From positions 224-64,223 of the forward strand of contig JAYVSL010000025.1 of the NCBI GenBank assembly GCA_043775355.1: 64,000 nucleotides of DNA, written 5' to 3'. Source of the DNA: Planctomycetota bacterium (GTDB taxonomy: Bacteria; Planctomycetota; UBA11346). The notes under the pieces are model-generated. The model had not been told where the DNA came from. It worked only from the letters and a program-made list of their open reading frames with translations, and did not search any database. Made by a program: the position numbers and the translations under genes. Below, one piece after another: positions 1 through 64,000 of the stretch (positions are counted from its first letter, which is position 1; each line of letters starts with the position of its first letter).

Positions 1-646
1 CGAAGAAAAGATTAATCCGGTACATAATCAAAAGCCGGGGCAAGGCAGCATGCGGAGCGCGATCGCCGCTGGGTGCCGGAGGACGCGGTGGCAAGTGACG
101 CCACCGCCACAAGCCGACGCCAACCAACAAGAACGACCCTGCGGCGACTCCATACGCCATCCACGGCGCAACGGTGGATAACCACGCAAACAACAAGAAC
201 GCGATTAAATTGCCGACGCCCCAACCCAAATTGTAACTGCGGATTTTTGCGTGCAGCAGCGGTGGCTTACCACCGGCAGCACCTTCGGCATCGGAAAATA
301 ATCCGGCAGAGCCTGGAAAAAACATTGCGGCGCCAGCGAATCCGCTCATCGCGGCAACCACCGTGGTCCATTGCTGATCGCATACCATCGCCAGCGTGCA
401 ACCACTCAAACCAATGGCAGACCCAAGGATGCCACTGCGTGCGCGTCCCCAACGATCCGCCAAGCGCCCGCCAATAAAGACCAGGCCGCCGTAACACAGA
501 TTCACCACCGTGGTCACCACACCGATTTGCCACGGTGACCAGTCCCACGACGTCCAGCGAACGGTGCCCAGCATTAATGCCAGGATGCTGCCGATCGAAA
601 TGAGCGCGTTGAACGACTGCAAAATAAATGGAGGAGGTGGCTTCAC
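1..646 (-). CDS. MFS-type transporter, N-terminal part only (gene continues beyond the left edge)
   Basis: Absent from the ORF track because it has no stop inside the window. My translation of the - strand downstream of flgD reads ...KPPPPFILQSFNALISIGSILALMLG...WQIGVVTTVVNLCYGGLVFIGGRLADRWGRARSGILG... GxLaDRxGR after the second hydrophobic helix is the MFS signature loop. No ATG; GTG at 646 is a plausible start. Confidence 0.55.
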   Translation of the reverse strand, partial: MKPPPPFILQSFNALISIGSILALMLGTVRWTSWDWSPWQIGVVTTVVNLCYGGLVFIGGRLADRWGRARSGILGSAIGLSGCTLAMVCDQQWTTVVAAMSGFAGAAMFFPGSAGLFSDAEGAAGGKPPLLHAKIRSYNLGWGVGNLIAFLLFAWLSTVAPWMAYGVAAGSFLLVGVGLWRWRHLPPRPPAPSGDRAPHAALPRLLIMYRINLFF

Positions 647-733
647 GGGTGCGGCAGGCTGTGATCCGGCGCCCAGGCGCAAGAGCGCAAAAGCGCAGGT
701 TGCGACGATCTGCGGCGATCCCGTTTTTCGACC

Positions 734-1363
734 TCAGGTACCAATCTGAACCATGTTTGCATACGGGATCGCTAGGCCACCAATGTTGAGCACCAACTCG
801 CCAGCGGTGTCATAGGCAACATTAGTCACTTGGCCTTTGCCCACATTTCCATCGTCCAATTTATAACCCACGGTCTTGCCGAGCAAATTGCCCGCCATGT
901 TGGCGAGGTAGTCGGGGTTGTTGTGCTGTGGCAACACCTGTTTGACGTTATCGATGGGGTAATCGTGGTCAGCGATGGTGACGTAGACCGTTTCCTTAAT
1001 TTGCCGGAAAGAACTGACTTCGCCCTTCACGCTGCCAAATCCAACATCGGGATTTAGACCCTGATCGATCAACTTTTGTTTTTCGCCAGCAGAGATCATC
1101 GACTGCTGGACGTTGACTGACTTACCCATTAATTGCTGCGCCCACGACAAGTCACCGCGGAATTTGGTGAACTGAGTATTTGCCAAGTCCTGCAATTTCT
1201 GCATGTTTTCGACGATTTTAGAAGTCTCTTGTGGGGCCAGCGGATCCTGATGCGCCAGTTCACTCAACATGATTTTCAGGAAGTCCGCATTGCGGAACGC
1301 TGATGCCTGCGTGTCCCCGGCAGATGCTGACGATTGAGTGCTCGAATTCGTTGCGCTGATCAT
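734..1363 (-). CDS. flgD: flagellar hook assembly (capping) protein FlgD-like
   Basis: 209-aa ORF. FLKIMLSELAHQDPLAPQE matches the FlgD N-terminal motif (FLxLLxxQLxxQDPLxP). It is followed by beta-rich GK(S/T)V segments as in the FlgD C-terminal part. Confidence 0.7.
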   Translation of the reverse strand: MISATNSSTQSSASAGDTQASAFRNADFLKIMLSELAHQDPLAPQETSKIVENMQKLQDLANTQFTKFRGDLSWAQQLMGKSVNVQQSMISAGEKQKLIDQGLNPDVGFGSVKGEVSSFRQIKETVYVTIADHDYPIDNVKQVLPQHNNPDYLANMAGNLLGKTVGYKLDDGNVGKGQVTNVAYDTAGELVLNIGGLAIPYANMVQIGT

Positions 1364-1536
1364 GGCGGGCTCCAGTTACCTGACTGCCAACGCAAGGCTC
1401 GTGCCATCTGGCATCCTTGAGGTCTGTTCACCTGGCGAGGACCATCTTGGCGGATGCTACAGTTCCCAGGCCTGCGCCATATTCCACTCTTCCAGGGTCT
1501 TGTGTCGTGCGGCGCAAGGCTTCAAGTAAGCGCTAC

Positions 1537-2301
1537 ATGATCCTCGGACTCATTAGCGATATTCACGGCAACCTCTCGGCACTGAATCAAGTGATTGCCG
1601 ACATGGAAGAAAACGGCGCCGAAAAAGTCATCTGCCTCGGGGACGTGGTCGGCTATGGACCTTACCCTGGGGAATGCCTCGACTTAGTGCGCCGCTGCGG
1701 AGCGGTACTGATGGGCAATCACGAAGAAGCGCTGCTTTTTGGCGCGGAAAATTTCAATCCCAGAGCCAAACGTGCGATCGATTGGACCCGCGATCACTTG
1801 AAGACCGCCGGCGACGAAGTGACTCGTAAGAACCGTTGGCAGATTTTGCAAAACTTGCAGCTCCATGCCCAAGACGGAAATTTCCTTTTCACCCACGCCA
1901 GCCCACGCCAGCCCACACGCGAATACGTGATGCCACGCGACGTCGCGAATCCGGCTAAAATGCAGGAAATTTTCGCACTCATCGGGCATGTCTGTTTCGT
2001 CGGTCACACGCATATTCCCGGCGTTTTCCTTGAAGATCTGACCTTTACTCCGCCCAGCGATTTATGGGGCCACACCTATTTCGTTGAACCCGGTGAAAAA
2101 GCCCTGGTGAATATCGGTTCGGTTGGCCAGCCTCGCGACGGTGATACGCGCGCGTCTTATTGTCTACTCGATACCGAAGTCTCCGCCCCACGAGTCATCT
2201 TTCGCCGGGTCGAATACGACGTCGAATCGACCGCCAAAGCCATTGAAGCGAATAGCTATTTAGACAACTACCTTGCCGAACGCTTGCGGGTTGGCCGCTG
2301 A
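1537..2301 (+). CDS. metallophosphoesterase family protein (calcineurin-like phosphoesterase)
   Basis: ORF 1417-2301. Motifs SDIHGN, GDVVGYGP, GNHE and GHTH are the MPP metal-binding signature. I start at the ATG at 1537 (MILGLISDIHGN), because the 40 upstream codons are Arg/Pro-rich and unlike the family. Confidence 0.8.
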   Translation: MILGLISDIHGNLSALNQVIADMEENGAEKVICLGDVVGYGPYPGECLDLVRRCGAVLMGNHEEALLFGAENFNPRAKRAIDWTRDHLKTAGDEVTRKNRWQILQNLQLHAQDGNFLFTHASPRQPTREYVMPRDVANPAKMQEIFALIGHVCFVGHTHIPGVFLEDLTFTPPSDLWGHTYFVEPGEKALVNIGSVGQPRDGDTRASYCLLDTEVSAPRVIFRRVEYDVESTAKAIEANSYLDNYLAERLRVGR

Positions 2302-2308
2302 TACCTTG

Positions 2309-2329
2309 GCCGAGCGCAATCAGCTCGGC
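2309..2329 (+). terminator. short hairpin after the metallophosphoesterase gene (possible terminator)
   Basis: GCCGAGC-gcaatca-GCTCGGC, a perfect 7-bp stem 8 nt after the stop. It is followed by a weak T-rich tract (gtacgttgtttg). Confidence 0.3.
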
Positions 2330-2456
2330 GTACGTTGTTTGCTCTCCATGGATACGGCTGCCTGAATAAGCAACGACGAATGGTCAACAGGCAAACGTAA
2401 ATCTAGACGTATCCTCTGGTTGTCCATCTTCTGACAGGTACTACGTTTCTCCGCCG

Positions 2457-4544
2457 ATGGACTCGCAAGCACCGAAAAAGAGGCCCAGTGGCACGCGACT
2501 GCCACCGGTCAGCAGAACCGGCAGTGCTGCCGTGGCCCTGGGGCCAATGGTGAAAAGTAAACTCACCGAAGATCCCTTGTGGGGTTACTTCGCGATGAAT
2601 GGAAAATGGATCTGTCCTTATTGTTTGAGCGTCATCAATCGCCGTGTTGGACGTAGTCGTGATGATTCCATTACCATGCATATGGAATCCTGCCGTGGTT
2701 TCGGTAACGGCCATGGCCAGATCCAATTAGTCGAAGTCATCGCCCGCCGACAACAGTATGAAAACCTCGTTCATTTAGCTGACAGCGATCCGTCATGGCG
2801 AGTCTATGACGCATCCGGCACATGGTATTGTCCAGCCTGCCTTGACCGAATTTTGGCGGTCCGCATCCAAGGGAGTCAACTCACCAGTTTTGTGTATCAG
2901 GCCATGGCTGATCACCTCAGCAGCTGCGGATCATACCTGCGTGGTGTACGACCACAGCCCGAAGATGTCCAACGTGCACGTGATCACGCCGCTCGCTTTC
3001 CTGCGTTATTGCAGGCGCTCCAACACAATCTTCAATTTCCAGCATGGCGTTATATTGATGCGCACGGGTTATGGGTTTGCCCCTGCTGCTTGGTGCACGT
3101 GCCCCGAGTGCGCGTGCAGAATGACTCCGACTGGCCACGCGCACCTGAACAAATAACACACCATCTGCTGCGAGAATGCACGGCGTACGCCAACGATCCC
3201 AACCAAGTACAACCAGAAGCTCGGGTACGCGAATCTGCACAGTCGCTGCAGTTTTTACAGCCAACGCCTACCCATCGTACGCCGCTGCCCATTGCCGATG
3301 GCACTCGCGTTTATCGTTCCACTTCACCAGTCGTCGGCAGCGTTCCCACAGCACGTCCAGCCACCAACACGCCGACCAACTACGTACAAACACCACCAAT
3401 TGCACGCCCAGCAATTGGCCGTCAAACGCAAACACCACCCGCTTTGCCCGTCACGCATGGAACTCCGATCGTCAACCGGCGCACTGATACCACGCCCAAA
3501 GGCGCGCCTCAAGTTATCCCCGCGGCAATGCCCGCGATGAATCTATCTCAGATTCCCGTAGCTCAGCCAACAACGCCTACCGCTAAGTCACTCCCAGACG
3601 GCACGCTTTTTGGCACGCTGTCTACTAATTTTCTCGACGGCACCGCACTGGGTTCGCTTGGCGAAGCATCATCCGACATGGATGATGCGCACCACAGTGA
3701 AAACCAGTATAGCAGCGACGACCACAACCATAGCGAGCACGGTCACGGTCTCGGTTGGATGGATCACGCCGAAACCCACGCGCCAACCAATCAGCAAAAG
3801 CCAAGTGCCGAACGAACTGACATGATCAAAGCGCGTGCCGTCCAGGCCGGTTTGATGCAGAAACCGCCCGAAGTCGCCGGTTTCCATTTTGCCGCCTGTT
3901 ACGAAGCCTGCACGGATATCAGCGGTGATTTTTATCAATATATCCGCCTGCCAGATGGACGCGTCGGTTTCGCCATGGGTGATGTCAGCGGTCATGGTGT
4001 GCAAGCTGGTTTAATCATGTCGATGGCGAAAAAGACCTTTGAGATCTACGCCTCCATGGGTCTTTCGCCAGCAGAAACGCTGTCGCGCGTCAACGATGCC
4101 ATCGCTCGCGATTTGGGCGGTAAATTATTTGTCTCGATGGTGTACGCCTTGCTGGATCCAACCACTCGTACGATTACCTGGGCGCGTGCCGGACATACGC
4201 CAAGCCTACGCTACAATGCTGACGATGATAAGGTCGAAGAGATCAAACCGCCGGGCATGGTCGTCGGCATGAAGACCGGGCCCATGTTCCGTAACAGTAT
4301 TCAGGAACAGGTCACCACGGTACGCTCAGGCGACGTCATCTTGCTCTACACAGATGGCATTACCGAGACCATGAATCTGCAGCAGGAAGAATTCGACACC
4401 GAGCGCTTAGTCGAAGTCATGCGCCGCTTCGGCAGTCAAGGCGCCGAAGCTCTAGTAGCGCGCATTATGGAAATTATCCGCCACTTCCGTGGACCACAGC
4501 CACCAGCTGACGATTCCACCTTGCTGGTTTTGACGGTAGATTGA
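2457..4544 (+). CDS. SpoIIE/PP2C-family protein phosphatase (RsbU-like) with an N-terminal triple CPxC...HxxxC zinc-ribbon-like region
   Basis: 695-aa ORF. The C-terminal ~230 aa carry the SpoIIE/PPM motifs (ISGDFYQYI, GDVSGHGVQAGLIMS, LLYTDGITE, DDSTLLVL). The N-terminus has three repeats of W-x-[YF]-x4-G-x-W-x-C-P-x-C-L...H-x3-C. The middle is Pro/Thr-rich with a His/Asp patch. An alternative start is M31 (2547). Confidence 0.85.
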   Translation: MDSQAPKKRPSGTRLPPVSRTGSAAVALGPMVKSKLTEDPLWGYFAMNGKWICPYCLSVINRRVGRSRDDSITMHMESCRGFGNGHGQIQLVEVIARRQQYENLVHLADSDPSWRVYDASGTWYCPACLDRILAVRIQGSQLTSFVYQAMADHLSSCGSYLRGVRPQPEDVQRARDHAARFPALLQALQHNLQFPAWRYIDAHGLWVCPCCLVHVPRVRVQNDSDWPRAPEQITHHLLRECTAYANDPNQVQPEARVRESAQSLQFLQPTPTHRTPLPIADGTRVYRSTSPVVGSVPTARPATNTPTNYVQTPPIARPAIGRQTQTPPALPVTHGTPIVNRRTDTTPKGAPQVIPAAMPAMNLSQIPVAQPTTPTAKSLPDGTLFGTLSTNFLDGTALGSLGEASSDMDDAHHSENQYSSDDHNHSEHGHGLGWMDHAETHAPTNQQKPSAERTDMIKARAVQAGLMQKPPEVAGFHFAACYEACTDISGDFYQYIRLPDGRVGFAMGDVSGHGVQAGLIMSMAKKTFEIYASMGLSPAETLSRVNDAIARDLGGKLFVSMVYALLDPTTRTITWARAGHTPSLRYNADDDKVEEIKPPGMVVGMKTGPMFRNSIQEQVTTVRSGDVILLYTDGITETMNLQQEEFDTERLVEVMRRFGSQGAEALVARIMEIIRHFRGPQPPADDSTLLVLTVD

Positions 4545-4545
4545 C

Positions 4546-5403
4546 GTGACCATGGATCACAAGCCTGCAGCTGGTGCGCGTCCTGCGGTTGACTCCAGCA
4601 GTCGCCTCCCTATTCCTCCAACTCCTGGTTCGCAGCATACCGCGCCAGCACGGGTGGAGCATAAAGCCGTGAAATTGCAAATGGCCGCGTTGACGCACAA
4701 AGGTCGTGTGCGGAACCACAATGAAGACTCACTCTATTTCGACATCCGCGATCGCGTGATGATTGTTTGCGATGGCATGGGCGGGCACGCAGGTGGCCAC
4801 ATCGCCAGCGAACTAGCCGTGCAAGTAGTCTCTAACGGTTTGCGTCAGCTGCGACCATCTGACTGGGGCGATGAAAACCGCGTCATTGAAGCGATGAAGA
4901 GTGCGGTCTTCGGCGCCAATGATCACATCCTGAGCCGTGCCCGCGTCGACACCGGGTTGTCCGATATGGGCACCACCATTGTGGGCTTGGCCTTCATGCT
5001 CGACCGCGTCATCACCGTAAATGTCGGTGACAGTCGCATTTATCGCGTGTGCAAAGACGGCATCGAACAAGTCAGCGAAGACCACAGTTTGGTTGGTGAG
5101 CGCGTGCGCGCCGGATTACTCGATCCCGACAGCGACGAGGCCGCACTGCTCGGCAATATCGTCACGCGCGCGCTCGGCATGGAACAAGTCACCATCGATA
5201 TCACCGTTGAGGGCCTGATGATCGGCGACACGTATCTGCTGTGCAGTGACGGGCTGTCGGATCTGGTGAGCGATGACGATATGTTCGACATCGTCCAAGG
5301 CGCGGAAAGTCTTGAACAAGCCTGCGTCACGATGGTCGACTTAGCCAACCAACGCGGTGGAATCGATAACATCACCGTCGCGTTAGCACGCGCGGTCAAC
5401 TGA
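4546..5403 (+). CDS. PP2C-family Ser/Thr protein phosphatase (Stp/PrpC-like)
   Basis: Motifs THKGRVRNHNEDS, CDGMGGHAGG, LLCSDGLSD and GGIDNITV. The track start is GTG 4546, 1 nt after the upstream stop. ATG 4552 or ATG 4681 (MAALTHKG..., typical family N-terminus) are alternatives. Confidence 0.85.
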   Translation: MTMDHKPAAGARPAVDSSSRLPIPPTPGSQHTAPARVEHKAVKLQMAALTHKGRVRNHNEDSLYFDIRDRVMIVCDGMGGHAGGHIASELAVQVVSNGLRQLRPSDWGDENRVIEAMKSAVFGANDHILSRARVDTGLSDMGTTIVGLAFMLDRVITVNVGDSRIYRVCKDGIEQVSEDHSLVGERVRAGLLDPDSDEAALLGNIVTRALGMEQVTIDITVEGLMIGDTYLLCSDGLSDLVSDDDMFDIVQGAESLEQACVTMVDLANQRGGIDNITVALARAVN

Positions 5404-5424
5404 GCCTTTTCTAAAGAACGTTCC

Positions 5425-5991
5425 ATGGCAACGAGCCGACTTGATTTGGATGCGACTTCCAGCGCGCTGCTGGTCATCGATGTCCAAGAGCGCTTTCTTA
5501 AAGTCGTCCCCGCCATCGCCGCTGATCAGGAGGTTGGTCGCAACTGCCGAATCCTTCTGCAAGCAGCGGGATTATTGCACATTCCCCGATTGATAAGCGA
5601 ACAATATCCCGCCGGTCTTGGCCCCACGTTAGCGCACATCAGCGAAGCAGCGCCAGAGGTCCCTCGCTTAGCCAAGATGCACTTTAGTTGCGCCGAAGAT
5701 CCAGCGATCGCGATCGCGATCGACCAACTTGGCCGTCAGCAATTGGTCATCGCCGGCATCGAAGCCCATGTCTGCATCCTGACCACCGCAGCTGATTTGA
5801 TCTCACGTGGTTACCAAGTCGTCATCGCCGGTGACGCCATCGCGAGCCGCGAACCGAGCCACGTGACGATGGCCATCGCCGCGCTGCGCGACTTGGGAGC
5901 CCTGGTTTTACCGACGGAAACCATCGTCATGCGTTGGCAGCGCGAAGCCGGCGTCGGATGTTTCAAGGCACTCGCTCAGCTGATTCGTTAA
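5425..5991 (+). CDS. isochorismatase-family cysteine hydrolase
   Basis: 188 aa. ALLVIDVQERF near the N-terminus and the IAGIEAHVCI segment are typical of isochorismatase/YcaC-like hydrolases. Confidence 0.8.
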   Translation: MATSRLDLDATSSALLVIDVQERFLKVVPAIAADQEVGRNCRILLQAAGLLHIPRLISEQYPAGLGPTLAHISEAAPEVPRLAKMHFSCAEDPAIAIAIDQLGRQQLVIAGIEAHVCILTTAADLISRGYQVVIAGDAIASREPSHVTMAIAALRDLGALVLPTETIVMRWQREAGVGCFKALAQLIR

Positions 5992-6140
5992 ATGTCTGAT
6001 GTCCGATGTCCGATGTCCGATGTCGTTTTATGCGACGTTGGGCTTAGAGCAGGGATCACTGAACTTAACGGCCCCGTGATGTCGGCGACGAAAATTCTCC
6101 GACATCAGACATCGGACATCGGACATCGGACATTAGACAT
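5992..6140. repeat. inverted arrays of the heptamer ATGTCCG flanking a 74-bp spacer (element copy 1)
   Basis: 5992-6025 reads ATGTCTG ATGTCCG ATGTCCG ATGTCCG ATGTCG. 6100-6140 is the reverse-complement array (CGACATC AGACATC GGACATC GGACATC GGACAT TAGACAT). It fills the whole spacer between two convergent stop codons. Confidence 0.9.
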
Positions 6141-6862
6141 TAGAAGGACGTGAGAAGGGCCATTTCATCCGCCGTGATTTCGCGCATGGTGCCGAGCGCC
6201 AAATCAGCGGGCAATTCCAGGCCGCCAATTTTGTCGCGGTGCAGCTGGATGACCTCGCCGCCTAATTCGGCAATCATGCGCCGGACTTGGTGATAACGAC
6301 CTTCGCTCAAAAAGAGCGTCGCCAAACCCAACCCTTGATGATCATTGCCTTGAAGCTCAAGCCGAGCGGGCAAGGTGGGATTCGGATCGTCACCTAAGGT
6401 CATACCTTTGGCGCAACGTGTCACTGCGTGGTAGGACAATTTACCGCTGTACACAATGCGATAGCGCTTTTCCAAATGACGACGTGGATTCGTCAACGTA
6501 TGAATTAGACCACCATCCGAAGTTATCACTAAAAGCCCGCTGGTATCACGATCGAGTCGACCGGCGCTCTCCAACGACAGATGTTGAAAACTTGCGGGGA
6601 TCAATTCCTCAACCAACGGCGCTTCCTTGGGATCATGACTGCAGGCAAATCCAAGCGGTTTATGCAGTAATAACGTTGCGCCCGCCACGCCGACCACGAC
6701 TTCACGGCGATCGACGGCGATGACTCGGCCATCGATATGTAAACCGTGATTGCGACACACCACGCCATCGACCGACACCCGGCCACGGCGAACTAAATCG
6801 CGTGATTGACTACGGCTACCGAAACCGCGGTGACTGAGAAAGGCGTCAAGTCGAGTGCTCAT
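6140..6862 (-). CDS. rsuA: rRNA pseudouridine synthase, RsuA/RluB family (S4 domain plus catalytic domain)
   Basis: 240 aa. N-terminal S4-like RLDAFLSHRGFGSRSQSRDLVRRGRVSVDG and the catalytic GRLDRDTSGLLV motif. Size fits RsuA. Confidence 0.8.
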   Translation of the reverse strand: MSTRLDAFLSHRGFGSRSQSRDLVRRGRVSVDGVVCRNHGLHIDGRVIAVDRREVVVGVAGATLLLHKPLGFACSHDPKEAPLVEELIPASFQHLSLESAGRLDRDTSGLLVITSDGGLIHTLTNPRRHLEKRYRIVYSGKLSYHAVTRCAKGMTLGDDPNPTLPARLELQGNDHQGLGLATLFLSEGRYHQVRRMIAELGGEVIQLHRDKIGGLELPADLALGTMREITADEMALLTSF

Positions 6863-6895
6863 GGGGCGAGGACCGTATGGCGTCGGCCAAGGACG

Positions 6896-7945
6896 CTAGG
6901 GCCGTCGTACCGCGAGCAACTTGAAACCACCGTTTTGCGACAGCGTCTCAAACTTACCCAAGGCCGCTAAATCGGCCTCGTACGGCAATTGTCGATTTGC
7001 CACCACCAATAATCGCCCGCCAGAAACCAACGCTCCCATGGCCTGACGGAACATGGCGCGAGCAACGGTAAAATCGACAGCGGTACCGGCATGGCACGGC
7101 GGATTCGCCAAGACCAAATCGAAGTCGGTCATCGGCAACGCTTCAGCCACATCCCACCACGCCACCGTCGCACGCGTATGCAGACCCAGATCGTGATCAG
7201 CCAGATTCATGCGTACCGCATCGATCGCCCGCGCGTCTGCATCAACGAAACACGCGTGTGCCTGCGGCCAACGCAACAACGCATTCAGACCGAGATGTCC
7301 GCCGCCACAGCCAATATCAAGGATACGCGACGGCGAGGGCGACGAATTTTCTTCGGCTAAACGCGCCACCAACAATGCGGTTCCTCCATCAAGCATGCCG
7401 TGACTGAAAACCCCAGGCGGCACCACAATCGACGGTGGCTGAGGATGCACGTGAGTCGCTTCCCACAGCGGCACGGCCTTCGCTTCGCCTTGCTCCAACT
7501 GCTGCGGTTCGGCGTTGCGATGAAACAACGCGACACGCGCATGCGAATGATTCGCCAACACCTCCACCGGCTGCTGCAGTGCGGCGGCCAAACGTTTCAC
7601 CCAAGAAACAATGCCAAGCTCATTGCTACCGGTCACCAATAAACGACCGCCAGGAGCAAGCGCGCGCCATGCTTCATCCAATGTTAGCCAGGTCGCCTCA
7701 CGACCTTTTTGAATGCGTACCAAGGCTTGAGAAAACGAACCGCCAGGGATTTTACCATCACTACGGTTGTTTATTTTTTCGGCCGTCGCTGCCAAATGAT
7801 CGCCGCGCCACGGTAAAATGGCCATTCCGCCATGACGACGAACCGCTTGCCAGCCATTCCATTCCACCAACGGCTGAGCAAGGATGACGCCGGCATCAAG
7901 CGCTGGATCTTCCGCTGCTTCCAAAACGCGCGCCGGGCCGCTCAT
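6896..7945 (-). CDS. rsmC: rRNA (guanine-N2)-methyltransferase, RsmC/RlmG-like
   Basis: 349 aa. SAM-binding ILDIGCGGGHLG and the catalytic VLANPPCH (NPPxH) motif lie in the C-terminal half. The two-lobed size is like RsmC. The substrate assignment is an inference. Confidence 0.65.
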   Translation of the reverse strand: MSGPARVLEAAEDPALDAGVILAQPLVEWNGWQAVRRHGGMAILPWRGDHLAATAEKINNRSDGKIPGGSFSQALVRIQKGREATWLTLDEAWRALAPGGRLLVTGSNELGIVSWVKRLAAALQQPVEVLANHSHARVALFHRNAEPQQLEQGEAKAVPLWEATHVHPQPPSIVVPPGVFSHGMLDGGTALLVARLAEENSSPSPSRILDIGCGGGHLGLNALLRWPQAHACFVDADARAIDAVRMNLADHDLGLHTRATVAWWDVAEALPMTDFDLVLANPPCHAGTAVDFTVARAMFRQAMGALVSGGRLLVVANRQLPYEADLAALGKFETLSQNGGFKLLAVRRP

Positions 7946-8151
7946 GATTGGGGCGATGAATCACCATCGCCACGCAATTCTTCAAGCCGCGCGCGGTAAC
8001 GATCTAGCTGCGCCTTGGCCAGACGCACCGATTTGAGTCCAACTTCGTAACGCCCAAGAGCGGCCTCCAAGCCAAGGTCTCCTGTCTCCAATGCCGTAAT
8101 GGCCTCTTCAATGAGTTCGAATTGATCTTCGATGGATATTACTTTGGCCAT
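7942..8151 (-). CDS. xseB: exodeoxyribonuclease VII small subunit
   Basis: 69 aa. FELIEEAITALETGDLGLEAALGRYEVGLKSVRLAKAQLD matches the XseB helical-hairpin consensus. It overlaps the downstream methyltransferase gene by 4 nt. Confidence 0.8.
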   Translation of the reverse strand: MAKVISIEDQFELIEEAITALETGDLGLEAALGRYEVGLKSVRLAKAQLDRYRARLEELRGDGDSSPQS

Positions 8152-8365
8152 GGTCGGCAGCCTAGAACCTCAACCACCACGCGCCAGCAACCCCGTCTGC
8201 CACCCAGGACAGATCGCCCGCGCGTGTGACATCTGAACGATTCCCCCAAAGCTGCTTGGGCCTTGCCGCGCGCGAATGGTCTGCCTAATCTCAGGCGACG
8301 TTACTCAAGCACTTAAGCTCGGATAACATTTCAAACCGCTTCACGAACTCACCAAGAACGAATCG

Positions 8366-8716
8366 ATGAAATCAGGCCTTATCATTACTGAATCGCGCAT
8401 CGAAGACGTCCTGGTGCTCAAGCTCAGCGGCTACCTCGATGGCCATACCTTTGTTGAATTGGAAAAATCCCTCGACACCGCCATCAAAGGCGGATCGCAC
8501 CGCATCGTCATCGACTTAGCAGAGCTCACTTACATCGCCAGTGCCGGAGTCGGCGTCTTTATCAACTCACAACACCAAGTGCGCAAACACGGCGGTAGCC
8601 TGCAGTTGGTCAACCCAGCCCCAAGCGTACGCGAAGTGTTCGGCATCCTCGGTCTTGAAGTGATTTTCACTATTCACCAGACGGTGGATCAAGGCGTTCG
8701 CGCCGCGCGCAAATAA
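8366..8716 (+). CDS. STAS-domain anti-sigma-factor antagonist (SpoIIAA/RsbV-like)
   Basis: 116 aa. VLKLSGYLDGHTFVELEKSL...IDLAELTYIASAGVGVFI is the STAS fold signature, including the phosphorylatable Ser context (YIASAG). Confidence 0.85.
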   Translation: MKSGLIITESRIEDVLVLKLSGYLDGHTFVELEKSLDTAIKGGSHRIVIDLAELTYIASAGVGVFINSQHQVRKHGGSLQLVNPAPSVREVFGILGLEVIFTIHQTVDQGVRAARK

Positions 8717-8792
8717 TTTCGGCTGACGACCCACGATAAATTCTGCAACTTCGCCCTCGCTCATCCACGAACCTTTCGCCCTGGAGTTCGCC

Positions 8793-9020
8793 ATGTTCAC
8801 CAAGGACCTGGAACGGCTCGTCCGCAGCATGGCCGCACAACGTCTCGACCCGGACTACATTCGTTATTATCTGATCGAGACTTATCAGCTCGATTCCAAG
8901 ACGGTTGATGAAGTCTTCAAAGCCCAAGGCGTCGGCAAGGTGAAGGAAAAATTTTCCACCAAGTCGTCATCCGAAGCAAACGGCGGCGAGAAAAAAGTTC
9001 CGCGCAAACCGTTCAGCTGA
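8793..9020 (+). CDS. hypothetical small protein (75 aa)
   Basis: ORF with GGAG 7 nt upstream of the ATG. Lys/Ser-rich C-terminus. No recognisable motif. Confidence 0.45.
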   Translation: MFTKDLERLVRSMAAQRLDPDYIRYYLIETYQLDSKTVDEVFKAQGVGKVKEKFSTKSSSEANGGEKKVPRKPFS

Positions 9021-9069
9021 TTTTTACGCCTCACAGGCGAGAGCCACCTCAATTGCCCTCGTGTTCGCA

Positions 9070-10746
9070 TCACTCGCGAAACAACGTGCTCACTCCGCGG
9101 CCCAGTACGGCGGACGATAGCCACAAACAGCTGGCGAGGAATAACATCGCCCACACGGCAAAAGCACAGGCGATAGCTGGGCCTTGGCCGAGGATGTTGA
9201 CGAGCTCGAACAGCACTTTGGTAATCGGATAGGCGTCGTGACGTTGGGCGAGAATCAATGAGTCGCTGACTTCCAGCATACTAAAACTAAACGTCAACAA
9301 GGCTCCTGCGGCGAGGCTGCCGGCGATGAGCGGAAACGTTATGCGACGCAGGCGTTGAACTAAACCAGCGCCAAGTGAGGCCGCTGCTTCTTCGTATACT
9401 GGCGGCACCTGCGCCAAGCCCGCTGCGCCAGCGCGAACCACGTGCGGCAAGCGGCGGACGGCATATGCGATAATCAGAATCGCGGTGGGATCACGAATGG
9501 GATCAAACAGCGCGCGTAGCGCTGGAATGCCCATGACCATGACCAAATAACCGAACGCCAAAATCACGCCAGGAATCGCTAACGGCAGCATCGCCAAGGT
9601 ATCGAGCACTTGCCAGCCGCGTGGTCGCCAGCGGGTGGAAACCCAGGCGATGAAGGTTCCGAGCATCAGCGCCAAAACCGTTGCGCCACCGGAGTAAATC
9701 ACGCTATTCATCACGCCTGGAATCACCGCCGGATGTGCCAACGCATCGTTGATGTGACGTAAGGTCAGGCTCGCTGGTAACACCGTGCCATACCATGATC
9801 CTGAAATCGCGATGAGCACGACCGCCGCATGCGGAGCGATTGCCAGCGCCACAATAATGCTGACGACGCTGGCTGCGCACCAACCACGCCAGCCCTTCAG
9901 GCGCAGCGGAATCCACACGCCCGCATGTTTGCCGGCCATGGCGTCATGACGACGCAAGAACACCAAACGCGCAATCAAGTACAGCCCCACCGAAATGCTC
10001 AGCAAAATGACGACTAAGGCGAATGGTAAGGGATTCGAGTCGAGTTCTGTGAGTCCGTTAAAAATTTGCACGGGCGTGACCCGATCAAACCCAAGCATCA
10101 GCGGCGTGCCCAATTCGGTGAAGCTCCAGACGAATACCACGATGCCGCCGCCGAATAAACCTGGGCGGATCAGCGGCAAAACGATGCGGCGAAAACGCGT
10201 CCATGGTCCGGCGCCCATTAATTGCGCGGCCTCTAACAGTGATCCATCCATGCGGGTCAAACTTGCCGCAGTCGCAAGATACAGAATCGGATACAAGTGC
10301 AGCGCTTCGAGTACGCACACGGCGGCAAAACGATGTTCGCCCAGCCAATCAGGACCGTTTCCAGGATCGCACAATCCGAGCGCGACTAAGACGCTGTTCA
10401 CCGCGCCATATTGGCCGAATAATTGTGCCACGCCGATAGCGCCAACAAACGGCGGTAAAATCAATGGTCCCAGAGCCAGCGCTTCCAGCCAGCGTTGGCC
10501 TGGGAAACGATAACGCGCTCCAATCCACGCCAAGGGCACGGCGATCACCATAGTCAGCATCGTGCTGACCACCGCGATGGCGCCGGCATTCAGTAAGCCC
10601 TGTTGATAAACCGGATGCGCTATGGCGGCGTATAAAACGGCTGGCGATAAACCTTTCACGACGCTGATGCCCAGCGGTAACAGTAAGAACACCGCAAGAA
10701 AAATAGTCACCAGGACAATGGCTGACCAGCCGAAGAGCGCGCGCAT
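9070..10746 (-). CDS. ABC transporter permease, fused two-domain type (FbpB/iron(III)-like family)
   Basis: 558 aa, about 12 hydrophobic helices, with two copies of the EAA-type loop (LEAAQLMGAGPWTRFRRIVLP and EEAAASLGAGLVQRLRRITFP). Its start overlaps the stop of the upstream SBP gene. Confidence 0.85.
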   Translation of the reverse strand: MRALFGWSAIVLVTIFLAVFLLLPLGISVVKGLSPAVLYAAIAHPVYQQGLLNAGAIAVVSTMLTMVIAVPLAWIGARYRFPGQRWLEALALGPLILPPFVGAIGVAQLFGQYGAVNSVLVALGLCDPGNGPDWLGEHRFAAVCVLEALHLYPILYLATAASLTRMDGSLLEAAQLMGAGPWTRFRRIVLPLIRPGLFGGGIVVFVWSFTELGTPLMLGFDRVTPVQIFNGLTELDSNPLPFALVVILLSISVGLYLIARLVFLRRHDAMAGKHAGVWIPLRLKGWRGWCAASVVSIIVALAIAPHAAVVLIAISGSWYGTVLPASLTLRHINDALAHPAVIPGVMNSVIYSGGATVLALMLGTFIAWVSTRWRPRGWQVLDTLAMLPLAIPGVILAFGYLVMVMGIPALRALFDPIRDPTAILIIAYAVRRLPHVVRAGAAGLAQVPPVYEEAAASLGAGLVQRLRRITFPLIAGSLAAGALLTFSFSMLEVSDSLILAQRHDAYPITKVLFELVNILGQGPAIACAFAVWAMLFLASCLWLSSAVLGRGVSTLFRE

Positions 10747-12338
10747 CAGTGCTGCTCCTGCATGCTGTCACGTGCCAGACGTGCCGCTGCGCGATAGTGA
10801 TGTTGCGCGGCGATAGTCCATTCGCGCATGGTGGTGATGCGATCTTCCGCTAAACGTTTCTTGGCTTCGGCGATATTTCGGTAGTCATATGGCAGCCAAA
10901 TAAATTCTTTCCACGCCGGTGAATCCGGACGATCAGCGGCGACAATCGCACGCCACGCATCCTGTAATTCTTGCCGTGGATCGAGTGCCACGGCTTTAAT
11001 GGTGGAGCGAATCAGATCGAAATACGGTGCCGTCCACGCCGGTTCGAAATGAAAGGATTGTGCCAGCACGAAGGGATCTTCACCAGGATCGCTGCTGTGC
11101 GCCAAATGCTCTGGCGTGAAAAGATCACGCCGCACCGACCACCGCCGCAATGCATAACGCTTCGGGCCACCGGGTTCGCCAACCCGATAATTCCACAGAC
11201 GTTGGCCGTCGACCGACAACACAAAACGCATGAAAGCCACGGCCTCTGCGCGATGCGGCGCACCGCGTAGCAACGCGATGGGGTCAGCGCTCATCGAAGT
11301 GCCCCCCTGCGGCGTGACGAAAACCACACGTTCGTGGCCGGATTCTTGCCGCGTCCATTCCGCTTCGCTGCGGCCATAAAAATCAATGCACATTCCTGCG
11401 ATAGCATCGCCGCGACCGATATCGCGCGGAATTTTCGACGCCGAATCGGTCACCAAACGCGCGTTGCCAACCATGGCTTTCATCAACGTCAGACCTTGAC
11501 GCCAACCGGCATCCAACTGCTCGGCCGTTGCCGTCGCGAAAGTGGCTCCGCCGCCTTTTACTGCGCGTGCCAATTGTTCCTGTAAAATCATCACATAGCA
11601 GGCGGCGACAGATCCTGACTTGGTCGGATCTGCCACCACCAAATGGCCCATCAATGCGGGATGAGCCAGATCATCCCATGATTTCAACGGTGAGGTGCGC
11701 TGATCTTCGATACGAGCAAACGGTCCCTGTCGTGGCGATACCAAGGCCTGCAAACGATCGGGGTTGTAGCAAATCCCAAAACTCGACAACGCCGTACCGT
11801 AGTAGCGTCCCTGAGCATCGTAAATAATTTCACCGGCCAGGGTCTGAGGAATAACCTCGTCGCGAAAAATCTCTGGCAACGCTTGCAACAGGCCGGCATC
11901 AACCAGATAGCCTTTCTCAGCAAGAATACGATTTTCAAATTCGCCGCCGCCAAAAAGCAGATCGATGTCAATGCCAAGCTCACTGGCAAGGAACGCTTTT
12001 CGTGCATCGGCATCAACAGACTTGGGATTATTAAACGTCGCACGATCAAAACCTGGCAAGCGTGCGGCGGCAACGGCGGTATATTGTTCGTTGATCAATT
12101 TACTGATATCGGACATGCCACCAGGAGTGCGCCAGTCGATCTCAACGTCATGGCCAAGCTCACGCACGGCAAAGGCGCTGAAAGCACGGGAAAACTCCGT
12201 GCGAATTGCTTCATTATTGGGCGTAATGATGACCAGCGGCAGCGCTTTTGACGCTCTCGCCACATGATGTTCGCGCAGTGCCAGCGGAATCACCAACAGC
12301 ACAAGCGGAGCCAGCACGGCAAGCCAACGAGTCATCAT
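10746..12338 (-). CDS. ABC transporter periplasmic substrate-binding protein
   Basis: 530 aa with an N-terminal signal-like helix (MMTRWLAVLAPLVLLVIPLAL). It sits between the ATPase and the permease with overlapping stop/start codons. Ligand unknown, and it looks long for this SBP type. Confidence 0.7.
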   Translation of the reverse strand: MMTRWLAVLAPLVLLVIPLALREHHVARASKALPLVIITPNNEAIRTEFSRAFSAFAVRELGHDVEIDWRTPGGMSDISKLINEQYTAVAAARLPGFDRATFNNPKSVDADARKAFLASELGIDIDLLFGGGEFENRILAEKGYLVDAGLLQALPEIFRDEVIPQTLAGEIIYDAQGRYYGTALSSFGICYNPDRLQALVSPRQGPFARIEDQRTSPLKSWDDLAHPALMGHLVVADPTKSGSVAACYVMILQEQLARAVKGGGATFATATAEQLDAGWRQGLTLMKAMVGNARLVTDSASKIPRDIGRGDAIAGMCIDFYGRSEAEWTRQESGHERVVFVTPQGGTSMSADPIALLRGAPHRAEAVAFMRFVLSVDGQRLWNYRVGEPGGPKRYALRRWSVRRDLFTPEHLAHSSDPGEDPFVLAQSFHFEPAWTAPYFDLIRSTIKAVALDPRQELQDAWRAIVAADRPDSPAWKEFIWLPYDYRNIAEAKKRLAEDRITTMREWTIAAQHHYRAAARLARDSMQEQH

Positions 12339-13369
12339 GTACGCAGCACGACCACATCGTCACGCGTTATCGACAAATACACTACGTCGCCGACGGCGCG
12401 TGATGGCGGAGCTTGCTCAACCACTTGAAGTTCGGTTGAGCCACAGCGAATAGTCCACGCCGCATTGCCACCAAGATAGGTTTGCGCACCAATCGTTCCG
12501 CTGATCGCACCGCTGGTAACGATACGTAAGCGTTCTGGACGAATGCACACGGTGACCGCCGTTCCTGGGGCAATTCCTTTGGGTACGAAAGCTGGCAGCA
12601 CGCCCAAGGCACACATCGCCGTGTCAGCATCGCGAACCATGCCCGGCAATAAATTAGCATCGCCCAAAAAAGTCGCCACCGCTGTCGAGGCCGGCTGGCC
12701 GTACACTTGGCGCGGAGTGCCGACTTGAGCCAAGCGCCCACCGGCCATGACCGCAATGCGATCGGCGGTGCTCAGTGCTTCTTCGCGATCATGCGTGACG
12801 TAAATCGCGGTGACTCCGGCGGCTTTACAAATGCGGCGGATTTCTACGCGCATGGTTTGCCGCAGTCGAGCGTCGAGATTCGATAACGGCTCATCCAAGA
12901 GCAAAACTTGCGGGCGAATGACGAGGGCACGCGCGAGGGCAACACGTTGCTGCTGGCCGCCAGATAACTCAGCAATGCGACGGGCGCCAAAACCAGAAAG
13001 CTCAACCAAGGCTAAGGCCTCATCGACTCGGCGTGCGCGCTCTGCTGGCGCAACGCGACGCATCTCTAAACCAAAACTGATATTTTCGGCAACCGACAAA
13101 TGCGGCCACAAAGCGTAATTTTGAAACACCATGCCCAGATCACGGCGTTCAACTGGAAGCTGCGTCACGTCATCATTGGCAAAGCGAATCGTGCCGCTGT
13201 CTGGCGCAATGAATCCCGCGACTAAGCGCAATAGCGTGGTTTTTCCGCAGCCGCTACCGCCAAGCAAAAAAAACATTTCACCCGCCGCGATATCGAGACT
13301 GACGCGATCCAACACCGGCGTCACCCCGTCATAGCTTTTGCTCACTTCGCGAATTGAGACTGGGGTCAT
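12335..13369 (-). CDS. ABC transporter ATP-binding protein (PotA/FbpC-like with C-terminal TOBE-like region)
   Basis: Walker A GGSGCGKTT, signature LSGGQQQRVALARAL and Walker B LLLDEPLS. The track ORF extends to 13717, but its first 116 codons are low-complexity and overlap the divergent gene. I start at ATG 13369 (MTPVSIREVSKSY). Confidence 0.85.
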   Translation of the reverse strand: MTPVSIREVSKSYDGVTPVLDRVSLDIAAGEMFFLLGGSGCGKTTLLRLVAGFIAPDSGTIRFANDDVTQLPVERRDLGMVFQNYALWPHLSVAENISFGLEMRRVAPAERARRVDEALALVELSGFGARRIAELSGGQQQRVALARALVIRPQVLLLDEPLSNLDARLRQTMRVEIRRICKAAGVTAIYVTHDREEALSTADRIAVMAGGRLAQVGTPRQVYGQPASTAVATFLGDANLLPGMVRDADTAMCALGVLPAFVPKGIAPGTAVTVCIRPERLRIVTSGAISGTIGAQTYLGGNAAWTIRCGSTELQVVEQAPPSRAVGDVVYLSITRDDVVVLRT

Positions 13370-13485
13370 GGCGCGGGAGTGTGTCGCGGTCTTGGTGGGC
13401 GCAATCCCAGCCAGCAAGGCAGATTGACGGGGCTGCGCCTTTTTTGCATTCAGAATTTTCGATTCCACATTAACCTTGTGCGCCT

Positions 13486-15369
13486 GTGATGGCCCACCTT
13501 TCTGATCCTGTTGCTGATCCTGATCCGCATTCGAATTCGGCGCTCGTTCGGCGACTATTGGCGCTGAGTTGGCAATACCGTGGGAAATGTTTGCTCGTGC
13601 TTGGCTATCAAGCGTTATTGCTGGCGTTCGCGCTGCTGGGATTGGCAGCCTTGGGCTTGGGCATCGACTTCCTGCATCACCAGCTTCGCCCTGAGCGCGC
13701 CGCGCCGACGTGGCCATTCGGCTTTACGCCGCCTGCCACCTGGGCGCCGCTGAGCGTCATCGCGCTCATTGCTGGCATTATGCTGATGCTCGCGTTGGCA
13801 AGAACGGTGCTGACGTATGTCTATTCGATGGCAGTGGCCTCGCTCACGCAGAAGGAAATCGTGGTTCATCTGCGCACGGCGGTGTACGACAAACTTCAGC
13901 GTTTAAGTTTTCGCTTTTTTGACGCCAATGCATCTGGCACCATCATCAATCGCGTCACTGGCGACGTGCAGAATTTGCGCCTTTTCGTCGACGGCGTGAT
14001 CATTCAGGGCGTCATCTTATTTCTGTCGCTGATCGCCTACATCATTTACATGGTTCAGTTGCATGTGTGGTTGACGTTGGCGTGTCTCGCTACGGCGCCG
14101 CTGCTGCTCATCACTTCGCTGATATTTTCGCACTACATTCGTCCTGCTTATGCGCGTAACCGTGAACTGGTTGACGCCATGGTTGGCCGACTGACCGAAG
14201 ATATTCAAGGTATTCAAGTCGTGAAAGGCTTCGCGCGCGAACGTGAAGCCTGTGCGGCGTTCGCACGCGCGACCGACGCCGTACGCGATCAACAACAGCA
14301 AATATTTTGGCGCGTCAGTCTGTTCGGTCCTGGGATGGATCTGCTGACGCAACTTAACCTCGCGGTACTGTTACTCTATGGCGGTTGGCTGGTCATCGAT
14401 GGTCAGCTTCCGCTTGGTACCGGGTTAGTTGTTTTTACGGGCTTGCTGCAACAGTTCAGCGGACAAGTAGCGACCATTTCAAATTTAATCAATTCGATTC
14501 AACAAAGTTTAATCGGCGCCAAACGAGTTTTTGAAATCATCGATGCGCCACTGGAGGTCGCCACGCGAACGAATGCTATTCGTCTGCCCAAGGCCCACGG
14601 TGCGCTGTGTTTTGAGCACGTGTCATTCGCCTATAAAACCAACACCAGTGTTTTAAGCGAACTCAATCTGACGGTAAAATCAGGACAATGTGTCGCCATT
14701 CTTGGCGCCACGGGTTCGGGAAAAAGTACGTTGATGTCGCTCATTCCGCGCTTTTACGATCCCACGGCTGGGCGCATCACCCTTGACGGCCATGATCTGC
14801 GCGATCTCGACCTTGACGATGTGCGACGTAATGTTGGCGTAGTGTTTCAAGAGAGCTTTTTATTTTCCAATACGATTGCCGCCAATATTTCCTTTGGCCA
14901 TCCCGAAGCGACCTCGGCCCAGATCGAGCGAGCAGCCCGCATTGCTCAGGCTCATGATTTTATTTCCAACCTGCCCAGAGGTTACGACACCATCCTCGGC
15001 GAAAGTGGCGTCGGACTTTCTGGTGGTCAGCGTCAACGGCTGGCCATTGCACGCGCAGTTTTGTTAGAGCCACCGATCCTGCTGCTCGATGATCCGACCG
15101 CCGCGATCGACGCTGAAACTGAGCAGGAAATTCTTGCGGCGATGGGCACGGCCTCGGCTGGACGCACGACCTTTATTATTGCCAATCGCGTTTCGACTTT
15201 GCGTCGCGCTGATCTGATCGTCGTCATCGATGACGGACGAATCATTCAGCAAGGCAGCCACGACGAACTCATGGCGCTTGACGGTCCGTACCAAGCGGTG
15301 GCAAAATTGCAGTTGGTCGACGACGTAAACGACGCTGAAATCAGCACAGATCGTGGCAACCTGGCATGA
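13486..15369 (+). CDS. ABC exporter, fused permease/ATPase (MsbA/multidrug type), subunit 1
   Basis: 627 aa. Six-helix TMD, then Walker A GATGSGKST, LSGGQRQRLAIARA and LLLDDPTAAID. Confidence 0.9.
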   Translation: MMAHLSDPVADPDPHSNSALVRRLLALSWQYRGKCLLVLGYQALLLAFALLGLAALGLGIDFLHHQLRPERAAPTWPFGFTPPATWAPLSVIALIAGIMLMLALARTVLTYVYSMAVASLTQKEIVVHLRTAVYDKLQRLSFRFFDANASGTIINRVTGDVQNLRLFVDGVIIQGVILFLSLIAYIIYMVQLHVWLTLACLATAPLLLITSLIFSHYIRPAYARNRELVDAMVGRLTEDIQGIQVVKGFAREREACAAFARATDAVRDQQQQIFWRVSLFGPGMDLLTQLNLAVLLLYGGWLVIDGQLPLGTGLVVFTGLLQQFSGQVATISNLINSIQQSLIGAKRVFEIIDAPLEVATRTNAIRLPKAHGALCFEHVSFAYKTNTSVLSELNLTVKSGQCVAILGATGSGKSTLMSLIPRFYDPTAGRITLDGHDLRDLDLDDVRRNVGVVFQESFLFSNTIAANISFGHPEATSAQIERAARIAQAHDFISNLPRGYDTILGESGVGLSGGQRQRLAIARAVLLEPPILLLDDPTAAIDAETEQEILAAMGTASAGRTTFIIANRVSTLRRADLIVVIDDGRIIQQGSHDELMALDGPYQAVAKLQLVDDVNDAEISTDRGNLA

Positions 15370-17246
15370 CCGATCCACAAACCACGCAACGTCGACGCAG
15401 CGCGCTCAAACTGACGCAGGTCGTGCGGCCAGCCAATGAAGAGGAAGAATACGATCGACGCCCGCTGGAATGGGGGCTGATTCGCAGGCTTTTTTCGTAC
15501 GCAACACCCTACCGTTCGCTGGTCCGCTGGTTGATGGTGTTAGTAGTCCTGCGATCCATTCAGCTGCCTTTGCTTGCATGGATCATCGCCCGCGTCATCG
15601 GTGGACCGATCACCAACGGCGATTGGGCCGGCACCATCCACGGCGCGGGCTGGTTTCTCGCCCTGGCCATGGTGACGGTTCTTTGCACGCATTTTCGCCA
15701 GCGTTTGGCGCTGCAACTTGGCGAAGCGGTGGTGCATGATCTGCGCATCGCCATCCATGAACATCTTCACCGTTTAACCATGGGATATTTCACCCGTACG
15801 AAAATCGGCCGCATCATTGGCCGAGTCACCGGGGATGTTGAATCGGTGCGTAATGGAGTGCAGGACGTGCTGTTCGTCAGCGCCGTCCAAATAGGTCACA
15901 TGCTGGTCGCTGCGATATTGATGCTGTGGTACGATTGGGCGCTGTTTCTGGTGGTGTTAGCGTTGGCCCCAGTGCTGTGGGTGATCAATCGGCTGTTTCG
16001 CGCCGACATGAGTCGCGTCTCTCGCGAATCCCAGGAAAGTTACAGTCGTATGACCGCGACGCTGGCGGAATCCGTCAATGGCATTCGAGTGACCCAAGGT
16101 TTTGTTCGCCAAGACATCAACGCCGGATTATTTCGTTTGCTGATCGTCAATCATGCGCGGATCAATTTGAGTGTCGCACGGGTGTCAGCCATTTTCGTCC
16201 CCTTGCTCGATTTTAACAGTCAGATGTTCATCAGCGTGATGTTGTTTATTGGCAGCTGGCAAGCGCTGCATGGCCAAGCAGGCATTGAAGACATTATTAT
16301 GTTTTTCTTTCTGGCTGGCATGTTCTTCAATCCCATTCAAATCATCGGCACGCAGTACGGCCAAGCACTGACGGCGATGGCTGGAGCCGAACGGGTATTT
16401 CGCCTGCTCGACACCAAACCTGATTGGGCCGATGCCCAGGACGCCAAGAGCCTCACCGAACTGCGTGGTCAGGTGGAATTTCGTAACGTATCCTTTGCTT
16501 ATGAGCCGACCCGCACAGTTCTGCATAACCTAAATTTTACTGCTGATTCCGGGCAAACCATCGCATTAGTCGGCCACACCGGCTGCGGAAAATCAACCAT
16601 CATCAATCTGATTGCCAAGTTCTGGTTGCCCACCAGCGGCGAACTGCTGATTGATGGCCACGATATTTGCACCGTCGCGACCGCTTCACTCCACCATCAC
16701 ATGGGTATCGTGACGCAGGCCAACATTCTCTTTACCGGTACCGTGATGGAAAATATTCGCATGGGCCGACCAACGGCGACTGACCAAGAGGTCATCGAAG
16801 CCGTGCGCCGACTCGGCATCCTTGATCTGATCGCAGAACTGAGCAACGGCTTTAACACCGTGGTTGGAGAAAAAGGCAGCGGCGTTTCGCTCGGGCAACG
16901 CCAGCTTATTTGTTTTGCCCGCGCCATGCTCGCCGACCCACGCATCCTGATTCTAGATGAGGCAACCAGCTCAGTCGACGCCATGACCGAATCGCGTTTA
17001 CAAGCCGCGCTAGAAACCTTGCTTAAAGGCCGCACAGCCTTCGTTGTCGCCCATCGCCTATCAACTATTCGTCACGCTGATCAGGTGTTAGTGCTTGATC
17101 ACGGTCACCTGGTCGAGCGAGGAACTCATAGTGAATTATTAGCGCTTGAAGGCACCTACGCGAAACTCCATCGCCGCTTTATTGCTAGCGATGAAAACGT
17201 AACCATGAGCACACGCAAACCGACCATTGCTCTGACGCAACGCTAA
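15366..17246 (+). CDS. ABC exporter, fused permease/ATPase, subunit 2 (probable heterodimer partner)
   Basis: 626 aa. GHTGCGKST, VSLGQRQLICFARA and LILDEATSSVD. A 4-nt overlap with subunit 1 suggests co-translation. Confidence 0.9.
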   Translation: MTDPQTTQRRRSALKLTQVVRPANEEEEYDRRPLEWGLIRRLFSYATPYRSLVRWLMVLVVLRSIQLPLLAWIIARVIGGPITNGDWAGTIHGAGWFLALAMVTVLCTHFRQRLALQLGEAVVHDLRIAIHEHLHRLTMGYFTRTKIGRIIGRVTGDVESVRNGVQDVLFVSAVQIGHMLVAAILMLWYDWALFLVVLALAPVLWVINRLFRADMSRVSRESQESYSRMTATLAESVNGIRVTQGFVRQDINAGLFRLLIVNHARINLSVARVSAIFVPLLDFNSQMFISVMLFIGSWQALHGQAGIEDIIMFFFLAGMFFNPIQIIGTQYGQALTAMAGAERVFRLLDTKPDWADAQDAKSLTELRGQVEFRNVSFAYEPTRTVLHNLNFTADSGQTIALVGHTGCGKSTIINLIAKFWLPTSGELLIDGHDICTVATASLHHHMGIVTQANILFTGTVMENIRMGRPTATDQEVIEAVRRLGILDLIAELSNGFNTVVGEKGSGVSLGQRQLICFARAMLADPRILILDEATSSVDAMTESRLQAALETLLKGRTAFVVAHRLSTIRHADQVLVLDHGHLVERGTHSELLALEGTYAKLHRRFIASDENVTMSTRKPTIALTQR

Positions 17247-19951
17247 GCCTCACTCGACGTCAGGTGCAGCGATTGAATAAGGTGTTGCCGTAGCGCTTCG
17301 CTTTCTTCATCGCTCAGTTTTCGCCCTTCGCGGTTGACGTAAAAAACGTCGACGGCGATGTCACCCATGGTATTGATGGAGGCAAAGCCGATTGAGCAGC
17401 GGAATTCGGAAATGGCTCGGCAAAGTCGGCTGAGCAGTCCGACGTCGTCTTTCACGTGGACGTCAACAATGGTGTAGGTTTCACTCGTACGCTGTTCAAC
17501 TTTAATGGCCGGATCATCGAAGACGCTGTCAGCAGGTTTGGGACCAACGCGAGCGTTACGTCGGCGTTCGAGTAAGATCTCAGCGGCCAGCGTGCCTTGC
17601 GATACGGCGAGCAGATCTTTGCGGAATTTTTCCCATGACGCGGGTTCGGCGATGCGCGCGGGGTAAATCGACGACAGGCGGAAACTATACACCACCATTT
17701 TGCTGCCGGTCACCCAGGTACGAGCATCGATGATATCAAAACCGTGGCCGGTGAGCGTCGCGGTGACATCAGCAAACAAAGCATGACGATCCGGCAATGC
17801 CGCAGCTAAGTGTACATATTTATCTTTGAGTTGGTAATCGATGCCGACGCCTTCACTGCGGGCACGTAGCAACACCGCGTGATGCCGTTGAACATCGCCC
17901 GGAGGCACCTGATGCAGATAACTGTGTGGTAAATCTTCGATGAATGCTTGCGCATTGATTTCATTCACGCCGTGCTGCGTCAGTTCACGCACTAAACGGT
18001 CATGACGACTTATGGTCTCCGTCCCACCGCTGCGTTTGAGTTGCTCCGCGACGGTGGAGTGCAGATCGTGCAGGATCGCTTCTTGCCAACCGGTCAACAC
18101 GCCTTCACCGACAGCACGTGCGTCGGCAAAAGTCAGGCAGTACAACAGATCAAGCTGTTCACGATTGCCCATTTTCTCGCTAAATGCAGCAAGAAATGAC
18201 GGCTCATGGAAGTCACGCATGCGACTGGCATCGGACAATGACACATGCTTTTCGACCAACCAATATACCAGCTCTTCTTCTGGTGCATCCAAACCCATGC
18301 GCGCCGCCACTTGCGCCACCATCAACGCGCCACGTGCGACATGACCACGACCCATATATTTGCCCATATCATGGAGCAGCAATCCCAGGCCAAGCAAATC
18401 CTTGCGTTTGGTCGTGGCCAACATGTCCGCCATGTTCGGCAAGCCTTGGAGCTGCCCATTCGTCACAGCGTCTAAATTACCCATCGCAAATAACGTATGC
18501 TGATCGACAGTGAATTGGTGATAGCTATCGAATTGCATATGACAGGTCAGATTACCGAACTCCGGCAAGTAAGCGCCTAGCAAGCCACAGTTATGCATGT
18601 CTTCGAGAATCGGACGCGTACGCCCAAGATCACCGATGATTTCCAGGAACACCCGCGCCAAGGCTTTATCGGTGCGCACCGCATCGGTGACCAAAACTAA
18701 ATGCGTACGAATAACGCGCTGTAATTCGAGCGCTAAACGCAGCCCTTTTTGCTGAGCCACACGACACATGCGAATGAGCCGGTGCGCCGCATCCGGCAAC
18801 GACCAGAAATCTGGATTTGAAAAATACACCTGTCCCTGAACCGCCGTGAAATCTTTATCGATGGTCTTGCGGGTTTTAATCAACAGCGTCCAGCGCCCCA
18901 AATGGCCGGTCGCTTTGAGTCGACTGACGACGAGTTCAATGGTTTGGTGAACGTGCAGCACCTGAGCATAGTGATGCTTCATGAAATGCTCAACCGCGCG
19001 CAATTGACTGACCGCTTCGTAACCGAGCTGCTTGGCAATGCGAACCTGGTCGGGTAACTGAAAGACGTCTTGCTTGCGCTTATGCTCAAAATGCAGCAGC
19101 GAACGAAGTCGCAGCAAGTGATCATTCGCGCTTGCCACATCAATTAAATCTTTTTGCGTGATCACTTCGAGTTTGATCAGATTGAAAATATTTCGACTAC
19201 CAGAGATGACGAAGGCAAAGTTGCGCAGCAACTGCACGTCGCGCATACAGCCTGGGTTACTCTTCAAATTCGATTCCATCTGAAACAAGCTGACTCCCGC
19301 TTGCTCACGACGTTTGGCCAATTCTTCGAGCTTAAACTTAATGAACGCGACGCCACGCCGTTTGCGAAAAGTTTCCATAACGTCGCGCATGCCGTCACGC
19401 AGGCCCAGCCCAGCCAACAAAGGACGATGCTCCATCACCGCCGTCGCCGTCACAAAATCCTCATCAATAATTCGCGCCAATTCCGACATCCCACGCATGC
19501 TGGCGCCAACGGTAAATTTCACGTCCCACATGCTGGCTTGCAGTTCCGCATTGCCCGCCGCCAACCACGGGATGGTTTTTCCGTCGCGCGCCAACACCAA
19601 CAAATCGATATCCGAACACGGATTCAATTCACCACGGCCGTAGCCGCCGGTCGCAAAAATACCGACCTCTTCGTGCCAACCCGATGGTGCCCCGGCTTTG
19701 GTAAACGCGCGCTCGGCGAGTTCACGAATAATCGCATCCGCCACTCCGGTCAAAGCGAGTGCCACTTCTGCGCCCGTACTGTCGACCAGATTTTCCAACA
19801 GGTGTTGATGAATCGCCTCGTTTTCGCGCACACGAATGGCCTTGATCGCGGCAATCGCTTCGGCCCTGGGAACCCCACGTAGCGCCATCAATTCGCGCAA
19901 CAGCGCGGTGGTTTCAGGAACAATCACCGTTGAAGCAGAGTCCGTCGTCAT
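17243..19951 (-). CDS. glnD: [protein-PII] uridylyltransferase/uridylyl-removing enzyme
   Basis: Nucleotidyltransferase motif GGYGRGELNPCSDIDLLVL, HD domain (LLLHDMGK) and two C-terminal ACT-like segments. The track ORF starts at 20002; ATG 19951 (MTTDSAST) is the first Met after a Ser/Pro-rich leader. Confidence 0.85.
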   Translation of the reverse strand: MTTDSASTVIVPETTALLRELMALRGVPRAEAIAAIKAIRVRENEAIHQHLLENLVDSTGAEVALALTGVADAIIRELAERAFTKAGAPSGWHEEVGIFATGGYGRGELNPCSDIDLLVLARDGKTIPWLAAGNAELQASMWDVKFTVGASMRGMSELARIIDEDFVTATAVMEHRPLLAGLGLRDGMRDVMETFRKRRGVAFIKFKLEELAKRREQAGVSLFQMESNLKSNPGCMRDVQLLRNFAFVISGSRNIFNLIKLEVITQKDLIDVASANDHLLRLRSLLHFEHKRKQDVFQLPDQVRIAKQLGYEAVSQLRAVEHFMKHHYAQVLHVHQTIELVVSRLKATGHLGRWTLLIKTRKTIDKDFTAVQGQVYFSNPDFWSLPDAAHRLIRMCRVAQQKGLRLALELQRVIRTHLVLVTDAVRTDKALARVFLEIIGDLGRTRPILEDMHNCGLLGAYLPEFGNLTCHMQFDSYHQFTVDQHTLFAMGNLDAVTNGQLQGLPNMADMLATTKRKDLLGLGLLLHDMGKYMGRGHVARGALMVAQVAARMGLDAPEEELVYWLVEKHVSLSDASRMRDFHEPSFLAAFSEKMGNREQLDLLYCLTFADARAVGEGVLTGWQEAILHDLHSTVAEQLKRSGGTETISRHDRLVRELTQHGVNEINAQAFIEDLPHSYLHQVPPGDVQRHHAVLLRARSEGVGIDYQLKDKYVHLAAALPDRHALFADVTATLTGHGFDIIDARTWVTGSKMVVYSFRLSSIYPARIAEPASWEKFRKDLLAVSQGTLAAEILLERRRNARVGPKPADSVFDDPAIKVEQRTSETYTIVDVHVKDDVGLLSRLCRAISEFRCSIGFASINTMGDIAVDVFYVNREGRKLSDEESEALRQHLIQSLHLTSSEA

Positions 19952-20069
19952 GGTCGGGCAACATGACTCCGGCGCGCTCAGCGACAAGGCAGGACTGCGC
20001 AAAGTCCATCTGCGCCGAATACATCGACGATCTTGCGCCTGCGTTCAACCGTCACACCCTGCGCGTCCC

Positions 20070-21479
20070 ATGCTGGCTACCCCCCTCACGATTGCGCCGC
20101 TGCCCCGTCCAACGGGTGAAATTGTTTGGCACGTTCCTGGTTCGAAGAGCATCACCAATCGTGCTTACGTTCTGGCGGCGCTATCGCAGGACACGGTATT
20201 ACACAATGTTTTGGAAAGCGATGACACCCAGCGGATGCGCGAATGTCTGGATGGCTTTGGTGTCACCGTCGAATCGCTGAGCGATAACCGCGTGCGTATT
20301 TTAGGCGGGCGTCAGCGGCTGAAAGTTCCGACGCGCTCGTTGTTCGTCGGCAATAGCGGCACGACGGTGCGATTCCTTGCCGGGTTGGCGGCACTGATTC
20401 CTGGGGCAACAACTTTCACCGGCGATCAGCACATGGCTAAGCGCCCAATCGCGGATTTGGTTGATGGGCTGCGACAATTGGGGCTGACGGTTGAGTGCCC
20501 AACGGGTTGTCCGCCATTGACGATTCATGGTGGTCCGATCACGAGCGCTCGCGTGACCATGAATGGTGAAAAGTCGAGTCAGTATTTCACCGCGCTGTTG
20601 TTGTCAGCGGGAATGTTTGATGTCGATTTGGATATTACCGTTGAGGGAACCTTGGTCAGTCGTCCGTACATCGACATGACCATCGCGATGGTACAAACAT
20701 TCGGTGGGAAAATCGACGCCACGACCCATCACTTTCATATTCATGGACGGCGTACCTATGGCATCGGCAGAGATGAAACCACGGTAAACACCACGCCTTC
20801 ATTCGCCATTGAACCGGATGCCTCGTCAGCCAGTTATCCGTTCGCCTTGGCTGCGGCCTTGGGTTTCGCGGTTACGGTCCATGGGCTCGATCAACATTCG
20901 CTGCAAGGCGACATCGGCTTTGTCGAAGTGCTCAAACGAATGGGCGCGACGATCACTCAAGGCCGACTCGCCAACAGTGCGGGGCAAGTCGGAGTTCCTT
21001 TTACCCGCGTCGCAAGCGACAAGCCTCCGCGTGGTGTCGACGTCGATATGCACCATATCAGCGATACGGTGATGACCCTGGCCGCCATCGCGCCGCTGTG
21101 CGAAGGACCAACCACCATCCGTAACGTCGCCAATATTCGCATCAAAGAAACCGATCGCCTGATTGCGACGGTCAACGAATTACGCCGCGTTGGTCAGCAC
21201 GTGGAACACGGCGACGACTGGCTACGCATCACCCCAAGACCGCTGAAACCAGCAACGATTGAGTGCTATAGCGATCACCGCATGGCGATGAGCTTTGCCA
21301 TTTTGGCCGCCGCCGCGCGCGATCATCATTGGGACTCCACCGTGCCCGCATCCCAACGCACCATCCGCATCGCCGACCCCGCATGCACCGCGAAAACGTA
21401 CCCAGGATTCTGGGACGATCTCTTCTTGTTGTCCGATGTCCGATGTCCGATGTCCGATGTCTTTCATACGGACGTTTGA
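20070..21479 (+). CDS. aroA: 3-phosphoshikimate 1-carboxyvinyltransferase (EPSP synthase)
   Basis: VPGSKSITNRAYVLAAL, GNSGTTVRFL and KETDRL motifs. I start at ATG 20070 (MLATPLTIAPL), because the 78 upstream codons overlap glnD antisense. The last ~17 codons are encoded by the heptamer repeat element. Confidence 0.9.
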   Translation: MLATPLTIAPLPRPTGEIVWHVPGSKSITNRAYVLAALSQDTVLHNVLESDDTQRMRECLDGFGVTVESLSDNRVRILGGRQRLKVPTRSLFVGNSGTTVRFLAGLAALIPGATTFTGDQHMAKRPIADLVDGLRQLGLTVECPTGCPPLTIHGGPITSARVTMNGEKSSQYFTALLLSAGMFDVDLDITVEGTLVSRPYIDMTIAMVQTFGGKIDATTHHFHIHGRRTYGIGRDETTVNTTPSFAIEPDASSASYPFALAAALGFAVTVHGLDQHSLQGDIGFVEVLKRMGATITQGRLANSAGQVGVPFTRVASDKPPRGVDVDMHHISDTVMTLAAIAPLCEGPTTIRNVANIRIKETDRLIATVNELRRVGQHVEHGDDWLRITPRPLKPATIECYSDHRMAMSFAILAAAARDHHWDSTVPASQRTIRIADPACTAKTYPGFWDDLFLLSDVRCPMSDVFHTDV

Positions 21480-21596
21480 CCAGATCATTCACATTGGTTC
21501 CTCGAAAAAAATCAGACCGATTCGAAAATGACCCAATGACCCCAACCAAATCCCGCAGCACAAGACCTCGGACATCGGACATCGGACATCGGACAT
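21430..21596. repeat. inverted arrays of the heptamer ATGTCCG flanking a 107-bp spacer (element copy 2)
   Basis: 21430-21461 reads TGTCCG (ATGTCCG)x3 ATGTC. 21569-21596 reads (CGGACAT)x4, perfectly complementary. The spacer start TTTCATACGGACGTTTG resembles copy 1 (TTTTATGCGACGTTGGG). Confidence 0.9.
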
Positions 21597-22230
21597 GCTC
21601 AGAATAATCGCTGGTGAATTCAGGGGCAGAAAATTACTTGCTCCCCCAGGGCTAGAAACTCGTCCCTTACCGGATCGCATCAAGCAATCGCTTTTTGATT
21701 GGCTTGGGCAGTCGTGCGAGGGCTGGAAAGTGGCGGATGTCTGCGCCGGATCGGGCAGCTTTGGTTGCGAGGCGCTCAGTCGTGGAGCGGCCGATGTTCA
21801 CCTGATCGAATCAGGTCGCCATGCGATTTCGATTCTGCAAGCCAACCATCGTGCGCTGGGTGCGCCGACGGGACTGCATCTGCATACACGGCAATTCCAA
21901 CAGGCACTGCCGACGTTGTCTGGTTTGGATCTGATTTTCGCGGATCCGCCATTTCCTTGGTTTGTCGATCAACCGGAAACGCTCACTGAATTGCTGCGCC
22001 TTGCGATGGCGGCGATGAGCAGCAAAGGGCGCTTGGTCATCCGTGGTGAACGTGGTCACGATCTGCCGTCGTTGCCGCCCGGACTACGCGAATCTGAACG
22101 CCGTTTCTATGGCCGCAGTTGGGTGGTGGTGCTTCATCGCGTCCCGCATGCGCCGCTGCCTCGGCAAGAAATCGGCAGCGCTTGGGTTCCGACGTCGAAC
22201 GTGAGCAAAGACCTTCCACAGTCCGAATGA
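21595..22230 (+). CDS. rsmD: 16S rRNA (guanine966-N2)-methyltransferase
   Basis: 211 aa. MLRIIAGEFRGRKLLAPPGLETRP and DLIFADPPF are RsmD hallmarks. The ATG lies in the last repeat unit of the upstream element. Confidence 0.85.
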   Translation: MLRIIAGEFRGRKLLAPPGLETRPLPDRIKQSLFDWLGQSCEGWKVADVCAGSGSFGCEALSRGAADVHLIESGRHAISILQANHRALGAPTGLHLHTRQFQQALPTLSGLDLIFADPPFPWFVDQPETLTELLRLAMAAMSSKGRLVIRGERGHDLPSLPPGLRESERRFYGRSWVVVLHRVPHAPLPRQEIGSAWVPTSNVSKDLPQSE

Positions 22231-22289
22231 CTGCTTTTTCCCAAGGTTTTCTTCACTCTTAGCCTTGTTCCTCAGATCTCCAGTTGCCG

Positions 22290-22309
22290 TCTACCTAGTG
22301 ATAGATAGA
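22290..22309. promoter_or_regulatory. imperfect palindrome just upstream of the TetR gene (candidate autoregulatory operator)
   Basis: TCTACCTAGTGATAGATAGA matches its own reverse complement at 14 of 20 positions (TCTAnCTA-N4-TAGnTAGA). It lies 10 nt upstream of the tetR-family start codon. Function is inferred only. Confidence 0.3.
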
Positions 22310-22319
22310 CATCTCGCCC

Positions 22320-22904
22320 ATGCATGAACCAACCGTCGTCGCCGCCACTACTCGCGAACAATTATTAACTGTCGCCGCTGATCTGTTGCAGCGCGTGGGC
22401 TACGCGTCGTTCAGCTTTCGCGACTTAGCCGAAGCGGTCGGAATTCGCGCCGCCAGCGTGCATTATCATTTCCCGACCAAGGCCGATCTGGGTTTGGCGT
22501 TGATAGATTGGTTTCGTGCCCAAAGCGATCCGCAGATGGCGGCGCTGTGCCAAGCGTATCCAAATGTGCGCGAGCGGCTGCTGGCCTTAGCAGAGCAAGT
22601 CGCCGAACACACCTGCACCAATGGTAAGTCTTGCCCGATAAATTTACTGCTCTCGGAATTTTCCGTGCTCCCGGAAAATCTTCAGATCAAAGTCCGTGCC
22701 TGGGTCGATGACTGTCTGGCAGGCATGGCAGCATGGCTCGAACAGGGGCGTCAAGCGGGCGAGCTGAAATTTCCAGGTGACGCCATTTATCAAGCGCGCT
22801 TGGTGTGGTCCGTCATTGAACATGGCACTCAGCTGTCACGGACTCAGGCAGACCAATCGTTCAGGTCACTCATCCAACATTTGGTCGCGACGATGACGCC
22901 GTAA
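22320..22904 (+). CDS. TetR/AcrR-family transcriptional regulator
   Basis: 194 aa. N-terminal HTH (GYASFSFRDLAEAVGIRAASVHYHFPTKADL) is typical of TetR_N. It lies directly upstream of an RND efflux operon. Confidence 0.85.
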   Translation: MHEPTVVAATTREQLLTVAADLLQRVGYASFSFRDLAEAVGIRAASVHYHFPTKADLGLALIDWFRAQSDPQMAALCQAYPNVRERLLALAEQVAEHTCTNGKSCPINLLLSEFSVLPENLQIKVRAWVDDCLAGMAAWLEQGRQAGELKFPGDAIYQARLVWSVIEHGTQLSRTQADQSFRSLIQHLVATMTP

Positions 22905-22940
22905 AATCGCATCAATCCAAACACGATCTCAACCACGCCT

Positions 22941-23000
22941 TCTTACTTTGTCTTACTTTAATTCACTTTATCTCACTTTTAAACCTTCATTCACTTCGTG
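22941..23000. repeat. 10-bp phased YACTT repeats in the TetR-to-RND intergenic region (candidate promoter/operator architecture)
   Basis: TCTTACTTTG TCTTACTTTA ATTCACTTTA TCTCACTTTT are four consecutive 10-bp units, followed by a further TCACTTCG at 22991. They end 23 nt before the adaptor-gene ATG. Confidence 0.5.
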
Positions 23001-23022
23001 ACCTCCTCAGAGGATTATTCCT

Positions 23023-24309
23023 ATGCGTTATCTTATCCCTGCTTTTACCATCGTTGGTGCGCTGACGCTCAACGGATGTCTGAGTGAAAAACCACATGGC
23101 GCCGGCGGTCACCAAATGCCGCCACCACAGGTCGGCGTCGCGACGCCGATCAGCCGCGCACTGGCACCCGTGAAAGAACTGACCGGGAGCATTGAGGCCG
23201 TCGACACCGTCATTCTCAATCCCCGCGTCAACGGCGTGGTGATCAAAGTTCACGTCGCTGATGGCGCCGAGGTCAAAGCTGGCGACGCCATCCTCGACAT
23301 CGACGATTTGCCGTTGAAGGCAACTCTGGCACGTATGCAGGCGCAAGTCGCCAGCGCCGAAGCCCGCCAAGCCTTGGCAAAACTCCAACTCGAACGCGGC
23401 AAACGCCTCGTCCAAGATCAGGTCATTTCACGCCAACTATTCGATGATCAAGAAGCCGCGCTGCGTAGCGCCGACGCCGATGTCGCTGCTGCTAAAGCAG
23501 GGTTATTAACGGCTGAACTTGATCTTGGCTATGCCAAGGTCACCGCACCAATCAGTGGACGTATCAGCAAAATTCAAACCACGGTCGGCAACCTGGTGCA
23601 AGGCGGTGGTCCAGTTCCGCCGACGCATCTGACCACGCTGGTCAGCGTTGACCCGGTGTACGTCGCCTTCGATGTCGATGAAGGGACGTGGCAACACGTC
23701 GGCGGGCGTTTGCGCGCCGCGACAGCTGGCGGCGACGCCGTAGCTGTTTCCGTCGCGTTGATGGGCGAAAAAGGATTCCCGCATGTTGGTCAGGTCGTAT
23801 TTGTCGATAATCGCATTGAAAATGGCAGTGGTTCAATCCGCGTACGCGCACGAATTCCGAATGCCGATCGGCGACTGACGCCGGGCGCCTTTGCCCGCGT
23901 GCGCATGGAAACCGGACCCAGCCTTCCCGTGTTGCTGATTCATGAACGCGCCGTGCAAGCACAGCTCAACACGCGCTACGTTTTTGGTGTCGACAAGGAT
24001 GGCGTGACCAGTTTCCGCCCCGTCCAGCTTGGCGCAGCGGTCGGTGATTTGCGCGTGGTTGAACACGGACTTACCGCAGAAGATCAGATCGTGGTGGTTG
24101 GTTTAGCGAAAATATTTTATCCTGGCATGCCGGTAAATCCTGCGTCGGCATCGATGGAAACCCTAGAATTCGCCACTCCGCCCGCAGATGATAAGGGTGC
24201 ACCTGATGGCGCACCTGCAGCCGAAAAGGCCACCAAGGTCGAAGCTCCCAATAAAACTGAAGCGCCGACCAAGGTCGACGCGTCTGCTCAAGAAGGTGCC
24301 AAGCCGTGA
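23023..24309 (+). CDS. RND efflux periplasmic adaptor (membrane fusion protein)
   Basis: 428 aa with a lipoprotein-like N-terminus (LTLNGC). Has the coiled-coil hairpin and beta-barrel segments typical of AcrA/MexA-type adaptors, and an Ala/Lys/Pro-rich C-terminal tail. Confidence 0.9.
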   Translation: MRYLIPAFTIVGALTLNGCLSEKPHGAGGHQMPPPQVGVATPISRALAPVKELTGSIEAVDTVILNPRVNGVVIKVHVADGAEVKAGDAILDIDDLPLKATLARMQAQVASAEARQALAKLQLERGKRLVQDQVISRQLFDDQEAALRSADADVAAAKAGLLTAELDLGYAKVTAPISGRISKIQTTVGNLVQGGGPVPPTHLTTLVSVDPVYVAFDVDEGTWQHVGGRLRAATAGGDAVAVSVALMGEKGFPHVGQVVFVDNRIENGSGSIRVRARIPNADRRLTPGAFARVRMETGPSLPVLLIHERAVQAQLNTRYVFGVDKDGVTSFRPVQLGAAVGDLRVVEHGLTAEDQIVVVGLAKIFYPGMPVNPASASMETLEFATPPADDKGAPDGAPAAEKATKVEAPNKTEAPTKVDASAQEGAKP

Positions 24310-27300
24310 GATTGCCGCACTATTTTATCGACCGTCCCATTTTTGCGACGGTGTTGTCCGTTATTTTAATTTTGATCGGCACGCTGTCAGTTTCGCGCCT
24401 GCCGATCAGCGAATATCCCGAAGTCATTCCGCCCACAATTTCGATCATCGCCAACTATCCTGGTGCCAATCCAGAAACGGTTGCCACCACCGTCGCCAGT
24501 CCGCTGGAACAGCAGATGGTCGGTGTGCCAGGAATGCTTTTCATGCAGTCCCAGAGCAATCTCGACGGGTTGATGACCTTGACATTGACCTTCAAGATCG
24601 GCGAAGACCTCGACAAGGTTTTGGTCGATGTGCAAAACCGCATTCAACGCGCAACGCCGCGCTTGCCAGAAGAGGTCCGCCGCTTGGGCGTGACGGCGAT
24701 CAAGGTCAGCGCGAATCTCCTCATGGTGGTCCATATCACCTCGCCAGATGAATCTCAGGACATGCTGACTTTATCCAATTTCGGACGACTCTCGGTTCGT
24801 GATCGATTGGCTAGCGTTCCCGGAGTTGGCGACGCACGCATTTTTGGCGCTGGCGAATACAGCATGCGCGTGTGGCTAGATCCCGATCGCATGGCAGCAC
24901 GCAAGCTCATTCCGAATGACGTGATTCAGGCAATTCGTGAACAAAACGTTCAAATTGCCGCTGGCACGCTGGCACAACAACCCGTCAACAAAGCTACGGG
25001 ATTTGAGCTGACGGTCACCACCCAAGGACGATTAAGTGAGCCGAAAGAATTTGAAAACGTCATTATCCGCCGTGGCGAAGCTGGGCAATTACTTCGGCTA
25101 GGCGATGTCGCACGAGTCGAACTTGGCGCAGCCAGTTACAACCTTCGCAGTCTGCTCGACAATAAACCCGCTGCCGCCATTCCTATATTTCAATCTCCTG
25201 GTTCGAACGCCCTGGATACGGCCCAACTTGTTCGCGATGCGATGGCGGACCTGAAGAAAACCTTTCCGCCCGGCATCGATTACTCGATTGTTTACGACAC
25301 CACTATGTTCGTTCGCGCTTCGATTGATGCCGTAAAATGGACCTTGGGTGAAGCCATCGCGCTGGTAGTCCTAGTGGTGTTACTATTCCTGCAAACCTGG
25401 CGCGCATCGATCATTCCCCTGCTGGCGGTTCCGGTTTCGTTGATCGGCACTTTTGCCGTGATGCATGCCATGGGATTTTCGATCAATACCTTGTCTCTCT
25501 TCGGTTTGGTACTGGCCATCGGCATTGTCGTCGATGACGCCATTGTCGTCGTTGAAAACGTCGAACGAAATATCGCCAACGGGCTGACCCCAAGACTGGC
25601 AACCAAACAAGCGATGCGCGAAGTCAGCGGACCGATCTTGGCGACTGCGCTGGTGCTGTGCTCGGTATTTATTCCTACCGCGTTCATCAGCGGCCTGACT
25701 GGGCAATTTTACCAGCAATTTGCGCTGACCATTGCGATCTCGACAGCGATCTCAGCGCTCAATTCACTGACGCTAAGCCCGGCCCTTGCGGCGCTGTTGC
25801 TCAAGCCTCACCGCAAAGAACATCAACCCGGCGGTTTATTATTCGGCTGGTTTTTTAGCCGTTTCAACCGCTCGTTTGCTTGGTCATCCAAAGCTTACGT
25901 TGGCGCGACTCGCCGCGTCATCCGATTCAGCTCGATGGCGGTAATAATCTATGGTGGCCTGTTGGCTCTGACATGGTTCGGCTTCCAGAAAATACCCAGC
26001 GCGTTCGTGCCGGATCAAGACAAGAGCTATTTAGTCTGCGTCGCTAAACTGCCAGATGGAGCTTCGCTTGATCGGACGGAAGCGGTTATCCGCCGTATGA
26101 GTGAGTTGTCTTTGAAACATCCTGCCATTGATGGAGCAGTGGCATTCCCTGGACTTTCTCCTGCTGGTTTCAGTAACGCGCCAAATTACGGAATGATTTT
26201 CGTTCGTTTGAAGCCCTATGCAAAGCGCCAAGGACCAACCATGACCGGACAAGCAGTAGCAGGAGCGCTCTCTGGTCAGTTCTCCTCCATACCAGACGCG
26301 CTCGCCTTCGCCTTACAGCCACCAGCGATTCTTGGGCTAGGGAACAGCAAAGGCGGAAAACTTTATCTGCAAGACCGTGGAAATGTTGGGCTACCGGTTT
26401 TGTTTCATTCGGCACAGCAAGTACTTGGAGCGGCAGCGCAAACCGGGAAATTCGATTTTACAGGGCCAACGCGCACGGATTCGACGATGGGAGTACCGCA
26501 AATACGCGTTGATATTGATCGTGACAAAGTGGTTGCCGATGGCCTGCGTATGACCGACGTGACCGATGCGCTCCAAGGAAATTTTGGTTCGGTCTACGTG
26601 AATGACCTCAATCTTTTTGGTCGGACGTGGCAAGTAAACGTACAGGCTGATGCGCCTCACCGACTAGCCACCACTGATCTTGATCATGTCAAAGTTAGAA
26701 ACGCCAATGGCCGCATGGTTCCGTTATCTTCGTTTATTTCCGTTCATGAAATTGCCGGGCCAGATAAAACCGTGCACTACAACACGCTTCCTGCCATCGA
26801 CATCAACGTTGCCGCCGCCGCCGGTGTTTCCGGAGATGAAGCTAAGGCCGTTATGGAAGACATCCTGGCAAAAAATCTGCCACCAGGAGTTACTTATGAG
26901 TGGACCGATTTGATCTATCAGCAAATTTTGGCTGGCGACACTGCGCTGTACGTTTTCCCGCTTTGCGTTTTGCTGGTGCTTTTGGTGCTCGCCGCGTTCT
27001 ATGAAAGCTGGGTGCTACCGATCGCCATCATCTTGATTGTGCCGATGTGTTTGCTGTCGGCATTGGTCGGCGTTTGGATGACGGGCGGTGACAACAACAT
27101 CATGACCCAAATCGGACTCATCGTGCTCGTAGGATTAGCATGTAAAAATGCGATCCTGATTGTCGAGTTTGCGAAGGAGGCGGAAATTCACCGCCACCTC
27201 AGTCCGCTCGACGCGGCGCTCGATGCCTGTCGCTTACGACTTCGCCCCATTTTGATGACCTCGTTAGCATTCATTATGGGCGTGTTGCCGCTGGTCGTTG

Positions 27301-27497
27301 CGACCGGGGCAGGCGCCGAATTGCGCCACGCCACCGGCATTGCGGTATTTGCTGGAATGATTGGTGTGACCGCGTTCGGGCTGATCCTGACACCGGTATT
27401 TTATGTTGTGCTGCGCACCGTCATTGGCGGGAAACTCAAACACACCGATGATGAAACCGTGGCGGGCGAAACGCATTCTCAGGCACCACAGCCATGA
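24306..27497 (+). CDS. RND efflux transporter permease (AcrB/HAE1 family)
   Basis: 1063 aa. N-terminus HYFIDRPIFATVLSVILILIG, conserved GIVVDDAIVVVENVER, and a 12-TM organisation with two large periplasmic loops. Confidence 0.95.
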   Translation: MRLPHYFIDRPIFATVLSVILILIGTLSVSRLPISEYPEVIPPTISIIANYPGANPETVATTVASPLEQQMVGVPGMLFMQSQSNLDGLMTLTLTFKIGEDLDKVLVDVQNRIQRATPRLPEEVRRLGVTAIKVSANLLMVVHITSPDESQDMLTLSNFGRLSVRDRLASVPGVGDARIFGAGEYSMRVWLDPDRMAARKLIPNDVIQAIREQNVQIAAGTLAQQPVNKATGFELTVTTQGRLSEPKEFENVIIRRGEAGQLLRLGDVARVELGAASYNLRSLLDNKPAAAIPIFQSPGSNALDTAQLVRDAMADLKKTFPPGIDYSIVYDTTMFVRASIDAVKWTLGEAIALVVLVVLLFLQTWRASIIPLLAVPVSLIGTFAVMHAMGFSINTLSLFGLVLAIGIVVDDAIVVVENVERNIANGLTPRLATKQAMREVSGPILATALVLCSVFIPTAFISGLTGQFYQQFALTIAISTAISALNSLTLSPALAALLLKPHRKEHQPGGLLFGWFFSRFNRSFAWSSKAYVGATRRVIRFSSMAVIIYGGLLALTWFGFQKIPSAFVPDQDKSYLVCVAKLPDGASLDRTEAVIRRMSELSLKHPAIDGAVAFPGLSPAGFSNAPNYGMIFVRLKPYAKRQGPTMTGQAVAGALSGQFSSIPDALAFALQPPAILGLGNSKGGKLYLQDRGNVGLPVLFHSAQQVLGAAAQTGKFDFTGPTRTDSTMGVPQIRVDIDRDKVVADGLRMTDVTDALQGNFGSVYVNDLNLFGRTWQVNVQADAPHRLATTDLDHVKVRNANGRMVPLSSFISVHEIAGPDKTVHYNTLPAIDINVAAAAGVSGDEAKAVMEDILAKNLPPGVTYEWTDLIYQQILAGDTALYVFPLCVLLVLLVLAAFYESWVLPIAIILIVPMCLLSALVGVWMTGGDNNIMTQIGLIVLVGLACKNAILIVEFAKEAEIHRHLSPLDAALDACRLRLRPILMTSLAFIMGVLPLVVATGAGAELRHATGIAVFAGMIGVTAFGLILTPVFYVVLRTVIGGKLKHTDDETVAGETHSQAPQP

Positions 27498-27555
27498 GCA
27501 GTTTATCAGCTATTGGTTTGCAAGAATTATTCCACGTACAGCGGAGAAATACTTT

Positions 27556-28842
27556 ATGCGTCTGATGTCATTGATCATTGCCGCCACCACCGTGCTCGGT
27601 TTGCATGCAGCGGAGAGCGAGCCTCGCTCACTGTCGCTTGAGCAAGCCATCCAACTCTCCGCTTCCGTGGCTCCGGTTGAACTGGCGCGCCTTGATGCAG
27701 CCATCGCCCTCGCGACGGTCGGTTCCGAGCGCGCTGGCCTCCGGCCGAATATTGAAGCCGTCGCCGGTTGGGCACGCCAACGCACCTATCTGCAAACCGA
27801 CAACGTTCCGTATGCATTAACGCCGGATAATACCGTCGATGCACGCCTGCGTGTCGGCCAAGCGTTACTCGACGCCGAGACCTGGCATAAAACCAAAGCC
27901 GCAGAGCGACGCTTAGCTGCGGCCGAAGCTGGCACGGCATTGAGTCTTGAAGATGCCGCCGCGAGCGCCGGGATGACTTATGCTGAGCTCGCCGCTAACG
28001 AAGCGTTGGTGGTTGTGCGACGTGAAGATCTCGCTCTCGCACAAGAACTGCTCACCTTGGCACGCAAACAAGTTGATGCCGGAGCGAGCGAAGGAATAGC
28101 GGCGACCCGTGCGGAAAATCGCGTTGCTGCTGCACGCACAGCGCTGACGGCTGCCGAAGGCGCTCTGCGTGGCAGTAGCATCGCTCTCGCTCGATCATTG
28201 CGTTTAGATACCGCAACAACTTTCGTAGCCAGCGATAAACTCGGCGGTGATATGGCGCGCTCCAGTGCGCCAACGGTCGTGCTCGACGCAGTGACGGCGG
28301 CTCAGCGTGCACGACCAGAATTACGTGTTTCGGACGAAAATCTTGCGGCTATTCAAGCTGATTTCCAAGCCGCCCGTGGCGCGCGCTTACCGAAAATTGA
28401 CGCCTTTGCTGATGGCGGTCGCGCCGGTCCCGAATTTAACGACACGGTAAATACCTGGCGGGTTGGCATTGAAATGCGCATTCCCTTGATGGATCACCGC
28501 CGCTACGATGCCGAAGCGGCGCGCTATCGCATGGATCAACAGCGGATTGTGCGCACTGATTTGACGCAGCGCGTTTCTGCCGAAGTACGCTTCGCCATCG
28601 TTGCGTTGGAAACCGGCATCGCCGGTCAAGAATCCGCCATGGAAGAACGCCGCTTAGCCGAGCGTGAACTCAGCGAAGCGCGCACGCGTTTTTCCGCTGG
28701 AGCAGCTGGAAATCTTGAACTGGTGGAAGCTCAGCGCAGTTTGAGCATTGCGCGTGAACGCGTCGTTACCGCGCTGACAATTCTCACTCGCGCACGAATC
28801 GGCTTGGCGCGCGCCGTCGGCGTCGCGACCACGCTGCGTTGA
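27556..28842 (+). CDS. outer-membrane efflux protein (TolC/OprM-like)
   Basis: Two repeated alpha-helical/beta halves rich in Ala/Arg/Leu. Signal peptide MRLMSLIIAATTVLGLHA. I start at ATG 27556, because the track start 27403 overlaps the RND permease by 95 nt. Confidence 0.8.
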   Translation: MRLMSLIIAATTVLGLHAAESEPRSLSLEQAIQLSASVAPVELARLDAAIALATVGSERAGLRPNIEAVAGWARQRTYLQTDNVPYALTPDNTVDARLRVGQALLDAETWHKTKAAERRLAAAEAGTALSLEDAAASAGMTYAELAANEALVVVRREDLALAQELLTLARKQVDAGASEGIAATRAENRVAAARTALTAAEGALRGSSIALARSLRLDTATTFVASDKLGGDMARSSAPTVVLDAVTAAQRARPELRVSDENLAAIQADFQAARGARLPKIDAFADGGRAGPEFNDTVNTWRVGIEMRIPLMDHRRYDAEAARYRMDQQRIVRTDLTQRVSAEVRFAIVALETGIAGQESAMEERRLAERELSEARTRFSAGAAGNLELVEAQRSLSIARERVVTALTILTRARIGLARAVGVATTLR

Positions 28843-28868
28843 TCTCGACGACGACAGCAATACACATC

Positions 28869-28892
28869 GGTCTGCCAAGAATTTGGCGGACC
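28869..28892 (+). terminator. hairpin after the RND operon (possible terminator)
   Basis: GGTCTGCCAA-gaat-TTGGCGGACC, a 10-bp stem with one G-T pair, 27 nt after the stop. No clear T-run follows. Confidence 0.3.
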
Positions 28893-28915
28893 GAAACATC
28901 ATTTTAGGAGCCTTC

Positions 28916-29431
28916 ATGGCTGAATCACCCGAGATCCCTGAAGCCAAAGATTCATTTGAAAAACGCGTGGCAATCACCATCGCCATTCTCGCCGCCGTAC
29001 TGTCGTTTATTTCCAACCACGGAGATGACGCCAAAACCGATGCGATCTTGATGAACACCGAGGCCAGTAACCAATGGGCCTTTTATCAAGCCAAAAGTAT
29101 TAAAGAGCATGTTGATAATGGAAACGCATCCCTCGCTGCCTTACTTACTTCCGAGGCGAAACATGACGAAATTATCAAACATCTAAACGAAGAAGCCAAA
29201 CGCTACAGCTCAGAAAAAGCAGAGATCAAATTAAAAGCTGAGAGCCTGACGGCTGAATCCCATGCGGCTTCGTTGGTAAATAACCGTTGCGACCGGGCGT
29301 CGTTGATCCTGCAACTTGCCATTATCCTCTCATCGGTGGCGATTCTCTCGCGATGGAAGCCGATTTGGTACTTCGGAATCTTCACTGGTGTCAGTGGAGC
29401 CATCATCGGAGCCACCGCATTTTTTCTCTGA
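28916..29431 (+). CDS. DUF4337-like small membrane-anchored protein
   Basis: AGGAG lies 5 nt upstream of ATG 28916. The sequence EKRVAITIAILAAVLSFIS...NQWAFYQAKSIK plus a C-terminal TM pair resembles the DUF4337 family as I recall it. Function unknown. Confidence 0.6.
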   Translation: MAESPEIPEAKDSFEKRVAITIAILAAVLSFISNHGDDAKTDAILMNTEASNQWAFYQAKSIKEHVDNGNASLAALLTSEAKHDEIIKHLNEEAKRYSSEKAEIKLKAESLTAESHAASLVNNRCDRASLILQLAIILSSVAILSRWKPIWYFGIFTGVSGAIIGATAFFL

Positions 29432-29475
29432 TGTCCACCTGCCATCACACCGCAAAATAAACCAGTGTGGCCGAA

Positions 29476-29497
29476 GATCCTCTCTAGTGTGAGGATC
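29476..29497 (+). terminator. hairpin after the DUF4337 gene (possible terminator)
   Basis: GATCCTC-tctagtgt-GAGGATC, a perfect 7-bp stem followed by CATTTCATTAATT. Confidence 0.35.
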
Positions 29498-29610
29498 CAT
29501 TTCATTAATTCCGTAAAGTCGGCTGACATTCACACGCTGTCGGCCACCTTACGAACCAATTCGTATTCTTTTATGACCATGAGATCAGTCTCCACGGCCA
29601 CGGAGGTTTT

Positions 29611-30261
29611 ATGCGCAACCTGATCATCCCTCGACGCGGTTTTATTGGACTGGTAGCGGTCGGCTTGACGGCCTGTGCAACCGGCACCGTGCGTACGGCT
29701 GATCTGGTTCCAACTCCGGCCCAGACTGAAGGCCCGTTTTATCCGGACAAACTCCCGCTCGACCAAGATAATGATCTGGTATTGGTCAAGGGCCGCATGG
29801 ATCCCGCTAAAGGCATCGTCTCTCATTTGACTGGGCGGGTCTTGGATGCGCAGGGGAAACCGGTGCAAGGCGCCGTGATTGAAATTTGGCAATGCGACAT
29901 CAACGGCATCTACCTGCACACCCATGGCGGTGACCGCGCGAAGATCGACTCGGCATTCCAGGGCTATGGCCGCTGCCAAATTGATACGGATGGAAATTAT
30001 CGTTTCCGCACCATCGAACCAACGAAGTACGCTGGACGTACACCGCACATTCACGTTAAGATTCGTCACGGCGAAACCGAATTGCTGACAACGCAGTGCT
30101 ATATTAACGGTGATCCAGGCAACGAGCGCGACGGCGTTTTACGCTCCATCACCGATCCTGTAGCGAGACGTTCGGTGTTAGTGGATTTCAAGACGAAGGG
30201 CAACACCGGCGAACTTACCGCACAATTTGATGTGGTGTTGGGTAAGACGCCGAAGGCGTAG
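29611..30261 (+). CDS. intradiol ring-cleavage dioxygenase-like protein (protocatechuate 3,4-dioxygenase beta-subunit fold), probable Tat-exported lipoprotein
   Basis: 216 aa. TEGPFYPD, GRVLDAQGKPVQGAVIEIWQCD..GIY and GRTPHIHVKI are the family motifs. The N-terminus MRNLIIPRRGFIGLVAVGLTAC has a twin-arginine motif and a lipobox-like Cys. Confidence 0.8.
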   Translation: MRNLIIPRRGFIGLVAVGLTACATGTVRTADLVPTPAQTEGPFYPDKLPLDQDNDLVLVKGRMDPAKGIVSHLTGRVLDAQGKPVQGAVIEIWQCDINGIYLHTHGGDRAKIDSAFQGYGRCQIDTDGNYRFRTIEPTKYAGRTPHIHVKIRHGETELLTTQCYINGDPGNERDGVLRSITDPVARRSVLVDFKTKGNTGELTAQFDVVLGKTPKA

Positions 30262-30351
30262 AATCATCAGACGGCTAATATATTCGCCCATCTAACCGAT
30301 GTATTGGCCCATGATTTGGAGTCCCTGAGTTTAACGCAGATGCGCCTCTCC

Positions 30352-31863
30352 TTATGCGCCGCTGACTTGCTTTGACTTCCTTTGGCTGCCTCGCCGCAGC
30401 CAGCCGGTACCAGTGATCGCCAGATATATCCCCATGCCCAATCCGACTGCTGCAGCCAAGCGCAGCGCGGCGATACGGGATCCGTGACCTTCAGGTTGCG
30501 GCCAATACCACAGCAGAATCAGCACAGCGACGGCCATGGCCACAGACGCCATGAACGGGCGCAGTAACCCACGCCAGTCCATCACTGCACCCGTGCCACG
30601 GCGGTGAAGCATAAGTAAATAAATACCGCAACCGACTGCGCTGGATAGCGCGGTGGCTAATGCGAGGCCCGCTTCCTGCATTGGGGTTTGTACCAAAATC
30701 AGATTGAGGCACAGGTTCAAGGCCACCATGGCCAAGCTGATGTTCATTGGCGTGCGCTGGTCCAACCGAGCGTGAAAAGCACGCATCAATAATTTCGACA
30801 ATGAAATGGGCAATAACGCTAATGCCAACATCTGCGTTACGAGAATCGTGCGCGCGACGGATGCCTCATCGAATGAGCCGGTTTGATAAATGGTGCGCAC
30901 TAATGGCTCTGCGGTGACGAGGAGGCCAACCGCTGCGGGCAGCAACCAGAAAGCAAGTAAGCGACTCGCTTGACGCAGCCCATCGCCAGTGGCTTGCCAA
31001 CTTTCGGCGGCGCGGCTAGCAATTTCTGGATAAGCGGCGGTGGTGACGCCGTGACCGATCAACGCCATGGGAAACTGTAATAAGCGATTCCCAAAATAGA
31101 GGATAGCCACCGCGCCACTGCCAGGAACGAAGATCAAAGCGATAATACTATCGAGGTACGCGTTCAGCTGATAGGCGCCGGACGCCAGTAAATTCGGACC
31201 AATCGCGCGGCGTAAATCTCGCACTTGGTCATCAGCCACAGTCACGATTGGCGGCACGCCACCTGTCGTACGCAGTCCCCATATCAATAGAGCGACCTGC
31301 AATATACCGGCTAGCAAAACTGCATAGGGAAGCGCCCAGGCTTCGTCATCTGGATTCAAAAATACGGTCGTAATCATGCATAGATTTAAAATTACCGGCG
31401 TAGCCGCCGGCGTCCAAAAATGACGTCTACCATTGAGCATGCCCGATAAAATCGCGCTGATGCAGATGAAAATAACAAACGGAATCTGTGGCAGTGCCAT
31501 CGCTGCTATGATCACGCCGCGCCCACTGCCCCACCACAACATGGCCGCTGCCGCCACGTAACCAAACGCCGACAAGATGGTTAATCCGATAGCCAGTCGC
31601 GTCAGTACCGCACCGGCGAAACGTTCTGCCGCTGCGGGGTCGCGGTCGCGGGCTTGCACATAGCGTGGAATAAACGCAGCCGAAAGCGCCCCCTCACCAA
31701 AAAGATTGCGCAACAGATTCGGCAGCGCAAACGCCATAAGAAAACAATCGAGCATTAACGAGCCGCCCATGGCACCAGCCCACAGGCGATCGCGCACCAG
31801 TCCGAGGATGCGACTGATGAACGTCCAACCGCTGACGGTGAAGACACGGCGAGCGAGATTCAT
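30352..31863 (-). CDS. murJ: lipid II flippase MurJ (MviN)
   Basis: 503 aa, polytopic. N-terminal ISRILGLVRDRLWAGAMG...FALPNLLRNLFGEGALSAAFIP is the MurJ signature. Confidence 0.9.
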   Translation of the reverse strand: MNLARRVFTVSGWTFISRILGLVRDRLWAGAMGGSLMLDCFLMAFALPNLLRNLFGEGALSAAFIPRYVQARDRDPAAAERFAGAVLTRLAIGLTILSAFGYVAAAAMLWWGSGRGVIIAAMALPQIPFVIFICISAILSGMLNGRRHFWTPAATPVILNLCMITTVFLNPDDEAWALPYAVLLAGILQVALLIWGLRTTGGVPPIVTVADDQVRDLRRAIGPNLLASGAYQLNAYLDSIIALIFVPGSGAVAILYFGNRLLQFPMALIGHGVTTAAYPEIASRAAESWQATGDGLRQASRLLAFWLLPAAVGLLVTAEPLVRTIYQTGSFDEASVARTILVTQMLALALLPISLSKLLMRAFHARLDQRTPMNISLAMVALNLCLNLILVQTPMQEAGLALATALSSAVGCGIYLLMLHRRGTGAVMDWRGLLRPFMASVAMAVAVLILLWYWPQPEGHGSRIAALRLAAAVGLGMGIYLAITGTGWLRRGSQRKSKQVSGA

Positions 31864-31906
31864 GGGCGAGCACGATGAAGCAGGTGATCGCCCATGATAA
31901 CCGCGG

Positions 31907-32596
31907 TTAAATCCCTAGCGCAGCGCGCTGGGCAGTCTGGATCTGAGCGATCGCGCCGCCAGCGGCGTCAAGCAAAGCGTCGAGCTGAGCGCGAGCGAAA
32001 ACGCCGTGTTCACCCGTGCCTTGAACCTCGATGAAATCGGCTCCGCGCATGACCACATTCATATCAACATCGGCTTTGCTATCTTTGGCGTAATCCAGAT
32101 CGACTTCTAATTTACCGCCAACGATGCCAACGCTGATCGCGGCAACTTGACCGAGTAAATAGTGCGATGGGCCAGCTTTTCCCTGCTGCGTAGCCAACAA
32201 CGTCAGCGCATCATACAACGCCACCCAACTGCCAGTGATGGCGGCGGTGCGCGTGCCGCCGTCGGCCTGCAAGACATCGCAATCGATGGCGAGGGTAATT
32301 TCGCCCAGCTTATCGATATCAACTGCCGCGCGTAGACTGCGGCCGATGAGGCGTTGGATCTCGACGCTGCGACCATCTTGCTTAATTCCATCACGACGTT
32401 TACGCGGCGTGGTGGATCCTGGGAGCATTGAATATTCTGCGGTTAGCCAACCGCCACCAGTGCCGCGCCGAAACGGTGGGATTTCCTTTTCGATCGACAC
32501 CGTGCACAGCACGCGGGTTTCACCAAACGAAACCAGGCATGAGCCAGCAGGATGTTTGACGTATTTACGTTGGAAAGTCAGGGGACGAAGCGGCAT
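31907..32596 (-). CDS. rph: ribonuclease PH
   Basis: 229 aa. RPLTFQRKYVKHPAGSCLVSFGETRVLCTVS and DCDVLQADGGTRTAAITG motifs. Confidence 0.9.
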   Translation of the reverse strand: MPLRPLTFQRKYVKHPAGSCLVSFGETRVLCTVSIEKEIPPFRRGTGGGWLTAEYSMLPGSTTPRKRRDGIKQDGRSVEIQRLIGRSLRAAVDIDKLGEITLAIDCDVLQADGGTRTAAITGSWVALYDALTLLATQQGKAGPSHYLLGQVAAISVGIVGGKLEVDLDYAKDSKADVDMNVVMRGADFIEVQGTGEHGVFARAQLDALLDAAGGAIAQIQTAQRAALGI

Positions 32597-32655
32597 TGGT
32601 ACTCAGTAAGCAGAGGTGAAAAACGGACGTGGTAAAAAACGAAATAAAAAAGCGT

Positions 32656-33603
32656 TCAAAGACGCGCAGCAGCTAACACCGATTCGGCATCAGGCGCCAT
32701 CAACAAGCGCAGGATCGCTTTCTGTGCATGCATGCGATTTTCGGCCTGATCAAAAATGATGGAACGCTTGTGTTCAACCGCGCTGTCAGTGATTTCTTCG
32801 TCGCGATGTGCGGGCAAACAATGCATGATGCGCATGTCCGCGCGCGACTTGGCGATCAAGGCATCGTTGATCTGGTAACCACGGAACGCTGCTAGACGCT
32901 CAGCTTTTTCTGCCTCTTGTCCCATGCTGGTCCACACATCGCTGTACAACACATGTGCTCCCGCAACGGCGGCGACGGGGTCATGTACTTGAATGACTTG
33001 GCTTCCCCAAGCCGAACCAAAGGACGCAATGTCAGCCTGGGTGAACGCATAATTATGCGGGCACGCTAGCACCATCTGCGAGCCAGAAAGAACTGCCGCG
33101 CGCGCAAGGCTACGAGCAACGTTATTGGCGTCACCGATGAACACGACGCGTAGTCCAGCGATGGTGCCGAAGTGTTCTTGAATGGTCAGGAAATCAGCCA
33201 GCGCCTGGCACGGGTGACATTCATCTGACAAACCATTAATGACGGGAACGCCGCCGTATGATGCCAAATCTAAAATGGTCTGATGTTTGAATACCCGCGC
33301 CATGATGCCTTGAACGTAGCGACTGATGACTCGTGCCACATCGCGCACCGGTTCGCGTGTACCCATGCCGACTTCTTCGCCGCGAATATACAGCGAACGT
33401 CCGCCGAGTTCCGACATCGCGACCTCAAACGAAAGCCGCGTGCGCAAACTCGGTTTCTCGAAAATCATCGCTAGGCTTTTGCCCGCCAGCGCAGTTTCAA
33501 GAATGCCCTGGGCGCGCCGACGTTTGAGGTAGGCGGCCACAGCCAGCAGATCACGGAACTGATCTGAGGTGAGATCATTGAGGCTGATAAAATGCTTGAG
33601 CAT
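32656..33603 (-). CDS. argF: ornithine carbamoyltransferase
   Basis: 315 aa. FEKPSLRTR (carbamoyl-phosphate site), HPCQALAD, SDVWTSMG and MHCLPAHR motifs. Confidence 0.85.
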   Translation of the reverse strand: MLKHFISLNDLTSDQFRDLLAVAAYLKRRRAQGILETALAGKSLAMIFEKPSLRTRLSFEVAMSELGGRSLYIRGEEVGMGTREPVRDVARVISRYVQGIMARVFKHQTILDLASYGGVPVINGLSDECHPCQALADFLTIQEHFGTIAGLRVVFIGDANNVARSLARAAVLSGSQMVLACPHNYAFTQADIASFGSAWGSQVIQVHDPVAAVAGAHVLYSDVWTSMGQEAEKAERLAAFRGYQINDALIAKSRADMRIMHCLPAHRDEEITDSAVEHKRSIIFDQAENRMHAQKAILRLLMAPDAESVLAAARL

Positions 33604-33664
33604 AGCAGCCTCCTGGCTGCGAAAAAAACGGTGTGGTGATATCAGATCCGAGCTGTGCGAACCG

Positions 33665-34519
33665 TTATTCGAGGCGCAGTTCAGTGCCGATGCCTTCGGC
33701 GGTGAATATTTCTAAGAGCAACGCGTGCGGCATGCTGGCTTCAATAATGTGAATCTTGCCGACGCCCGCTTGAAGCGCGGCGATGCAACTTTCGACTTTG
33801 GGAATCATGCCATCCGTGATCACTTTCTCGCTGATCAAGCGGCGCACTTCGCTCGCCGTCAGACTTGAAATACGCGTACTGGGATCCTTGGGATTGGTGA
33901 GCACCCCTGGAACCGTGCTGAGGAATACCAATTTCGCCGCGCCCAAACCGCTGGCGACTGCCAAGGCAATATCGTCGGCGTTGGTATTCAAGATCTGGCC
34001 ATCCGGCATCACTGACAACGGCGGAACGACTGGAATCAAACCACGCGTGGCATAACGCACTAAGCGCTCGCGATCGATGCCTGTTGGCCGACCGACGAAT
34101 CCCAATGCCTTATCAAGGATCACGCCTTGTACGGCTAAATGCGGCGTACTGAGCTGAATCGCAGCGCCGCCCAAAGCAAAAATGCGATCATGAATCTGTT
34201 CATTGAGACGATCGACTTCGCGTTCCACGATCGCCACCGTGGCCGCGTCCGTGACGCGACGACCTTGATGAAAGACTGGCTTCAGACCGGCTTGCTCCAT
34301 CGCGCGACTAATCGACTTACCACCGCCGTGCACCAAAATGGGATGAACGCCAACTTGCTCTAACCACACCAAGTCAGTCAACAAGGAATCGAGCACCGCA
34401 GGATTTTCGATCGGTTCGCCGCCGAGCTTCACCACCATGAATTGATTATGAAAACGCTTAAGAAACGGCAGCGCTTCTATTAATACTTTTGCTTTGCGCG
34501 TTGCGTCGTCGACCACCAC
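33665..34519 (-). CDS. argB: acetylglutamate kinase
   Basis: 284 aa. FMVVKLGGE, ILVHGGG and NTNADDIA are the amino-acid-kinase family motifs of ArgB. It is adjacent to argF. Confidence 0.9.
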   Translation of the reverse strand: MVVDDATRKAKVLIEALPFLKRFHNQFMVVKLGGEPIENPAVLDSLLTDLVWLEQVGVHPILVHGGGKSISRAMEQAGLKPVFHQGRRVTDAATVAIVEREVDRLNEQIHDRIFALGGAAIQLSTPHLAVQGVILDKALGFVGRPTGIDRERLVRYATRGLIPVVPPLSVMPDGQILNTNADDIALAVASGLGAAKLVFLSTVPGVLTNPKDPSTRISSLTASEVRRLISEKVITDGMIPKVESCIAALQAGVGKIHIIEASMPHALLLEIFTAEGIGTELRLE

Positions 34520-34707
34520 GAAAGTTCTCCACCCTGCACGCTGATAAGGCGTATGTTATCCGAATAAACGAGGCCGCTCTTGCCGCTGTTCGCTAGCACA
34601 GCATCGCGAATGCGCGGCGGATGCCGCTGAAAAAAGCAAGGTGCGGAATATAGGAGCAGTCGGCGGTTGTCGAGTGCGGAGGCGCATCGCCCCGCGATCC
34701 ATGTCGA

Positions 34708-35898
34708 TCAACCAAATTTTATCTGACTAAAGAGCCACTGATGGAGGTCTGGAGCCCATATCAGGGCAAGAATCGCTCCCGCCGCTAGCCACGGACCAAA
34801 GGGGATTTCGCGCTTACTCGCCAACAAACGCATCGGCAAGCCGACGATGGTGCCAACGATGGCGGCAAAGAAGAATGCATAGGCGATTCCGATTGGCCCA
34901 AGAAAAGCGCCCATGGGGGCAAGAAACTTCACGTCGCCGAAACCCAACGCATTGCGACGAAATGCAATGGTGCCGAGCAAGCCCACCACGTAGAGCATCA
35001 TCCAGCCGGTCAGGCTACCAAAAATTGCCAGCGCGCCGTGGCCAGCACACAACTGCCACCAGCCGTGATCGCCACCGGGTTGCACGAAAACCAAACTCAA
35101 CACCACCGCGCACGCTAACGCCGTCGACGCGATGAACCACAGAACGCCAATACGAAAACCATCGTGATCAGCATCGCTCCAACGCTGCTCTGGTGGACAA
35201 AACCGCCCGTAAATAATTTTGGCCAATGGCAACGATAGCGCGAGTGACAACAGAACGACCCCAACCACCACCATAAACTTCCAGACAAAGATCGAGGTCG
35301 TCATCACTGATTGATTGAGAATATTCTGATGCACCAACCACGTCGTTGGATCGAATAAAAGTTTATGTCCAAGAACTGAACCAGTGCCTAACGCCAACAG
35401 CGGCGCCGCCAGTTGAAATGGCTTGGTCAATTCATCGGGAATAATCATGTGCTCAAGATCGATGAATGACGCCACCACCAATAAATATGCCAGTGACAAC
35501 GTCACTGCTGCCGCAATTGCGCGCGCCACTAAATCGCTGGCGCCCAAAGCCAGCAACCACGGCGCTGGGGCTGCGGGATCGTTAAACGCCCACCACATAA
35601 CCAAGGCGCTCAGAGCACCAACCATGACCTCTAACAATAAATAGCGCGGACTGAAAGTAGCATCACACCAGCGGCAACGACCTCGCAGTAATAAATAACT
35701 GATCACCGGCAGATTATCGTACCACTGCACCTGGGTGCCGCAGGAATAGCAGCGACTGGGTGGGAGGACCACGCTCTCATTGCGCGGCAAACGATGAATG
35801 CACACGTTGAGGAACGAGCCAATGAAAGCGCCAAAAAGAAAGCCAAGCACGACGGACATCGCTATCGTTGTCAGCCCACGATGGGTGCCGTCAATCAC
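34708..35898 (-). CDS. pilD: prepilin peptidase / N-methyltransferase (A24 family)
   Basis: 396 aa. FLNVCIHRLP...CYSCGTQVQWYDNLPVISYLLLRGRCRWC (Cys-rich region) and the FGDVKF aspartyl-protease motif. Confidence 0.85.
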   Translation of the reverse strand: MIDGTHRGLTTIAMSVVLGFLFGAFIGSFLNVCIHRLPRNESVVLPPSRCYSCGTQVQWYDNLPVISYLLLRGRCRWCDATFSPRYLLLEVMVGALSALVMWWAFNDPAAPAPWLLALGASDLVARAIAAAVTLSLAYLLVVASFIDLEHMIIPDELTKPFQLAAPLLALGTGSVLGHKLLFDPTTWLVHQNILNQSVMTTSIFVWKFMVVVGVVLLSLALSLPLAKIIYGRFCPPEQRWSDADHDGFRIGVLWFIASTALACAVVLSLVFVQPGGDHGWWQLCAGHGALAIFGSLTGWMMLYVVGLLGTIAFRRNALGFGDVKFLAPMGAFLGPIGIAYAFFFAAIVGTIVGLPMRLLASKREIPFGPWLAAGAILALIWAPDLHQWLFSQIKFG

Positions 35899-35976
35899 AG
35901 GTCCGGCATTCTCATTCAGCGTCGTGGTACTGTTCGGTACGTTGAATCCACGGCGACATCGCCGCTGAGTGTTCGT

Positions 35977-36315
35977 TTACTTCTTTGAGCCGTTGGACTT
36001 TTCTGGAATGATGAATACCTGCCGCGCCATCTGACGAGCACGCTCAGGCAGAGCTTCCAAATGACCAGTGCGAAGCTGATGAAACATCGCGACGCGCGTT
36101 TTCGCTCCGATGCCCGGTAACGCATCGGCCATCCAGGCTTCACTGTCTGCCAAAGCTACGCGCGACGGTTCGGTCGGAGTTGGAGCGGCGCGCAGACTGA
36201 TCAATCCAATAAGTGCTATGGCCACGATGACGGCGAACCCACCTCTGCCATCCACGTGTTCGGCAACGACTGGCTGCAGAACCGCTAATTCATTGGGAAT
36301 ATCACTCGTTTCCAT
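35977..36315 (-). CDS. small membrane-anchored helix-hairpin-helix protein (ComEA-like, tentative)
   Basis: 112 aa. One TM helix (FAVIVAIALIGLISL), then ALPGIGAKTRVAM, which resembles an HhH motif. It sits 3 nt after the prmC stop. Confidence 0.4.
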   Translation of the reverse strand: METSDIPNELAVLQPVVAEHVDGRGGFAVIVAIALIGLISLRAAPTPTEPSRVALADSEAWMADALPGIGAKTRVAMFHQLRTGHLEALPERARQMARQVFIIPEKSNGSKK

Positions 36316-36318
36316 TCG

Positions 36319-37161
36319 CTAACCCATTCGCACAAGATGCGCGAAACGATCTTTGCCTGCAAGGTCACGAATGGTGGTCGCACTGAAGCCGTTGGCTTGC
36401 GCGATCACCTTGATCGCCGCGCTCTGGGTCCAACCATGCTCAAGCACGGCTTCGCCCGTTGGCGTTAACACGCGCGATATATCGGCGATCAATTCACCAA
36501 TCAGATCCAGGCCATCGGCTCCAGAAAATAATGCGCGTTGCGGTTCGAAGGCTAACTCGGGATCACACTCTGCACGTTCGCCTTCACCAATGTAGGGCAA
36601 GTTGGCGACCACCAGATCAAACGGACCATGTTGTTGCTGCGCCAAATGTCCGTGCGCCCAATGGACCGCGAGTGCCAAGCGTTCGCCGTTGGCGCGGGCG
36701 AAGACGAGCGCTTCCTCGCTCGCGTCCGTCGCCGTTACCTCCCATGTCGGATGCGCCTGTTTGATGCCGAGCGCGATCGCTCCGGAACCGGTTCCCACGT
36801 CAAGTAACCGCAGGTGATTGTCAGAAGGGAAACGCGCGAGAACGAACTCCACTAATTCTTCGGTCTCTGGCCGCGGAACCAAAACGCCTGGACCGACTTT
36901 CAACGTCAGCTTTCCGAAAGCCTGGTTTCCCAACACGTACGCCAACGGTTCTCGCCGTCCTCGACGCTGAACGAGCTGACGCAAGCGATCAACCTGATGA
37001 TCCTCCAACGGCATGTCGAAACGGGTGTAAAGATCCATCCGCGTCAGCGACAACGTTTCAGCAAAAATCCATTCGGTTTCTCGACGAGCATTGGTGATCC
37101 CATGCTGGGTCAGGTAATCTGTGCTACGACGCATCAAGTCCATCAAGGTCGGCAACACCAT
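36319..37161 (-). CDS. prmC: peptide chain release factor N5-glutamine methyltransferase
   Basis: 280 aa. LLDVGTGSGAIAL SAM site and VVANLPYI (NxPY catalytic motif). HemK/PrmC-like N-terminal helical domain. Confidence 0.85.
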   Translation of the reverse strand: MVLPTLMDLMRRSTDYLTQHGITNARRETEWIFAETLSLTRMDLYTRFDMPLEDHQVDRLRQLVQRRGRREPLAYVLGNQAFGKLTLKVGPGVLVPRPETEELVEFVLARFPSDNHLRLLDVGTGSGAIALGIKQAHPTWEVTATDASEEALVFARANGERLALAVHWAHGHLAQQQHGPFDLVVANLPYIGEGERAECDPELAFEPQRALFSGADGLDLIGELIADISRVLTPTGEAVLEHGWTQSAAIKVIAQANGFSATTIRDLAGKDRFAHLVRMG

Positions 37162-37336
37162 GGGTGAGACCCTAGTGCGCTCGCCACGTCAGGCCATCGA
37201 ATCTCCATTCACGCTCAGTGATAATAAATTCCGACCGGTGAAAATATCAGCTAAAATGCCGCTGATTGAGGCTCCTGAACCGCGACACTGGATTGACAAT
37301 CCCTTGACCCAGACAAGCTTCGCCGCCTTACAACCT

Positions 37337-37412
37337 GCTCCCATCGTCTAGAGGCCTAGGACAACGGGTTCTCATCTCGTGAACGCGAGTTCGAATCTCG
37401 CTGGGAGTACCA
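37337..37412 (+). tRNA. tRNA-Glu (anticodon CUC)
   Basis: Hand-folded cloverleaf. Acceptor GCTCCCA/TGGGAGT. D arm GTCT-AGAGGCCTA-GGAC, identical in pattern to the bacterial tRNA-Glu D arm. Anticodon stem ACGGG/CTCGT with loop TT-CTC-AT. T arm GCGAG-TTCGAAT-CTCGC. Encoded ACCA end. 76 nt. Confidence 0.9.
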
Positions 37413-37455
37413 AACGACCACACCCACGGAAAATTCCGTGGGTGTGGTCGTTTTT
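37413..37455. terminator. strong rho-independent terminator after tRNA-Glu, also placed to stop the convergent Calx-beta gene
   Basis: AACGACCACACCCACGG-aaaatt-CCGTGGGTGTGGTCGTT, a perfect 17-bp stem, then TTT. It starts right after the tRNA CCA. The convergent - strand gene stops at 37470. Confidence 0.85.
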
Positions 37456-37469
37456 ACAAGTCAGAAGAT

Positions 37470-40304
37470 TTAGATTGAGCGGCGACGGAAAGCGAACAGC
37501 CCAAACAATCCCAGGCCAACCAAGGCCGCTAAGCCAGAGCCCAGGCCGCAGCCGCCAGACGATGAACCGCTGTTGACCGATCCGGGTTTCGGCTTGTCTT
37601 TTGTCGGATCGTTAGGGTCTACTATTGGTGCAGCGGTAAGAGTCATCGTTGCTGTTTTTGCCGTAGATAATGAAGAATAGGCGGAATCATCGGTGATGGT
37701 TAGCGTCAGGCTGGTCGCAGTGCCATCTACGGTTGGATTGATGATCAAGTCAGCAGAACGAGTTGGAGACCCCGCAGGAATAGTGACCGTTGACTGAGCA
37801 TCAAAGTCGACGCCTTTAACGGCCCCAGTGAGGGTGTATTTGATGATGACAGACTGATCCAAAGCCAAACCCGCTGGCACGCCAGGGTAACTAAAACGAA
37901 AAATTCCAGGGGTTGCCGGGCGGGAAGCGTTCGTCACCACTGAAACTTGAAGCGTCGGCTCATTATCTTGTATCGTTACTGTCGCTGTACTTGGTGTGCC
38001 TATGACATAGGCAGTTCCTGTATTATTTACGCTCAATTGAACCGAACCAGATCCATCCGCTGATTGATTATCCAAGGCGCGCACACCAAGGGTTACCGAA
38101 TTCGTGCCTGCAAGAATTTTGAGTTGAGTCAAAAACCCACCGCTTACCGCATACGTTTGCGTTGGATTAGCAGGGTTGAAAAACTCATAACGTGAACCGA
38201 CGAGCGCCGTGCCTGCGACCCCAAGGCGCAAAGCGACCTCTCCACTCACCCCAGTAAGTCGGGCTATAGATATGGTAAATAATGCCGTATCGGCACTCGG
38301 CCCCTCACTCGCCACGGGATCGGTCGCCACAACCGTGACCGTACCCATGAGATTGACGATATTCATGGTCGCAGATGGATTGCTACCCGACGAAGGGCTG
38401 CCACCGGTCTTGTAATCTTCCGTGCCATTGAGCGTGACCGTTAATGAGGCGGGTGTTCCGGTCGCCTTTGGCACAACGCGCAAAAGGTATTCCGTCTGAC
38501 CGGGCGCAAACGTAACGGATCGAGGAAGCGTTTCGAATGACACGCCTTCAGCGCTCACTAGCGACGGCAGTGATGCTTCCAGGTAACTTGAAAGCGTGAA
38601 TGGAACCGTAATCGGTATGGGGAAAGCCTTTGAAAAAGTGAATCGGAGAGTTCCTTGAATATCAGGAAGCCCTGCGTTGGAAGCAACCGCGACTCCGGCA
38701 ATCACATCTCGATCTGCAATCGTAATCAAAACATCCTGCGGAGTAACGATGACGTAATCGTAATCAGCGATCATGCGCATGCGAACGAACTCGGCACCTT
38801 CCGCTCCATCGCCTTGTCCCGTTGGCTCAATGCTAAATTCGACTTTTCTTGAAATATTTGGAACGGCAATCTCCATTATATTGCCAGTCTGAATGACTGG
38901 TGTTAAGAGCGTCGTCACTGCGGCTGCCGTCTTCTGTTCGACAGCAAGTCCGCCCCCAGATCCCCCCTCATAGGGGGCTATGGTAACTTTAGCATGACGA
39001 CGCCTTTTCAGATCATTCGGATCAAAGCCGGGTACTTCAAACGGGATGACATTCGTGATAACATAAGGTTGCGTGTCGCCATCAAGCTTGATGACATCGG
39101 CTTCGTACAGTTCGCCCCAACCATCGCCTAATTTCAAAGACGTGGCACCCAAATCATACTTTTGTTCCACGATTATATCGGCAACCGTTACGCCAACAAT
39201 TTTGATCGCCGTGCCAGAGGGAACTGGACGATCTAAGTTTGGCGCGAAAGAAAGCTTAGAATTCGTTGCGATACCGCTAGATGTGTACTCCGTTTGATTG
39301 GGATCGGAATTAAAATAGAATTTAGTGTTCGCGGGAACGACACTCGTCCCAGCGCGCAGAGGTACTTCAGCTTCCCCAGGAAGAGCCGCCATCAACTTAT
39401 AGTTCAATCCCGTAGTCCCACTAAATCCAGATGAATTCGATGCAAAACCCAATTGGCTATAATCATCAGTGCTTGTATTAGGATTGTTATGACCGCAAAT
39501 TTTGTACTTGATCACATAATCAGTGTTAAGATCCGCTAGTTTCAAACCTGTTTCATCGTCTTTCCCATCACCATCAAGATCGTTTTGGCGATAGATTTGC
39601 ACGGAAAGATTACGAAGAAAATCTTTTCGACCTGCATATGTAGAAGGAAGCCCATCCTTATCGATGTTAGGAAATGAGTCGAAGACCACGTTTATGATAC
39701 CGCGACGCTTTGAAAACAAATCATCAGGGTCACCGCGCAAAGAAACGTCTTCGTCAGCCACTGGCTGCACCACTTCGATGTGAGCCTTGTGATCATCATC
39801 TGCGATGGTGAAAGAACGACTTGGGAATTGACCGACAATGTACGGCGGAGGCGTCAAGGTCGGGCTGACAATGGCCAGAACCAATTGCTCACGCCCTTCA
39901 ACGAGCGCGTCATCGACTGCTCGTACCCGGATGTCGACTGTGGTCTGGCCGTTATAGAAATTAACCGAACCGGAGGTGGCTTCATCGCCGCCTAATTCCC
40001 GCCACTGCGGAACCGGAAACCCAGACAAGCCATCAAGGTCGTACCATTCCAATTCATAGTCACTCGGTGAAGCGCTGCTCGTGCTGAGCACTTGCAAAGG
40101 AATAGATAGCACGCCGGAATTGCCCGAACGAACGAGCCTACAGGTACCCGGGGTCGCCACGTTACTTTCGTACACCACGCTCACACCAGGTTCGAGACTG
40201 ACGCTATCAGCATTGGCCAGGGAACACGTCAAAACGAACATGAGCGCCAGACCAACTCGCCCGAAGAATGTCGTCAGACAACGAAGACTTTGTTTCCTGA
40301 TCAT
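37470..40304 (-). CDS. large secreted Calx-beta-repeat surface protein with a C-terminal Cys-containing sorting-signal-like anchor
   Basis: Signal peptide MIRKQSLRCLTTFFGRVGLALMFVLTCSLANA from ATG 40304 (AGGA 5 nt upstream; the track ORF starts at GTG 40370). Several Calx-beta-like repeats (VRAVDDALVEGREQLVLAI...TIADDD; VRALDNQSADGSGSVQLSV...VTIQDNE). The tail is SGGCGLGSGLAALVGLGLFGLFAFRRRSI. Confidence 0.8.
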   Translation of the reverse strand: MIRKQSLRCLTTFFGRVGLALMFVLTCSLANADSVSLEPGVSVVYESNVATPGTCRLVRSGNSGVLSIPLQVLSTSSASPSDYELEWYDLDGLSGFPVPQWRELGGDEATSGSVNFYNGQTTVDIRVRAVDDALVEGREQLVLAIVSPTLTPPPYIVGQFPSRSFTIADDDHKAHIEVVQPVADEDVSLRGDPDDLFSKRRGIINVVFDSFPNIDKDGLPSTYAGRKDFLRNLSVQIYRQNDLDGDGKDDETGLKLADLNTDYVIKYKICGHNNPNTSTDDYSQLGFASNSSGFSGTTGLNYKLMAALPGEAEVPLRAGTSVVPANTKFYFNSDPNQTEYTSSGIATNSKLSFAPNLDRPVPSGTAIKIVGVTVADIIVEQKYDLGATSLKLGDGWGELYEADVIKLDGDTQPYVITNVIPFEVPGFDPNDLKRRRHAKVTIAPYEGGSGGGLAVEQKTAAAVTTLLTPVIQTGNIMEIAVPNISRKVEFSIEPTGQGDGAEGAEFVRMRMIADYDYVIVTPQDVLITIADRDVIAGVAVASNAGLPDIQGTLRFTFSKAFPIPITVPFTLSSYLEASLPSLVSAEGVSFETLPRSVTFAPGQTEYLLRVVPKATGTPASLTVTLNGTEDYKTGGSPSSGSNPSATMNIVNLMGTVTVVATDPVASEGPSADTALFTISIARLTGVSGEVALRLGVAGTALVGSRYEFFNPANPTQTYAVSGGFLTQLKILAGTNSVTLGVRALDNQSADGSGSVQLSVNNTGTAYVIGTPSTATVTIQDNEPTLQVSVVTNASRPATPGIFRFSYPGVPAGLALDQSVIIKYTLTGAVKGVDFDAQSTVTIPAGSPTRSADLIINPTVDGTATSLTLTITDDSAYSSLSTAKTATMTLTAAPIVDPNDPTKDKPKPGSVNSGSSSGGCGLGSGLAALVGLGLFGLFAFRRRSI

Positions 40305-40372
40305 AGGAATCCTGGAAGACGATGGTGTAGAAAAGTTCATTCGGCGCCTCGCAAGCTGGTGATGAAACACAT

Positions 40373-41134
40373 TTAGAAACGATACCCTGCGACTCCGCCG
40401 ATACCAAATCCACGCCGATTCAATTGCAGGTCACTGGTGAAACCGCCTGGGAAATCCATGTTGATGGAAGAGGCGCTGTAGGCGTAGGAAATATTAACAC
40501 CGTAAATAAGGCGTCGTTCGGTGATGTAAGCGCCAATGCGAAGACCCGCTTCCCAATAAAATCCTGTGCCGTTGCCGCGCTCGTAAACCGCAGGACTACC
40601 CGATGCTGCGGTATTTACTTCGTTATTGGCGAAGGCAAATCCGCCACCCAAGTGCGGCATAATTTCAATAAAGCCGGTGAATTCATCCAGATCGGTGACA
40701 CCTAATTGCCATCCACCAAGGAGATTGAGACCAACGGTGCGGTAATACAGATCGGTGCTCGAACCATTGGTAATCACCGCGCCATTCACCGTAAAATCGG
40801 CAGGAGTAATATCATAATTTCCAAACGCTAATTCGGCGCCCCATTGCCAGCCTTCGCCGCCGTTCGTGGTACCGCGACCAAATAACGCGGTCACTGCCGC
40901 CTGAAAACCATTGTCACGATTTCCGTTCCAGTCGTATTTGGTGGTCGTCCCAGCGCTGTCTTTGGATTTCTCAGTCACCTCTGGAGCTGCCACCACGCTG
41001 AGCGTCGCTTGCAGGCGGAAGTAATCAAAATCGACCACTTTAAGGTCTTCGGCCATAGCTGGTGCCATTGCAGCTAAGCCAAGACACCCTCCCATACCTA
41101 CCTTCGCCGCTAAGGTCATGAAAGGCTTTGTCAT
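40373..41134 (-). CDS. outer-membrane beta-barrel protein (porin/OmpA-beta-like), function unknown
   Basis: 253 aa. Signal peptide ending AMAPAMA, alternating aromatic/Gly-rich beta-strand pattern, and a C-terminal ...GVAGYRF (terminal Phe typical of BAM substrates). Confidence 0.7.
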   Translation of the reverse strand: MTKPFMTLAAKVGMGGCLGLAAMAPAMAEDLKVVDFDYFRLQATLSVVAAPEVTEKSKDSAGTTTKYDWNGNRDNGFQAAVTALFGRGTTNGGEGWQWGAELAFGNYDITPADFTVNGAVITNGSSTDLYYRTVGLNLLGGWQLGVTDLDEFTGFIEIMPHLGGGFAFANNEVNTAASGSPAVYERGNGTGFYWEAGLRIGAYITERRLIYGVNISYAYSASSINMDFPGGFTSDLQLNRRGFGIGGVAGYRF

Positions 41135-41430
41135 CCGAACTCCTGAAAAGTAAACACTGATTGGTACAACAAGCAGAGGTCGGGAGAGGCTAGCTACGGG
41201 CTCTTCCTACTTCAAGTGGCAGCTAGCAGTTGGGGGGAAGATGATGCATGACGCGGCGACTCTGGTGAGAAGGACTACCGGCTACGGGCCGCCGGTTCGC
41301 GCTGCGACGCCTTGTACAATCCCGATGGTCAGTAGCCGGCAGCCCGTCGTCCCTCTCATCCGGATGAACACAGCAACCCCTATCCATCGCTGCATCTTGA
41401 TGGAGCGATGGAGTCGAGCACCATGCTGAC

Positions 41431-42312
41431 ATGCGTCTCGACCACCTGTTTGCTGCCAAGGCCCGTACCCTGTCGTTCGAATTTTTTCCGCCGAAAAATG
41501 AGCGTTCTTGGATGACGCTTGAGGATGCCATCGAACAATTAGCCCCCCTTGGGCCGGATTTCGTGTCGGTGACCTATGGTGCTGGCGGCGGGACCCGAAC
41601 TAAAACCCGGGAGATCATCCAGCATATTCAGAGCAAAACCGGGATCACGGCGATGGCGCACTTGACCTGCGTCAACGCGACCAAGGCCGACCTCAGCGAA
41701 TTGTTAAATGAATACGCCACCTGCGGCGTTGCCAATTTGCTGGCCTTGCGCGGCGACCCTCCCAAGGGCGAGGCACGATTCACCCCAACCGATGGCGGCT
41801 GCGCCTATGCGCTTGATCTGATCAAGCTGATTCGTGCCGATGGCCGCTTCGCGATTACTTGCGCTGCGTTCCCTGAAAAACATCCGGATGCCGTCAGCAA
41901 AGAATCCGATTGGGCAAATCTGCAACGCAAACTTGAGGCAGGAGCCTGTGCGGCAATTACCCAATGTTTCTTTACCGTTCAGCCCTACATCGAATTACTC
42001 GCTCATTTAACTACGCGTCTTGGCTACACGCCGCGCATCATTCCTGGGATTTTGCCGATCACGAATTTCAAATCACTGGAACGTTTTTGCGTCACTTGCG
42101 GCGCCACTATTCCGGACACTTTACGCGCACAGCTAGGTCCGCTCGCTGAGGACGCCGTCGCCGTTCGTCGGGCTGGAATTGCCTATACCGTACGCTTCTG
42201 CCAAGAACTGCTCAACGCTGGAGCTCCTGGTCTGCATCTTTACGCGCTTAATCGTTCCACTGCCGTAGCAGAGGTCGTAACCGCGCTGCGGCTTTCTGGC
42301 CACCTCGACTAA
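41431..42312 (+). CDS. metF: methylenetetrahydrofolate reductase
   Basis: 293 aa. LSFEFFPPK, VTYGAGGGTR and HLTC motifs. Confidence 0.9.
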   Translation: MRLDHLFAAKARTLSFEFFPPKNERSWMTLEDAIEQLAPLGPDFVSVTYGAGGGTRTKTREIIQHIQSKTGITAMAHLTCVNATKADLSELLNEYATCGVANLLALRGDPPKGEARFTPTDGGCAYALDLIKLIRADGRFAITCAAFPEKHPDAVSKESDWANLQRKLEAGACAAITQCFFTVQPYIELLAHLTTRLGYTPRIIPGILPITNFKSLERFCVTCGATIPDTLRAQLGPLAEDAVAVRRAGIAYTVRFCQELLNAGAPGLHLYALNRSTAVAEVVTALRLSGHLD

Positions 42313-42334
42313 TCGCTGGAAAAAAAAGGCTTTA

Positions 42335-43639
42335 TCACCCATTGTCTTTTGGAGCTTTTGCTGGTCCTGCGATACCCGCTTTTATCCAAACGTCCCACGC
42401 ATCTTTGCCTTGATGGGTGAGCACAAAATCTTGCGGAATGTTTTCTGGACCGCGAACGACCAACATCTGCGCACCTGCACGCGCCGCACGTTCTAACACT
42501 TCTTCGCGTTGCGGATGCATGGCAGGCCAGCAACAAACCACATTTTCTATGCCTGAAAAAGTGACGTCTTCGGACTCAGCAAAAACACGATCTTGCTCTT
42601 CGAGCCATTGATGCTGCGCAACCGTCAGACGATCAGGATCGCTCTCGATCACATGTATCACTGAATCAGGGTACAATAAACGCACCGTCAGTGGCATGGT
42701 GCTCCATTCGCCACCGAGAAAAAGCCAACTGCCAGTGCGCAACGGAATTTCTAACAACAAATGCCAGATACCACCGCGTTCTTCTACCGCGATCTGGCGA
42801 CGCAAAAATAAGGGCAATCCAAATGAACGATGACGACGATGACGATCCAAATCACCCTGACGTAACATTTCGCACATCATCCGATGCCGTTCGTCGAGCA
42901 TAACTTCACGTACGCGAGCGGCAAATTGACGATGACTTTCTTCCGCGTGCGGATGCATGGCAGAAAGAATTCGACTGTGTACGCACGTCGGATGAATCCA
43001 CATTGATCCGGGACGCATACCAAGGCGTGATCCAGCAATCACGACTGGCACCACCGGGACGTTGAGGTTTTTCGCCAGCACGAAAGCGCCTGGACGAAAA
43101 CGATGAACAGCACCGTCACGACTGCGACTGCCCTCAGGAAAAACTAAAATGCCAACGCGCGAGTCCGGCAGCATCGCCGTGGCGCCTTCCTGAAAGTCTT
43201 CCGGGGTCAATTCGTCACTATTATACAATCCCGCCGCTCGTGCTGCGATGCCCAAGGGAAAAGCGCGAAAAACCCAGGTTTTCGCCAACAAGGTGCGAAT
43301 CCCAGGAAGGCTACAGGCCGCCAAGACATCCAGCATGCCTTCATGATTCGAGACGACGACGCGAGCTTTTTTCAGCGTCGCCATGTCACCATCGCAGCGC
43401 CATGACGCCGTCGGCGTGACGGCAAATACCGAACGCATGGCAAAGCGCATGGCCGTTGCAATCCATCGCCGCCGACCACCCGGCAAGATCATCGCCAACG
43501 GTAAAATCAACGGCAGCGTCAGACAAAAAAAAGCAAAGCAGCTGTAACCACACATGCTGTTGAGTACGGTCCAGCCATCTACCGGCCAAGCTTTCGACGA
43601 TCGTGTTTCGGTGGCGTTCATGCGCGTGTGTCGTTCCAC
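42335..43639 (-). CDS. lysophospholipid (1-acyl-sn-glycerol-3-phosphate-type) acyltransferase fused to an uncharacterised ~180-aa C-terminal domain
   Basis: 434 aa. N-terminal TM helices, acyltransferase motifs SNHEGMLD (HX4D) and VFPEGSRS. I could not assign the C-terminal part (aa ~255-434). Confidence 0.75.
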   Translation of the reverse strand: MERHTRMNATETRSSKAWPVDGWTVLNSMCGYSCFAFFCLTLPLILPLAMILPGGRRRWIATAMRFAMRSVFAVTPTASWRCDGDMATLKKARVVVSNHEGMLDVLAACSLPGIRTLLAKTWVFRAFPLGIAARAAGLYNSDELTPEDFQEGATAMLPDSRVGILVFPEGSRSRDGAVHRFRPGAFVLAKNLNVPVVPVVIAGSRLGMRPGSMWIHPTCVHSRILSAMHPHAEESHRQFAARVREVMLDERHRMMCEMLRQGDLDRHRRHRSFGLPLFLRRQIAVEERGGIWHLLLEIPLRTGSWLFLGGEWSTMPLTVRLLYPDSVIHVIESDPDRLTVAQHQWLEEQDRVFAESEDVTFSGIENVVCCWPAMHPQREEVLERAARAGAQMLVVRGPENIPQDFVLTHQGKDAWDVWIKAGIAGPAKAPKDNG

Positions 43640-43641
43640 AC

Positions 43642-44031
43642 TTAAACCAAGCGCGACACAACCTCTGGCGGAATACGCAGTGGACGACCATCACGTCCAA
43701 CACTGGCAACCGTGACCTCCGCCTCAGCACAAACGACAGCACCGTATTTTATGACCGTGCTGAACAACACTCGACTGGGGCCTTTGACGATGGCGGTGGT
43801 CTCACACGTTGCGAGATCATCGAAACGCAGGCTGCGTCGATAACGGATGTTCAGCTCCGTCACTGGCATCATTACGCCGCGTTCTTCGAGTTCGCGATAA
43901 CTGACACCAAGAACGCGTAGCAATTCAATGCGACATTCTTCGAGCCAGGTCACGTACGAGGCGTGATTGACCACCCCCATCTGATCGCTTTCACCGTAGC
44001 GTACGCGAATGGTGTGGGTGCCAGAAGCCAC
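43642..44031 (-). CDS. acyl-CoA thioesterase, 4HBT/YbgC family
   Basis: 129 aa. IRVRYGESDQMGVVNHASYVTWLEE is the hotdog-fold 4HBT signature. Confidence 0.8.
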   Translation of the reverse strand: MASGTHTIRVRYGESDQMGVVNHASYVTWLEECRIELLRVLGVSYRELEERGVMMPVTELNIRYRRSLRFDDLATCETTAIVKGPSRVLFSTVIKYGAVVCAEAEVTVASVGRDGRPLRIPPEVVSRLV

Positions 44032-44044
44032 TGGGAAGATTTCC

Positions 44045-45610
44045 TTAGCGGGGTGTAACTGCTGCCGCTGGAACCGTTGCGGGCTGAACCGCTGGCGCTG
44101 CTGCTGCTGGCGCTGCCTGCGCTTGCATGCCGCTGCCTTTGGTCAACGAATTCGGCCACGCGATCAACAACACCACGGCGATTGCCGCGCTCGCCAATGA
44201 CCAGCGTGCCAACATTGGCGTCGGCGCGATGGCTGGCTCTTTGTTGGTCGCCGCCCACAGCGCGACAATCATGCGAATGTAATACGCCGCGCCGACCACC
44301 GCCATCACCATGGCGAAGATCGCGATCATCATTTTGCCCTTCGCTACCAAGTCAGCAAAAATCAAAAACTTACCGAGAAAACCAACCGTTGGTGGAATGC
44401 CAGCGATGGAAATCAAGAACACCGTCAGCACTAAACCATAGAACGGTTGAGCACGGCCCTGGCCGGCCAAACCACTCAAGCTGTCGCCCTGATCATCTTT
44501 ACCCGAAATCGCCGCAAAGGCAGACAACGCACCTGCCGTCGCGATGGCGTAACCGACCAGATAGAACCACAGGCTGCCAAGCTGTAAACGTTCGCCGACG
44601 CCAATGGGAAGAGCGAGCGCCAACATCATGTAACCGCCGTGCGCAATCGAGCTGTACGCGACGATGCGACGAGCACTGGTTTGCTTGAGGGCACTGAAAT
44701 TTCCGAGCACTAAACTCAGCAGGCCAAGCACCAAAAACGCGAGATTTAATTTTTCTAATTTATCAACTCCACCAGCCGTGAGTGTTACCGCATCGCCAAG
44801 GTTCAGGACGCCGCCGTTGTGCGTACCGCTCATCACCGCAGCCAAGTTGAGCCAAATAGCGCCGAGAGCAGCAAAGCCGCCAACTTTAATGACAGCGCCC
44901 ATGAAACCGGTGACAGCAATCGGTGCGCCAGTGTAAGCGTCCGGGGCCCAGAAGTGGAACGGCACGACGCCCACTTTGAACAGCAGACCGATGATCATCA
45001 GCACTTGACCAAACTGCAAAAGATTCGCGTGTTGAGCATCGATCGGAGCATGACCAAACGCGGTGAAACCCGTGGCTCCGTAGGTCAGCGCCGAACCATA
45101 CAGAAAGATCGCGCTGAACACGGAACCCATGACAAAATATTTAAACAACGCCTCGTTCGATTCTGGACGCGTACGGCGCAAGCCAACCATGGCATAGATC
45201 GACAGTGACGCGAGTTCGATGCCGACGAACAACGCCAGGCTGTCATTCGCCATGGTCATGATCAGCGCGCCAATCGTGGCGAGCAACGTCAGTGCATAAG
45301 CTTCGCCACCTGGATATTCGTCACGACCAAGACTTTGCTGCATGCCCGCTATGGAACACAACGCCGCAGCTAAAATGGCTTCGCACAACCACATCCGCGA
45401 GTGGTCCATCGCCAGGATGCCATGCAAATGACCGGGCTCAGCGAACGCCTGGACCACGCCAGCGAGAACCAAAAAGGCGGCACTCAACCAAGGAATCAAC
45501 GCATGCTTCGTTGCCCGTTGCAAAAACGGTTCGAAGCCCAGGGAGACCAAGGCGCCGATGAGCACCAATGTCAGCGGCAAAAGCAGCAGGAAAAGGTCGG
45601 CGGTGGGCAT
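44045..45610 (-). CDS. nuoN: NADH-quinone oxidoreductase subunit N
   Basis: 521 aa, polytopic antiporter-like subunit. Last gene of the nuo cluster. Typical FKVGVVPFHFWAPDAY motif. Ala/Pro-rich C-terminal tail. Confidence 0.9.
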   Translation of the reverse strand: MPTADLFLLLLPLTLVLIGALVSLGFEPFLQRATKHALIPWLSAAFLVLAGVVQAFAEPGHLHGILAMDHSRMWLCEAILAAALCSIAGMQQSLGRDEYPGGEAYALTLLATIGALIMTMANDSLALFVGIELASLSIYAMVGLRRTRPESNEALFKYFVMGSVFSAIFLYGSALTYGATGFTAFGHAPIDAQHANLLQFGQVLMIIGLLFKVGVVPFHFWAPDAYTGAPIAVTGFMGAVIKVGGFAALGAIWLNLAAVMSGTHNGGVLNLGDAVTLTAGGVDKLEKLNLAFLVLGLLSLVLGNFSALKQTSARRIVAYSSIAHGGYMMLALALPIGVGERLQLGSLWFYLVGYAIATAGALSAFAAISGKDDQGDSLSGLAGQGRAQPFYGLVLTVFLISIAGIPPTVGFLGKFLIFADLVAKGKMMIAIFAMVMAVVGAAYYIRMIVALWAATNKEPAIAPTPMLARWSLASAAIAVVLLIAWPNSLTKGSGMQAQAAPAAAAPAVQPATVPAAAVTPR

Positions 45611-45614
45611 GGTA

Positions 45615-47225
45615 TCAGGGGCTCACAGATGGGACGGCCGCAGGAGCGGTCGCAGGAATGGCAGTGGACTTGGCAGCCGACGCTTTGGCTGGATCAGCTT
45701 TAGAGGCTTCAGCTTTGGCAGTAACAGCCTTGGCAGTAACAGCTTTAGCTTTGGCCGCAGCTGCCTCTTTGGCCAGTTCAATCACGACCGGGACGGCTTG
45801 GTCATTGATGGGTTTTGGGTAAAAACCAAAGACAAAACTCAGCAACAACAGCGGCACCACCGCCAGCACTTCGCTGGCGCTGAGATCTGGCAAGCGATCA
45901 AGGCTAGGATGGCGTTTGCCATACAACCAGCGCTGGACCACCCGCAGCAAGTAAACCGCGCCCAAGATAACCGATAAGCCAGCGATCACGGCGACGGTGA
46001 AACCCAGGCCGAGGTAGCTGCCGAACAACAACATAAATTCGCCAATGAAGTTCGCGGTTCCTGGCAGAGCAGCCGAAGCCAGAGCCGTGACCACGAACAA
46101 CAACGCGAAAATCGGCGTGCGTCCAGCCAGCCCACCAAAATCATCCAAGCCACGGCTGGAAGTACGGGCTTCCATATATCCCACCAATAAGAACAGCGCC
46201 GCGACCGACAATCCGTGCGCCACCATTTGCAACGGCACACCGGCCAACGCTGCTGAATGGAAACTGAAAATGCCGACCATCACCAAGCTCAAATGGCTCA
46301 GACTCGAAAATGCGATCATGCGTTTGATGTCGTCCTGGGCCATGGCGACCAACGCGCCACCAACGACGCCGATCAAACCGAGCACCACGAACACGCTGGA
46401 GTATTCCACGCACATCGCGGGAAACATCGGCAGAACGAAGCGCAGAAAGCCGTAAACACCAATCTTGGCCATCGCACCAGCCAACAGCACCGCGCCACCG
46501 GCAGGAGTTTCGCTGTAGGTTTTGGCCTGCCACGAATGGAAAGGCACCAACGGAACTTTTACCGCGAATGCGAGCACGAAAGAAAGGAACAAACACAATT
46601 CGCCCTGGGCGGTCAACTGACCCGACGCCCGCAGGCCTGGTAAATCAGTGATGATGCGTGCGAGCTCGGTTGAGCCGGTCTTCCATGCCAACCACCAAAT
46701 GGCGACCAACATGAAGATCGAACCGAACATGGTGTACAGAAAGAACCATAACGACGCGCTGCGGCGTTCGGCACCGCCGAATATCGCAATCAACACCACC
46801 ATCGGCACCAGCATGGCTTCAAAGAAGAGGTAGAAGAGCACCAAATCGCGCGACAACAGCGCGCCAATCATCAACGCTTCCATGATCAATACCGCGCTGA
46901 CGAAATCGCGCATGCGCTCGCCAACTAACTTGCGGCTGCCAAGAATTGCTATCGGCGTCAACCACGTCACCAGCTGAATAAGCCAGGCGCTAAGACCATC
47001 GCTCGCCAGATGCAAGTGCACCGTGGCGTTCGTGCCCCACAGGGTGAACCACGGTAAGCTGGCGTCCAACCCTGGCATGCAGGTCACCAGCGGCAGCCCC
47101 AACAGGGCGACCATGAGGGAAAGCAAGAAGCCGACGCGAAAACTTGATTCGCCATCTTTGCCAGAGGCGAAGACGGTAATCAGAGCGGCAACAAGCGGCG
47201 CAACGAGTAAAGCGTAGAGGAGCAT
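45615..47225 (-). CDS. nuoM: NADH-quinone oxidoreductase subunit M
   Basis: 536 aa. AFAVKVPLVPFHSWQAKTYSETP is typical of NuoM/ND4. It has a C-terminal Ala/Lys-rich repeat tail (AKAKAVTAKAVTAKAEASKA...). Confidence 0.9.
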   Translation of the reverse strand: MLLYALLVAPLVAALITVFASGKDGESSFRVGFLLSLMVALLGLPLVTCMPGLDASLPWFTLWGTNATVHLHLASDGLSAWLIQLVTWLTPIAILGSRKLVGERMRDFVSAVLIMEALMIGALLSRDLVLFYLFFEAMLVPMVVLIAIFGGAERRSASLWFFLYTMFGSIFMLVAIWWLAWKTGSTELARIITDLPGLRASGQLTAQGELCLFLSFVLAFAVKVPLVPFHSWQAKTYSETPAGGAVLLAGAMAKIGVYGFLRFVLPMFPAMCVEYSSVFVVLGLIGVVGGALVAMAQDDIKRMIAFSSLSHLSLVMVGIFSFHSAALAGVPLQMVAHGLSVAALFLLVGYMEARTSSRGLDDFGGLAGRTPIFALLFVVTALASAALPGTANFIGEFMLLFGSYLGLGFTVAVIAGLSVILGAVYLLRVVQRWLYGKRHPSLDRLPDLSASEVLAVVPLLLLSFVFGFYPKPINDQAVPVVIELAKEAAAAKAKAVTAKAVTAKAEASKADPAKASAAKSTAIPATAPAAVPSVSP

Positions 47226-47245
47226 CTGGGGCTATCCGCGGGCGG

Positions 47246-49363
47246 TCAGAAAAGGAATTCGAGGAGCAAAAAGATAATCGCTACGCCGACAGCCGTCAGG
47301 CCGACGACCCAAGCGAGTGGTCCGGTGAGCAATAACAGTGACACCAAGCCAACCGCACCAGAGGTGCTTAAGGCCAGCGAACTGCGCAAACGTGGACGTT
47401 GAATGCTGGTGTAGCCATCACCCAAAAAGCGTGCGACATCGGCGGTCAAACCAACGACGCCAGCAACCAGGGCATCGACAATCCAGGCCATGATCCAGGC
47501 AATAATTTTCGTCGGCAGGATAACGATAACGTGATAAACGCGATCGAAACCCCAGGTCCACCACGCCGCGAAGCCGACCAAATCTTTTTCGCTGCTGTCG
47601 ACGTGACCACGGCGCCAGATGAGGAAGGCGACGATCAGTCCGGCCACAGCCGCGAGCAGTCCGGCAAGCATCGGCCAGAGCGAGCCGTGACCATGTTCAG
47701 CAGCGGCAACCACAGCGGCGCCATGCGCAGCAGGCTGATGCAGGAACGCTTGAGCGTCTCCAAGGATCGGCTTCAGATACGATTCAAACGCATGGGTACC
47801 AAAATTGATCTGCTCCAACAGCGGTGACCACAACACGCCCACCACCAAACTGCCGAACCCGAGAATGGCGATCGGAATCAGCATGGTCGCTGGTGATTCG
47901 TGCACCTTGCCCTTCACCTCATCGCTGTGACGCGCGGGACTCCAAAAAGTTAGATACATCACCCGACTCATGTAAATCGCAGTCACCAAAGCCACGATCA
48001 CTGCGACCACGCCGATGAACGGAGCAAAACCATGGCCCTCAAACAAACGCTCCAAAATTAAATCTTTGGAGAAGAAGCCGGAACCGAGGGGCAGACCAAT
48101 GATCGCGTACCAGCCGAAGAAGAAACACGCATGAGTAATGGGCATGAGTTTGGTCAACCCACCCATCCGGCGCATGTCTTGTTCGTGATGCAAACCATGG
48201 ATCACGGAACCCACTGAAAGGAACAACGTCGCTTTGAAGAACGCGTGCGTGAAGACATGGAACAAGGCGACATCAAACGCGCCAACGCCACACGCCATGA
48301 ACATGAAACCGAGTTGACTGACCGTCGAATACGCGAGTGCCTTCTTGATGTCCAACTGCACCAGGCCAGCGATCGCACCCCAGGCCGCCGTCAAGCAACC
48401 GACTACTAACACCACATCTAAAGGTGTTAGACCAAAAAATACCGGTGCAGAAGCGTGCACAAAAACATCTGACAAACGCGCCAACAAATAAACGCCAGAC
48501 GTCACCATGGTGGCGGCATGAATCAACGCCGACACCGGAGTCGGACCAGCCATGGCATCTGGCAGCCACGTCACCAAAGGAATCTGCGCACTTTTGCCGG
48601 TGCAGCCTAAGAACAACAGCAAGCAGGCGGCGCCCAACAAACCCGCGCTGGCTGACATCAGCGGAATATTTTCCGTCGCTTGAAACCACACCGCGATGTC
48701 GTGGTAATGCATGCTTCCTTGGCCATTACTGTTCATCACCACATACAGCGCAAAAGCGCCGAGCAGGAATCCAAGGTCACCAATGCGATTCACGATAAAG
48801 GCTTTGCGCGCAGCGTCGTTGTATTCGTTGTTCTGATGCCAGAAACCGATCAGCAAGTAAGAACACATACCCACGCCTTCCCAGCCCAAGAAGGTCATCG
48901 GCAAGCTGTCGCCAATGACCAAAATGATCATCGAAAACATGAATAGATTGAGGTAAGCCATGAATCGCGCAAAGCCGCGATCCTCCCACATATAGCCAAC
49001 CGAATAGAGATGAATCAGCGTACCGATGCCGGTTATGAAGAGCAGCATCATGCTGGTCAGGCGATCGAACATCAAACCGGCCGTCAGCGAGAAAGAAAAG
49101 CTATCCGACTTGAAGGCAATCCACTCCCATAAATTTTGTGTCAGTGAAACATTGCCAGGTGTAGCAACGCTGCTGAGTTTTATTGCCGCGATCACCGCGA
49201 TCACAAATGCCAGACCCGGCATCAATACGGCAATCACCGAGACAAATGCACGACTCGGACCGTACGCACTGCGCGCACCGCCCAGACTTAAAGCGCCATT
49301 CAGGATGGCACCCAGCAATGGCAGAAAAGGAATGAGCCAGAGCAGCTCGAACGTAACTTTCAC
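47246..49363 (-). CDS. nuoL: NADH-quinone oxidoreductase subunit L
   Basis: 705 aa. GKSAQIPLVTWLPDAMAGPTPVSALIHAATMVTSG is the NuoL/ND5 signature. C-terminal lateral-helix region is present. Confidence 0.9.
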   Translation of the reverse strand: MKVTFELLWLIPFLPLLGAILNGALSLGGARSAYGPSRAFVSVIAVLMPGLAFVIAVIAAIKLSSVATPGNVSLTQNLWEWIAFKSDSFSFSLTAGLMFDRLTSMMLLFITGIGTLIHLYSVGYMWEDRGFARFMAYLNLFMFSMIILVIGDSLPMTFLGWEGVGMCSYLLIGFWHQNNEYNDAARKAFIVNRIGDLGFLLGAFALYVVMNSNGQGSMHYHDIAVWFQATENIPLMSASAGLLGAACLLLFLGCTGKSAQIPLVTWLPDAMAGPTPVSALIHAATMVTSGVYLLARLSDVFVHASAPVFFGLTPLDVVLVVGCLTAAWGAIAGLVQLDIKKALAYSTVSQLGFMFMACGVGAFDVALFHVFTHAFFKATLFLSVGSVIHGLHHEQDMRRMGGLTKLMPITHACFFFGWYAIIGLPLGSGFFSKDLILERLFEGHGFAPFIGVVAVIVALVTAIYMSRVMYLTFWSPARHSDEVKGKVHESPATMLIPIAILGFGSLVVGVLWSPLLEQINFGTHAFESYLKPILGDAQAFLHQPAAHGAAVVAAAEHGHGSLWPMLAGLLAAVAGLIVAFLIWRRGHVDSSEKDLVGFAAWWTWGFDRVYHVIVILPTKIIAWIMAWIVDALVAGVVGLTADVARFLGDGYTSIQRPRLRSSLALSTSGAVGLVSLLLLTGPLAWVVGLTAVGVAIIFLLLEFLF

Positions 49364-49367
49364 CGGT

Positions 49368-49688
49368 CTACTCCTTCATGTCCGCGAAGGCATCGCTGTC
49401 GAGCGACTCGCGGCCACGGACGATGCAGATCACCATCGCGAGACCGACACAGGCCTCCGATGCGGCGATGGCAATGATAAAAATTGGCGTCATCTGACCG
49501 AACAGCGAAGCGCTGCCGGCAAATTCACGACTGAAACCGATGAAGCTCAGATTGACTGCGTTGAGCATCAATTCGATGCCCATCAACAAAAGAAAAACGT
49601 TTCGGCGGGTCAACGCGACAGCGAGCCCCAAACAAAACAGCACGGCAGCGACCACCTGCACGTCGCTCAGCGCGATGTAATTCATCAT
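49368..49688 (-). CDS. nuoK: NADH-quinone oxidoreductase subunit K
   Basis: 106 aa, three TM helices. GIELMLNAVNL and AAAEACVGLA-type motifs. Confidence 0.9.
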   Translation of the reverse strand: MMNYIALSDVQVVAAVLFCLGLAVALTRRNVFLLLMGIELMLNAVNLSFIGFSREFAGSASLFGQMTPIFIIAIAASEACVGLAMVICIVRGRESLDSDAFADMKE

Positions 49689-50506
49689 GAGTGATGCCCT
49701 TCTTCATGCGCAGGCTCGGTCGGCGGGCGACTTGCCAGCGAGCGCTTCGCCAACACCACCGCGCCGACCACCGCTGCCAGTAAAACCACGCCGATCAATT
49801 CGAAGAGAATATAAAAACCAGAACTCTGTGGGCGAATGTCAAACATCGCCGCCGACAACAGCGCAATTTCTCCGCGCGGCACCGCAACAGCGCGGAAGGT
49901 CACCGCAGCACTGCCACTGCGCTCTTTTGAACCGCTGATGGTGAGCTTCGCCGTATAGGTTCCTGTCGGTGCATCGTACGCATGACGGACTTCACGGCCG
50001 TTGGCGGTATTCTTGTCACCAAAATCCCACGAATACGTCGCGCCTTCGCCAGCATCCACCGCTGCGAAATGAACATTGGCCGTACTTTGATCCGATAGTG
50101 GTCGCTCAATCAAACCAGCTTTGTCATCACGTACGAACGCTGGTTTGGTGGCACTCAATGAGGTCGCCACTAACGCGGCACCGAGTACCACTGGTAACGC
50201 GAGTGCGGTAAGGCTGAACCAATCAAACACAGGAATACGATGCTCTTTGGCCTGGTTCAAAACCATGATAACGAACACCACCAACATCATCACCGCACCC
50301 GCGTAAACCAATACTTGCAGCACCGCTAAGAACGGACTGTTCAGCAAGGCGTAGATGCCAGACATGCTGAGCATCACGCCGATCAAATAGATCGCACCGT
50401 TGATCGGATGGCGCGCCAACAGCAGGCCAAGACCGCAAAAAATAGCGATACCGGCAAACAGCCAGAAATAGGCGGGACCTAAGATTGCGTCGAGCGAGTG
50501 GAACAT
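49685..50506 (-). CDS. nuoJ: NADH-quinone oxidoreductase subunit J carrying an inserted PKD-like domain
   Basis: 273 aa. Position between nuoI and nuoK, and a TM1-3 pattern like NuoJ/ND6. Between the fourth and last helices lies VHFAAVDAGEGATYSWDFGDKNTANGREVRHAYDAPTGTYTAKLTISG, a PKD-domain signature. Confidence 0.85.
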   Translation of the reverse strand: MFHSLDAILGPAYFWLFAGIAIFCGLGLLLARHPINGAIYLIGVMLSMSGIYALLNSPFLAVLQVLVYAGAVMMLVVFVIMVLNQAKEHRIPVFDWFSLTALALPVVLGAALVATSLSATKPAFVRDDKAGLIERPLSDQSTANVHFAAVDAGEGATYSWDFGDKNTANGREVRHAYDAPTGTYTAKLTISGSKERSGSAAVTFRAVAVPRGEIALLSAAMFDIRPQSSGFYILFELIGVVLLAAVVGAVVLAKRSLASRPPTEPAHEEGHHS

Positions 50507-50523
50507 GGCGTTTCGTGGTCGAA

Positions 50524-50586
50524 TGTGGACGAAGAAGCGGACAAGGAAGCGGACGAAGAAGCGGACGAAGAAGCGGACAAAGAAGC
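50524..50586. repeat. tandem 12-bp repeat (GAAGCGGACRAR, about 5 units) filling the nuoI-nuoJ spacer
   Basis: GTGGACGAA GAAGCGGACAAG GAAGCGGACGAA GAAGCGGACGAA GAAGCGGACAAA GAAGCA, read directly from the + strand. Confidence 0.9.
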
Positions 50587-50603
50587 AAAACTCTTATGAG
50601 TGT

Positions 50604-51179
50604 TTAGTGGTACGTTCCAGATTTGAATTCTTCAAGCGCTTGGGCGTTCAGCGAACCGCCTGGCGCTTTCTGACTCTGGAGATCATCCGCCGGATATTCC
50701 GACGGCTTCCATTCCATCATGGACTCGCGATTGATAACAAAATCGGCGCGGTTGTCGCCCGCCATCACGGCTTGACGAGTGTCCATGCGAATCGCATCGC
50801 ACGGGCACGCTTCAACGCAGTACCCGCAGAACACGCACAACAACAAATCGATTTCAAAACGCACTGGGCGTTTTTCGATATGCATGTCAGGTGATTCTTC
50901 AGCGACGATGTTGATGCAGCGCGCGGGACAGGCGGTCGAGCACATGAAACAAGCCACGCAGCGGGGACTGCCATCGGGGCGTTTCATCAGGCGGTGGCGG
51001 GCGCGGTAATCACGCGGCAGATCAGGTTGTTGCTCAGGATAATTGAGCGTTGGGAATTTGGTTATGCCGCTCAAATTGCGCACCGCGTGGCCCATGGTCG
51101 TCGCTAGACCTTTGAAGATCTCGACGAAATAGAGCTGTTCCCAGAAAGTGAGATTGGGACGAGGGATTACTTTCGCCAT
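50604..51179 (-). CDS. nuoI: NADH-quinone oxidoreductase subunit I (2x[4Fe-4S] ferredoxin-type)
   Basis: 191 aa. CVACFMCSTACPARCI and CVFCGYCVEACPCDAI cluster motifs. Confidence 0.9.
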   Translation of the reverse strand: MAKVIPRPNLTFWEQLYFVEIFKGLATTMGHAVRNLSGITKFPTLNYPEQQPDLPRDYRARHRLMKRPDGSPRCVACFMCSTACPARCINIVAEESPDMHIEKRPVRFEIDLLLCVFCGYCVEACPCDAIRMDTRQAVMAGDNRADFVINRESMMEWKPSEYPADDLQSQKAPGGSLNAQALEEFKSGTYH

Positions 51180-51186
51180 GGTCGAC

Positions 51187-52623
51187 CTACTTCACTAACT
51201 TGGCGATGAGCGCGGTAACCAGCAGGTTTACCAACGCGATGTTGAGCATGACCTTCCAGCCGAGTGCCATGATCTGGTCATAGCGGAAACGCGGCAGGGT
51301 CCAACGCACCCAGACGAACAACCAGGCTACCGCCAAGGTCTTGCCCAGCACGATGTGCAATTGGATGACTGCGGTGACTAAGCTGACCCACAGCGGATAA
51401 ATTGGCTTCGCTTCATAGACTGCACCCGACAGCGGCGTCGGCCCGCCCAACGCGAAAGCCAGCGCACCGCCAGCCACCGAAAGAATCGCCAGGAACATAA
51501 ATAGTCCTGAAAAGAGCGAGAATTCTTTCACGCGCTCAGCTTTGTCGCTGACCGGCAAGGCAGCGTACGCTTTTTTATGCACGCTCACCAAATGACTCAT
51601 AAGGAACAGCACGGCGGCACCAATGAATAAGAACACGCCACCGACTTGGCCCAAATGCGCCTGAATCCACGCAGTATCGAGCACCACCCACTGCAAACCT
51701 ACACTTGCACCGGCTGCGTCGAGGGCACCGAAGGACGGCACCGGAATAGGGAACGGCGCCAAGCTATAACCACCAAGGTACAAGGTCGAAATCAACGCTG
51801 ACGCCAGCAAGACGTGCAAGTATTCCGCGGTCATAAACATCATGAATTTCGACGACGCGAATTCGGTATGGAAACCCGCGACCAATTCAGAGTCACCTTC
51901 GGCGACGTCGAAAGGAGTACGATTGCACTCGGCAAACATCGAGACCAAGAACAGCGCAAAACCAACGGGCTGGACGATAATGCCCCACGCGTGCGTGGTC
52001 TGCCATTCAACGATGCGGGTCAGACTAAAATCGCCGACCAATAAAATCAGGCCAAGCACCGACAAGCCCATACTGACTTCGTAACTGATCATCATTGCCG
52101 AAGCGCGCAGGCCGCCGAGCAAAGAGAATTTCGAATTCGACGCCCATGAACCCAGCACCACGCCATAAACTGACAACGAACCAATCGCAAAGGTCAGTAA
52201 AAGTCCAGCATTCAGATCAAAGACCTGACCACTGATCACTTGCAGCGGACCGCCCTCTGGCTGATGAACGATCGGAGCAAACCACGGCAACGCGGCCGGA
52301 GTCAAAATTGCCGTCACCACCGGAATCGCAGGCGCCAAGATGTACCACCATTTGTGAGCGAACGGCGCGGTGAAACTTTCCTTGAACAACAACTTCACGG
52401 CATCAGCAAGGTTGAAGACCATGCCAAATCCGCGCAACTTCAACCCACCAGAAAACGGAATGGGTATGGCTGCACGATTGGGACCCGGACGATCTTGAAT
52501 GATCGCGGCGCCACGCCGTTCGATGAGAACGAGCAACGGCAAGACCTGGAAAAGCAGGGCGAAAATCAGCACCGGTTTGAGCAGAGTCAGGATGACGTCG
52601 AAATTCAGAATGAGGAAATCCAC
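51187..52623 (-). CDS. nuoH: NADH-quinone oxidoreductase subunit H (unusually long)
   Basis: 478 aa. AECNRTPFDVAEGDSELVAGFHTEF and WVRWTLPRFRYDQ are NuoH/ND1 signatures. About 120 extra residues lie between them. Confidence 0.9.
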   Translation of the reverse strand: MDFLILNFDVILTLLKPVLIFALLFQVLPLLVLIERRGAAIIQDRPGPNRAAIPIPFSGGLKLRGFGMVFNLADAVKLLFKESFTAPFAHKWWYILAPAIPVVTAILTPAALPWFAPIVHQPEGGPLQVISGQVFDLNAGLLLTFAIGSLSVYGVVLGSWASNSKFSLLGGLRASAMMISYEVSMGLSVLGLILLVGDFSLTRIVEWQTTHAWGIIVQPVGFALFLVSMFAECNRTPFDVAEGDSELVAGFHTEFASSKFMMFMTAEYLHVLLASALISTLYLGGYSLAPFPIPVPSFGALDAAGASVGLQWVVLDTAWIQAHLGQVGGVFLFIGAAVLFLMSHLVSVHKKAYAALPVSDKAERVKEFSLFSGLFMFLAILSVAGGALAFALGGPTPLSGAVYEAKPIYPLWVSLVTAVIQLHIVLGKTLAVAWLFVWVRWTLPRFRYDQIMALGWKVMLNIALVNLLVTALIAKLVK

Positions 52624-52625
52624 GT

Positions 52626-54284
52626 TCAGGCTCCTGCCGTCACTGGCTGTTGAGCCGCGACGTTCTGATCAATGGAGCAGCCCATGGGGCCGATGGAGCG
52701 GTACGTCATGCCAGCGAATTGCGGCACCCGTGCTTGAGCCGCTTTCCACGCGTCAACTTCTGACGTCCAGCTCAGCGCCTTCGTGCCTGCGGATGATAAT
52801 CCCACCAGTACCGACCACGCTGCTTCCAATTGCGAGTTCGGCACCACCGGGCAAGCCTGCAATAACTGCACGACGCCGTTGACATTCACCATGCTGCCGC
52901 GCACTTCTGCCCACGCACGAATACCAATCGCGATGGTGGCTTTGGCCACGGTCTGATCGACCCAGGACGACAAGACGATACGCGTTGGGATCACTTCGAG
53001 CTTCGCTGCTTTATCAGCATTCGCCGCCCACAGATCGTGACCGACGACCACTAAGGCATCGAATTCTTTCGCCTTAGCGACCAACTCATCAAGGTTGTCC
53101 TTGATGCTGAGCAGCGTCACACCTTTGCGATTCGCCACCGGATCGCCGCTCAGCGCGATGCCATCCGCCTTGCCAACCGTCAGCCATGAGCCACCGAAAA
53201 CTTCGGCCTTGGCACCGAGCGATTCCGCCAACGCCATCGCAGCGATATTGTCTTCCGTGGTCAAATGCCCACTGGCGACAATCGCCACGCGCTTCGCGTT
53301 CTTCAGCGCAACTACGGCGGCAGCCTGGGCTTCATCGATGGTGCAATCGACTCCGGCTTTTTTGCCGTCGGTCAGACGATTGACTGCCAACTGCTGATAC
53401 AGCATACGCGTGCGATTGGCGATCCAGCTTTTGTTCACGTTCGGATTACGGCGCGGCATCAAACGCCACACCTTGCCGCCTTGCGAACCAGAAATGTTAT
53501 AATCGATGGTCAGGTTCGCGCCGAGCGCATCGCTGGGATCAATCGACTCCACGCTCTTGAGCATCCATACGCGCTGTTGAAAGCGGAAATGTTTGCCGGT
53601 CAACGCGCCGACTGGGCAAATGTCGGTGGTGTTCAAATCATATTCATGATTCAACGGTTCATCAGGGAAGGTCGTCAGATACGCGTGATCACCACGGCCA
53701 GCGATGTCGAGCTGCGGTGACTTCGCCACGTCGCTCATGAAACGGACGCAACGCGTGCAAATAATGCAGCGTTCTTGATCGAGTACGATGCTCGGTCCGA
53801 GATCGATTTTCTTGCCGCCGCGCTCATGACCTTTGCTGTCGACGAAACGATGATCGGCACCGCCTTTGTATTGCTTTCCGACCGAGTCATCGAGTCGGCT
53901 CTCATGCTTGCCTTGACCCATGTAGTGCTCTTGCAGCGTGCACTCACCGGCTTTATCGCAAATCGGGCAATCGAGCGGATGATTGACCAACAAAAATTCC
54001 ATCACGCCTTTGCGCAGCTTGACGATTTTTTCGCTGCTGATCTGCGTACGGACTTTCATCCCAGGCGCGGTCTGCATGTGGCATGAAATGCCCAACGCAA
54101 ATCCACGCGGACCTTCGACCTCAACCAAGCAAATGCGGCAATTGCCCGCGACCTTGAGATCTTGGTGATAACAAAAGGCGGGCGTCTCGGTCTGAGCCGG
54201 GCCGCGCAGCGCTTCAATCAGCTGAACGCGAGGCGGAACCTGCACGTCTTTGCCGTCAACATTGATCGTGATGGTATCAGACAT
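52626..54284 (-). CDS. nuoG: NADH-quinone oxidoreductase subunit G
   Basis: N-terminal 2Fe-2S ferredoxin part (ITINVDGKDVQV...CYHQDLKVAGNCRICLVEV), then HPLDCPICDKAGECTLQ and CIICTRCVRF clusters. I start at ATG 54284 (MSDTITINVDG). The track start 54350 lies inside the repeat spacer. Confidence 0.85.
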   Translation of the reverse strand: MSDTITINVDGKDVQVPPRVQLIEALRGPAQTETPAFCYHQDLKVAGNCRICLVEVEGPRGFALGISCHMQTAPGMKVRTQISSEKIVKLRKGVMEFLLVNHPLDCPICDKAGECTLQEHYMGQGKHESRLDDSVGKQYKGGADHRFVDSKGHERGGKKIDLGPSIVLDQERCIICTRCVRFMSDVAKSPQLDIAGRGDHAYLTTFPDEPLNHEYDLNTTDICPVGALTGKHFRFQQRVWMLKSVESIDPSDALGANLTIDYNISGSQGGKVWRLMPRRNPNVNKSWIANRTRMLYQQLAVNRLTDGKKAGVDCTIDEAQAAAVVALKNAKRVAIVASGHLTTEDNIAAMALAESLGAKAEVFGGSWLTVGKADGIALSGDPVANRKGVTLLSIKDNLDELVAKAKEFDALVVVGHDLWAANADKAAKLEVIPTRIVLSSWVDQTVAKATIAIGIRAWAEVRGSMVNVNGVVQLLQACPVVPNSQLEAAWSVLVGLSSAGTKALSWTSEVDAWKAAQARVPQFAGMTYRSIGPMGCSIDQNVAAQQPVTAGA

Positions 54285-54296
54285 GAATGGCTCCGA

Positions 54297-54404
54297 GCTT
54301 CGCTCGTGAAGCTGCGAGCTTCGAGCTACGCGCTTCAAGTTGAAAAACAAAACGCAGATTGGTCGCTGGAGAGACTCGCAGCTCGCAGCTCGTTGCTCGT
54401 AGCT
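54297..54404. repeat. inverted heptamer arrays (AGCTGCG family) in the nuoF-nuoG spacer
   Basis: + strand 54310-54344 reads AGCTGCG AGCTTCG AGCTACG CGCTTCA AGTTGAA. 54375-54404 reads CTCGCAG CTCGCAG CTCGTTG CTCGTAG CT (complementary orientation). About 30 nt lie between them. Confidence 0.85.
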
Positions 54405-54410
54405 TATTCC

Positions 54411-55757
54411 TCACCAGAACGCTCCTGGGCGCTGAGTCACCAGATCGCGCGCCGTGGCGTGCTCAGGATTCTGATCGATATAACGCTGAAAGTGTTCGCG
54501 ATACTTGGCGATGAAACTTTGCACCGGCCACGCCGCACCAGGCGCGAAAGCGCAGATGGTGGTCCATTCATAACTATCGGCGAGGTCTTTGATCAGGTCG
54601 ATGTCGCCATCTCGTCCTTTACCATCAATCACTTTATCGAGTACACGATCGACATAGCCAGTGCCTTCACGGCACGGCGTGCACTGACCGCAAGATTCAT
54701 GAGCATAGAATCGCGCGATGGTTTGCAAAAATTTCGGTACATCGGTGGTGGTATTGAATGGCGTGATCGCGCCAGAACCAAGCATCGACTTCAAAGCCGC
54801 CAAGGATTCATAATCGAGCGTCGCTTTGCGAGTTTCGTCGGCCGTCAAGACTGGCGCCGAAGAACCGCCAGGAATACAGCCGAGCAATTCACCCTTCAAA
54901 CCGCCGCACAATTCGAAGAACTCCGAGTACGACATGCCGAGCGGCACTTCATAGACGCCGGGTTTCACAATATCGCCACTGATCGAAAACAATTTCGAGC
55001 CGGGGCTCTTATCGGTACCAAATTGACGGTACCCCTTTGCGCCATGCTTCAAAATGTATGGCACCGCCATAATCGTTTCGACGTTATTGACCACCGTCGG
55101 AGAAGCGAACGCGCCGCTTACTGCGGGGAATGGTGGCTTCAAACGTGGTTGGCCTTTGAAGCCTTCCAGCGAATTGATCAAGCCAGTTTCTTCACCACAG
55201 ATGTACGCACCAGCGCCGCGATGGACGTAGATGTCGAGCGAATATTGCGAGCCGCCGATGTTTTCACCGAGCAGGCCAGCAGCGTACGCTTCTTTGATCG
55301 CATCGTTCAAACGAGTGATTTGCGGCAGCATTTCGCCGCGCACATAAATATATGCCGTGCGTACGCCCAATGCGTAGCCGGTAATAATCATCCCTTCGAG
55401 CAGCAAGTGCGGATCGCGTTCCATGCACATGCGATCTTTGAAGGTGCCAGGCTCGCCTTCGTCGGCGTTAATAACCAAATACACAGGCTTACCCGTGCCA
55501 CGTGGCACGAAAGACCACTTCATGCCGGTGGGAAATCCCGCACCGCCACGACCGCGCAGGCCGGAATCTTTGACCAACTCAATCAGCTCAAGCTGGCTCT
55601 TATCAAACAGCATCGGCCCAACGGTGTCGTAGGCGCCGTGTTGTTTCGCGACCGCCAAGGTGTGGCCATTATCGACCTGGAACAACCGGCTGAGAATGCG
55701 CGGCAGTTCTTTGCCTTTCCAATGCGTCGGCTGAGGAAATCCGTGGAGCGTGGTCAT
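54411..55757 (-). CDS. nuoF: NADH-quinone oxidoreductase subunit F
   Basis: 448 aa. GLRGRGGAGFPTGMKW (FMN/NADH site) and ESCGQCTPCREG (N3 cluster) motifs. Confidence 0.95.
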   Translation of the reverse strand: MTTLHGFPQPTHWKGKELPRILSRLFQVDNGHTLAVAKQHGAYDTVGPMLFDKSQLELIELVKDSGLRGRGGAGFPTGMKWSFVPRGTGKPVYLVINADEGEPGTFKDRMCMERDPHLLLEGMIITGYALGVRTAYIYVRGEMLPQITRLNDAIKEAYAAGLLGENIGGSQYSLDIYVHRGAGAYICGEETGLINSLEGFKGQPRLKPPFPAVSGAFASPTVVNNVETIMAVPYILKHGAKGYRQFGTDKSPGSKLFSISGDIVKPGVYEVPLGMSYSEFFELCGGLKGELLGCIPGGSSAPVLTADETRKATLDYESLAALKSMLGSGAITPFNTTTDVPKFLQTIARFYAHESCGQCTPCREGTGYVDRVLDKVIDGKGRDGDIDLIKDLADSYEWTTICAFAPGAAWPVQSFIAKYREHFQRYIDQNPEHATARDLVTQRPGAFW

Positions 55758-55759
55758 GA

Positions 55760-56812
55760 TCAGACCTTAGCCGGCGTAGCGGCGGTGGCTGGCGGAGGCG
55801 TAGCTTTACCAGTAGCAGTAATCGCCGCACTTGGACGCGCAACGCGTTCCTTTTCGTGCGCGATAACGCGATATTGAGCGCTGACACCTTCAGGTAATTT
55901 ATCGGCAGATTTCTGATCTTTCGGACTTGGCGTCGCCAGCTCGCGCCACGACACGCCGTTATCATCCGAACGCTCGACGATGATCGAGGTGCAACCAGGA
56001 TCGTTAATCCAGGTCAGCGCAATCGCTTCACCAGTGACAGCAGCACCAAGTTTCAGCGCCGGAGCTGGTGGGCAGTACGTCGGCGGCAACGTTTTCGCTT
56101 CCGCACCAGGCGCACCGGGATGGCCCTTGGTGTTGAGTACCAAATGACCGACCGCGTCGGGCGTAACGGGCAGCGGCTTGCCAGTGAAACCATTCGCCGT
56201 GGGCGACTTTTTGTGCTCAGCGCGCAAGAAGGCAATCCATTGATCGAGCAACGCGCTGGTCGGATGAAAATCAGGAACTGACAAATGTTCTTCGCTGACT
56301 CCAGCTTTGCCTAATGCATGCGGCTTCGGGCCAATCGCTTGATCATCGATCATCACGCCAGGGCCAGTACCGCAGAGCGCAAGGCATTCAACGCGCACCA
56401 AGGTAAAAAGACCATCGCTGGTGGTTTCGCCACTGTGAACGCCGAGCGATTTTTCCAAATGTTCAATCAGATTTTCACTGCCTTGAATATAGCAGCACAT
56501 GGTCTGACAAATCTGAATCAGGTGCTTACCCGTCGGAACCTGACGATACATGGTGTAAAATTCAGTAACGCCAAAAGCATGCACGTGGCTGACCGCACAC
56601 GTATCAGCCGCCCACTTGATGCCTTCGCGTGGAACCCAGCCGAATTCTTCCTGCACCAACCACAAAGCCTGCAATAAAGCTCCGCGTTTGACCGGGTACC
56701 GACGCCATAGTTCTTCGACTCGCGGCTGGTACTTGGCCATGCGATTCTTCAGCACTTCAGTGGTGAGATCCTTGGGCTGGTGCTCAGCGGGATTTACTGT
56801 GCAACCGCTCAC
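55760..56812 (-). CDS. nuoE: NADH-quinone oxidoreductase subunit E with a ~190-aa C-terminal extension containing an FN3-like module
   Basis: Thioredoxin-like 2Fe-2S part (YPVKRGALLQALWLVQEE...ICQTMCC...VECLALCGTGPGVMID). I start at GTG 56812 (GGAGA 6 nt upstream). The track start 56878 reads through heptamer repeats. ATG 56740 is an alternative. Confidence 0.85.
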   Translation of the reverse strand: MSGCTVNPAEHQPKDLTTEVLKNRMAKYQPRVEELWRRYPVKRGALLQALWLVQEEFGWVPREGIKWAADTCAVSHVHAFGVTEFYTMYRQVPTGKHLIQICQTMCCYIQGSENLIEHLEKSLGVHSGETTSDGLFTLVRVECLALCGTGPGVMIDDQAIGPKPHALGKAGVSEEHLSVPDFHPTSALLDQWIAFLRAEHKKSPTANGFTGKPLPVTPDAVGHLVLNTKGHPGAPGAEAKTLPPTYCPPAPALKLGAAVTGEAIALTWINDPGCTSIIVERSDDNGVSWRELATPSPKDQKSADKLPEGVSAQYRVIAHEKERVARPSAAITATGKATPPPATAATPAKV

Positions 56813-56833
56813 GATTGGTCTCCAAGCAGAAGA

Positions 56834-56988
56834 AGCTGCGAGCTGCAAGCTGCGAGCTGCGAGTTGAAGGCGGGACAACGGAGCTGCGAGCTGCGAGCTG
56901 CAAGCTGCGAGTTAAATACAGGACGACGGAAGTCGAAATCGAAGCTCGAAGCTTGTAGCTCGTAGCTGATCGCTCGTAGCTCGTAGCT
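56834..56988. repeat. three heptamer arrays (two direct AGCTGCG arrays plus one AGCTCGT array) in the nuoD-nuoE spacer
   Basis: 56834-56863 reads (AGCTGCG/AGCTGCA)x4 then AGTTGAA. 56882-56912 has the same unit x4 then AGTTAAA. 56943-56988 reads AGCTCGA AGCTTGT AGCTCGT AGCTGAT CGCTCGT AGCTCGT AGCT. Confidence 0.9.
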
Positions 56989-56996
56989 AATTAGAG

Positions 56997-58190
56997 TCAT
57001 CGGTCGAGCTCTCCGGCAATAATATTAATCGAACCAAGCGAGGCGGCGACGTCAGACAGCATGGAGCCGGTGAGCATGTCGCCGTACGCAGCGAATTGAG
57101 TGAAACATGGTGGGCGCACTTTGACGCGGTACGGATTCGTGCCGCCGTCAGAAACAATCAGATAACCGAGTTCGCCGTTGGCGGCTTCAGTCGCGTCGTA
57201 ACACGTTCCCGGTGGCGGGCGAACGCCTTCGTACACCAGTTTAAAGCTATTGATCAACGCCTCCATGTCGTGGTAGACGCGTTCACGGCTCGGTAACGAC
57301 ATCCGCGCATCAGGACTGTTAATCGGTCCTGGCTTCAAGCGATCAAGCGCCTGACGGGTAATCGATACCGATTCGATCATTTCATAAATACGCACCATGA
57401 TGCGATCAAAGGTGTCGCCGCTGGTGCCGATGACGGTGTCAAAGTTGTAGGTTTCGTAGCCGTAATACGGCTCGTCTTTGCGCAGATCGCGATCAACGCC
57501 GCATGCACGCAGGCACGGTCCCGTCCAGCCCCAGCTAATCGCATCGGCAGCCGACACCGCGCACACATCCTTGGTACGATCGATAAAGATTTTATTGTGC
57601 TCAATCAAGCCGCGAACTTCGCCAACTGCCTTTTCAATATTGATGAGCACGCCGCGAACGTCGTCCTCAAAACCCTGATACACATCGCGGTACATGCCGC
57701 CGATTCGGGTCACGGTGTTGGTCAGGCGCGCGCCGCAGAGTTTTTCCCAGATCAGGTAAACTTGTTCACGCGTATTGAAGAAGTACCAGAAATTGGTCAG
57801 CGCACCAAGGTCAACCAGATTGGTACACACGCACACCATGTGATCGATGATGCGTGACAACTCGCTGAGGATAATGCGCAAAGTAATGCAGCGTTCTGGC
57901 ACCGTGACGCCGAACATTTTTTCGGTCGCCTTGCAGAAGCCGATGTTGTTCATCATCGCGCTGCAATAATTCAGACGATCGGTATATGGCAGCACCTGCG
58001 AATAGGTGCCTTGTTCGATCATCTTTTCGAAACCGCGATGCAGGTAACCGATTTCAGTCGCGCAGGCAGCGATGGTTTCGCCATCAAGGGCCGCGAAAAT
58101 ACGCAGCGTTCCGTGTGTCGCGGGATGACTTGGACCGACATTGATGGTCATCAAGTCGACGTGATCGCCAGCAGGATTAATGACTTTCAC
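56997..58190 (-). CDS. nuoD: NADH-quinone oxidoreductase subunit D
   Basis: 397 aa. NVGPSHPATHGTLRI, IGYLHRGFEK and a C-terminal ...GELDR. Confidence 0.95.
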   Translation of the reverse strand: MKVINPAGDHVDLMTINVGPSHPATHGTLRIFAALDGETIAACATEIGYLHRGFEKMIEQGTYSQVLPYTDRLNYCSAMMNNIGFCKATEKMFGVTVPERCITLRIILSELSRIIDHMVCVCTNLVDLGALTNFWYFFNTREQVYLIWEKLCGARLTNTVTRIGGMYRDVYQGFEDDVRGVLINIEKAVGEVRGLIEHNKIFIDRTKDVCAVSAADAISWGWTGPCLRACGVDRDLRKDEPYYGYETYNFDTVIGTSGDTFDRIMVRIYEMIESVSITRQALDRLKPGPINSPDARMSLPSRERVYHDMEALINSFKLVYEGVRPPPGTCYDATEAANGELGYLIVSDGGTNPYRVKVRPPCFTQFAAYGDMLTGSMLSDVAASLGSINIIAGELDR

Positions 58191-58861
58191 GACTTGCCTC
58201 CGGCCTTGGTCGTTCCCAGCGATGGCACTGCTGAGGCTTCCGTAATTAGTTCACCGGTATGGGGCTCGCCGCGATCAAGGATGGTATAGCCCTGGGCGCG
58301 CAGACGCGCTTCTAGCTGATCGATCATCGGATCGTTGGTCGACAGTTTCTGCCGCTTCTGGCACGGATAATCCTTACGCAGTGGATGGCCAAGAAACTCA
58401 TGATGATTCAGCAAACGCTTCAAGTTAGGATGGCCGGTAAAGACGATGCCGTATTGATCCCAAGTCTCGCGCTCTGCCCAATCAGCACTTTTAAAAATAT
58501 CGTGAATGCTGGGGACCGCACAGGCTTCTTCTTCGACCATCACTTTGATGGTCACACGATGACGGAACGCCATGCTTTTCAGCAAATACAGCACGGCAAA
58601 ACGCTCACCGCGATAGCCAGGATAGGCAAGGAAATCGACGCCCACTACGTCGAGCAACATGCTGAACTGCAGAGTCGACTCATCACGCAGAAAACGAATG
58701 ACGTCGCGCAACTTCTCTGGACGACACAGCAGCGTCAAATCCCAGCGATCCGTGGCGTCACGCTCAAGGCCAAAACGCTCTTTCATCACAGCGACGAGCT
58801 GTTCAACACTTTGTCCAGCCAACATCGGACCATGCGGCACCGTGGATGATTTTGAACTCAT
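58187..58861 (-). CDS. nuoC: NADH-quinone oxidoreductase subunit C
   Basis: [23 protein letters not shown] is typical of NuoC. I start at ATG 58861, which forms an ATGA overlap with the nuoB stop. The track start 58957 would overlap nuoB by 100 nt. Confidence 0.9.
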
Positions 58862-59376
58862 ACGCCTACCGTCCGTTGCTCGGTCATCGATTCCAAATCG
58901 ATCTTCTTCTGCAACTGCACGATCGCCTCCAAAAATGCTTCCGGACGGGGAGGGCAACCAGCAATGTATACGTCGACCGGGATAATTTCATCAACCCCAG
59001 GAACCGTGCAGTAGCAGTCGTAAAAACCACCGGACGAGGCGCAGGCACCGGCTGAAATGACCCAGCGCGGTTCGCACATTTGCTCATAAATGCGCCGCAA
59101 CACGGGCGCCTGTTTATAGGTCACCGTGCCAGCGATGATCATCAAGTCCGCTTGGCGCGGGCTAAAGCGCACTAATTCAGCACCGAAACGCGACACGTCG
59201 AATACCGAACTGACCACACCCATAAATTCGATCGCGCAACAAGCCGTGCCAAACGGAAACGGCCACAGGCTATTGCGTCGACCCCAGTTCACGACGGCAT
59301 CAAGCCGGGTCAAAGCGAAAGCGTTACCGAGATCTAATTCAGGAGTAACCGCAGCAGGAACGTTTTTGTAGGTCAT
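58858..59376 (-). CDS. nuoB: NADH-quinone oxidoreductase subunit B
   Basis: [19 protein letters not shown] and AGCPPRPE (N2 cluster ligands). I start at ATG 59376 (GAGGA upstream), which avoids overlap with nuoA. Confidence 0.9.
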
Positions 59377-59416
59377 GGGTGAATCCTCATGGTGGGAAAA
59401 TAGTCGGTAAAACCGC

Positions 59417-59896
59417 CTATTTATCCCAATCCAACGCACCTTTCTTGAACAGGTACACATAACCAACACCGATCAACACCAAGAACTCGACCAGAAACAA
59501 CATCATCTCCCAACCACCGTGATTAAAGTGCACTGCCCACGGGTACAGGAACGCGACTTCAATATCGAAGGCGAGAAACAACATCGCGATGAGATAAAAT
59601 TTGACGTCAAAGCGTTCGCCTGCGGTGCCCAACGTTCCGGGTAGACCACTTTCATAAGGCTCATTTTTTCCAGGGTTCGTATTGTGCGTGCCGTGGGCAA
59701 AGCGGCTAAAAATTGTATTCAAACCGAGCAACGCAGCAGGCACGACCAAACCCAAAATCAGCAACATCGTCAATGGAAAAACCATATCGAAAACGCTCGG
59801 CGTTTCATCGATGATGGCCTTCGCCGTGGCGACCACAGGGGCCCCCTCCGCAGCGGGTACGAGTTGCATCAACGCAGCCGAAATCACCGCCATCAT
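59417..59896 (-). CDS. nuoA: NADH-quinone oxidoreductase subunit A
   Basis: 159 aa. EPYESGLP and [13 protein letters not shown] motifs. AAGGA lies 9 nt upstream of ATG 59896. The N-terminal ~37 aa precede the first TM helix; an internal Met at 59785 would give a more typical 122 aa. Confidence 0.85.
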
Positions 59897-60095
59897 TGCT
59901 AGCCGTCCTTCTGCATGGTTTGCTCACGCTTGCGCATGCTGAGCGTAGGAAGGCGGGACTTATAGGAGCGCCCTTTGCAACGCCAGGGGTCAACCCCGCT
60001 TACAATGCACGGATCAGCGATAACGATGGTCATCGATGCGTGATGCTTATATCAGTCCGTTTTGCTCCATCATTTCTGCCTCAGGACTACTCACT

Positions 60096-60119
60096 AATTT
60101 ACTGAATAATTTACTGAAT
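60096..60119. promoter_or_regulatory. perfect 12-bp tandem duplication AATTTACTGAAT x2 in the divergent nuoA / mcsA control region (candidate operator)
   Basis: The duplication is read directly: AATTTACTGAAT AATTTACTGAAT. It is AT-rich relative to its surroundings and lies ~160 nt upstream of mcsA and ~200 nt upstream of nuoA. A regulatory role is inferred. Confidence 0.35.
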
Positions 60120-60276
60120 GGTTCATATGATCCACATCATAAGCGGAAATCACCTTGAGCAAGAAAACCAATCGGTGACCTGAATGCCCAAATGACCACA
60201 AATAAACAAGCGTAGGCTGTCCCATGACAGCCACTTTCGCTCTTGCGACCTGTGAAGTCCTTGGAAAAACGCGCCC

Positions 60277-60825
60277 ATGCTTGGAGTAACCTGTCAGTTG
60301 TGTTCCAAGCGCCCAGCGACTTCGCATCTGACTGAGCTGGATCCTGGTACTGGTCAACGCCAAGAGTTACACATTTGTGCTACCTGCATCCAACGACTCG
60401 ATCTGAAGTTGGAAAACGGCCCACCGTCGATTGCCGACATCCTCGACATGAAGCCTGACGATGCGTCGAGTGCTAAAATAAAAATTACCAGCGGCCTCAG
60501 TATGCCTTCGATGGTGAAAAATGATGAGCGCTGCCCCCACTGCGGACTTGCCTTTTCTGAATTTGGCTCCGGTAAGCTCTTCGGCTGTGCCCATGATTAC
60601 GCTGCTTTTGGCGATAAAGTCGAAGCTTTGCTGCGTAATTATCACGGTACCACGCGCCACGTTGGTCGCCGTCTTGGCAGCGAACCTGATGCACCTGAAA
60701 GCGCAGCCATCGTCCACCGAGCCAGCCTCGATGCGGCGTTACGCCAAGCGGTCATGAGCGAGAATTACGAAAATGCGGCTAAACTCCGCGACGAACTGCG
60801 GCAGCTGGATGAACCCTCTGCCTGA
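60277..60825 (+). CDS. mcsA: McsA-like protein arginine kinase activator (zinc-ribbon plus UVR domain)
   Basis: 182 aa. N-terminal CQLC...CATC and CPHCG...C Cys pairs and a C-terminal UVR-like ENYENAAKLRDELRQL. It lies directly upstream of mcsB. Confidence 0.75.
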   Translation: MLGVTCQLCSKRPATSHLTELDPGTGQRQELHICATCIQRLDLKLENGPPSIADILDMKPDDASSAKIKITSGLSMPSMVKNDERCPHCGLAFSEFGSGKLFGCAHDYAAFGDKVEALLRNYHGTTRHVGRRLGSEPDAPESAAIVHRASLDAALRQAVMSENYENAAKLRDELRQLDEPSA

Positions 60826-60879
60826 ACATTGGCCGATCGCTGGTAGACGCGCGCTCTGCGATCGCGACTTTCCACCATC

Positions 60880-61950
60880 ATGAATCAGCTCGCCTCGTTG
60901 CTCGGTCGTCCATCAGCGTGGTTGAACAGTCCTGGTTCGCACGGCGGCGTGGTGATTTCAAGCCGCGTGCGTTTGGCGCGCAACCTGGATGGCTTCGCCT
61001 TTCAGCGCAAATTAAGCAAAGTTCGCCAGCAAGAACTGGTCGATCATCTACGCGCCACGGTCGACACCGTCGCGGTGTTGCCGAACTCACTGTCACTCAA
61101 ACTCGACACCCTCAGCGATCTGGAGCGCCAAGCGTTGGTCGAACGTCAATTAATCTCGCGCGATTTGGCGGGCGGCAAACGTCCGGCTGGCGTCTACATT
61201 AGCAGCGATGAAATCCACTCGCTGATGTTCAACGAAGAAGATCACCTTCGCCTGCAAGTCATCAGCGCCGGATTGTGCGTGAACGCCAATCTTGAAATGG
61301 CGATTCAACTGGATCGTCGACTAGAAAAAGCGCTGCCGTGGTCGAGTCATCCCGAGTACGGATATCTGACCGCGTGTCCGACCAACGTTGGCACCGGTCT
61401 ACGCGCATCCGTCATGCTGCATCTGCCCGCACTGGTAGAAACCGGTGAATTCAAACAAGTCATGCGCAGTCTGAGTAAACTGCATATGACCGTGCGCGGC
61501 CTACACGGCGAAGGCAGCGAACCCTCAGGACATTTTTATCAGATCAGTAATCAACGCGCATTGGGCATGAGCGAACAGCAATTAGTTGATCACCTCAACG
61601 AAACCGTCGAACGCATCATCGCCTACGAACAACTCGCACGCCAAGCACTGATGACCAAAGGGCGCTTAAAATTGGATGATAAAGTTCACCGCGCCTGGGG
61701 CTTACTTACCCACGCCCGAGTCTTGACCAGCGATGAGCTGACTGACCACTTATCATGGGTACGCTTGGGTGTCGGCCTGCGTTTGCTGTCATGGCAAAAT
61801 TGGAAGATGCTCGATAAAATTTTCTTGCAGTGCCAACCAGCTCATATCCAGTTGCAGAATGCCGAAGCCACTGATGTGGAAGCACGTGACCGCCTGCGCG
61901 CCGATTTGGTACGCAAGTGGCTGCTGACTCCCACTGGCGAACAAAACTGA
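60880..61950 (+). CDS. mcsB: protein arginine kinase (ATP:guanido phosphotransferase family)
   Basis: 356 aa. Phosphagen-kinase active-site signature CPTNVGTGLRASV and the NEEDHLRLQ motif. Confidence 0.9.
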   Translation: MNQLASLLGRPSAWLNSPGSHGGVVISSRVRLARNLDGFAFQRKLSKVRQQELVDHLRATVDTVAVLPNSLSLKLDTLSDLERQALVERQLISRDLAGGKRPAGVYISSDEIHSLMFNEEDHLRLQVISAGLCVNANLEMAIQLDRRLEKALPWSSHPEYGYLTACPTNVGTGLRASVMLHLPALVETGEFKQVMRSLSKLHMTVRGLHGEGSEPSGHFYQISNQRALGMSEQQLVDHLNETVERIIAYEQLARQALMTKGRLKLDDKVHRAWGLLTHARVLTSDELTDHLSWVRLGVGLRLLSWQNWKMLDKIFLQCQPAHIQLQNAEATDVEARDRLRADLVRKWLLTPTGEQN

Positions 61951-61998
61951 TTCTTTGAATCAAAACGACACACTCACCTCCTTTAAGTTGGCAGACCC

Positions 61999-64000
61999 AT
62001 GTTCGATAAATTCACTGACCGCGCGCGCAAGATCATCGCTTTGGCTCAAAAAGAGGCCGAGCGTTTTCATCACGATTATATTGGCACCGAGCATCTGCTG
62101 CTGGGGCTGGTGAAGGAAGGTTCCGGCGTCGCGGTGACCGCGCTCAATAATCTTTCGGTCGACGTTGAAAAAGTTCGTCGCGAAGTGGAAAAGTTGGTCG
62201 TGGTGGCCGACAAAGAAGCCCCCTCTGGTCCGCTTCCGTTCACGCCGCAAGCGAAGCGCGTGTTGGAATTAGCCAGCGAAGAAGCCCGCGCCCTCGGCCA
62301 TCCGTACATCGGCACCGAACACATTCTGCTCGGTCTGCTCAGCGAACAGGACAGCGTCGCCGCACAAGTGCTGATCAACCTCGACCTGAAATTGGAAGAC
62401 GTCCGCAACGAGATTCTTGATCTGCTTGGGGCCAGCGATGTCTCCAACATGCCGCAGTCTTCGGCCAAAGAACCTGGCGAAAAAGCCCCAGAAAAACCCG
62501 CCGCCGGTAAGGGCAAAAAAGGCGATGAGTCCACCACTCCCGCACTCGACGCCTTTGGTCGCGATCTAACCGCCGCCGCAGAAGCCGGTGAATTGGATCC
62601 CGTTATTGGACGCTCAAAAGAAATTGAACGCCTGTGGCAAATCCTTTGCCGCCGCACTAAGAATAATCCCGTTCTGCTGGGTGAACCTGGAGTCGGCAAA
62701 ACCGCCATCGTTGAAGGCTTGGCCCAATCGATCGTCAAACACGAGGTCCCGGATTTGCTCGCCAACAAGCGTGTCATTTCGCTCGACCTTGCCTCGATGG
62801 TTGCTGGCACCAAATATCGCGGCCAATTCGAAGAACGCATCAAAGCAGTGATGAAAGAAGTCAAACAATCGAAGAACATCATCTTGTTCATCGACGAACT
62901 GCACACCCTGGTTGGCGCTGGCGGTGCCGAAGGCGCCATCGACGCCAGCAACGTACTCAAACCGGCGCTGTCGCGCGGCGAAATGCAGTGCATTGGTGCG
63001 ACCACGCTCGACGAGTTCCGTAAATACATTGAAAAAGACGGCGCCCTCGAACGTCGTTTCCAATCCATCATCGTCGATCCACCGTCGATCGACGACGCGG
63101 TGAAAATCCTTGCCGGTCTGCGCGACAAATACGAATCACATCACCGCATCAAAATCACCGACGCCGCCTTGACCGCCGCCGTCAAGCTCAGCGACCGCTA
63201 CATTACTGGCCGCTTCCTGCCCGATAAAGCGATCGATGTCATCGACGAAGCTGGTGCCAAGTTGCGCTTGAAGGCAACCTCGCGCGCGCCGGCCTACAAA
63301 GAAATCGAACTCGAAATCAAAGAGTTAGAAAAACAGAAATCCGAAGCGGTCCTTAATCAAGACTACGAAAAAGCAGCGGAATTCCGTGATCGCGCGGAAA
63401 AGCGCAAAAAAGATCTGGTCGATTTAAAGCGCAAACACCAGGAACAATCTAAGGAATTGTGCGGCACCGTCGACGAACACTTGGTCGGTGAAATCGTCGC
63501 ATCGATGACCGGCATTCCGCTCAAGCGTTTGGATCAAGGCGAAGCAACGCGCTTGCTCGAACTCGAATCCCATCTGCACAAAAAAGTCATTTCGCAAGAC
63601 GAAGCCATCAAAGCCGTATCGCGCGCCATCCGCCGTTCGCGTTCGGGCCTCAAAGATCCACGTCGTCCAGTCGGCTCCTTCATGCTCGTTGGCCCCACTG
63701 GCGTCGGCAAAACTTTGCTCTGCAAAGCGCTCGCTGAATTCATGTTCGGCGGCGAAGAAGCCCTCATCCAAATCGACATGTCCGAGTACGGCGAAAAACA
63801 CAACGCCAGCCGCTTGGTTGGCGCGCCTCCGGGATATGTCGGCTTCGAAGAGGGCGGCCAGTTGACCGAAAAAGTCCGTCGTCGTCCCTATTCCGTGGTG
63901 CTTTTCGACGAAATCGAAAAGGCCCACGGCGACGTCTTCAACATGCTTTTACAGATCATGGAAGAAGGTAAGCTGACCGATTCGTTCGGCCGCGTGGTCG
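61999..64000 (+). CDS. clpC: ATP-dependent Clp protease ATP-binding subunit ClpC (3' end beyond the window)
   Basis: Absent from the ORF track (no stop in the window). From ATG 61999 it reads [41 protein letters not shown] (Clp_N repeats). Then Walker [10 protein letters not shown], a UVR-like linker ([15 protein letters not shown]) and a second Walker A GPTGVGKT. Confidence 0.9.

Follow-up and report, generated by a model that had tools for sequence, protein, structure and literature searches.

The putative input region of a SpoIIE-type phosphatase

SpoIIE/RsbU-class phosphatases launch stress responses and developmental switches, and the N-terminal domain of each enzyme sets what is sensed. 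A 64,000-nucleotide stretch of planctomycete DNA, hereafter the window, encodes such a phosphatase behind three Cys/His modules, and raises the question of what kind of input domain these modules form and how that domain might control the enzyme. The gene (2457..4544; this and all features below lie on the + strand) encodes a 695-residue cytoplasmic protein in which three zinc finger-like modules, a linker and a SpoIIE phosphatase domain follow one another. Orthologues share its MDxRxPK start, and no transmembrane segment is present, the top 19-residue Kyte-Doolittle window scoring 1.23; the product is a soluble SpoIIE/RsbU-class PPM phosphatase. The host is an uncultured freshwater planctomycete. 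The gene is present in DNA runs of several metagenomes, from freshwater and from sediment, and is therefore no assembly artefact; none of the RNA runs that were checked contain it.

The preliminary description had placed three C2HC units at the input position of the phosphatase, in the span 2580-3179 (residues 42-241), and inspection of the translation bears this out: three W-x-C-P-x-C...H-x3-4-C modules lie at exactly those residues, followed by the linker and an intact SpoIIE-type PPM domain. Module 1 (residues 42-79; 2580..2693) reads WICPYC...HMESC and has predicted ligands C53, C56, H75 and C79; module 2 (residues 114-157; 2796..2927) reads WYCPAC...HLSSC, with C125, C128, H153 and C157; and module 3 (residues 197-241; 3045..3179) reads WVCPCC...HLLREC, with C208, C211, H236 and C241. 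When the whole window was translated in six frames and every reading frame of 40 residues or longer (78,874 residues in all) was scanned with the pattern W.CP.C.{15,30}H.{3,4}C, these were the only three matches, and shuffling the first 270 residues yielded at least one match in only 2 of 100,000 shuffles. Aligned to one another, the modules share the columns P, W, G, W, C, P, C, L, R, H and C, and profiles built for each module position match each other with HHalign probabilities of 99.5-99.7% (E 4e-23 to 4e-25). The three modules are thus homologous repeats of about 70 residues each, contained in the N-terminal 236 residues.

Predicted fold and relation to known domain families

AlphaFold2 models residues 30-265 (2544..3251) as one confident domain (pLDDT 96.8, pTM 0.84, from an alignment of 70 sequences) in which modules 1, 2 and 3 are joined by two long connecting helices; the same region aligns as one block in 140 homologues. 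The three fingers and the two helices are accordingly predicted to form one rigid, compact domain, not beads on a string. Module 2 modeled singly reached a pLDDT of 91.9. Each predicted module comprises a beta-hairpin that carries the CPxC knuckle between its strands, then a helix with the His in its last turn and the final Cys just after it. The preliminary description had called the units zinc-ribbon-like, and on this point the models disagree: only the first ligand pair sits on a CPxC knuckle, while the His and the final Cys sit at the end of an alpha-helix. Zinc ribbons and rubredoxins do possess a W-x-C-P-x-C knuckle of the same type, and this knuckle is what the weak matches to rubredoxin, Sec23/24, LapB and RanBP fingers cover, but a zinc ribbon needs two CxxC knuckles in beta-hairpins. 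Here the second CxxC knuckle is absent and the second pair, H-x3-4-C, is predicted to be helix-borne, so that the modules do not belong with the zinc ribbons.

The closer likeness is to beta-beta-alpha fingers, a class that takes in C2H2-like fingers and their C2HC variants, BED fingers and Ros/MucR. These have the same C-x2-C knuckle between two short strands that is predicted here, a His in the last helical turn with the fourth ligand 3-4 residues on, as in the modeled modules, and conserved aromatic residues before the knuckle, likewise found in our modules. A Foldseek search with the single-module model found no zinc-finger match, and for this reason the prediction that each module is a C2H2-like beta-beta-alpha finger with C2HC ligands draws only on the secondary structure and the ligand positions of the models. 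The BED finger profile PF02892 matched below threshold (E 0.05-0.1; 13 bits where the cut-off is 20.6) and in 2 of 49 diverse modules, which leaves the modules outside that family.

Searches of Pfam, NCBIfam and PDB sequences with residues 1-270, with single modules and with a profile of 49 modules returned only sub-threshold matches to the knuckle, those to PDB sequences at E 0.04-0.6. One borderline match, to DUF1677 (PF07911), deserves weighing, as it could mean that the modules are a distant bacterial branch of this plant-specific, uncharacterized family and hence no new family at all. The whole protein scores 25.6 bits, just above the gathering cut-off of 25, and most close homologues carry PF07911 in their precomputed annotation. 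The match, however, covers module 1 only and profile positions 27-69 of 94; it falls to 20.8 bits, below the cut-off, for isolated module 1; and modules 2 and 3 give none. Across the 49 modules, PF07911 reached E<0.1 in 6, fewer than the unrelated Sec23/24 knuckle (15/49), most family members have no match, and the annotation of the contig itself grades the match as faint. We consider membership in DUF1677 improbable, and it would explain nothing, since DUF1677 is itself uncharacterized. This borderline case aside, the triple module has no named family in Pfam, NCBIfam or among PDB sequences, in agreement with the preliminary description, and as judged from these searches the triple C2HC domain is a putative input domain that has neither a library entry nor a solved structural relative. 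Literature searches on SpoIIE in combination with zinc, C2HC or Planctomycetes turned up no account of it.

Conservation of the putative metal sites

Among 140 homologous N-terminal units, the 12 Cys/His ligand positions rank among the best-conserved columns, and the complete CCHC/CCHC/CCHC pattern is present in 108; near-invariance of these residues, which the preliminary description had put forward as a check, is thereby borne out. Module 1 is essentially always intact (C53 140/140, C56 139/140, H75 140/140, C79 139/140), and module 3 is nearly so (C208 139/140, C211 133/140, H236 134/140, C241 138/140). Module 2 is the degenerating one (C125 121/140, C128 111/140, H153 135/140, C157 129/140): its ligands are missing in about 30 of the 140 homologues, mostly both knuckle cysteines, and usually at least two go together, giving SSHC in 12 units as well as CSHN, CTHL, SSVD and similar patterns. 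Simultaneous loss of several ligands is the pattern expected from decay of one shared metal site. It is also through duplication of the middle module, module 2, that the module count varies from 3 to 7 across relatives.

These observations bear on whether the domain could be a thiol-redox or metal-availability switch, in which the Zn(Cys3His) sites would themselves be the sensor and loss of metal, upon exposure to oxidants or electrophiles or upon zinc limitation, would partly unfold the domain and thereby switch the phosphatase. Such a reading would suit a cytoplasmic signaling protein with nine conserved cysteine ligands, a rubredoxin-like CPxC knuckle that draws the weak PDB profile hits noted above, and an output domain whose nearest solved or profiled relatives are stress and partner-switch phosphatases. 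Against it, module 2 can lose its ligands yet otherwise persist, which, for that site at least, suggests a role in structure and not in sensing, and no redox-specific genes were seen in the gene neighborhood, whether in the window or at orthologous loci. We regard a redox switch as unlikely.

Beyond the ligands, family-wide conservation falls largely on Trp, Leu, Gly and Pro residues, together with Asp118 and Ala229/Ala234, and we read these as structural. Within the orthologous clade of the window protein a further set of arginines is invariant (R63, R80, R97, R98, R115, R131, R175, R180, R198, R228 and R258). Taken with the predicted beta-beta-alpha topology, typical of nucleic-acid-binding fingers, and with the sub-threshold zf-BED match, these could suggest that the fingers anchor the phosphatase to a DNA or RNA site by binding it, in the manner of eukaryotic C2H2, C2HC and BED fingers or of bacterial Ros/MucR. 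Yet the 140-unit comparison shows that the arginines are lost outside this clade, and across the family the domain varies in net charge between -22 and +19 (median +3.5). Searches of Pfam, PDB and Foldseek gave no significant match to a DNA-binding finger, and the fingers are modeled as a rigid globule, not as a flexible array. Because domain charge is not conserved, we set nucleic-acid binding aside as the main reading and hold it to be a poor prospect.

The domain is found almost only on SpoIIE phosphatases

Using residues 30-270 alone as the query, so that the search was blind to the output domain, phmmer retrieved 170 hits from 1.84 billion representatives. The family amounts to about 170 clusters at 50% identity, and SpoIIE is present in 150 of the 183 proteins collected. 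Where hits lacking SpoIIE were followed up, apparent stand-alone finger proteins were mostly partial records, members of clusters with full-length SpoIIE-bearing mates, or split genes lying directly before a SpoIIE reading frame; the three that were assigned to none of these groups are P0072, P0059 and P0094, the last a 295-residue protein encoded near a contig end. Two profile searches of a 5.8-billion-protein collection, one with the full-length alignment and one with P0001 plus N-terminal fragments only, neither of them effectively output-blind, added only three members, P0040, P0184 and P0185, each of which carries SpoIIE as well; what else they matched was SpoIIE proteins of a generic kind and a handful of short pieces from close relatives. 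SpoIIE is thus carried by every family member that appears complete, and the tally of output domains that the preliminary description had proposed returns it as the sole output among them. By sequence, then, the triple-finger domain occurs almost only on SpoIIE-type phosphatases. All records that name an organism are from Planctomycetota, and the family appears confined to this one phylum and known from metagenomes only.

Linker and phosphatase domain

Between the finger domain and the phosphatase lies a low-complexity Pro/Thr/Ala/Ser linker (residues 266-454; 3252..3818) that is poorly conserved and variable in length, as its composition and gapped alignment columns indicate; residues 266-455 include 27 Thr and 25 Pro in 190 positions. 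The roughly 200-residue linker of the preliminary description is indeed found here and is Thr/Pro-rich, but such a length characterizes only the window's clade, linkers ranging from 35 to 400 residues across the family. The His/Asp patch that had been singled out within it fared similarly: DDAHHSENQYSSDDHNHSEHGHG exists at residues 409-431 (3681..3749), but in the alignment only this protein and P0003, among its closest relatives, have it, and we rejected it as a conserved metal site, other orthologues showing gaps or acidic segments at this place. Two other linker segments are conserved in orthologues. The motif TLFGxLxxxFLxxTxLG (residues 381-402; 3597..3662) retains L384, F385, L388, L393 and T396 invariantly across 17 orthologues, the most distant of which are about 50% identical overall, and an LxWMD motif (residues 432-439; 3750..3773) has an invariant W434 and nearly invariant M435 and D436.

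The PPM/SpoIIE phosphatase domain with its N-terminal helix occupies residues 455-695 (3819..4541). That a SpoIIE catalytic domain follows the linker is confirmed by PF07228, which matches residues 499-694 over positions 1-191 of its 192-position profile (E 1.4e-51; 175.6 bits, cut-off 25). The metal-binding Asp motifs GDFY, GDVSGHG, TDG and DD are intact, with D491, D509, D633, D685 and D686 conserved at 90% or more in the 17 orthologues, and the closest solved relatives of the domain are the partner-switch phosphatases Rv1364c, Pseudomonas aeruginosa RssB, SiaA and SpoIIE. The phosphatase output is predicted to be active.

Gene neighborhood

The gene sits in a cluster kept in orthologues, in the order metallophosphoesterase, finger-SpoIIE gene, Stp1-like PP2C and, often, isochorismatase. 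Upstream, a 254-residue calcineurin-like metallophosphoesterase (1537..2301; Pfam Metallophos and Metallophos_2) occupies the same position at orthologous loci L004, L005, L007, L008 and L012. Downstream lies a Stp1/IreP-like PP2C phosphatase (4546..5403), whose NCBIfam match (Stp1_PP2C_phos, E 1.5e-63) aligns from residue 50 and whose orthologues are 239-243 residues long; its true start is likely ATG 4681. As the conserved start is probably this ATG, which leaves a gap of 136 nt, translational coupling with the downstream PP2C gene is unlikely. The fourth gene encodes an isochorismatase-family hydrolase (5425..5991; Pfam E 8e-29), found in the same position at L004, L010 and L012. Distant paralogues show no conserved gene context, and in some genomes paralogues lie side by side.

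A candidate substrate is encoded 3.8 kb from the phosphatase gene: a STAS anti-sigma-factor antagonist (8366..8716; Pfam STAS E 3.5e-21, TIGR00377 E 5e-23). A STAS gene is also present near the L004 orthologue and is absent within 8 kb of the L007 orthologue. A partner-switching system of the RsbU-RsbV-RsbW type would comprise, besides a STAS antagonist with a Ser that can be phosphorylated, a kinase/anti-sigma factor of the RsbW/SpoIIAB type and its cognate sigma factor. Neither a switch kinase (HATPase_c_2) nor a sigma-70 family is among the 25 of 55 Pfam families listed for other reading frames in the window.

A proposed model for phosphatase control and its relation to known systems

Taken together, the reading that we favor, with somewhat more confidence than an even chance, is that the triple finger domain is a zinc-stabilized docking or oligomerization platform that regulates a SpoIIE-class PPM phosphatase. 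Each finger would coordinate a single metal ion in a structural role, most likely Zn(II) in a Cys3His site, and the finger domain would constitute the regulatory, or input, part of the enzyme. Its binding to a partner protein, or to the short motifs conserved in its own linker, would decide whether the PPM domains reach their active, metal-loaded state, analogous to RsbT binding to the N-terminal domain of RsbU. Structural conservation, variable charge, a count of 3-7 modules and side-by-side paralogues led us to prefer docking over recognition of one fixed ligand. As with other enzymes of the SpoIIE class, the substrate would probably be a STAS-type protein in its phosphorylated form, and the conservation of the flanking phosphatase genes suggests that the enzyme may work inside a multi-phosphatase signaling unit.

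The family supplies SpoIIE-class phosphatases with a confidently folding (predicted) input domain with putative metal sites, joined to the phosphatase by linkers of widely differing length, some of them long and disordered. It also offers a first handle on signaling in Planctomycetota, a phylum for which little work on partner-switching exists. With about 70 residues per repeat and 3 to 7 repeats, it is a definable new domain family and a candidate for Pfam/InterPro, and the soluble 236-residue fragment is tractable for structural and metal analysis.

Small Cys-rich metal sites upstream of a signaling output are likewise found in ZAS anti-sigma factors such as RsrA and in the rubredoxin domain of PknG. 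RsrA-type ZAS factors, like Hsp33, are known zinc-thiolate switches, and PknG is regulated by its rubredoxin-like domain. Ligand patterns and folds differ from those of the modules, RsrA-type ZAS domains having HxxxCxxC and PknG rubredoxin two CxxCG motifs, and Pfam and PDB profile searches detected no homology of the modules to these regulatory metal-thiolate domains. In a more far-reaching reading, the Cys3His array could be a new class of bacterial cytoplasmic sensor, so far seen in Planctomycetota only: a reversible metal-thiolate switch responsive to oxidants, electrophiles or the availability of zinc or iron, in which metal loss would free the short conserved motifs of the disordered linker and thereby switch the SpoIIE-class phosphatase on or off. 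We think this unlikely. If true, it would be a mode of control unlike the coiled-coil dimerization now thought general for SpoIIE-class phosphatases.

The nearest systems in layout are RsbU, RsbP, RsbZ, SpoIIE, SiaA, Rv1364c and RssB, which have the same PF07228 catalytic domain, the same Asp motifs and the same order of N-terminal regulator, then phosphatase. A STAS-type candidate substrate is, moreover, encoded near the gene described here. Known inputs of the class comprise the RsbU-N four-helix dimerization domain, PAS, GAF, REC and HAMP, connected through a helical coiled-coil linker, and the framework for PPM control by N-terminal domains holds this linker to be rigid in RsbU, RsbP and RsbZ (PMC12143880). 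The same catalogue of inputs underlies the general helical-linker model of signal transfer. Where RsbU, RsbP and RsbZ have a coiled coil, members of the window's clade place about 190 low-complexity residues between the finger domain and the phosphatase, and do not fit the rigid-linker model; if the finger domain does regulate the enzyme, the family would put the generality of the coiled-coil model to the test.

A tandem array of three homologous modules precedes the SpoIIE domain

The ZnF-SpoIIE gene, an open reading frame (ORF) on the forward strand at window positions 2457..4544, encodes a protein of 695 residues, in which residues 42–241 correspond to window positions 2580–3179. The N-terminal region contains three segments that fit the pattern W-x-C-P-x-C-(18–24)-H-x(3–4)-C: WICPYC...HMESC in module 1 (residues 42–79), WYCPAC...HLSSC in module 2 (residues 114–157), and WVCPCC...HLLREC in module 3 (residues 197–241). 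With a full SpoIIE domain at residues 499–694 (Pfam, E 1.4e-51), the architecture proposed in the preliminary description, three tandem CPxC...HxxxC modules before a SpoIIE domain, was recovered segment by segment. These three instances are the only matches to the pattern in the window (78,874 residues over all six frames, counting reading frames of 40 residues or longer), and when the N-terminal 270 residues were shuffled 100,000 times, only 2 of the shuffled sequences contained any match. Alignment of the segments revealed additional common columns, with P, W, G, and W before the knuckle and L after it. Profiles of the module positions, built from 140 homologues, match one another over 61–65 columns (HHalign probability 99.5–99.7%, E 4e-23 to 4e-25). 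Because of this mutual profile recognition, together with the chance rarity and the shared columns, the finger region (residues 30–265) is, as judged from its sequence, a true tandem triplication with a repeat of ~70 residues. Since a hydrophobic segment of membrane-spanning length is absent from the 695-residue protein, it is most likely cytoplasmic.

The putative metal ligands are near-invariant

Homologues were collected by phmmer from 1.84 billion representative proteins using residues 30–270 only, without the phosphatase domain, which rendered the search output-blind; 170 matches had E ≤ 1e-3, of which 117 had E ≤ 1e-10. Across 140 homologous N-terminal units, conservation is near its highest at the 12 putative ligand positions. 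Module 1 is the most strictly kept (C53 and H75 in 140/140 units, C56 and C79 in 139/140), with module 3 ligands present in 133 to 139 units and module 2 ligands in 111 to 135, depending on position. The CCHC/CCHC/CCHC set is complete in 108 of the 140 units; the Cys and His positions are clearly not poorly conserved. When module 2 loses ligands, at least two are usually gone jointly: both knuckle cysteines are replaced in 12 units (SSHC), and other losses combine a knuckle Cys with the final Cys (e.g., CSHN, CTHL, CSHL). Joint loss of several ligands is the pattern expected from decay of one shared metal site, and each finger would probably bind one Zn(II). That these conserved cysteines instead constitute a metal-thiolate redox switch, or a metal switch, we regard as unlikely but worth keeping in mind. 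Outside the ligands, family-wide conservation falls chiefly on Trp, Leu, Gly, and Pro, along with Asp118, Ala229, and Ala234; we take these for core or second-shell residues.

Predicted fold and relationship to known families

AlphaFold2, supplied with 69 homologues, modeled residues 30–265 with a mean pLDDT of 96.8, a pTM of 0.84, and 233 of 236 residues above 90; module 2 singly, with an alignment of 48 diverse modules, reached a pLDDT of 91.9. In every module of the model, the CPxC cysteines lie where the chain turns from one short strand into a second, the His is carried by the final turn of the helix that comes next, and the fourth ligand, a Cys, is positioned 1–3 residues past the helix end. 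This predicted ligand placement is that of a C2H2-like β-β-α finger furnished with C2HC ligands. A zinc ribbon requires two knuckles and is not what the model predicts; of the “C2HC zinc-ribbon-like units” described previously, the three C2HC units stand and the ribbon fold is not supported by the prediction. Long helices connect the modules in the model (residues 92–110 and 168–191), and the high pTM suggests that the three fingers and connecting helices form one rigid domain.

The earlier remark that the triple module is not recognizable as a named family held up, with no evidence of a known family in Pfam, NCBIfam, PDB sequences, or the literature. The whole protein scored 25.6 bits against the plant family DUF1677 (PF07911; cut-off 25), the match involving module 1 and profile positions 27–69 of 94; module 1 on its own scored 20.8 bits, whereas neither module 2 nor module 3 matched DUF1677. 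When 49 diverse modules were scanned, the weak Pfam matches that turned up most often were to the Sec23/24 knuckle (15 modules) and DUF1677 (6), all sub-threshold. Distant membership in DUF1677 is improbable in our estimation and would leave the function unexplained; in the literature, DUF1677 appears only in plant transcriptome lists. The N-terminal region has no NCBIfam match, and the best profile match to PDB sequences reached only E 0.015; the weak matches are to PHD, RING, and rubredoxin proteins and fall on their W-x-CPxC knuckle. No account of the triple-finger domain emerged from searches of the literature.

Distribution, architecture, and linker

Organism-named records are all Planctomycetota MAGs (3 genome loci and all organism-bearing NCBI names among 30 representative clusters), and reads and contigs matching the locus have been sampled in several studies of freshwater and sediment metagenomes. 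A SpoIIE domain is present in 150 of 183 collected proteins, and it is the only output domain observed. The SpoIIE-less proteins that were followed up are mostly partial records, proteins with full-length SpoIIE-bearing cluster mates, or ORFs broken immediately before a SpoIIE ORF; three (P0072, P0094, and P0059) lack such an explanation. The finger-only ORFs P0049 and P0060 (locus L010, 5001–7100; locus L012, 2118–4518) are immediately followed, or overlapped, by a SpoIIE-only ORF. With the SpoIIE ORF adjoining, they were rejected as stand-alone finger proteins and assigned as split genes (frameshift or assembly error). The metallophosphoesterase ORF of L010 is truncated to 49 residues.

The module order 1-2-3 is canonical in 133 proteins; in ~29 proteins the module count rises to 4–7, in most cases because the middle module has been duplicated. 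In one 1244-residue homologue (P0144; locus L009, 7001–10735), ~740 N-terminal residues without a Pfam match precede the finger array and SpoIIE domain. The last finger and the phosphatase are separated by 35–400 residues (median 176). The long Pro/Thr-rich linker noted in the preliminary description is real and peculiar to the window’s clade; the His/Asp patch within it is not conserved among orthologues. Two motifs, TLFGxLxxxFLxxTxLG (window 3597–3662) and LxWMD (3750–3773), are invariant among orthologues in the otherwise variable, disordered linker, and might serve for docking, within the molecule or with a partner.

Gene neighborhood

Orthologues with 33–60% identity in the finger region keep the order metallophosphoesterase, ZnF-SpoIIE, Stp1-like PP2C, all on the forward strand (window 734–5991; loci L004, L005, L007, L008, L010, and L012). 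Three unlike phosphatase types stand consecutively in this conserved core. A divergent upstream FlgD-like gene (reverse strand, window 734–1363) recurs at the equivalent divergent position in L004, L007, and L008; the window copy is solitary, with no further flagellar genes among the window’s Pfam matches. The downstream isochorismatase-family gene recurs in L004, L010, and L012. In the window, a STAS antagonist is encoded 3.8 kb downstream; one also lies downstream of the orthologue in locus L004, and none occurs within 8 kb in L007; among the Pfam matches listed for the window there is no RsbW-type kinase or sigma factor. Distant paralogues reside in unrelated gene contexts. A contig of GCA_041443025.1 carries two paralogues (904 and 796 residues) on either side of a PTPS gene; an ECF sigma factor and a FecR/zf-HC2 anti-sigma gene come immediately downstream of them, and a Hanks-type kinase is encoded in the vicinity.

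The Stp1-like PP2C ORF (4546–5403, forward strand) opens at GTG 4546, 1 nt past the ZnF-SpoIIE stop codon. An NCBIfam profile does not align to it before residue 50, and the orthologues, 239–243 residues in length, are set off from the preceding gene by 40–230 nt. Translation probably begins instead at ATG 4681 (240 residues), which leaves a 136-nt spacer; translational coupling of the two genes is therefore unlikely. A terminator scan located inverted arrays of the heptamer ATGTCCG (5992–6140; stems 6004–6025 and 6098–6123) in the interval where the isochorismatase and pseudouridine-synthase genes converge.

A candidate input domain for a PPM phosphatase

The Asp motifs of the phosphatase are conserved in orthologues, the nearest solved relatives are Rv1364c, RssB, SiaA, and SpoIIE, and the PPM domain is apparently active. 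The finger domain is probably its regulatory input; we favor a zinc-stabilized docking or oligomerization platform that would set the active state of the phosphatase. Docking is favored by structural-looking conserved residues, a finger-domain charge spread from -22 to +19 across the family, variable module number, and existing paralogues, which together suggest a fixed scaffold whose partner surfaces diverge. Nucleic acid binding by the fingers is weakened by this lack of charge conservation, and we give it little credence. As a docking or oligomerization platform or otherwise, the finger domain would constitute a new family of input domains, one attached to the known SpoIIE/PPM phosphatases and apparently restricted to one phylum; it is clean, definable, and open to experiment. 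PPM phosphatases carry many different N-terminal domains, so a new one is unsurprising in principle. Control through the fingers may be likened to RsbU, the N-domain of which is bound by RsbT (PMC12143880). The RsbU model does not carry over simply: the linker of the window’s clade, long and disordered, is incapable of acting as a rigid coiled coil, and coupling between fingers and phosphatase may therefore proceed through tethering or the conserved linker motifs.

Follow-up and report, generated by a model that had tools for sequence, protein, structure and literature searches.

The 64-kb stretch of planctomycete DNA analyzed here (the window) contains two convergent genes whose entire intergenic region is occupied by two inverted arrays of the heptamer ATGTCCG and the spacer between them. 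This locus raises the question of what such a structure is, how it came to lie between the two genes, and whether it serves them. We refer to it as element 1, and its features and flanking genes are as follows.

5425..5991, + strand: isochorismatase-family gene, left flank; stop codon TAA (TGA in the empty-site relative)
5992..6025, + strand: element 1 left arm, ATGTCTG (ATGTCCG)x3 ATGTCG, adjoining the isochorismatase stop codon
6026..6099, no strand: element 1 spacer (loop), unique and non-repetitive, 74 nt
6100..6144, + strand: element 1 right arm, CGACATC AGACATC (GGACATC)x2 GGACAT, decaying to TAGACAT TAGA
6140..6862, - strand: rsuA (S4 and pseudouridine synthase domains), right flank; C-terminal tail ALLTSF*

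Sequence and fold of element 1

Element 1 fills the whole gap (5992-6139) from the isochorismatase stop codon (5989-5991) to the rsuA stop codon (6140-6142). The succession of array, spacer and array at 5992-6140 reads exactly as claimed in a preliminary description of this DNA, although its statement that the gap is made entirely of arrays went too far, as half of the 148 nt is unique, non-repetitive spacer. The reverse-complement array proper covers 6100-6133 and is followed by TAGACAT at 6134-6140. Degenerate outer units of the right arm provide the rsuA stop codon and part of a remodelled RsuA C-terminal tail, which reads ALLTSF* here as opposed to the ancestral xRMTxVxx* in relatives. The right arm pairs through its inner end with one forward unit in the spacer, GATGTCGG.

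Tandem Repeats Finder (TRF) assigned the arms a period of 7 with 4.6-6.3 copies at 91-100% match, and the double heptamer (14-mer, ≤2 mismatches) matched 17 times in the window compared to a shuffle mean of 0.62 and maximum of 3. The arms are complementary over 35 nt at 94% and also pair in registers shifted by 7, in agreement with the long and shiftable pairing described earlier. The predicted RNA fold of element 1 is -92.3 kcal/mol, with a z-score of -11.3 relative to shuffles.

Four inverted pairs in the window

Period 7 dominates the window arrays with at least three copies found by TRF, and all eight period-7 arrays of this size resolve into four inverted pairs, two built from ATGTCCG and two from AGCTNCG. 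The three pairs besides element 1 are located as follows.

21430..21461, + strand: element 2 left arm, TGTCCGA x4.6
21462..21563, no strand: element 2 spacer, unique, 102 nt
21564..21596, + strand: element 2 right arm; its last unit, GGACATG, holds the rsmD start codon (21595)
54299..54404, no strand: element 3, AGCTNCG; arms at ~54310-54336 and ~54375-54404
56834..56988, no strand: element 4, AGCTNCG; right arm at 56939-56988; between nuoD and nuoE, minus strand

Element 2 is the second heptamer copy that had been reported at 21430-21596, and we confirmed both of its arms. Its spacer had been called related to that of element 1, which did not hold up: local alignment of the two gave a score of 14 compared to a shuffle mean of 12.7 (p = 0.31), and the spacers are locus-specific. 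The element 1 spacer has no homolog in the other DNA that we fetched, the same locus in strain-level contigs excepted.

Elements 3 and 4, both with interrupted arrays, lie inside a nuo operon of fourteen genes (nuoA-N, 44045-59896) in which the other junctions measure at most 20 nt, nuoI/nuoJ excepted. Element 3 occupies the 126-nt nuoF/nuoG gap on the minus strand. Element 4 has a duplication with a 48-nt period (56834-56930) that takes in its left arm and 18 nt of spacer. The nuoI/nuoJ junction carries a direct 12-mer repeat.

Insertion, gene-end remodelling and loss

The rsuA/isochorismatase gene pair is syntenic in relatives, which allowed filled and empty sites to be compared. A relative with 94% RsuA identity has only 3 nt between the two stop codons and no element 1, and relatives at 78% and 71% identity also lack it, their genes overlapping by 29 nt. 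A relative at 75% identity has another inverted tandem array in this gap, CACAGAGNN, whose period is 9. Flanks of the filled and empty sites are ~96% identical right up to the junctions, between which ~170 nt stand in place of 31 nt that comprised the final eight codons of rsuA, the stop codons of both genes and the 3 nt separating them. This replacement of the junction accounts for the new RsuA tail ALLTSF* and for a stop codon that lies inside a degenerate heptamer. The filled/empty alignment revealed no target duplication and no flanking direct repeat. We also considered the old junction sequence as a source of the spacer and rejected it, as the alignment scores equaled those of shuffles.

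Elements 3 and 4 are missing from the nuo operons of relatives, in which the nuoF/nuoG gap is 1-8 nt and nuoD and nuoE overlap by 4 nt. The protein ends on either side of both elements are conserved, and no target duplication is visible at either one. Because the relatives' genes abut or overlap at all four sites, the elements are insertions, and because the empty-site gaps measure 0-10 nt, both arms and the spacer are new DNA. Together these comparisons show that element 1 is inserted DNA that replaced the 31-nt junction of two convergent genes, and not an old regulatory region.

Element 2 has a longer history at its site. We found it at the same aroA/rsmD junction in four other lineages (L196, L197, L198 and L201), and it is absent from the outgroup L204, which has a 1-nt gap. 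It is also absent from L203, where a 10-nt gap, GCACTTCCGA, contains a possible TCCGA footprint. Since L203 nests among the carriers in a neighbor-joining tree, loss of element 2 is implied, and copies of the element can thus be lost again. The window and L196 have both lost the ancestral AroA tail: translation of the ORF continues into the left arm, and rsmD takes its ATG from the final right-arm unit. In the window, the left arm encodes the present C-terminal tail of EPSP synthase (aroA), whose stop codon lies in the spacer (21477-21479).

Slippage, arm maintenance and spacer decay

Conspecific contigs ~99.7% identical to one another have element 1 gaps of 141, 148 and 155 nt, which differ by whole heptamers in one arm, and a single spacer substitution. 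Changes of arm length by whole units between near-identical strains are as replication slippage predicts. For elements 3 and 4, two conspecific contigs revealed no strain-level polymorphism.

Over greater distances the arms and spacer behave differently. At four-fold degenerate sites of rsmD, the window is 0.77 identical to L196 and 0.39-0.46 identical to L197 and L198, which is near saturation. The element 2 arms of L197 and L198 nevertheless stand at the family consensus or at most one position off it, while their spacers are unalignable; of the window's element 2 spacer, only the right half can be aligned with the 94% relative, and nothing in it can be aligned with the 80-85% relatives. These comparisons show that, at this shared locus, the arms have been kept over saturated neutral divergence while the spacer decays. 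Slippage alone cannot hold an array to a genome-wide consensus, so a further force would have to act on the arms, for which selection, inter-locus conversion or re-insertion are candidates. That the arms are conserved past neutral saturation speaks for a selected function no less than for selfish maintenance.

A dispersed family with fixed polarity and end phase

A scan for (ATGTCCG)x3, using one genome per species, returned at least 106 loci. In the Planctomycetota MAGs JACDEI01, JANMYZ01, JANPIY01, CANETI01 and JANPLC01, a forward array is followed 5-169 nt on by a reverse-complement array, whereas in phyla other than Planctomycetota the arrays are mostly lone direct microsatellites (among the matches listed). 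The window holds four elements and related Planctomycetota MAGs hold dozens, so the dispersed element family proposed in the preliminary description is well founded. The contrary case considered there, in which the arrays would occur only as isolated direct repeats, does not describe this clade: among the matches listed, 75 of 106 period-7 arrays have an inverted partner, and neighboring ATGTCCG pairs have a single polarity, with ATGTCCG first in 29 of 29, none reversed and none on the same strand. All three pairs from Acidobacteriota have the opposite order. Across 67 arms, the ends are phase-fixed as GTCCG(ATGTCCG)nATGTC, and the commonest length is three perfect plus two partial units, or ~4.4 units.

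Spacers share none of this uniformity. Among ~40 elements, ~13 of them from one MAG, no spacer resembled another or any other DNA that we fetched, conspecific contigs of the same locus aside, a result that old copies with decayed spacers could also produce. A spacer start apparently common to four spacers, TTTTATGCGACGTT, fell below significance. Spacers have a G+C content of 0.53 compared to 0.61 in the flanks and are mostly unstructured, and the idea that they are hidden palindromes was discarded, with a mean z of about -0.9 and only the spacer at L064 clearly palindromic. We looked for a donor with a matching spacer in the 64 kb of the source genome and in samples of related MAGs and found none, which leaves whole-element transposition as a putative route.

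ATGTCCG is one of several units used in this way. The listed loci include further families built from AGCTNCG, CGTGCGA and RGTCCGG, and an 85% relative has four pairs in 19 kb, each with its own unit: CTACAGG, GGAGCAAC (period 8), GGCTTAA and ATGTCCG. Periods of 7, 8 and 9 all occur among the arrays of relatives, and the unrelated metagenome nuo loci L184 and L140 carry inverted heptamer pairs with still other units. The oddest single observation comes from L033 (2824-2926), where the left arm of one family directly abuts the right arm of another.

Compensatory variation between the two arms of an element, examined for all but the last five elements, was mostly lacking. Two loci occupied by element 2 show concerted change: in L198, a T-to-G change in one arm has its counterpart in the corresponding unit of the other (ATGGCCG/CGGCCAT), and in L201 both arms consist of RGTCCGG in place of ATGTCCG, suggesting that pairing itself may matter. 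Against this, internal unit variants mostly lack a mirror in the opposite arm, and at L102, L075 and L096 a variant runs through one whole arm only.

The surroundings of the copies have little in common. Copies also occur in divergent gaps, according to context classes drawn from crude ORF calls, and flanking genes have no common function. The family is not phage-borne, as 2.9 million viral contigs contained a single array, unrelated and unpaired.

Comparison with known repeats and signals

Contrary to the implication of the preliminary description that the structure lacks a known counterpart, inverted pairs of short tandem arrays have been described in Xanthomonas and Geobacter metallireducens. 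Two Xanthomonas genomes contain 186 and 183 arrays of the heptamer GGGAATC (Rehm et al. 2015; PMC4692102), mostly of four units, ~90% intergenic and usually near an ORF end, mostly just 3′ of it. X. campestris and X. axonopodis each have 70-75 cases per genome of two close arrays on opposite strands that could form a stem-loop; the arrays are transcribed and vary in unit number between species, with no functional class of neighboring genes and no function assigned (PMC4692102). The elements described here are alike in consisting of dispersed, mostly intergenic tandem heptamers of about four units, with opposite-strand pairs and a varying unit number. They differ in phylum and in unit composition, as the Xanthomonas unit is G-rich and neither ATGTCCG nor AGCTNCG has G-tracts. 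The authors linked the four-unit preference in Xanthomonas to G-quadruplexes (PMC4692102), an explanation that cannot extend to the planctomycete units, which are not G-rich and form no G-quadruplex. Insertion polymorphism at once-abutting genes, strict polarity and phase-fixed arm ends are documented here and not in that study.

In Geobacter metallireducens, pairs of sites on opposite strands at variable distance consist of 3-5 tandem units of 7-9 nt, and 49 elements contain four GGACCGG units (Aklujkar et al. 2009; PMC2700814). These paired sites (classes 2 and 3, and the 4 x GGACCGG elements) resemble ours in layout, in variable spacing (5-169 nt here) and in being multi-copy, and they too lie between genes, including the operon partners proB/proA, and are missing in a sister species (PMC2700814). 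Their unit sequences are different, and some are accompanied by insertion sequences at a fixed distance, which we did not see here. As a guess put forward without test, the authors proposed that they bind an IHF/HU-type regulator (PMC2700814). Element 1 is the same kind of object as the Xanthomonas inverted heptamer pairs and the Geobacter paired tandem-repeat sites, a kind that is known and unexplained.

Other heptamer sets are more distant. The cyanobacterial STRR (GGGGAYT in Nostoc) and the TAACTGA repeats of Beggiatoaceae are likewise lineage-specific tandem heptamers, intergenic and of high copy number. TAACTGA repeats are nearly all direct and situated just upstream of start codons, with 1 in 170 inverted (PMC4679880), and in contrast to the ATGTCCG family, hairpin pairing is not their defining layout. 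A search for literature on such elements in Planctomycetes found no paper describing them.

Among mobile and structured repeats, REP/BIME/REPIN sequences mobilized by RAYT come close in several respects: they are short, multi-copy and extragenic, form inverted doublets that fold into a hairpin with a spacer less conserved than the arms, occur between convergent genes and within operons, and are long-lived. Their units, however, are imperfect palindromes of 20-40 nt instead of tandem heptamers in variable number around unrelated 5-169-nt spacers. A single arm here is no palindrome, folding at -0.2 to -1.1 kcal/mol and no better than shuffles, and the arm ends (GTCCG... and ...ATGTC) have neither a GTAG nor a CGTC tag. 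MITEs and eukaryotic Foldback (FB) transposons are small, have terminal inverted repeats, and differ in presence or absence between relatives, and the inverted arms of FB transposons consist of variable-number tandem subrepeats around a heterogeneous middle, like the elements here. A classical MITE would have a target duplication and internal sequence shared among copies; the elements here have terminal inverted repeats, but neither a target duplication (with one junction resolved to the nucleotide) nor a common core. CRISPR arrays are also excluded, since each element has only two arms, in inverted orientation, compared to three or more direct repeats of 24-48 nt with unique spacers of similar length. 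The layout, single-arm folds, target site and spacers thus uphold the earlier judgment that this cannot be matched to REP/BIME, a MITE with normal terminal inverted repeats, or CRISPR.

An intrinsic terminator is likewise a stem-loop placed right after stop codons, and element 1 would be common to two convergent genes. Such terminators have a 5-20-bp stem and a 3-8-nt loop, as opposed to the 33-35-bp stem and 74-nt loop of element 1, and neither strand has a T-run after the right arm; both the excess stem length and the lack of a T-run had been noted before. A dedicated terminator is also contradicted by two copies within the otherwise tight nuo operon and by others in divergent gaps. Terminator consensus scans of all four elements found trivial intra-arm hairpins and none spanning the long stem, and promoter consensus scans of the same elements found no promoter-like site. 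Nor is element 1 a member of a known RNA family in Rfam 15: at gathering thresholds, a tRNA was the only match in the window, and a permissive scan of the region returned only a microRNA-precursor model at 21.5 bits, compared to its gathering score of 59.

Short tandem heptamers, often in four units and in inverted pairs, have thus been seen in Xanthomonas, Nostoc and Geobacter, with their origin and function unexplained. The planctomycete family provides a clean counter-example to the G-quadruplex account, since its unit lacks G-tracts while layout and unit number are unchanged. Models of these repeats must now cover insertion at abutting or overlapping gene junctions, two of them within the nuo operon; the remodelling of gene ends (the RsuA and AroA tails and the rsmD start codon); strict polarity, fixed end phase, and arms that outlast neutral saturation while spacers decay; and loss with a possible footprint as well as a switch of heptamer family at one locus.

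Origin and possible roles

On balance, we think it probable that element 1 is one copy of a foldback repeat that is multi-copy and specific to this lineage, has heptamer-microsatellite arms, is selfish or near-neutral, and is spread or homogenized through those arms. Non-autonomous transposition that leaves no target duplication could bring this about, as could recombination or conversion directed by the arms, and we know of no partner transposase or other enzyme for the heptamer-pair family. Copies would survive mainly at gene boundaries because coding sequence stays unbroken there. When transcribed, they would place a ~33-bp stem at the shared 3′ ends of convergent mRNAs, or between nuo cistrons. 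Such a stem may slow 3′ exonucleases or form a site for a double-strand RNase, and the hairpin may affect RNA decay, processing or translational coupling; no canonical terminator role would be expected.

A stem of this stability (33-35 bp), set exactly between two convergent stop codons, could instead be a selected RNA element, acting as a U-tract-independent bidirectional terminator or as a 3′-end or inter-cistronic mRNA stabilizer or processing site (e.g. an RNase III substrate). Arms conserved over saturated divergence around a free spacer would agree with this, as would the two both-arm changes in L198 and L201 that preserve pairing, and the Xanthomonas repeats are transcribed and mostly lie just 3′ of ORFs (PMC4692102). 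We nonetheless regard such a role as unlikely. The element has no T-run although the organism possesses a canonical T-run terminator (37412-37458, a 20-bp stem and T-run after a tRNA), two copies break up the nuo operon, in which a terminator would do damage, and copies occur in divergent gaps. Stability is not biased to the sense RNA, as only 6 of 17 tandem contexts favor the sense strand, and element 4 folds at -60.5 kcal/mol in the sense and -83.5 kcal/mol in the antisense direction. Most unit variants are unmirrored and some have spread through one arm only, close relatives lack the element at the same junction, and a pairing constraint alone leaves the same heptamer at many loci unaccounted for. 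That recurrence is what a protein-binding array would supply, in which the heptamer runs are iterated DNA or RNA sites for a sequence-specific factor and the inverted layout serves dimeric or looping binding. The retention of one heptamer over numerous loci and in more than one species, in the face of saturated neutral divergence, the narrow arm length of ~4.4 units and the fixed polarity all speak for it, and candidates would be a nucleoid-associated or global regulator, as for Geobacter (PMC2700814), or an RNA-binding protein, as for TAACTGA (PMC4679880). We consider it improbable, since several unrelated unit families in one genome (ATGTCCG, AGCTNCG, CGTGCGA, GGCTTAA, CTACAGG and GGAGCAAC, with periods of 7, 8 and 9) would call for many factors; nothing functional unites the flanking genes, the same junction is empty in relatives, and no candidate protein emerged.

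Two further accounts concern how the arms arise. A dedicated DNA process, polar and sequence-specific, may act on the arms or generate them, for example a single-strand hairpin transposase (HUH/Y1 type) working on tandem-heptamer ends, or an end-directed repeat-adding or repair activity. It would create intergenic sequence anew at gene junctions, break translational coupling between genes and alter gene termini. A process of this type would explain the 29:0 polarity, the phase-fixed ends, the small target deletion without target duplication and the unique "filler" spacers, and also the abutting arms of two families at L033; if true, it could be a common cause of the excess of about four-unit heptamer arrays across bacterial phyla. 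We rate it as unlikely. At the other extreme, the arrays would be an immobile and functionless mutational by-product, grown at each locus by slippage, with inverted partners made by template switching in a local quasi-palindrome. Slippage is evident at element 1, variants homogenize within a single arm, segments of arm and spacer are locally duplicated, and heptamer repeats are over-represented in many bacteria, where they are ascribed to polymerase slippage. Independent birth cannot, however, explain the same heptamer, the 29:0 polarity and the same end phase over dozens of loci in several species; the empty-site gaps of 0-10 nt mean that arms and spacer are new DNA, and the arms stand at the family consensus past neutral saturation. 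We therefore give this account slightly less weight than even a binding array.

Contigs of related MAGs often break at the arrays, as they might if the arrays came from assembly error or from random low-complexity coincidence. Either source is scarcely credible, given the same structure in independent ENA, Logan, JGI and NCBI assemblies and shuffles that never came near the observed counts. The repeat family is real, striking and well delimited, and with a unit that is not G-rich and a clear record of insertion it offers a useful test case. As a practical matter, the elements break metagenome assemblies and make gene callers run ORFs through the arrays.

Variation in array unit and order

The junction between rsuA and the isochorismatase-family gene, which in the window holds an inverted ATGTCCG array (element 1, 5992-6144), is occupied by a different inverted array in a relative whose RsuA is 75% identical (L113). 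Based on the sequences of the two arrays, this junction seems to have been colonised independently in the relative and in the window. The L113 array and similar layouts built from other units at further loci are as follows:

L113 801-973: inverted tandem array with a period of 9, CCACAGAGG/CGCACAGAG paired with CTCTGTGGCCTCTGTGG
L198 2023-2110: inverted pair with a period of 8, (GGAGCAAC)x3.5 ... CTCCGTTC x2.5
L184 635-729 and 3711-3789: inverted heptamer pairs beside nuoF, unrelated metagenome nuo locus
L140 1861-1962: inverted heptamer pair beside nuoF, unrelated metagenome nuo locus

The period-8 pair resembles TCTCCGTS[Y], the consensus reported for class 2 paired sites in Geobacter metallireducens (PMC2700814). 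The heptamer units at the L184 and L140 nuo loci are AGTGCCT and GAGAATC/GATCGAG. The inverted-heptamer-pair layout is recurrent in distant bacteria.

Arms of two different families meet at L033 2824-2926. Here the left arm consists of nine ATGTCCG-family units and abuts, with no gap, a five-unit GCACGTC array oriented like a right arm of the CGTGCGA family, which occurs at L033 7552-7734. This mismatched pair cannot form a hairpin but retains the left/right polarity. In three Acidobacteriota MAGs (L028, L034 and L103), inverted pairs of the ATGTCCG heptamer place the CGGACAT array first in all three cases, the reverse of the order in related Planctomycetota MAGs, and polarity is therefore lineage-specific.

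Other repeats and a terminator in the window

The only other long junction of the nuo operon, the 97 nt between nuoI and nuoJ (50507-50603), carries a repeat that is direct rather than inverted, with a 12-mer unit that has the core GTCCG in common with the heptamer. A tRNA in the window is directly followed by a textbook intrinsic terminator:

37337-37409: tRNA
37412-37458: intrinsic terminator, a perfect 20-nt inverted repeat (37412-37431/37434-37453) followed by a T-run
50527-50586: five direct 12-mers, sense strand GCTTCTTCGTCC

This terminator shows that the source organism has canonical terminators, which the heptamer hairpins do not resemble.

In the AGCTNCG-family hairpin between nuoD and nuoE (element 4), the left arm and 18 nt of spacer are tandemly duplicated with a 48-nt period and an 85% match (56834-56930). 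Similar duplications of arm plus linker occur at L196 724-773, L021 3239-3330 and L043 553-590.

Effects on coding sequence, assembly and annotation

At the hairpin between aroA and rsmD (element 2), the end of the EPSP synthase ORF (within 21400-21479) no longer carries the ancestral tail xxYPxxxxPW*, which is present in L197, L198, L203 and L204; the ORF now runs through the heptamer arm to end in …FWDDLFLLSDVRCPMSDVFHTDV*. Slippage by one unit would put this tail out of frame.

The heptamer repeats harm assembly and annotation alike. Short-read contigs often terminate inside or beside arrays (the end of L110, L008, L018, L024, L053, L089, L095 and others), and gene callers prolong ORFs through them, as with the 63-aa 'gene' called over element 4 in L199.

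Follow-up and report, generated by a model that had tools for sequence, protein, structure and literature searches.

Introduction

Among simple sequence repeats with long units of 5-11 nt, heptamers are the commonest, and these repeats are described as intergenic and patchy in distribution, with growth by polymerase slippage supposed, in the accounts of Mrazek et al. (2007) that are given in PMC4679880 and PMC4692102. The tandem heptanucleotide elements of Geobacter metallireducens (PMC2700814) fall into the same loosely defined class. In Xanthomonas campestris and X. axonopodis, (GGGAATC)n arrays are encountered as convergent pairs, with 70-75 pairs per genome (Rehm et al. 2015, PMC4692102). 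Approximately 90% of these pairs are intergenic, located near the upstream open reading frame (ORF), and mostly placed between co-directional genes. The same junctions are occupied in related species with much variation in length and sequence, while the pairs are confined to one genus and their function is unknown (PMC4692102). Other dispersed repeats include the REP elements, single palindromes of 20-40 bp that are imperfect, carry a GTAG or CGTC tag, can flank a RAYT gene, and are mobilised by RAYT transposases (Di Nocera et al. 2013, PMC3733652), and the TAACTGA arrays of marine Beggiatoaceae, which end within 1 nt of start codons and in some cases extend over the end of the preceding ORF (MacGregor 2015, PMC4679880).

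This paper describes a 167-base element at the junction of aroA and rsmD in an uncultured member of the Planctomycetota, and the family of ATGTCCG arrays to which it belongs. As judged by comparison with the described systems, the inverted heptamer repeat pairs of Xanthomonas are the closest known kind. Like these pairs, the ATGTCCG family consists of tandem 7-nt units in arrays on opposite strands, with a fixed convergent order and many copies, and its members are intergenic near the upstream ORF, recur at the same junctions in relatives, and are restricted to a genus. Unlike the GGGAATC and GGGGAYT repeats of the Xanthomonas/Nostoc sequence family, however, ATGTCCG has no run of G, and because of this missing G-tract the G-quadruplex proposed for Xanthomonas cannot apply here. 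A G-rich unit characterises that sequence family and not the architecture. The present repeats further differ from those of Xanthomonas in comprising several subfamilies with a GTCCG core, including an 8-mer, and in having a copy, that between aroA and rsmD, which lies in a coding end and over a start codon. Other heptamer repeats, including the cyanobacterial STRR and those of Geobacter, are mostly single direct arrays, whereas the ATGTCCG family forms inverted pairs of fixed polarity around a unique spacer; likewise, the Beggiatoaceae arrays are direct and have a single orientation relative to the downstream gene. With REP, BIME, and REPIN sequences the family shares an organisation as palindromes scattered through extragenic sites, at gene ends as well as in operons, together with vertical persistence, species specificity, and RNA that is capable of hairpin formation, but in contrast to REP its arms are tandem arrays, it carries no tag, and its spacers extend up to hundreds of nucleotides. 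Assignment to a REP/RAYT system was rejected on the basis of tag, architecture, and transposase link, as no Y1 gene flanked by arrays was found and no genus-wide correlation was seen.

The data presented here make it fairly probable that the aroA-rsmD element is a copy of a genus-restricted palindromic family that was fused to both gene ends by a later deletion, with coupling of rsmD to aroA as its likeliest effect.

Genomes and assemblies

The source genome (G000) is a MAG of an uncultured member of the Planctomycetota, comprising 4.08 Mb in 282 contigs with a completeness of 89%. The window, i.e., the entire 64-kb stretch of DNA that was analysed, is contig C25, and all positions are counted from its first letter. 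The relatives compared are labelled G001 to G010 and VAR61, and orthologous aroA-rsmD junctions were compared in nine genomes. An independent assembly (L146; ENA contig ERZ27315231 k141_2082381) matches the spacer of the junction element with one SNP and is identical in the four-unit right arm and its overlap with the rsmD ATG. Screening of metagenome contigs for strain variants of the junction yielded a single match, which was unrelated and due to chance, and the exact AroA product of the source genome had no record in other assemblies.

Anatomy of the aroA-rsmD junction element

The features of the junction, together with a second family copy in the window, are as follows.

5992-6147, no strand: second family copy of the window, occupying the gap of two convergent genes from stop codon to stop codon
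20070-21479, plus strand: aroA, encoding EPSP synthase (469 aa); ORF, Pfam PF00275
21423-21479, plus strand: AroA tail FLLSDVRCPMSDVFHTDV followed by TGA, which stands in place of the ancestral xxxYPxxxKPW*; from alignment with eight relatives
21430-21461, no strand: left arm, TGTCCG(ATGTCCG)3ATGTC; from sequence and repeat search
21462-21568, no strand: spacer of 107 nt, its first ~20 nt containing the subfamily motif ATGTC-N-RCGACGTT
21569-21596, no strand: right arm, (CGGACAT)4, also present in assembly L146, ending with the A and T that begin the rsmD start codon
21595-22230, plus strand: rsmD, encoding a protein of the 16S rRNA m2G966 methyltransferase family (Cons_hypoth95, 211 aa); ORF, Pfam PF03602

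An inverted-repeat search detected the arms in two registers, 21430-21463 with 21562-21595 (34 nt each, 97% complementary, 98 nt between) and 21436-21461 with 21571-21596 (26 nt, 100% complementary), and the longest perfect pairing of the arms amounts to 27 bp. The inverted arms reported in the initial annotation are therefore real, and only the length of 28 bp given there for their perfect complementarity is slightly too long (26-27 bp, or 34 nt at 97%). Allowing at most one mismatch, the 14-mer ATGTCCGATGTCCG has 12 occurrences in the window versus 0.04 expected from shuffles, and all 12 fall within two elements, the aroA-rsmD copy and the copy at 5992-6133.

The spacer of the junction element has no homologue at other loci of the source genome and is thus unique within it, while its 3' 35 nt, and not its 5' part, are conserved in the sister species G009. 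Shared descent of the two spacers in the window had been proposed on the basis of the words GATCAYT and CGAAAAT, but this proposal did not hold, since local alignment of the two spacers scored 14 versus 13.0 ± 2.1 in shuffles, which is not significant. The likeness noted between the spacer starts, TTTCATACGGACGTTTG and TTTTATGCGACGTTGGG, was retained in part: the arm-proximal stretch fits a motif that recurs in the family (ATGTC-N6-9-RCGACGTT; see below), whereas similarity over the whole length is not significant.

A family of inverted GTCCG-core arrays

The source genome contains 539 + 507 exact units and 159 arrays of at least two units. Array pairs are almost exclusively ordered as (ATGTCCG)n...(CGGACAT)n (66 pairs, versus one in the reverse order), and merging of the arrays resulted in about 82 loci, 51 of which are complete. 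Arrays of the same type at about 82 loci make the junction element one member of a family with common descent, as had been suspected from the two copies in the window. Tandem arrays of any kind number 981 in this genome, including 160 with period 7, of which 114 are built on the ATGTCCG unit. The spacers measure 24-287 nt and nearly always start with ATGTC and finish with GACAT; otherwise they are mostly unique, with just five weak matches in a comparison of 52 spacers with each other. The motif ATGTC-N6-9-RCGACGTT, which was defined post hoc, is present in 10 of these 52 spacers, including both copies in the window, versus 1.1 in shuffles.

The 44 complete loci that could be classified by gene context comprise 35 co-directional, 7 divergent, and 2 convergent gene pairs, which is near the genome background. 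The elements occupy almost all of each intergenic gap. The first exact unit follows the upstream stop codon at a median distance of 8 nt. At least 14 of the 39 cases show a slightly degenerate unit that directly adjoins the stop codon or overlaps it (TAA|ATGTC, TAATGTC, TGATGTC). The aroA-rsmD copy, with 44 nt, is the only one that reaches deep into a coding end; no other overlap exceeds 15 nt. At other loci of this genome a right arm can be located 2-5 nt from a start codon, with the upstream ORF staying out of the left arm.

Of the 11 species in the genus, 6 carry ATGTCCG arrays, and the 30 other genera that were sampled have none. The relaxed pattern GTCCGNNGTCCGNNGTCCG revealed further subfamilies (linkers GG/GA, CT, GT, and others), almost only in this genus, and the reversed control pattern of this GTCCG-core search was rare. 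The linkers beside the core are AT, GR, CT, or, in the 8-mer, GAA. The 8-mer GTCCGGAA has about 600 pattern matches in each of G003 and G010, both of which lack ATGTCCG, and it also occurs in inverted arrangement. Judged from these sequences, the common denominator of the subfamilies is a GTCCG core with a free linker of 2-3 nt.

Turnover of elements between species

Most of the elements examined in G009 are located at the orthologous locus of the source genome. In the element at C22:4669 the spacer is reverse-complemented between the two species, while other spacers show 85-93% conservation. Such an inversion implies recombination between the arms. In the element at C26:12173, one arm reads (CGGACAT)4 in the source genome and (CGGACCT)4 in G009. 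Between G003 and G010, with flanks that are 93-96% identical, a shared element contains unrelated spacers. Moreover, an 8-mer element is present at the aroA-rsmD junction of G003 and absent from that of G010, despite 96.5% identity of their AroA proteins; GAGCG is found on both flanks of this element, which possibly also lies within a longer imperfect duplication, CCATGGTGAGCG / CCATCGGCGCGGAGCG. This presence and absence implies that members of the superfamily have been gained or lost recently. An insertion of 211 nt specific to G010 was set aside as another inverted-repeat element outside the GTCCG family.

As a separate observation, the arms at C58:7042-8022 of the source genome surround an entire C39-peptidase-like gene, and this gene is deleted in G009.

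The AroA tail and the rsmD start codon

AroA matches Pfam PF00275 over residues 17-451 (E 3.5e-106) up to the end of the profile. As described in the initial annotation, the aroA frame crosses the left arm and 18 nt of the spacer, so that the ORF terminates at 21479 and the protein ends ...YPGFWDDLFLLSDVRCPMSDVFHTDV. An ATGTCCG array encodes the same seven codons in all three frames without a stop codon in any of them, so that no ORF can terminate within an arm that it has entered. The proposal that the last residues of AroA are lineage-specific and encoded by the repeat was borne out for the final 18 residues, as orthologues within and beyond the genus end ...WDDLxxxYPxxxxPW*; this ancestral tail is widespread outside the genus, e.g., in Myxococcota and Acidobacteriota. 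The C-terminus reads ...WDDLFLLSDVRCPMSDVFHTDV in the source genome and ...WDDLFLLSAVRCPMSF in G009, where the tail FLLSAVRCPMSF* differs in length. Computed addition of one unit to the left arm of the source genome gives a tail of 63 residues and removal of one unit a tail of 33 residues, and a mis-assembled number of arm units, which is possible in a MAG from short reads, would likewise change the tail.

The Pfam EPSP_synthase profile stops exactly at L451 (...WDDL), which places the 18-residue tail outside the domain. This location and the dissimilarity of the tails of the source genome and G009 suggest that the tail is probably tolerated junk. A tblastn search with AroA against the whole source genome returned a single locus, and aroA is thus single-copy in the assembly; the tailed enzyme is therefore presumably the functioning one.

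In RsmD, the match to Pfam PF03602 (E 1.8e-37) begins with profile position 1 on residue 2. No other start codon separates the ATG at 21595-21597, of which the A and T close the fourth CGGACAT unit, from the preceding in-frame stop, and nine RsmD orthologues share this start codon and all open with (M)LRII.G at that place. Since the orthologues start at one codon and the first profile position meets residue 2, the rsmD ATG is, from these alignments, the ancestral start. The overlap of the start codon with the last repeat unit, to which attention had been drawn previously, is thus genuine, but the codon was not created by the repeat, as the same start is used in species with an empty junction.

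History of the junction in relatives

Comparison of the junction among relatives, as suggested in the initial annotation, revealed empty junctions, elements beside intact genes, and elements fused to gene ends. The junction is empty in G001, G004, G005, and G010, where AroA ends ...YPGFWDDLxxxYPxxxxPW* and rsmD begins 7-16 nt further on. In G002, the normal AroA tail and stop are followed by 7 nt, a (CTGTCCG)n left arm, a (CGGACAT)n right arm, GGTCCC, and the ATG. A normal AroA tail is also found in G008, with an element of GAGTCCG and CGGACCY units and 14 nt to the ATG, in VAR61, with a solo 8-mer array, and in G003, with its 8-mer element. Loss of the tail is limited to the source genome and its sister G009 (RsmD 95% identical), in which the last 10-12 codons and the stop are gone. 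On the rsmD side, the distance from arm to ATG is 6-14 nt in G002, G008, and VAR61, and it has disappeared in the source genome and G009, where the right arm touches the ATG. In the RsmD tree the source genome and G009 join G002 and G008 (support 98/98). The C-terminal 90 alignment columns of AroA from the source genome are 93% identical to the G002/G008 clade and include its 13-residue insert.

Remodelling of two gene ends by insertion or expansion of the element had been put forward in the initial annotation. A repeat-encoded AroA tail agrees with this, but arrays coexist with an intact tail and stop in G002, G008, and VAR61, which argues that the tail was rewritten by a later deletion and not by the insertion itself. 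In VAR61, GATCT flanks both sides of the segment that is lost in the source genome and G009 (gacGATCTggcc...tggtGATCTtcgtgc), which suggests, on the basis of this single relative, a deletion between short direct repeats.

In the simplest history, the element has probably been present in the small gap between aroA and rsmD since the ancestor shared by the source genome, G009, G002, G008, and VAR61, and slippage has since altered the arrays of this clade in unit and length. In the lineage of the source genome and G009, a deletion of ~30-45 nt took away the final 10-12 codons of aroA together with the stop and a few bases before the left arm, perhaps between GATCT direct repeats such as VAR61 retains, so that the aroA ORF now continues through the arm until the spacer provides its first stop. 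Next to rsmD, the spacing of 6-14 nt that had kept the right arm apart from the ancestral ATG was lost, which resulted in the overlap. That the junction elements of the clade are orthologous is judged from their position and a weak similarity of spacers; alternatively, re-insertion at the same site may have occurred, which is conceivable because spacers at one site can differ wholly between sister species.

The possibility that the element marks the breakpoint of a gene replacement was also considered. The AroA and RsmD trees conflict, and the AU test rejected the RsmD-type clade for AroA (p = 0.0012, for a group named after the trees had been seen). A sliding window placed the foreign-like segment at AroA alignment columns ~60-300, and the native 3' end of aroA makes this mosaic unrelated to the tail, so that the breakpoint explanation was rejected. 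No compositional sign of transfer was detected in aroA, of which the GC3 is at the 79th percentile.

Predicted RNA structure and translational coupling

The junction is predicted to fold into a long hairpin (-90.2 kcal/mol, z = -6.2), while the spacer alone displays no structure (z = +0.21). A covariance search of 21300-21750 on both strands against Rfam 15 gave no match up to E = 1. Within the element no promoter-like or terminator-like site was found, and GCTCAGAATAATC, which follows the right arm, does not constitute an intrinsic terminator with a short GC-rich hairpin and a T run. This is consistent with co-transcription of aroA and rsmD. In such a transcript the arms would pair in a stem of ~30 bp that holds the rsmD ATG, and ribosomes completing aroA would traverse the entire left arm and thereby open the stem. 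The bases around the ATG are predicted to be unpaired with a mean probability of 0.26, which increases to 0.58 with the left arm blocked, as by a translating ribosome. Because ribosomes that end aroA would open the ATG-bearing stem, coupling of rsmD translation to aroA translation is a possible, and the likeliest, functional consequence according to this model.

Coupling is not a rule of the family, as the ATG lies outside the stem in G002, G008, and VAR61, and as right arms elsewhere in the source genome can lie near start codons without entry of the upstream ORF into the left arm. Moreover, the sense fold was more stable than the antisense fold in 13 of 35 elements from co-directional pairs (p = 0.15), and in the aroA-rsmD copy the antisense strand folds better than the sense strand. 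Equal stability of sense and antisense folds across the family gives no sign of selection on the transcript.

Discussion

Other explanations of the element can be weighed against its arrival in a small intergenic gap and subsequent fusion by deletion. According to the initial annotation, insertion or expansion of the element remodelled the gene ends, which would correspond to a recent transposition of a MITE or foldback type into the 3' end of aroA that destroyed the tail and made the start overlap. The fixed polarity of arrays that serve as terminal inverted repeats, and the gain or loss between G003 and G010 at the same junction with GAGCG flanks, would fit such an event. It is nevertheless improbable, given that G002, G008, and VAR61 have the rsmD side and the aroA 3' end in common with the source genome and yet combine arrays with an intact tail, that the spacers are unique instead of copies of the internal sequence of a master element, as expected for MITE and foldback elements, and that no target-site duplication was found at the aroA-rsmD copy or in flanks elsewhere in the source genome. 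A transposase is not associated with the arrays either: the four Y1_Tnp matches in the source genome are all partial and lie more than 3 kb from the nearest array, full-length Y1_Tnp genes are present in G003 and G004, both of which lack ATGTCCG arrays, and across the genus the presence of Y1_Tnp does not follow that of the arrays. Carriage by phages received no support from viral contigs, in which no match was found. A selected riboregulator, in which the hairpin gates or tunes rsmD translation or the stability of the cistrons (e.g., via RNase III) and aroA read-through has been selected to open the gate, seems rather unlikely. The rsmD start within the predicted stem would suit this explanation, as would the location of the family, mainly within co-directional pairs and flush with the upstream stop, and the end of aroA inside or just beyond the left arm in both the source genome and G009 although their arrays differ, a comparison that spans two species. 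The absence of sense/antisense asymmetry argues against it, and so do a spacer that is neither conserved nor structured by itself, the ability of an orthologous element to switch its unit in one arm, by which every repeat becomes mismatched, and relatives that have the same gene pair without the element or with the ATG outside the stem.

A role at the level of DNA would consist of phased sites for a genus-specific protein recognising GTCCG, with a function in nucleoid organisation, replication, or recombination, or of cruciforms, and the effects on aroA and rsmD would then be incidental. Conservation of the GTCCG core next to a linker of 2-3 nt that varies by subfamily and species is in line with such a role, as are the strand symmetry of the family, a fixed polarity that hairpin stability alone does not require, and a spacer inverted between species, which implies recombination of the arms. 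A candidate protein was not found, however, and contact with stop codons has no evident rationale at the DNA level, which leaves this role very improbable. Slippage alone has difficulty in explaining several traits of the family, as the sequences suggest: the GTCCG core with its free linker, the fixed polarity, and the placement of the first unit directly at the upstream stop, as well as unrelated spacers in sister species with flanks that are 93-96% identical and gain or loss at aroA-rsmD in two separate clades. The GTCCG-core arrays might accordingly be cis-elements for a genus-specific factor, and the family an element of an undescribed type, either targeted and mobile or self-renewing, with homing to gene ends and with the aroA-rsmD copy as a coupling device; this broader proposal is unlikely, and the reading of a family copy that a later deletion fused to the two gene ends is preferred here.

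For annotation, these results mean that the final 18 residues of AroA are derived from a repeat, with a length that is set by a slippage-prone number of units. Hairpins of heptamer arrays are common in some bacterial groups, and their origin and function are still without an accepted account. The kind of repeat described here is itself known but unexplained, and what distinguishes the present copy is its well-resolved history, including a secondary deletion that fused the repeat to two gene ends. A single gene pair provides a natural series, from an empty junction via an element beside intact genes to an element fused to both ends, which shows that repeats can claim the C-terminus of one protein and the start codon of its neighbour with neither gene being killed. 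Finally, the GTCCG core, the polarity, the contact with stop codons, the inversion of a spacer, and a recent pair of present and absent junctions with flanking direct repeats offer handles on the biology of this family.

Elements at gene ends

Among the 39 gene ends that read into an element (an inverted pair of (ATGTCCG)n and (CGGACAT)n arrays around a locus-specific spacer) in the whole source genome G000, at least 14 have the first repeat unit flush with or overlapping the stop codon. At these contacts the first unit is often degenerate, and the junctions take forms such as TAA|ATGTC, TAATGTC, and TGATGTC, with examples in the window at the following positions.

Window 5989-5998: gene end meeting an element
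Window 6134-6142: gene end meeting an element

Variation between sister species

The sister species G003 and G010 differ in the presence of an element of the related 8-mer type (GTCCGGAA) at the aroA-rsmD junction, which is filled in G003 (C8 ~55230-55370; L149 5232-5368, L denoting an extracted stretch) and empty in G010 (C540 1241-1245), within flanks that are 93-96% identical. The filled site has GAGCG at either side, and a longer imperfect duplication, CCATGGTGAGCG / CCATCGGCGCGGAGCG, perhaps surrounds it. Moreover, these two species share an element (G003:C8 19534-19651, L147 14535-14652; G010:C22 2930-3110, L187) of which the flanks exceed 90% identity, whereas the spacers are unrelated and of unequal length.

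Arms and spacers also changed between G000 and its sister species G009. The spacer of one orthologous element (G000 C22:4669-4810; G009 C133, L132 398-528) is reverse-complemented between the species while the flanking genes are still collinear, which implies that the spacer was inverted through recombination between the arms. In another element (G000 C26:12173-12303; G009 C64, L128 1547-1696) the left arms are identical, but the four units of the right arm read CGGACAT in G000 and CGGACCT in G009; the entire right array has switched its unit, resulting in one mismatch per repeat. Finally, arrays in G000 enclose a complete gene of which G009 has lost all but the final ~20 nt, so that an ordinary element with a short spacer remains there.

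G000 C58:7042-8022: complete gene (270 aa, membrane protein with a Peptidase_C39 domain) between a left array and right arrays

Mosaic appearance of aroA

The aroA gene (window 20070-21479) of G000 and G009 has a mosaic appearance. In the AroA tree they are placed with the relatives G001 and G005 (support 100/99), while their RsmD, GlnD, and TetR group with G002, G008, and VAR61 at ~80% identity. Within the AroA alignment, columns ~60-300 are nearer to G001/G005 (e.g., 72% versus 47%), whereas columns 360-450 share 93% identity with G002/G008/VAR61, which suggests an internal recombination tract.

Other repeats in these genomes

Tandem Repeats Finder (TRF) detected 981 tandem arrays in the 4.08 Mb of G000, many with periods between 7 and 15; 160 have a period of 7 and 166 a period of 12. 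Two further inverted-pair families occur in this genome, one built from the 8-mer AACGGAGG and the other from AGCTCGT-type heptamers. The 478-nt spacer of the element at C120:6041-6581 holds a long internal palindrome of a different repeat type (gccgaagatagcccagggcaacgccctggg...), a nested insertion. A 211-nt insertion in G010 (C22 948-1172, L187), missing from G003, is a different small element, bounded by terminal inverted repeats of its own (GGATAGAACAGAAGGA...TCCTGTTCTATCC). A ~100-nt stretch in G003 (C8 ~66440-66560; L149 16443-16560) has matches of 82-100% identity in dozens of contigs of G010 and is another high-copy repeat of the G003/G010 clade.

Follow-up and report, generated by a model that had tools for sequence, protein, structure and literature searches.

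The window (the whole stretch of DNA that was analysed, 64,000 nucleotides from a Planctomycetota bacterium) contains a complete 14-gene nuoA-N operon on its minus strand (44045..59896). Every subunit of the encoded complex I, including the NADH-oxidising module NuoE, F and G, is recognised by Pfam matches. The genes are arranged as follows:

59417..59896, minus strand: nuoA (Pfam)
between nuoA and nuoG, minus strand: nuoB, C, D, E and F (Pfam)
52626..54350, minus strand: nuoG (Pfam)
51187..52623, minus strand: nuoH (Pfam)
50604..51179, minus strand: nuoI (Pfam)
49685..50506, minus strand: nuoJ (ORF list; Oxidored_q3 with 93.9 bits; sequence of the J/K junction)
49368..49688, minus strand: nuoK (Pfam)
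47246..49363, minus strand: nuoL (Pfam)
45615..47225, minus strand: nuoM (Pfam)
44045..45610, minus strand: nuoN (Pfam)

For the C-terminal extension of NuoE a single-sequence AlphaFold2 (AF2) model was obtained (pLDDT of 52) that is too poor for a fold search. The subject of this study is nuoJ, which is located between nuoI and nuoK and is a single open reading frame without stops that begins with ATG and codes for 273 amino acids plus the stop codon. Its last four bases overlap the start of nuoK (ATGA). An earlier reading of this DNA, made from the letters alone (hereafter the sequence-only reading), did not give the minus strand of the gene. The protein and its coding segments can be divided in the following way, TM denoting the predicted transmembrane helices:

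50150..50506, minus strand: residues 1-119, TM1-TM4, highly conserved core (AF2, alignments; corresponds to residues 11-112 of T. elongatus NdhG)
49877..50149, minus strand: residues 120-210, inserted segment of ~90 residues (alignment with the relatives P0032-P0039 and others)
49889..50137, minus strand: residues 124-206, PKD (Ig-like β-sandwich) fold with eight predicted strands (AF2, Foldseek, Pfam)
50015..50029, minus strand: residues 160-164, WDFGD motif (sequence)
49733..49876, minus strand: residues 211-258, short, conserved and predicted periplasmic “RGE..MFD” helix (214-221) and TM5 (231-258) (AF2; corresponds to residues 141-174 of NdhG)
49688..49732, minus strand: residues 259-273, cytoplasmic C-terminal tail (predicted from the positive-inside count)

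Apart from the insert this is an ordinary operon-encoded NuoJ of an NADH-oxidising 14-subunit complex I. The Pfam family PF00499 (Oxidored_q3, i.e., NuoJ/ND6) matches it with E=1e-26 and 93.9 bits (cut-off 33.2), and this match comprises profile positions 2-146 of 146 spread across residues 25-252. Among the NCBIfam NuoJ equivalog models (PRK06638 series) it remains below all cut-offs (best NF005165 with 81.8 bits vs. 192), and the match to NF005165 falls in two stretches. The low scores are explained by the divergence of the lineage and by the insertion, which interrupts the match, and therefore the assignment to the NuoJ family rests on Pfam, structure and synteny. In a comparison with PDB sequences the N-terminal 115 residues as well as residues 229-262 align with NdhG/NuoJ chains. 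In an alignment with 28 relatives R211, F222, G230, L234, F235, E236 and following positions are invariant. K254, R255 and R260 are found at the start of the C-terminal tail. The sequence-only reading had called the protein unusually long and this was justified: solved NuoJ/ND6/NdhG chains have 162-252 residues and the nearest relatives without a PKD domain have 187-198.

The additional length is due to a genuine, complete PKD domain of ~83 residues with short linkers that is inserted in frame between TM4 and TM5, as was already proposed from the letters alone. Pfam scores above the cut-offs, alignments, AF2 and Foldseek now agree on it. The insertion was delimited by aligning the window NuoJ with 28 and then with 98 relatives, and its point lies between TM4 and the conserved helix that precedes TM5. 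In these alignments both TM1-TM4 and the part beginning with R211 are strongly conserved. In place of residues 120-210 the nearest relatives (P0032-P0039) have only a linker of 10-12 amino acids. The gap between the two NuoJ blocks is 28 residues in T. elongatus NdhG vs. 113 residues here, and therefore the net insertion amounts to ~85 residues. Originally the domain was placed at 49886-50086. This interval corresponds to residues 141-207 (“STANVHF...TFRAV”) and covers most of the domain, but the fold extends over residues 124-206 and the insert over residues 120-210.

Two PKD profiles match residues 143-199, namely PKD_4 (PF18911) with E=5.8e-12 and 45.9 bits (cut-off 27) and PKD (PF00801) with E=1.2e-8 and 35.2 bits (cut-off 23.5). 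The Pfam scores for both NuoJ and PKD are far beyond chance, and the HMM search that had been recommended as a check of the sequence-only reading thus came out in its favour. Besides the WDFGD motif the stretch HAYDAPTGTYTAKLT at residues 175-189 fits the typical PKD motif H.Y...G.Y.v.L, and residues 142-203 align with the PKD domains of the collagenases ColH and ColG and of an archaeal S-layer protein (PDB sequences). An AF2 model built on a 99-sequence alignment (mean pLDDT 81) shows long helices at residues 3-30, 34-54, 58-83, 96-119 and 231-258 and a short one at 214-221. Between residues 124 and 206 it has eight β-strands in a block with pLDDT values of 86-96. The Pfam PKD match covers only profile positions 23-77 of 85, but this confidently predicted eight-stranded fold shows that the domain is nevertheless complete. 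Its linkers (residues 119 to 124 and 206 to 214) comprise ~4-7 residues in the model.

Foldseek comparison with the PDB retrieved two sets of structures. One set is formed by NdhG/NuoJ chains of complex I from cyanobacteria, Paracoccus, mycobacteria and E. coli. The other contains the PKD crystal structures of ColG (4aqo and 4jrw), ColH (4jgu), PrtV (4l9d), Epp (6aem) and the S-layer protein (1l0q) together with Ig-like domains of the surface glycan-binding protein SGBP-B. The probability is 1.00 for 4aqo, 4jrw, 6aem and 4l9d (TMt 0.59-0.68). It is also 1.00 for 1l0q_A with a TMt of only 0.17, which is low because this 391-residue chain contains a β-propeller in addition. Among these PDB matches there is no solved NuoJ/ND6 with a PKD-type domain.

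Five TM helices are predicted with the N-terminus outside and the C-terminus inside (AF2 and count of lysine and arginine residues), and solved structures are in accordance with this orientation (PMC11522691). The six lysine and arginine residues found outside the long loop are all located in loop 31-33, loop 84-95 and the C-terminal tail, and none is found in the N-terminus or in loop 55-57. According to the positive-inside rule the N-terminus is therefore predicted to be outside, the C-terminus inside and the TM4-TM5 loop periplasmic. A periplasmic loop had also been expected in the sequence-only reading, and for this prediction the residue count and the published structures (PMC11522691, PMC9977279) are in accordance. 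In bacteria ND6-TMH4 points towards ND5-TMH16, and periplasmic β-hairpins have been described as taking the role of NDUFA8 and NDUFS5 in stabilising the bacterial membrane domain (PMC11522691). In complex I of Paracoccus denitrificans a C-terminal extension of ND6 reaches onto the hydrophilic, cytoplasmic domain (PMC11522691). In Drosophila the TMH3-4 loop of ND6 lies beneath the matrix-side subunit NDUFA9 and the TMH4-5 loop contains a β-hairpin; species differ in the position of ND6-TMH4 and in the loops that flank it, and neither was judged functionally important (PMC9977279). From this variability and the predicted topology it follows that the insertion sits in the most permissive part of NuoJ on the periplasmic face. 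We strongly infer that the PKD domain is periplasmic, close to the membrane surface and near the NuoJ/K/L junction.

The architecture is not restricted to the window. A search of ~5.8 billion protein clusters revealed ~33 clusters with PF00499 and a PKD domain that are 45-97% identical and come from ENA, JGI, NCBI and Logan assemblies. Most of them have 268-281 residues, one has 343, and three shorter ones are apparently partial. Three separate contigs encode one identical protein that is 97% identical to the NuoJ of the window. A scan of one genome per species (185,579 species) yielded 451 related nuoJ loci, and among the best 80 of them the insert is present in seven (L001-L007), all from metagenome-assembled genomes (MAGs) of uncultured “Planctomycetota bacterium” obtained in different projects. 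Closely related complex I loci without the domain also exist (L009 and L010). The bearers are uncultured Planctomycetota that form a small clade and come from lakes, bogs and soils. A search with the full protein against 1.84 billion representatives was swamped by giant multi-PKD proteins (1,000-7,000 residues with 7-67 repeats), and the only NuoJ-PKD representatives among the matches listed were P0020, the fragment P0031 and P0036. The last one is a divergent member with a further charged insertion of ~50 residues inside its PKD domain. Database pipelines already annotate both Pfam domains in such proteins, which are named simply “NADH-quinone oxidoreductase subunit J”. In the searchable full-text literature (PKD with NuoJ or subunit J, NuoJ with Planctomycetota) no description of a PKD-NuoJ fusion was found, in line with what the sequence-only reading had supposed.

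An assembly chimera, a frameshift or a mis-called reading frame that fuses a PKD fragment to nuoJ would be a rival explanation, and the same reading had named such an artefact as a possible refutation. No evidence in its favour was found, the only oddity being a lower GC3 of the insert (0.51 vs. 0.67 in the rest of the gene). This dip is present in 8/8 orthologues and tracks the GC3 of each host, and both NuoJ halves and the PKD domain share one reading frame without stops. The recurrence in independent assemblies (more than 30 clusters from the four sources, seven MAGs of different projects, and three contigs with one identical protein) refutes this explanation, whose probability is practically negligible.

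Concerning its evolution, the domain and the NuoJ core have diverged together. Their pairwise distances are correlated (Mantel r=0.877, with 0/999 permutations as high), and the PKD segment evolves ~2.4 times faster than the core (mean p-distance 0.48 vs. 0.20, with maxima of 0.73 and 36%, respectively). The GC3 of the insert is a little below that of the rest of the gene in all eight orthologues and follows the host GC3 over a range of 0.43-0.92. A recent horizontal origin, for which the dip might be taken, was rejected on these grounds, and the co-varying distances together with the host-tracking GC3 therefore speak for old vertical inheritance. As a footprint of the insertion event an exact direct repeat of 10 nucleotides (49875-84 and 50174-83) was considered and rejected: such a repeat is no more than chance predicts (by our own estimate ~0.3 per gene), the reading frame differs between its two copies, and the upstream one falls within TM4 and not at the border.

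Selection was estimated by dN/dS (Nei-Gojobori) for pairs that are not saturated:

window and L081: PKD 0.084, core 0.053
window and L001: PKD 0.148, core 0.051
L081 and L001: PKD 0.175, core 0.028
L002 and L003: PKD 0.195, core 0.124
L006 and L007: PKD 0.70, core 0.38

Four of these pairs (PKD 0.08-0.20, core 0.03-0.12) show purifying selection on the PKD domain that is weaker than that on the core. In the L006-L007 subclade the constraint on the domain looks relaxed, and there the WDFGD motif has degenerated to WTFSD. The domain is intact in 31/31 full-length sequences aligned, with neither decay nor truncation. A neighbour-joining tree of concatenated NuoH+I+K+L+M (1902 columns) presents the PKD bearers as monophyletic with the PKD-less L010 as their sister, both with 100% bootstrap. 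A tree of the NuoJ core only has PKD-less sequences nested inside the PKD clade, and a tree of NuoI+K+L is ambiguous on the monophyly of the bearers (50%). The domain was probably gained once in the ancestor of this small Planctomycetota clade and then inherited vertically; this is favoured over the alternative that it may have been lost secondarily in the L009/L010 lineage.

Among the 31 family members the PKD positions with at least 80% conservation largely reproduce the generic PKD core (V.F.A.DAG...Y.W.FGD....GR...H......GTY.A.L), including W, F-G-D, H, G-T-Y and L of the signature. The only addition is a conserved G-x-I-x-x-P stretch on the first strands. Beyond the fold core these 31 members have no conserved surface patch and the surface diverges fast. 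In NuoH, K, L, M and N no indel specific to the PKD clade was detected, every candidate being common to the PKD-less sister L010. A link to the long NuoH of the window (478 residues) was rejected as well, as lengths of ~445-480 residues occur throughout related Planctomycetota and Fibrobacterota loci including those without PKD (Fibrobacter NuoH has 451). Beside the operon there is no candidate partner gene and the flanking genes are of the housekeeping type, among them those for an acyltransferase, MTHFR and a UVR-motif protein adjoining a guanido-phosphotransferase gene. The latter pair resembles McsA/McsB. In the giant multi-PKD proteins no donor was identified: their best single PKD repeats reach at most 35 bits with 33-46% identity over 59-93 residues, and one stretch of 36 residues of a PKD repeat elsewhere reaches 61%.

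As to function, we tentatively favour, at somewhat less than even probability, that the PKD domain is a built-in accessory (“supernumerary-like”) domain which would stabilise or shield the periplasmic face of the membrane arm. One PKD domain has entered the short linker after TM4 in frame; with TM4 taking the chain out of the cytoplasm and TM5 returning it, the domain would reside in the periplasm, held by its linkers of ~4-7 residues at the membrane arm. There it probably shields the surface at the NuoJ/K/L junction or packs against it, NuoJ-TM4 being expected to lie towards NuoL-TM16. Its contribution may be to assembly or stability and not to electron transfer or proton pumping, in possible analogy to the periplasmic β-hairpins and the intermembrane-space accessory subunits of other complex I forms. 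Such a role is consistent with a clean in-frame insertion in an otherwise canonical NuoJ that is translationally coupled to nuoK, and with vertical co-inheritance after a single origin under purifying selection. It is also in line with the tight tether, the permissive site (PMC9977279) and the precedent of the periplasmic β-hairpins (PMC11522691). Nevertheless, the conserved positions belong mostly to the generic fold core while the surface diverges fast, and NuoH, K, L, M and N contain no clade-specific indel as a sign of a contact that has co-evolved. Constraint looks relaxed in L006-L007 (dN/dS 0.70, WTFSD), the closely related complex I of L009 and L010 works without the domain, and purifying selection could act only because an insert that misfolds would be costly to an essential subunit.

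Alternatively, the domain could bind a separate partner and thereby recruit or position complex I; a docking site had also been suggested in the sequence-only reading. The partner might be a protein of the periplasm or membrane, a glycan of the envelope, or a second respiratory complex with which a supercomplex is formed. In known systems, domains of the PKD and related Ig-like types bind proteins or carbohydrates or serve as spacers. The Foldseek matches with collagenase PKD and SGBP-B Ig-like domains fit this explanation, as do the retention under purifying selection and the charged insertion of ~50 residues in P0036, which suggests elaboration of an exposed module. We regard it as rather unlikely, since a conserved surface patch beyond the fold core, a co-occurring gene beside the operon and a candidate partner were not found, and the short tethers hold the domain at the membrane surface. 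In a more specific form the domain would be a periplasmic platform dedicated to docking and would couple complex I with a respiratory complex, a periplasmic redox protein or a planctomycetal envelope structure, which is slightly less likely still. An insertion by chance in a permissive loop, without own function and kept foldable only as misfolding harms an essential subunit, is unlikely too. The site is the most variable part of ND6/NuoJ (PMC9977279), constraint is relaxed in L006/L007, the sister lineage functions without the domain, and the nested PKD-less sequences in the NuoJ-core-only tree are compatible with secondary loss. The conserved core, the fast surface and the lack of co-varying neighbours thus keep this explanation alive, but intact retention argues against it. 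The domain is complete in all 31 full-length sequences across a divergence of up to 36% in the core and up to 73% in PKD, dN/dS is well under 1 in four independent close pairs, and the best-supported (five-gene) tree shows no loss. Bacterial genomes moreover have a general deletion bias, which also counts against a mere passenger.

To our knowledge few proteins are as conserved in their architecture as the seven core subunits in the membrane arm of complex I, and the lineage-specific additions we know of are extra subunits, terminal extensions and short or disordered loops. That the TM4-TM5 loop of NuoJ can accept a whole folded domain is surprising for a complex I specialist, and as a naturally permissive site this loop could be used to engineer or tag the complex on its P side. 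The NuoJ-PKD architecture can also serve as clade marker for this uncultured Planctomycetota group. Its distribution is limited to a small clade without cultured members, and it has no bearing on how the core of complex I works. Should the domain bind something, it would point to a novel way of coupling complex I with the periplasm. As a true docking platform it would be without precedent as a folded extracytoplasmic domain among the core membrane subunits of bacterial complex I, and it would correspond, in fused bacterial form, to the P-side accessory subcomplexes known from mitochondrial complex I and from chloroplast NDH.

Canonical NuoJ/Nqo10/ND6/NdhG proteins (compared were chain J of E. 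coli 3RKO, T. thermophilus 4HEA and P. denitrificans 8QBY and chain G of T. elongatus 6HUM) share with the present protein five TM helices, the conserved TM1-3 core, TM5 and the operon slot between nuoI and nuoK. Their chains are shorter (162-252 vs. 273 residues) and their TM4-TM5 loop has ~25-30 residues, whereas here it has 111 residues with a folded PKD domain. The known extensions of ND6 in P. denitrificans and M. smegmatis are C-terminal and on the cytoplasmic side (PMC11522691), in contrast with an extension in the TM4-TM5 loop.

With the bacterial and archaeal PKD domains compared (ColG/ColH 4AQO, 4JRW and 4U6T, PKD1 of Vibrio cholerae PrtV 4L9D and the Methanosarcina S-layer protein 1L0Q) the insert has in common the fold, the WDFGD signature and a size of ~85 residues, and its predicted location would likewise be extracytoplasmic. 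Those domains belong to proteins that are secreted or exposed at the surface, where they usually occur in tandem or beside a catalytic domain, whereas NuoJ has just one PKD domain, enclosed by two TM helices of a core subunit of a respiratory enzyme. The accessory elements known from the P side include NDUFA8, NDUFS5 and other intermembrane-space subunits of mitochondria, the lumenal subcomplex of chloroplast NDH and, in bacteria, the periplasmic β-hairpins. Like these, the insert would add protein on the P side (periplasm, intermembrane space or lumen) and outside the catalytic machinery. Elements of this kind are regarded as stabilising the membrane arm, as described for the bacterial β-hairpins (PMC11522691). 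The P-side elements are separate polypeptides or short hairpins that are not homologous to PKD. In contrast with the supernumerary subunits of complex I, which are separate polypeptides, a whole Ig-like domain is fused here within the NuoJ polypeptide itself.

Two further size differences of this complex I are found in NuoE and NuoH, which are encoded in the same operon as the PKD-bearing NuoJ:

55760..56878, minus strand: nuoE, with the C-terminal extension at roughly 55763..56330
51187..52623, minus strand: nuoH, 478 aa

The nuoE product carries about 190 aa on the C-terminal side of its 2Fe-2S thioredoxin-like domain, and Pfam recognises nothing in this extension, even with E<=10 as the threshold. 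Inspected by eye, its last ~100 residues ('LTWINDPGC..VERSDDNGVSW...YRVIAHEKERVARPS') look like a FN3/Ig-like β-sandwich, a fold that must be regarded as putative because single-sequence AF2 predicts nothing but strands and does so at a pLDDT of 52. The extension is kept in nearly all related loci of Planctomycetota and Fibrobacterota, Fibrobacter included, where full-length matches share about 30-85% identity. Therefore, it is a clade-wide trait of this type of complex I and is unlinked to the PKD domain of NuoJ.

NuoH usually has a length of roughly 325-340 aa. In the protein described here the main Pfam NADHdh match stops at residue 328, which corresponds to position 248 of the 298 in the profile, and the approximately 100 residues beyond this match hold two extra hydrophobic helices at about 345-365 and 385-410. 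As NuoH comprises 445-480 aa in essentially all related loci of both phyla, this two-helix insertion is lineage-wide. A further peculiarity is located in NuoM:

45615..47225, minus strand: nuoM, with a low-complexity tail at residues about 490-536

Ala, Lys and Pro abound in this tail ('AKAKAVTAKAVTAKAEASKADPAKASAAKS...'), which is partly common to L010, the sister locus that has no PKD domain in NuoJ.

Compared with the remainder of nuoJ, the PKD segment itself has a reduced GC3 in each of the eight orthologues; the comparison took in the window (49889..50137), the loci L001-L007 of seven Planctomycetota MAGs and the further PKD-bearing orthologue L081. For the window gene the values are 0.51 in the segment versus 0.67 elsewhere in the gene, and among 83-codon windows of the soluble nuo genes only 2.6% reach a GC3 as low as this. 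This dip could stem from the amino-acid composition, from codon usage or from an effect on translation rate. The most divergent member of the NuoJ-PKD proteins, P0036 (343 aa, from a JGI metagenome contig of 2113 bp), has longer linkers as well as a second, charged insertion ('PVSPAEYQAAKAARERKEREFRDYMKALKEH...') of ~50 aa, which separates the last two PKD strands, is probably helical and is represented by this one sequence from one short contig only.

Outside the operon the following features were recorded:

37337..37409, plus strand: tRNA, the sole Rfam hit in the window
37470..40370, minus strand: 966-aa ORF whose sole match, to Calx-beta, is weak at 32 bits
60277..60825, plus strand: gene of a UvrB/UvrC-motif protein, first of a pair
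60880..61950, plus strand: gene of an ATP:guanido phosphotransferase of the protein arginine kinase type, second of the pair

The tRNA adjoins the 966-aa ORF. The gene pair is located immediately upstream of the nuo operon in divergent orientation, and its combination of a UvrB/UvrC-motif protein with an ATP:guanido phosphotransferase resembles McsA/McsB.
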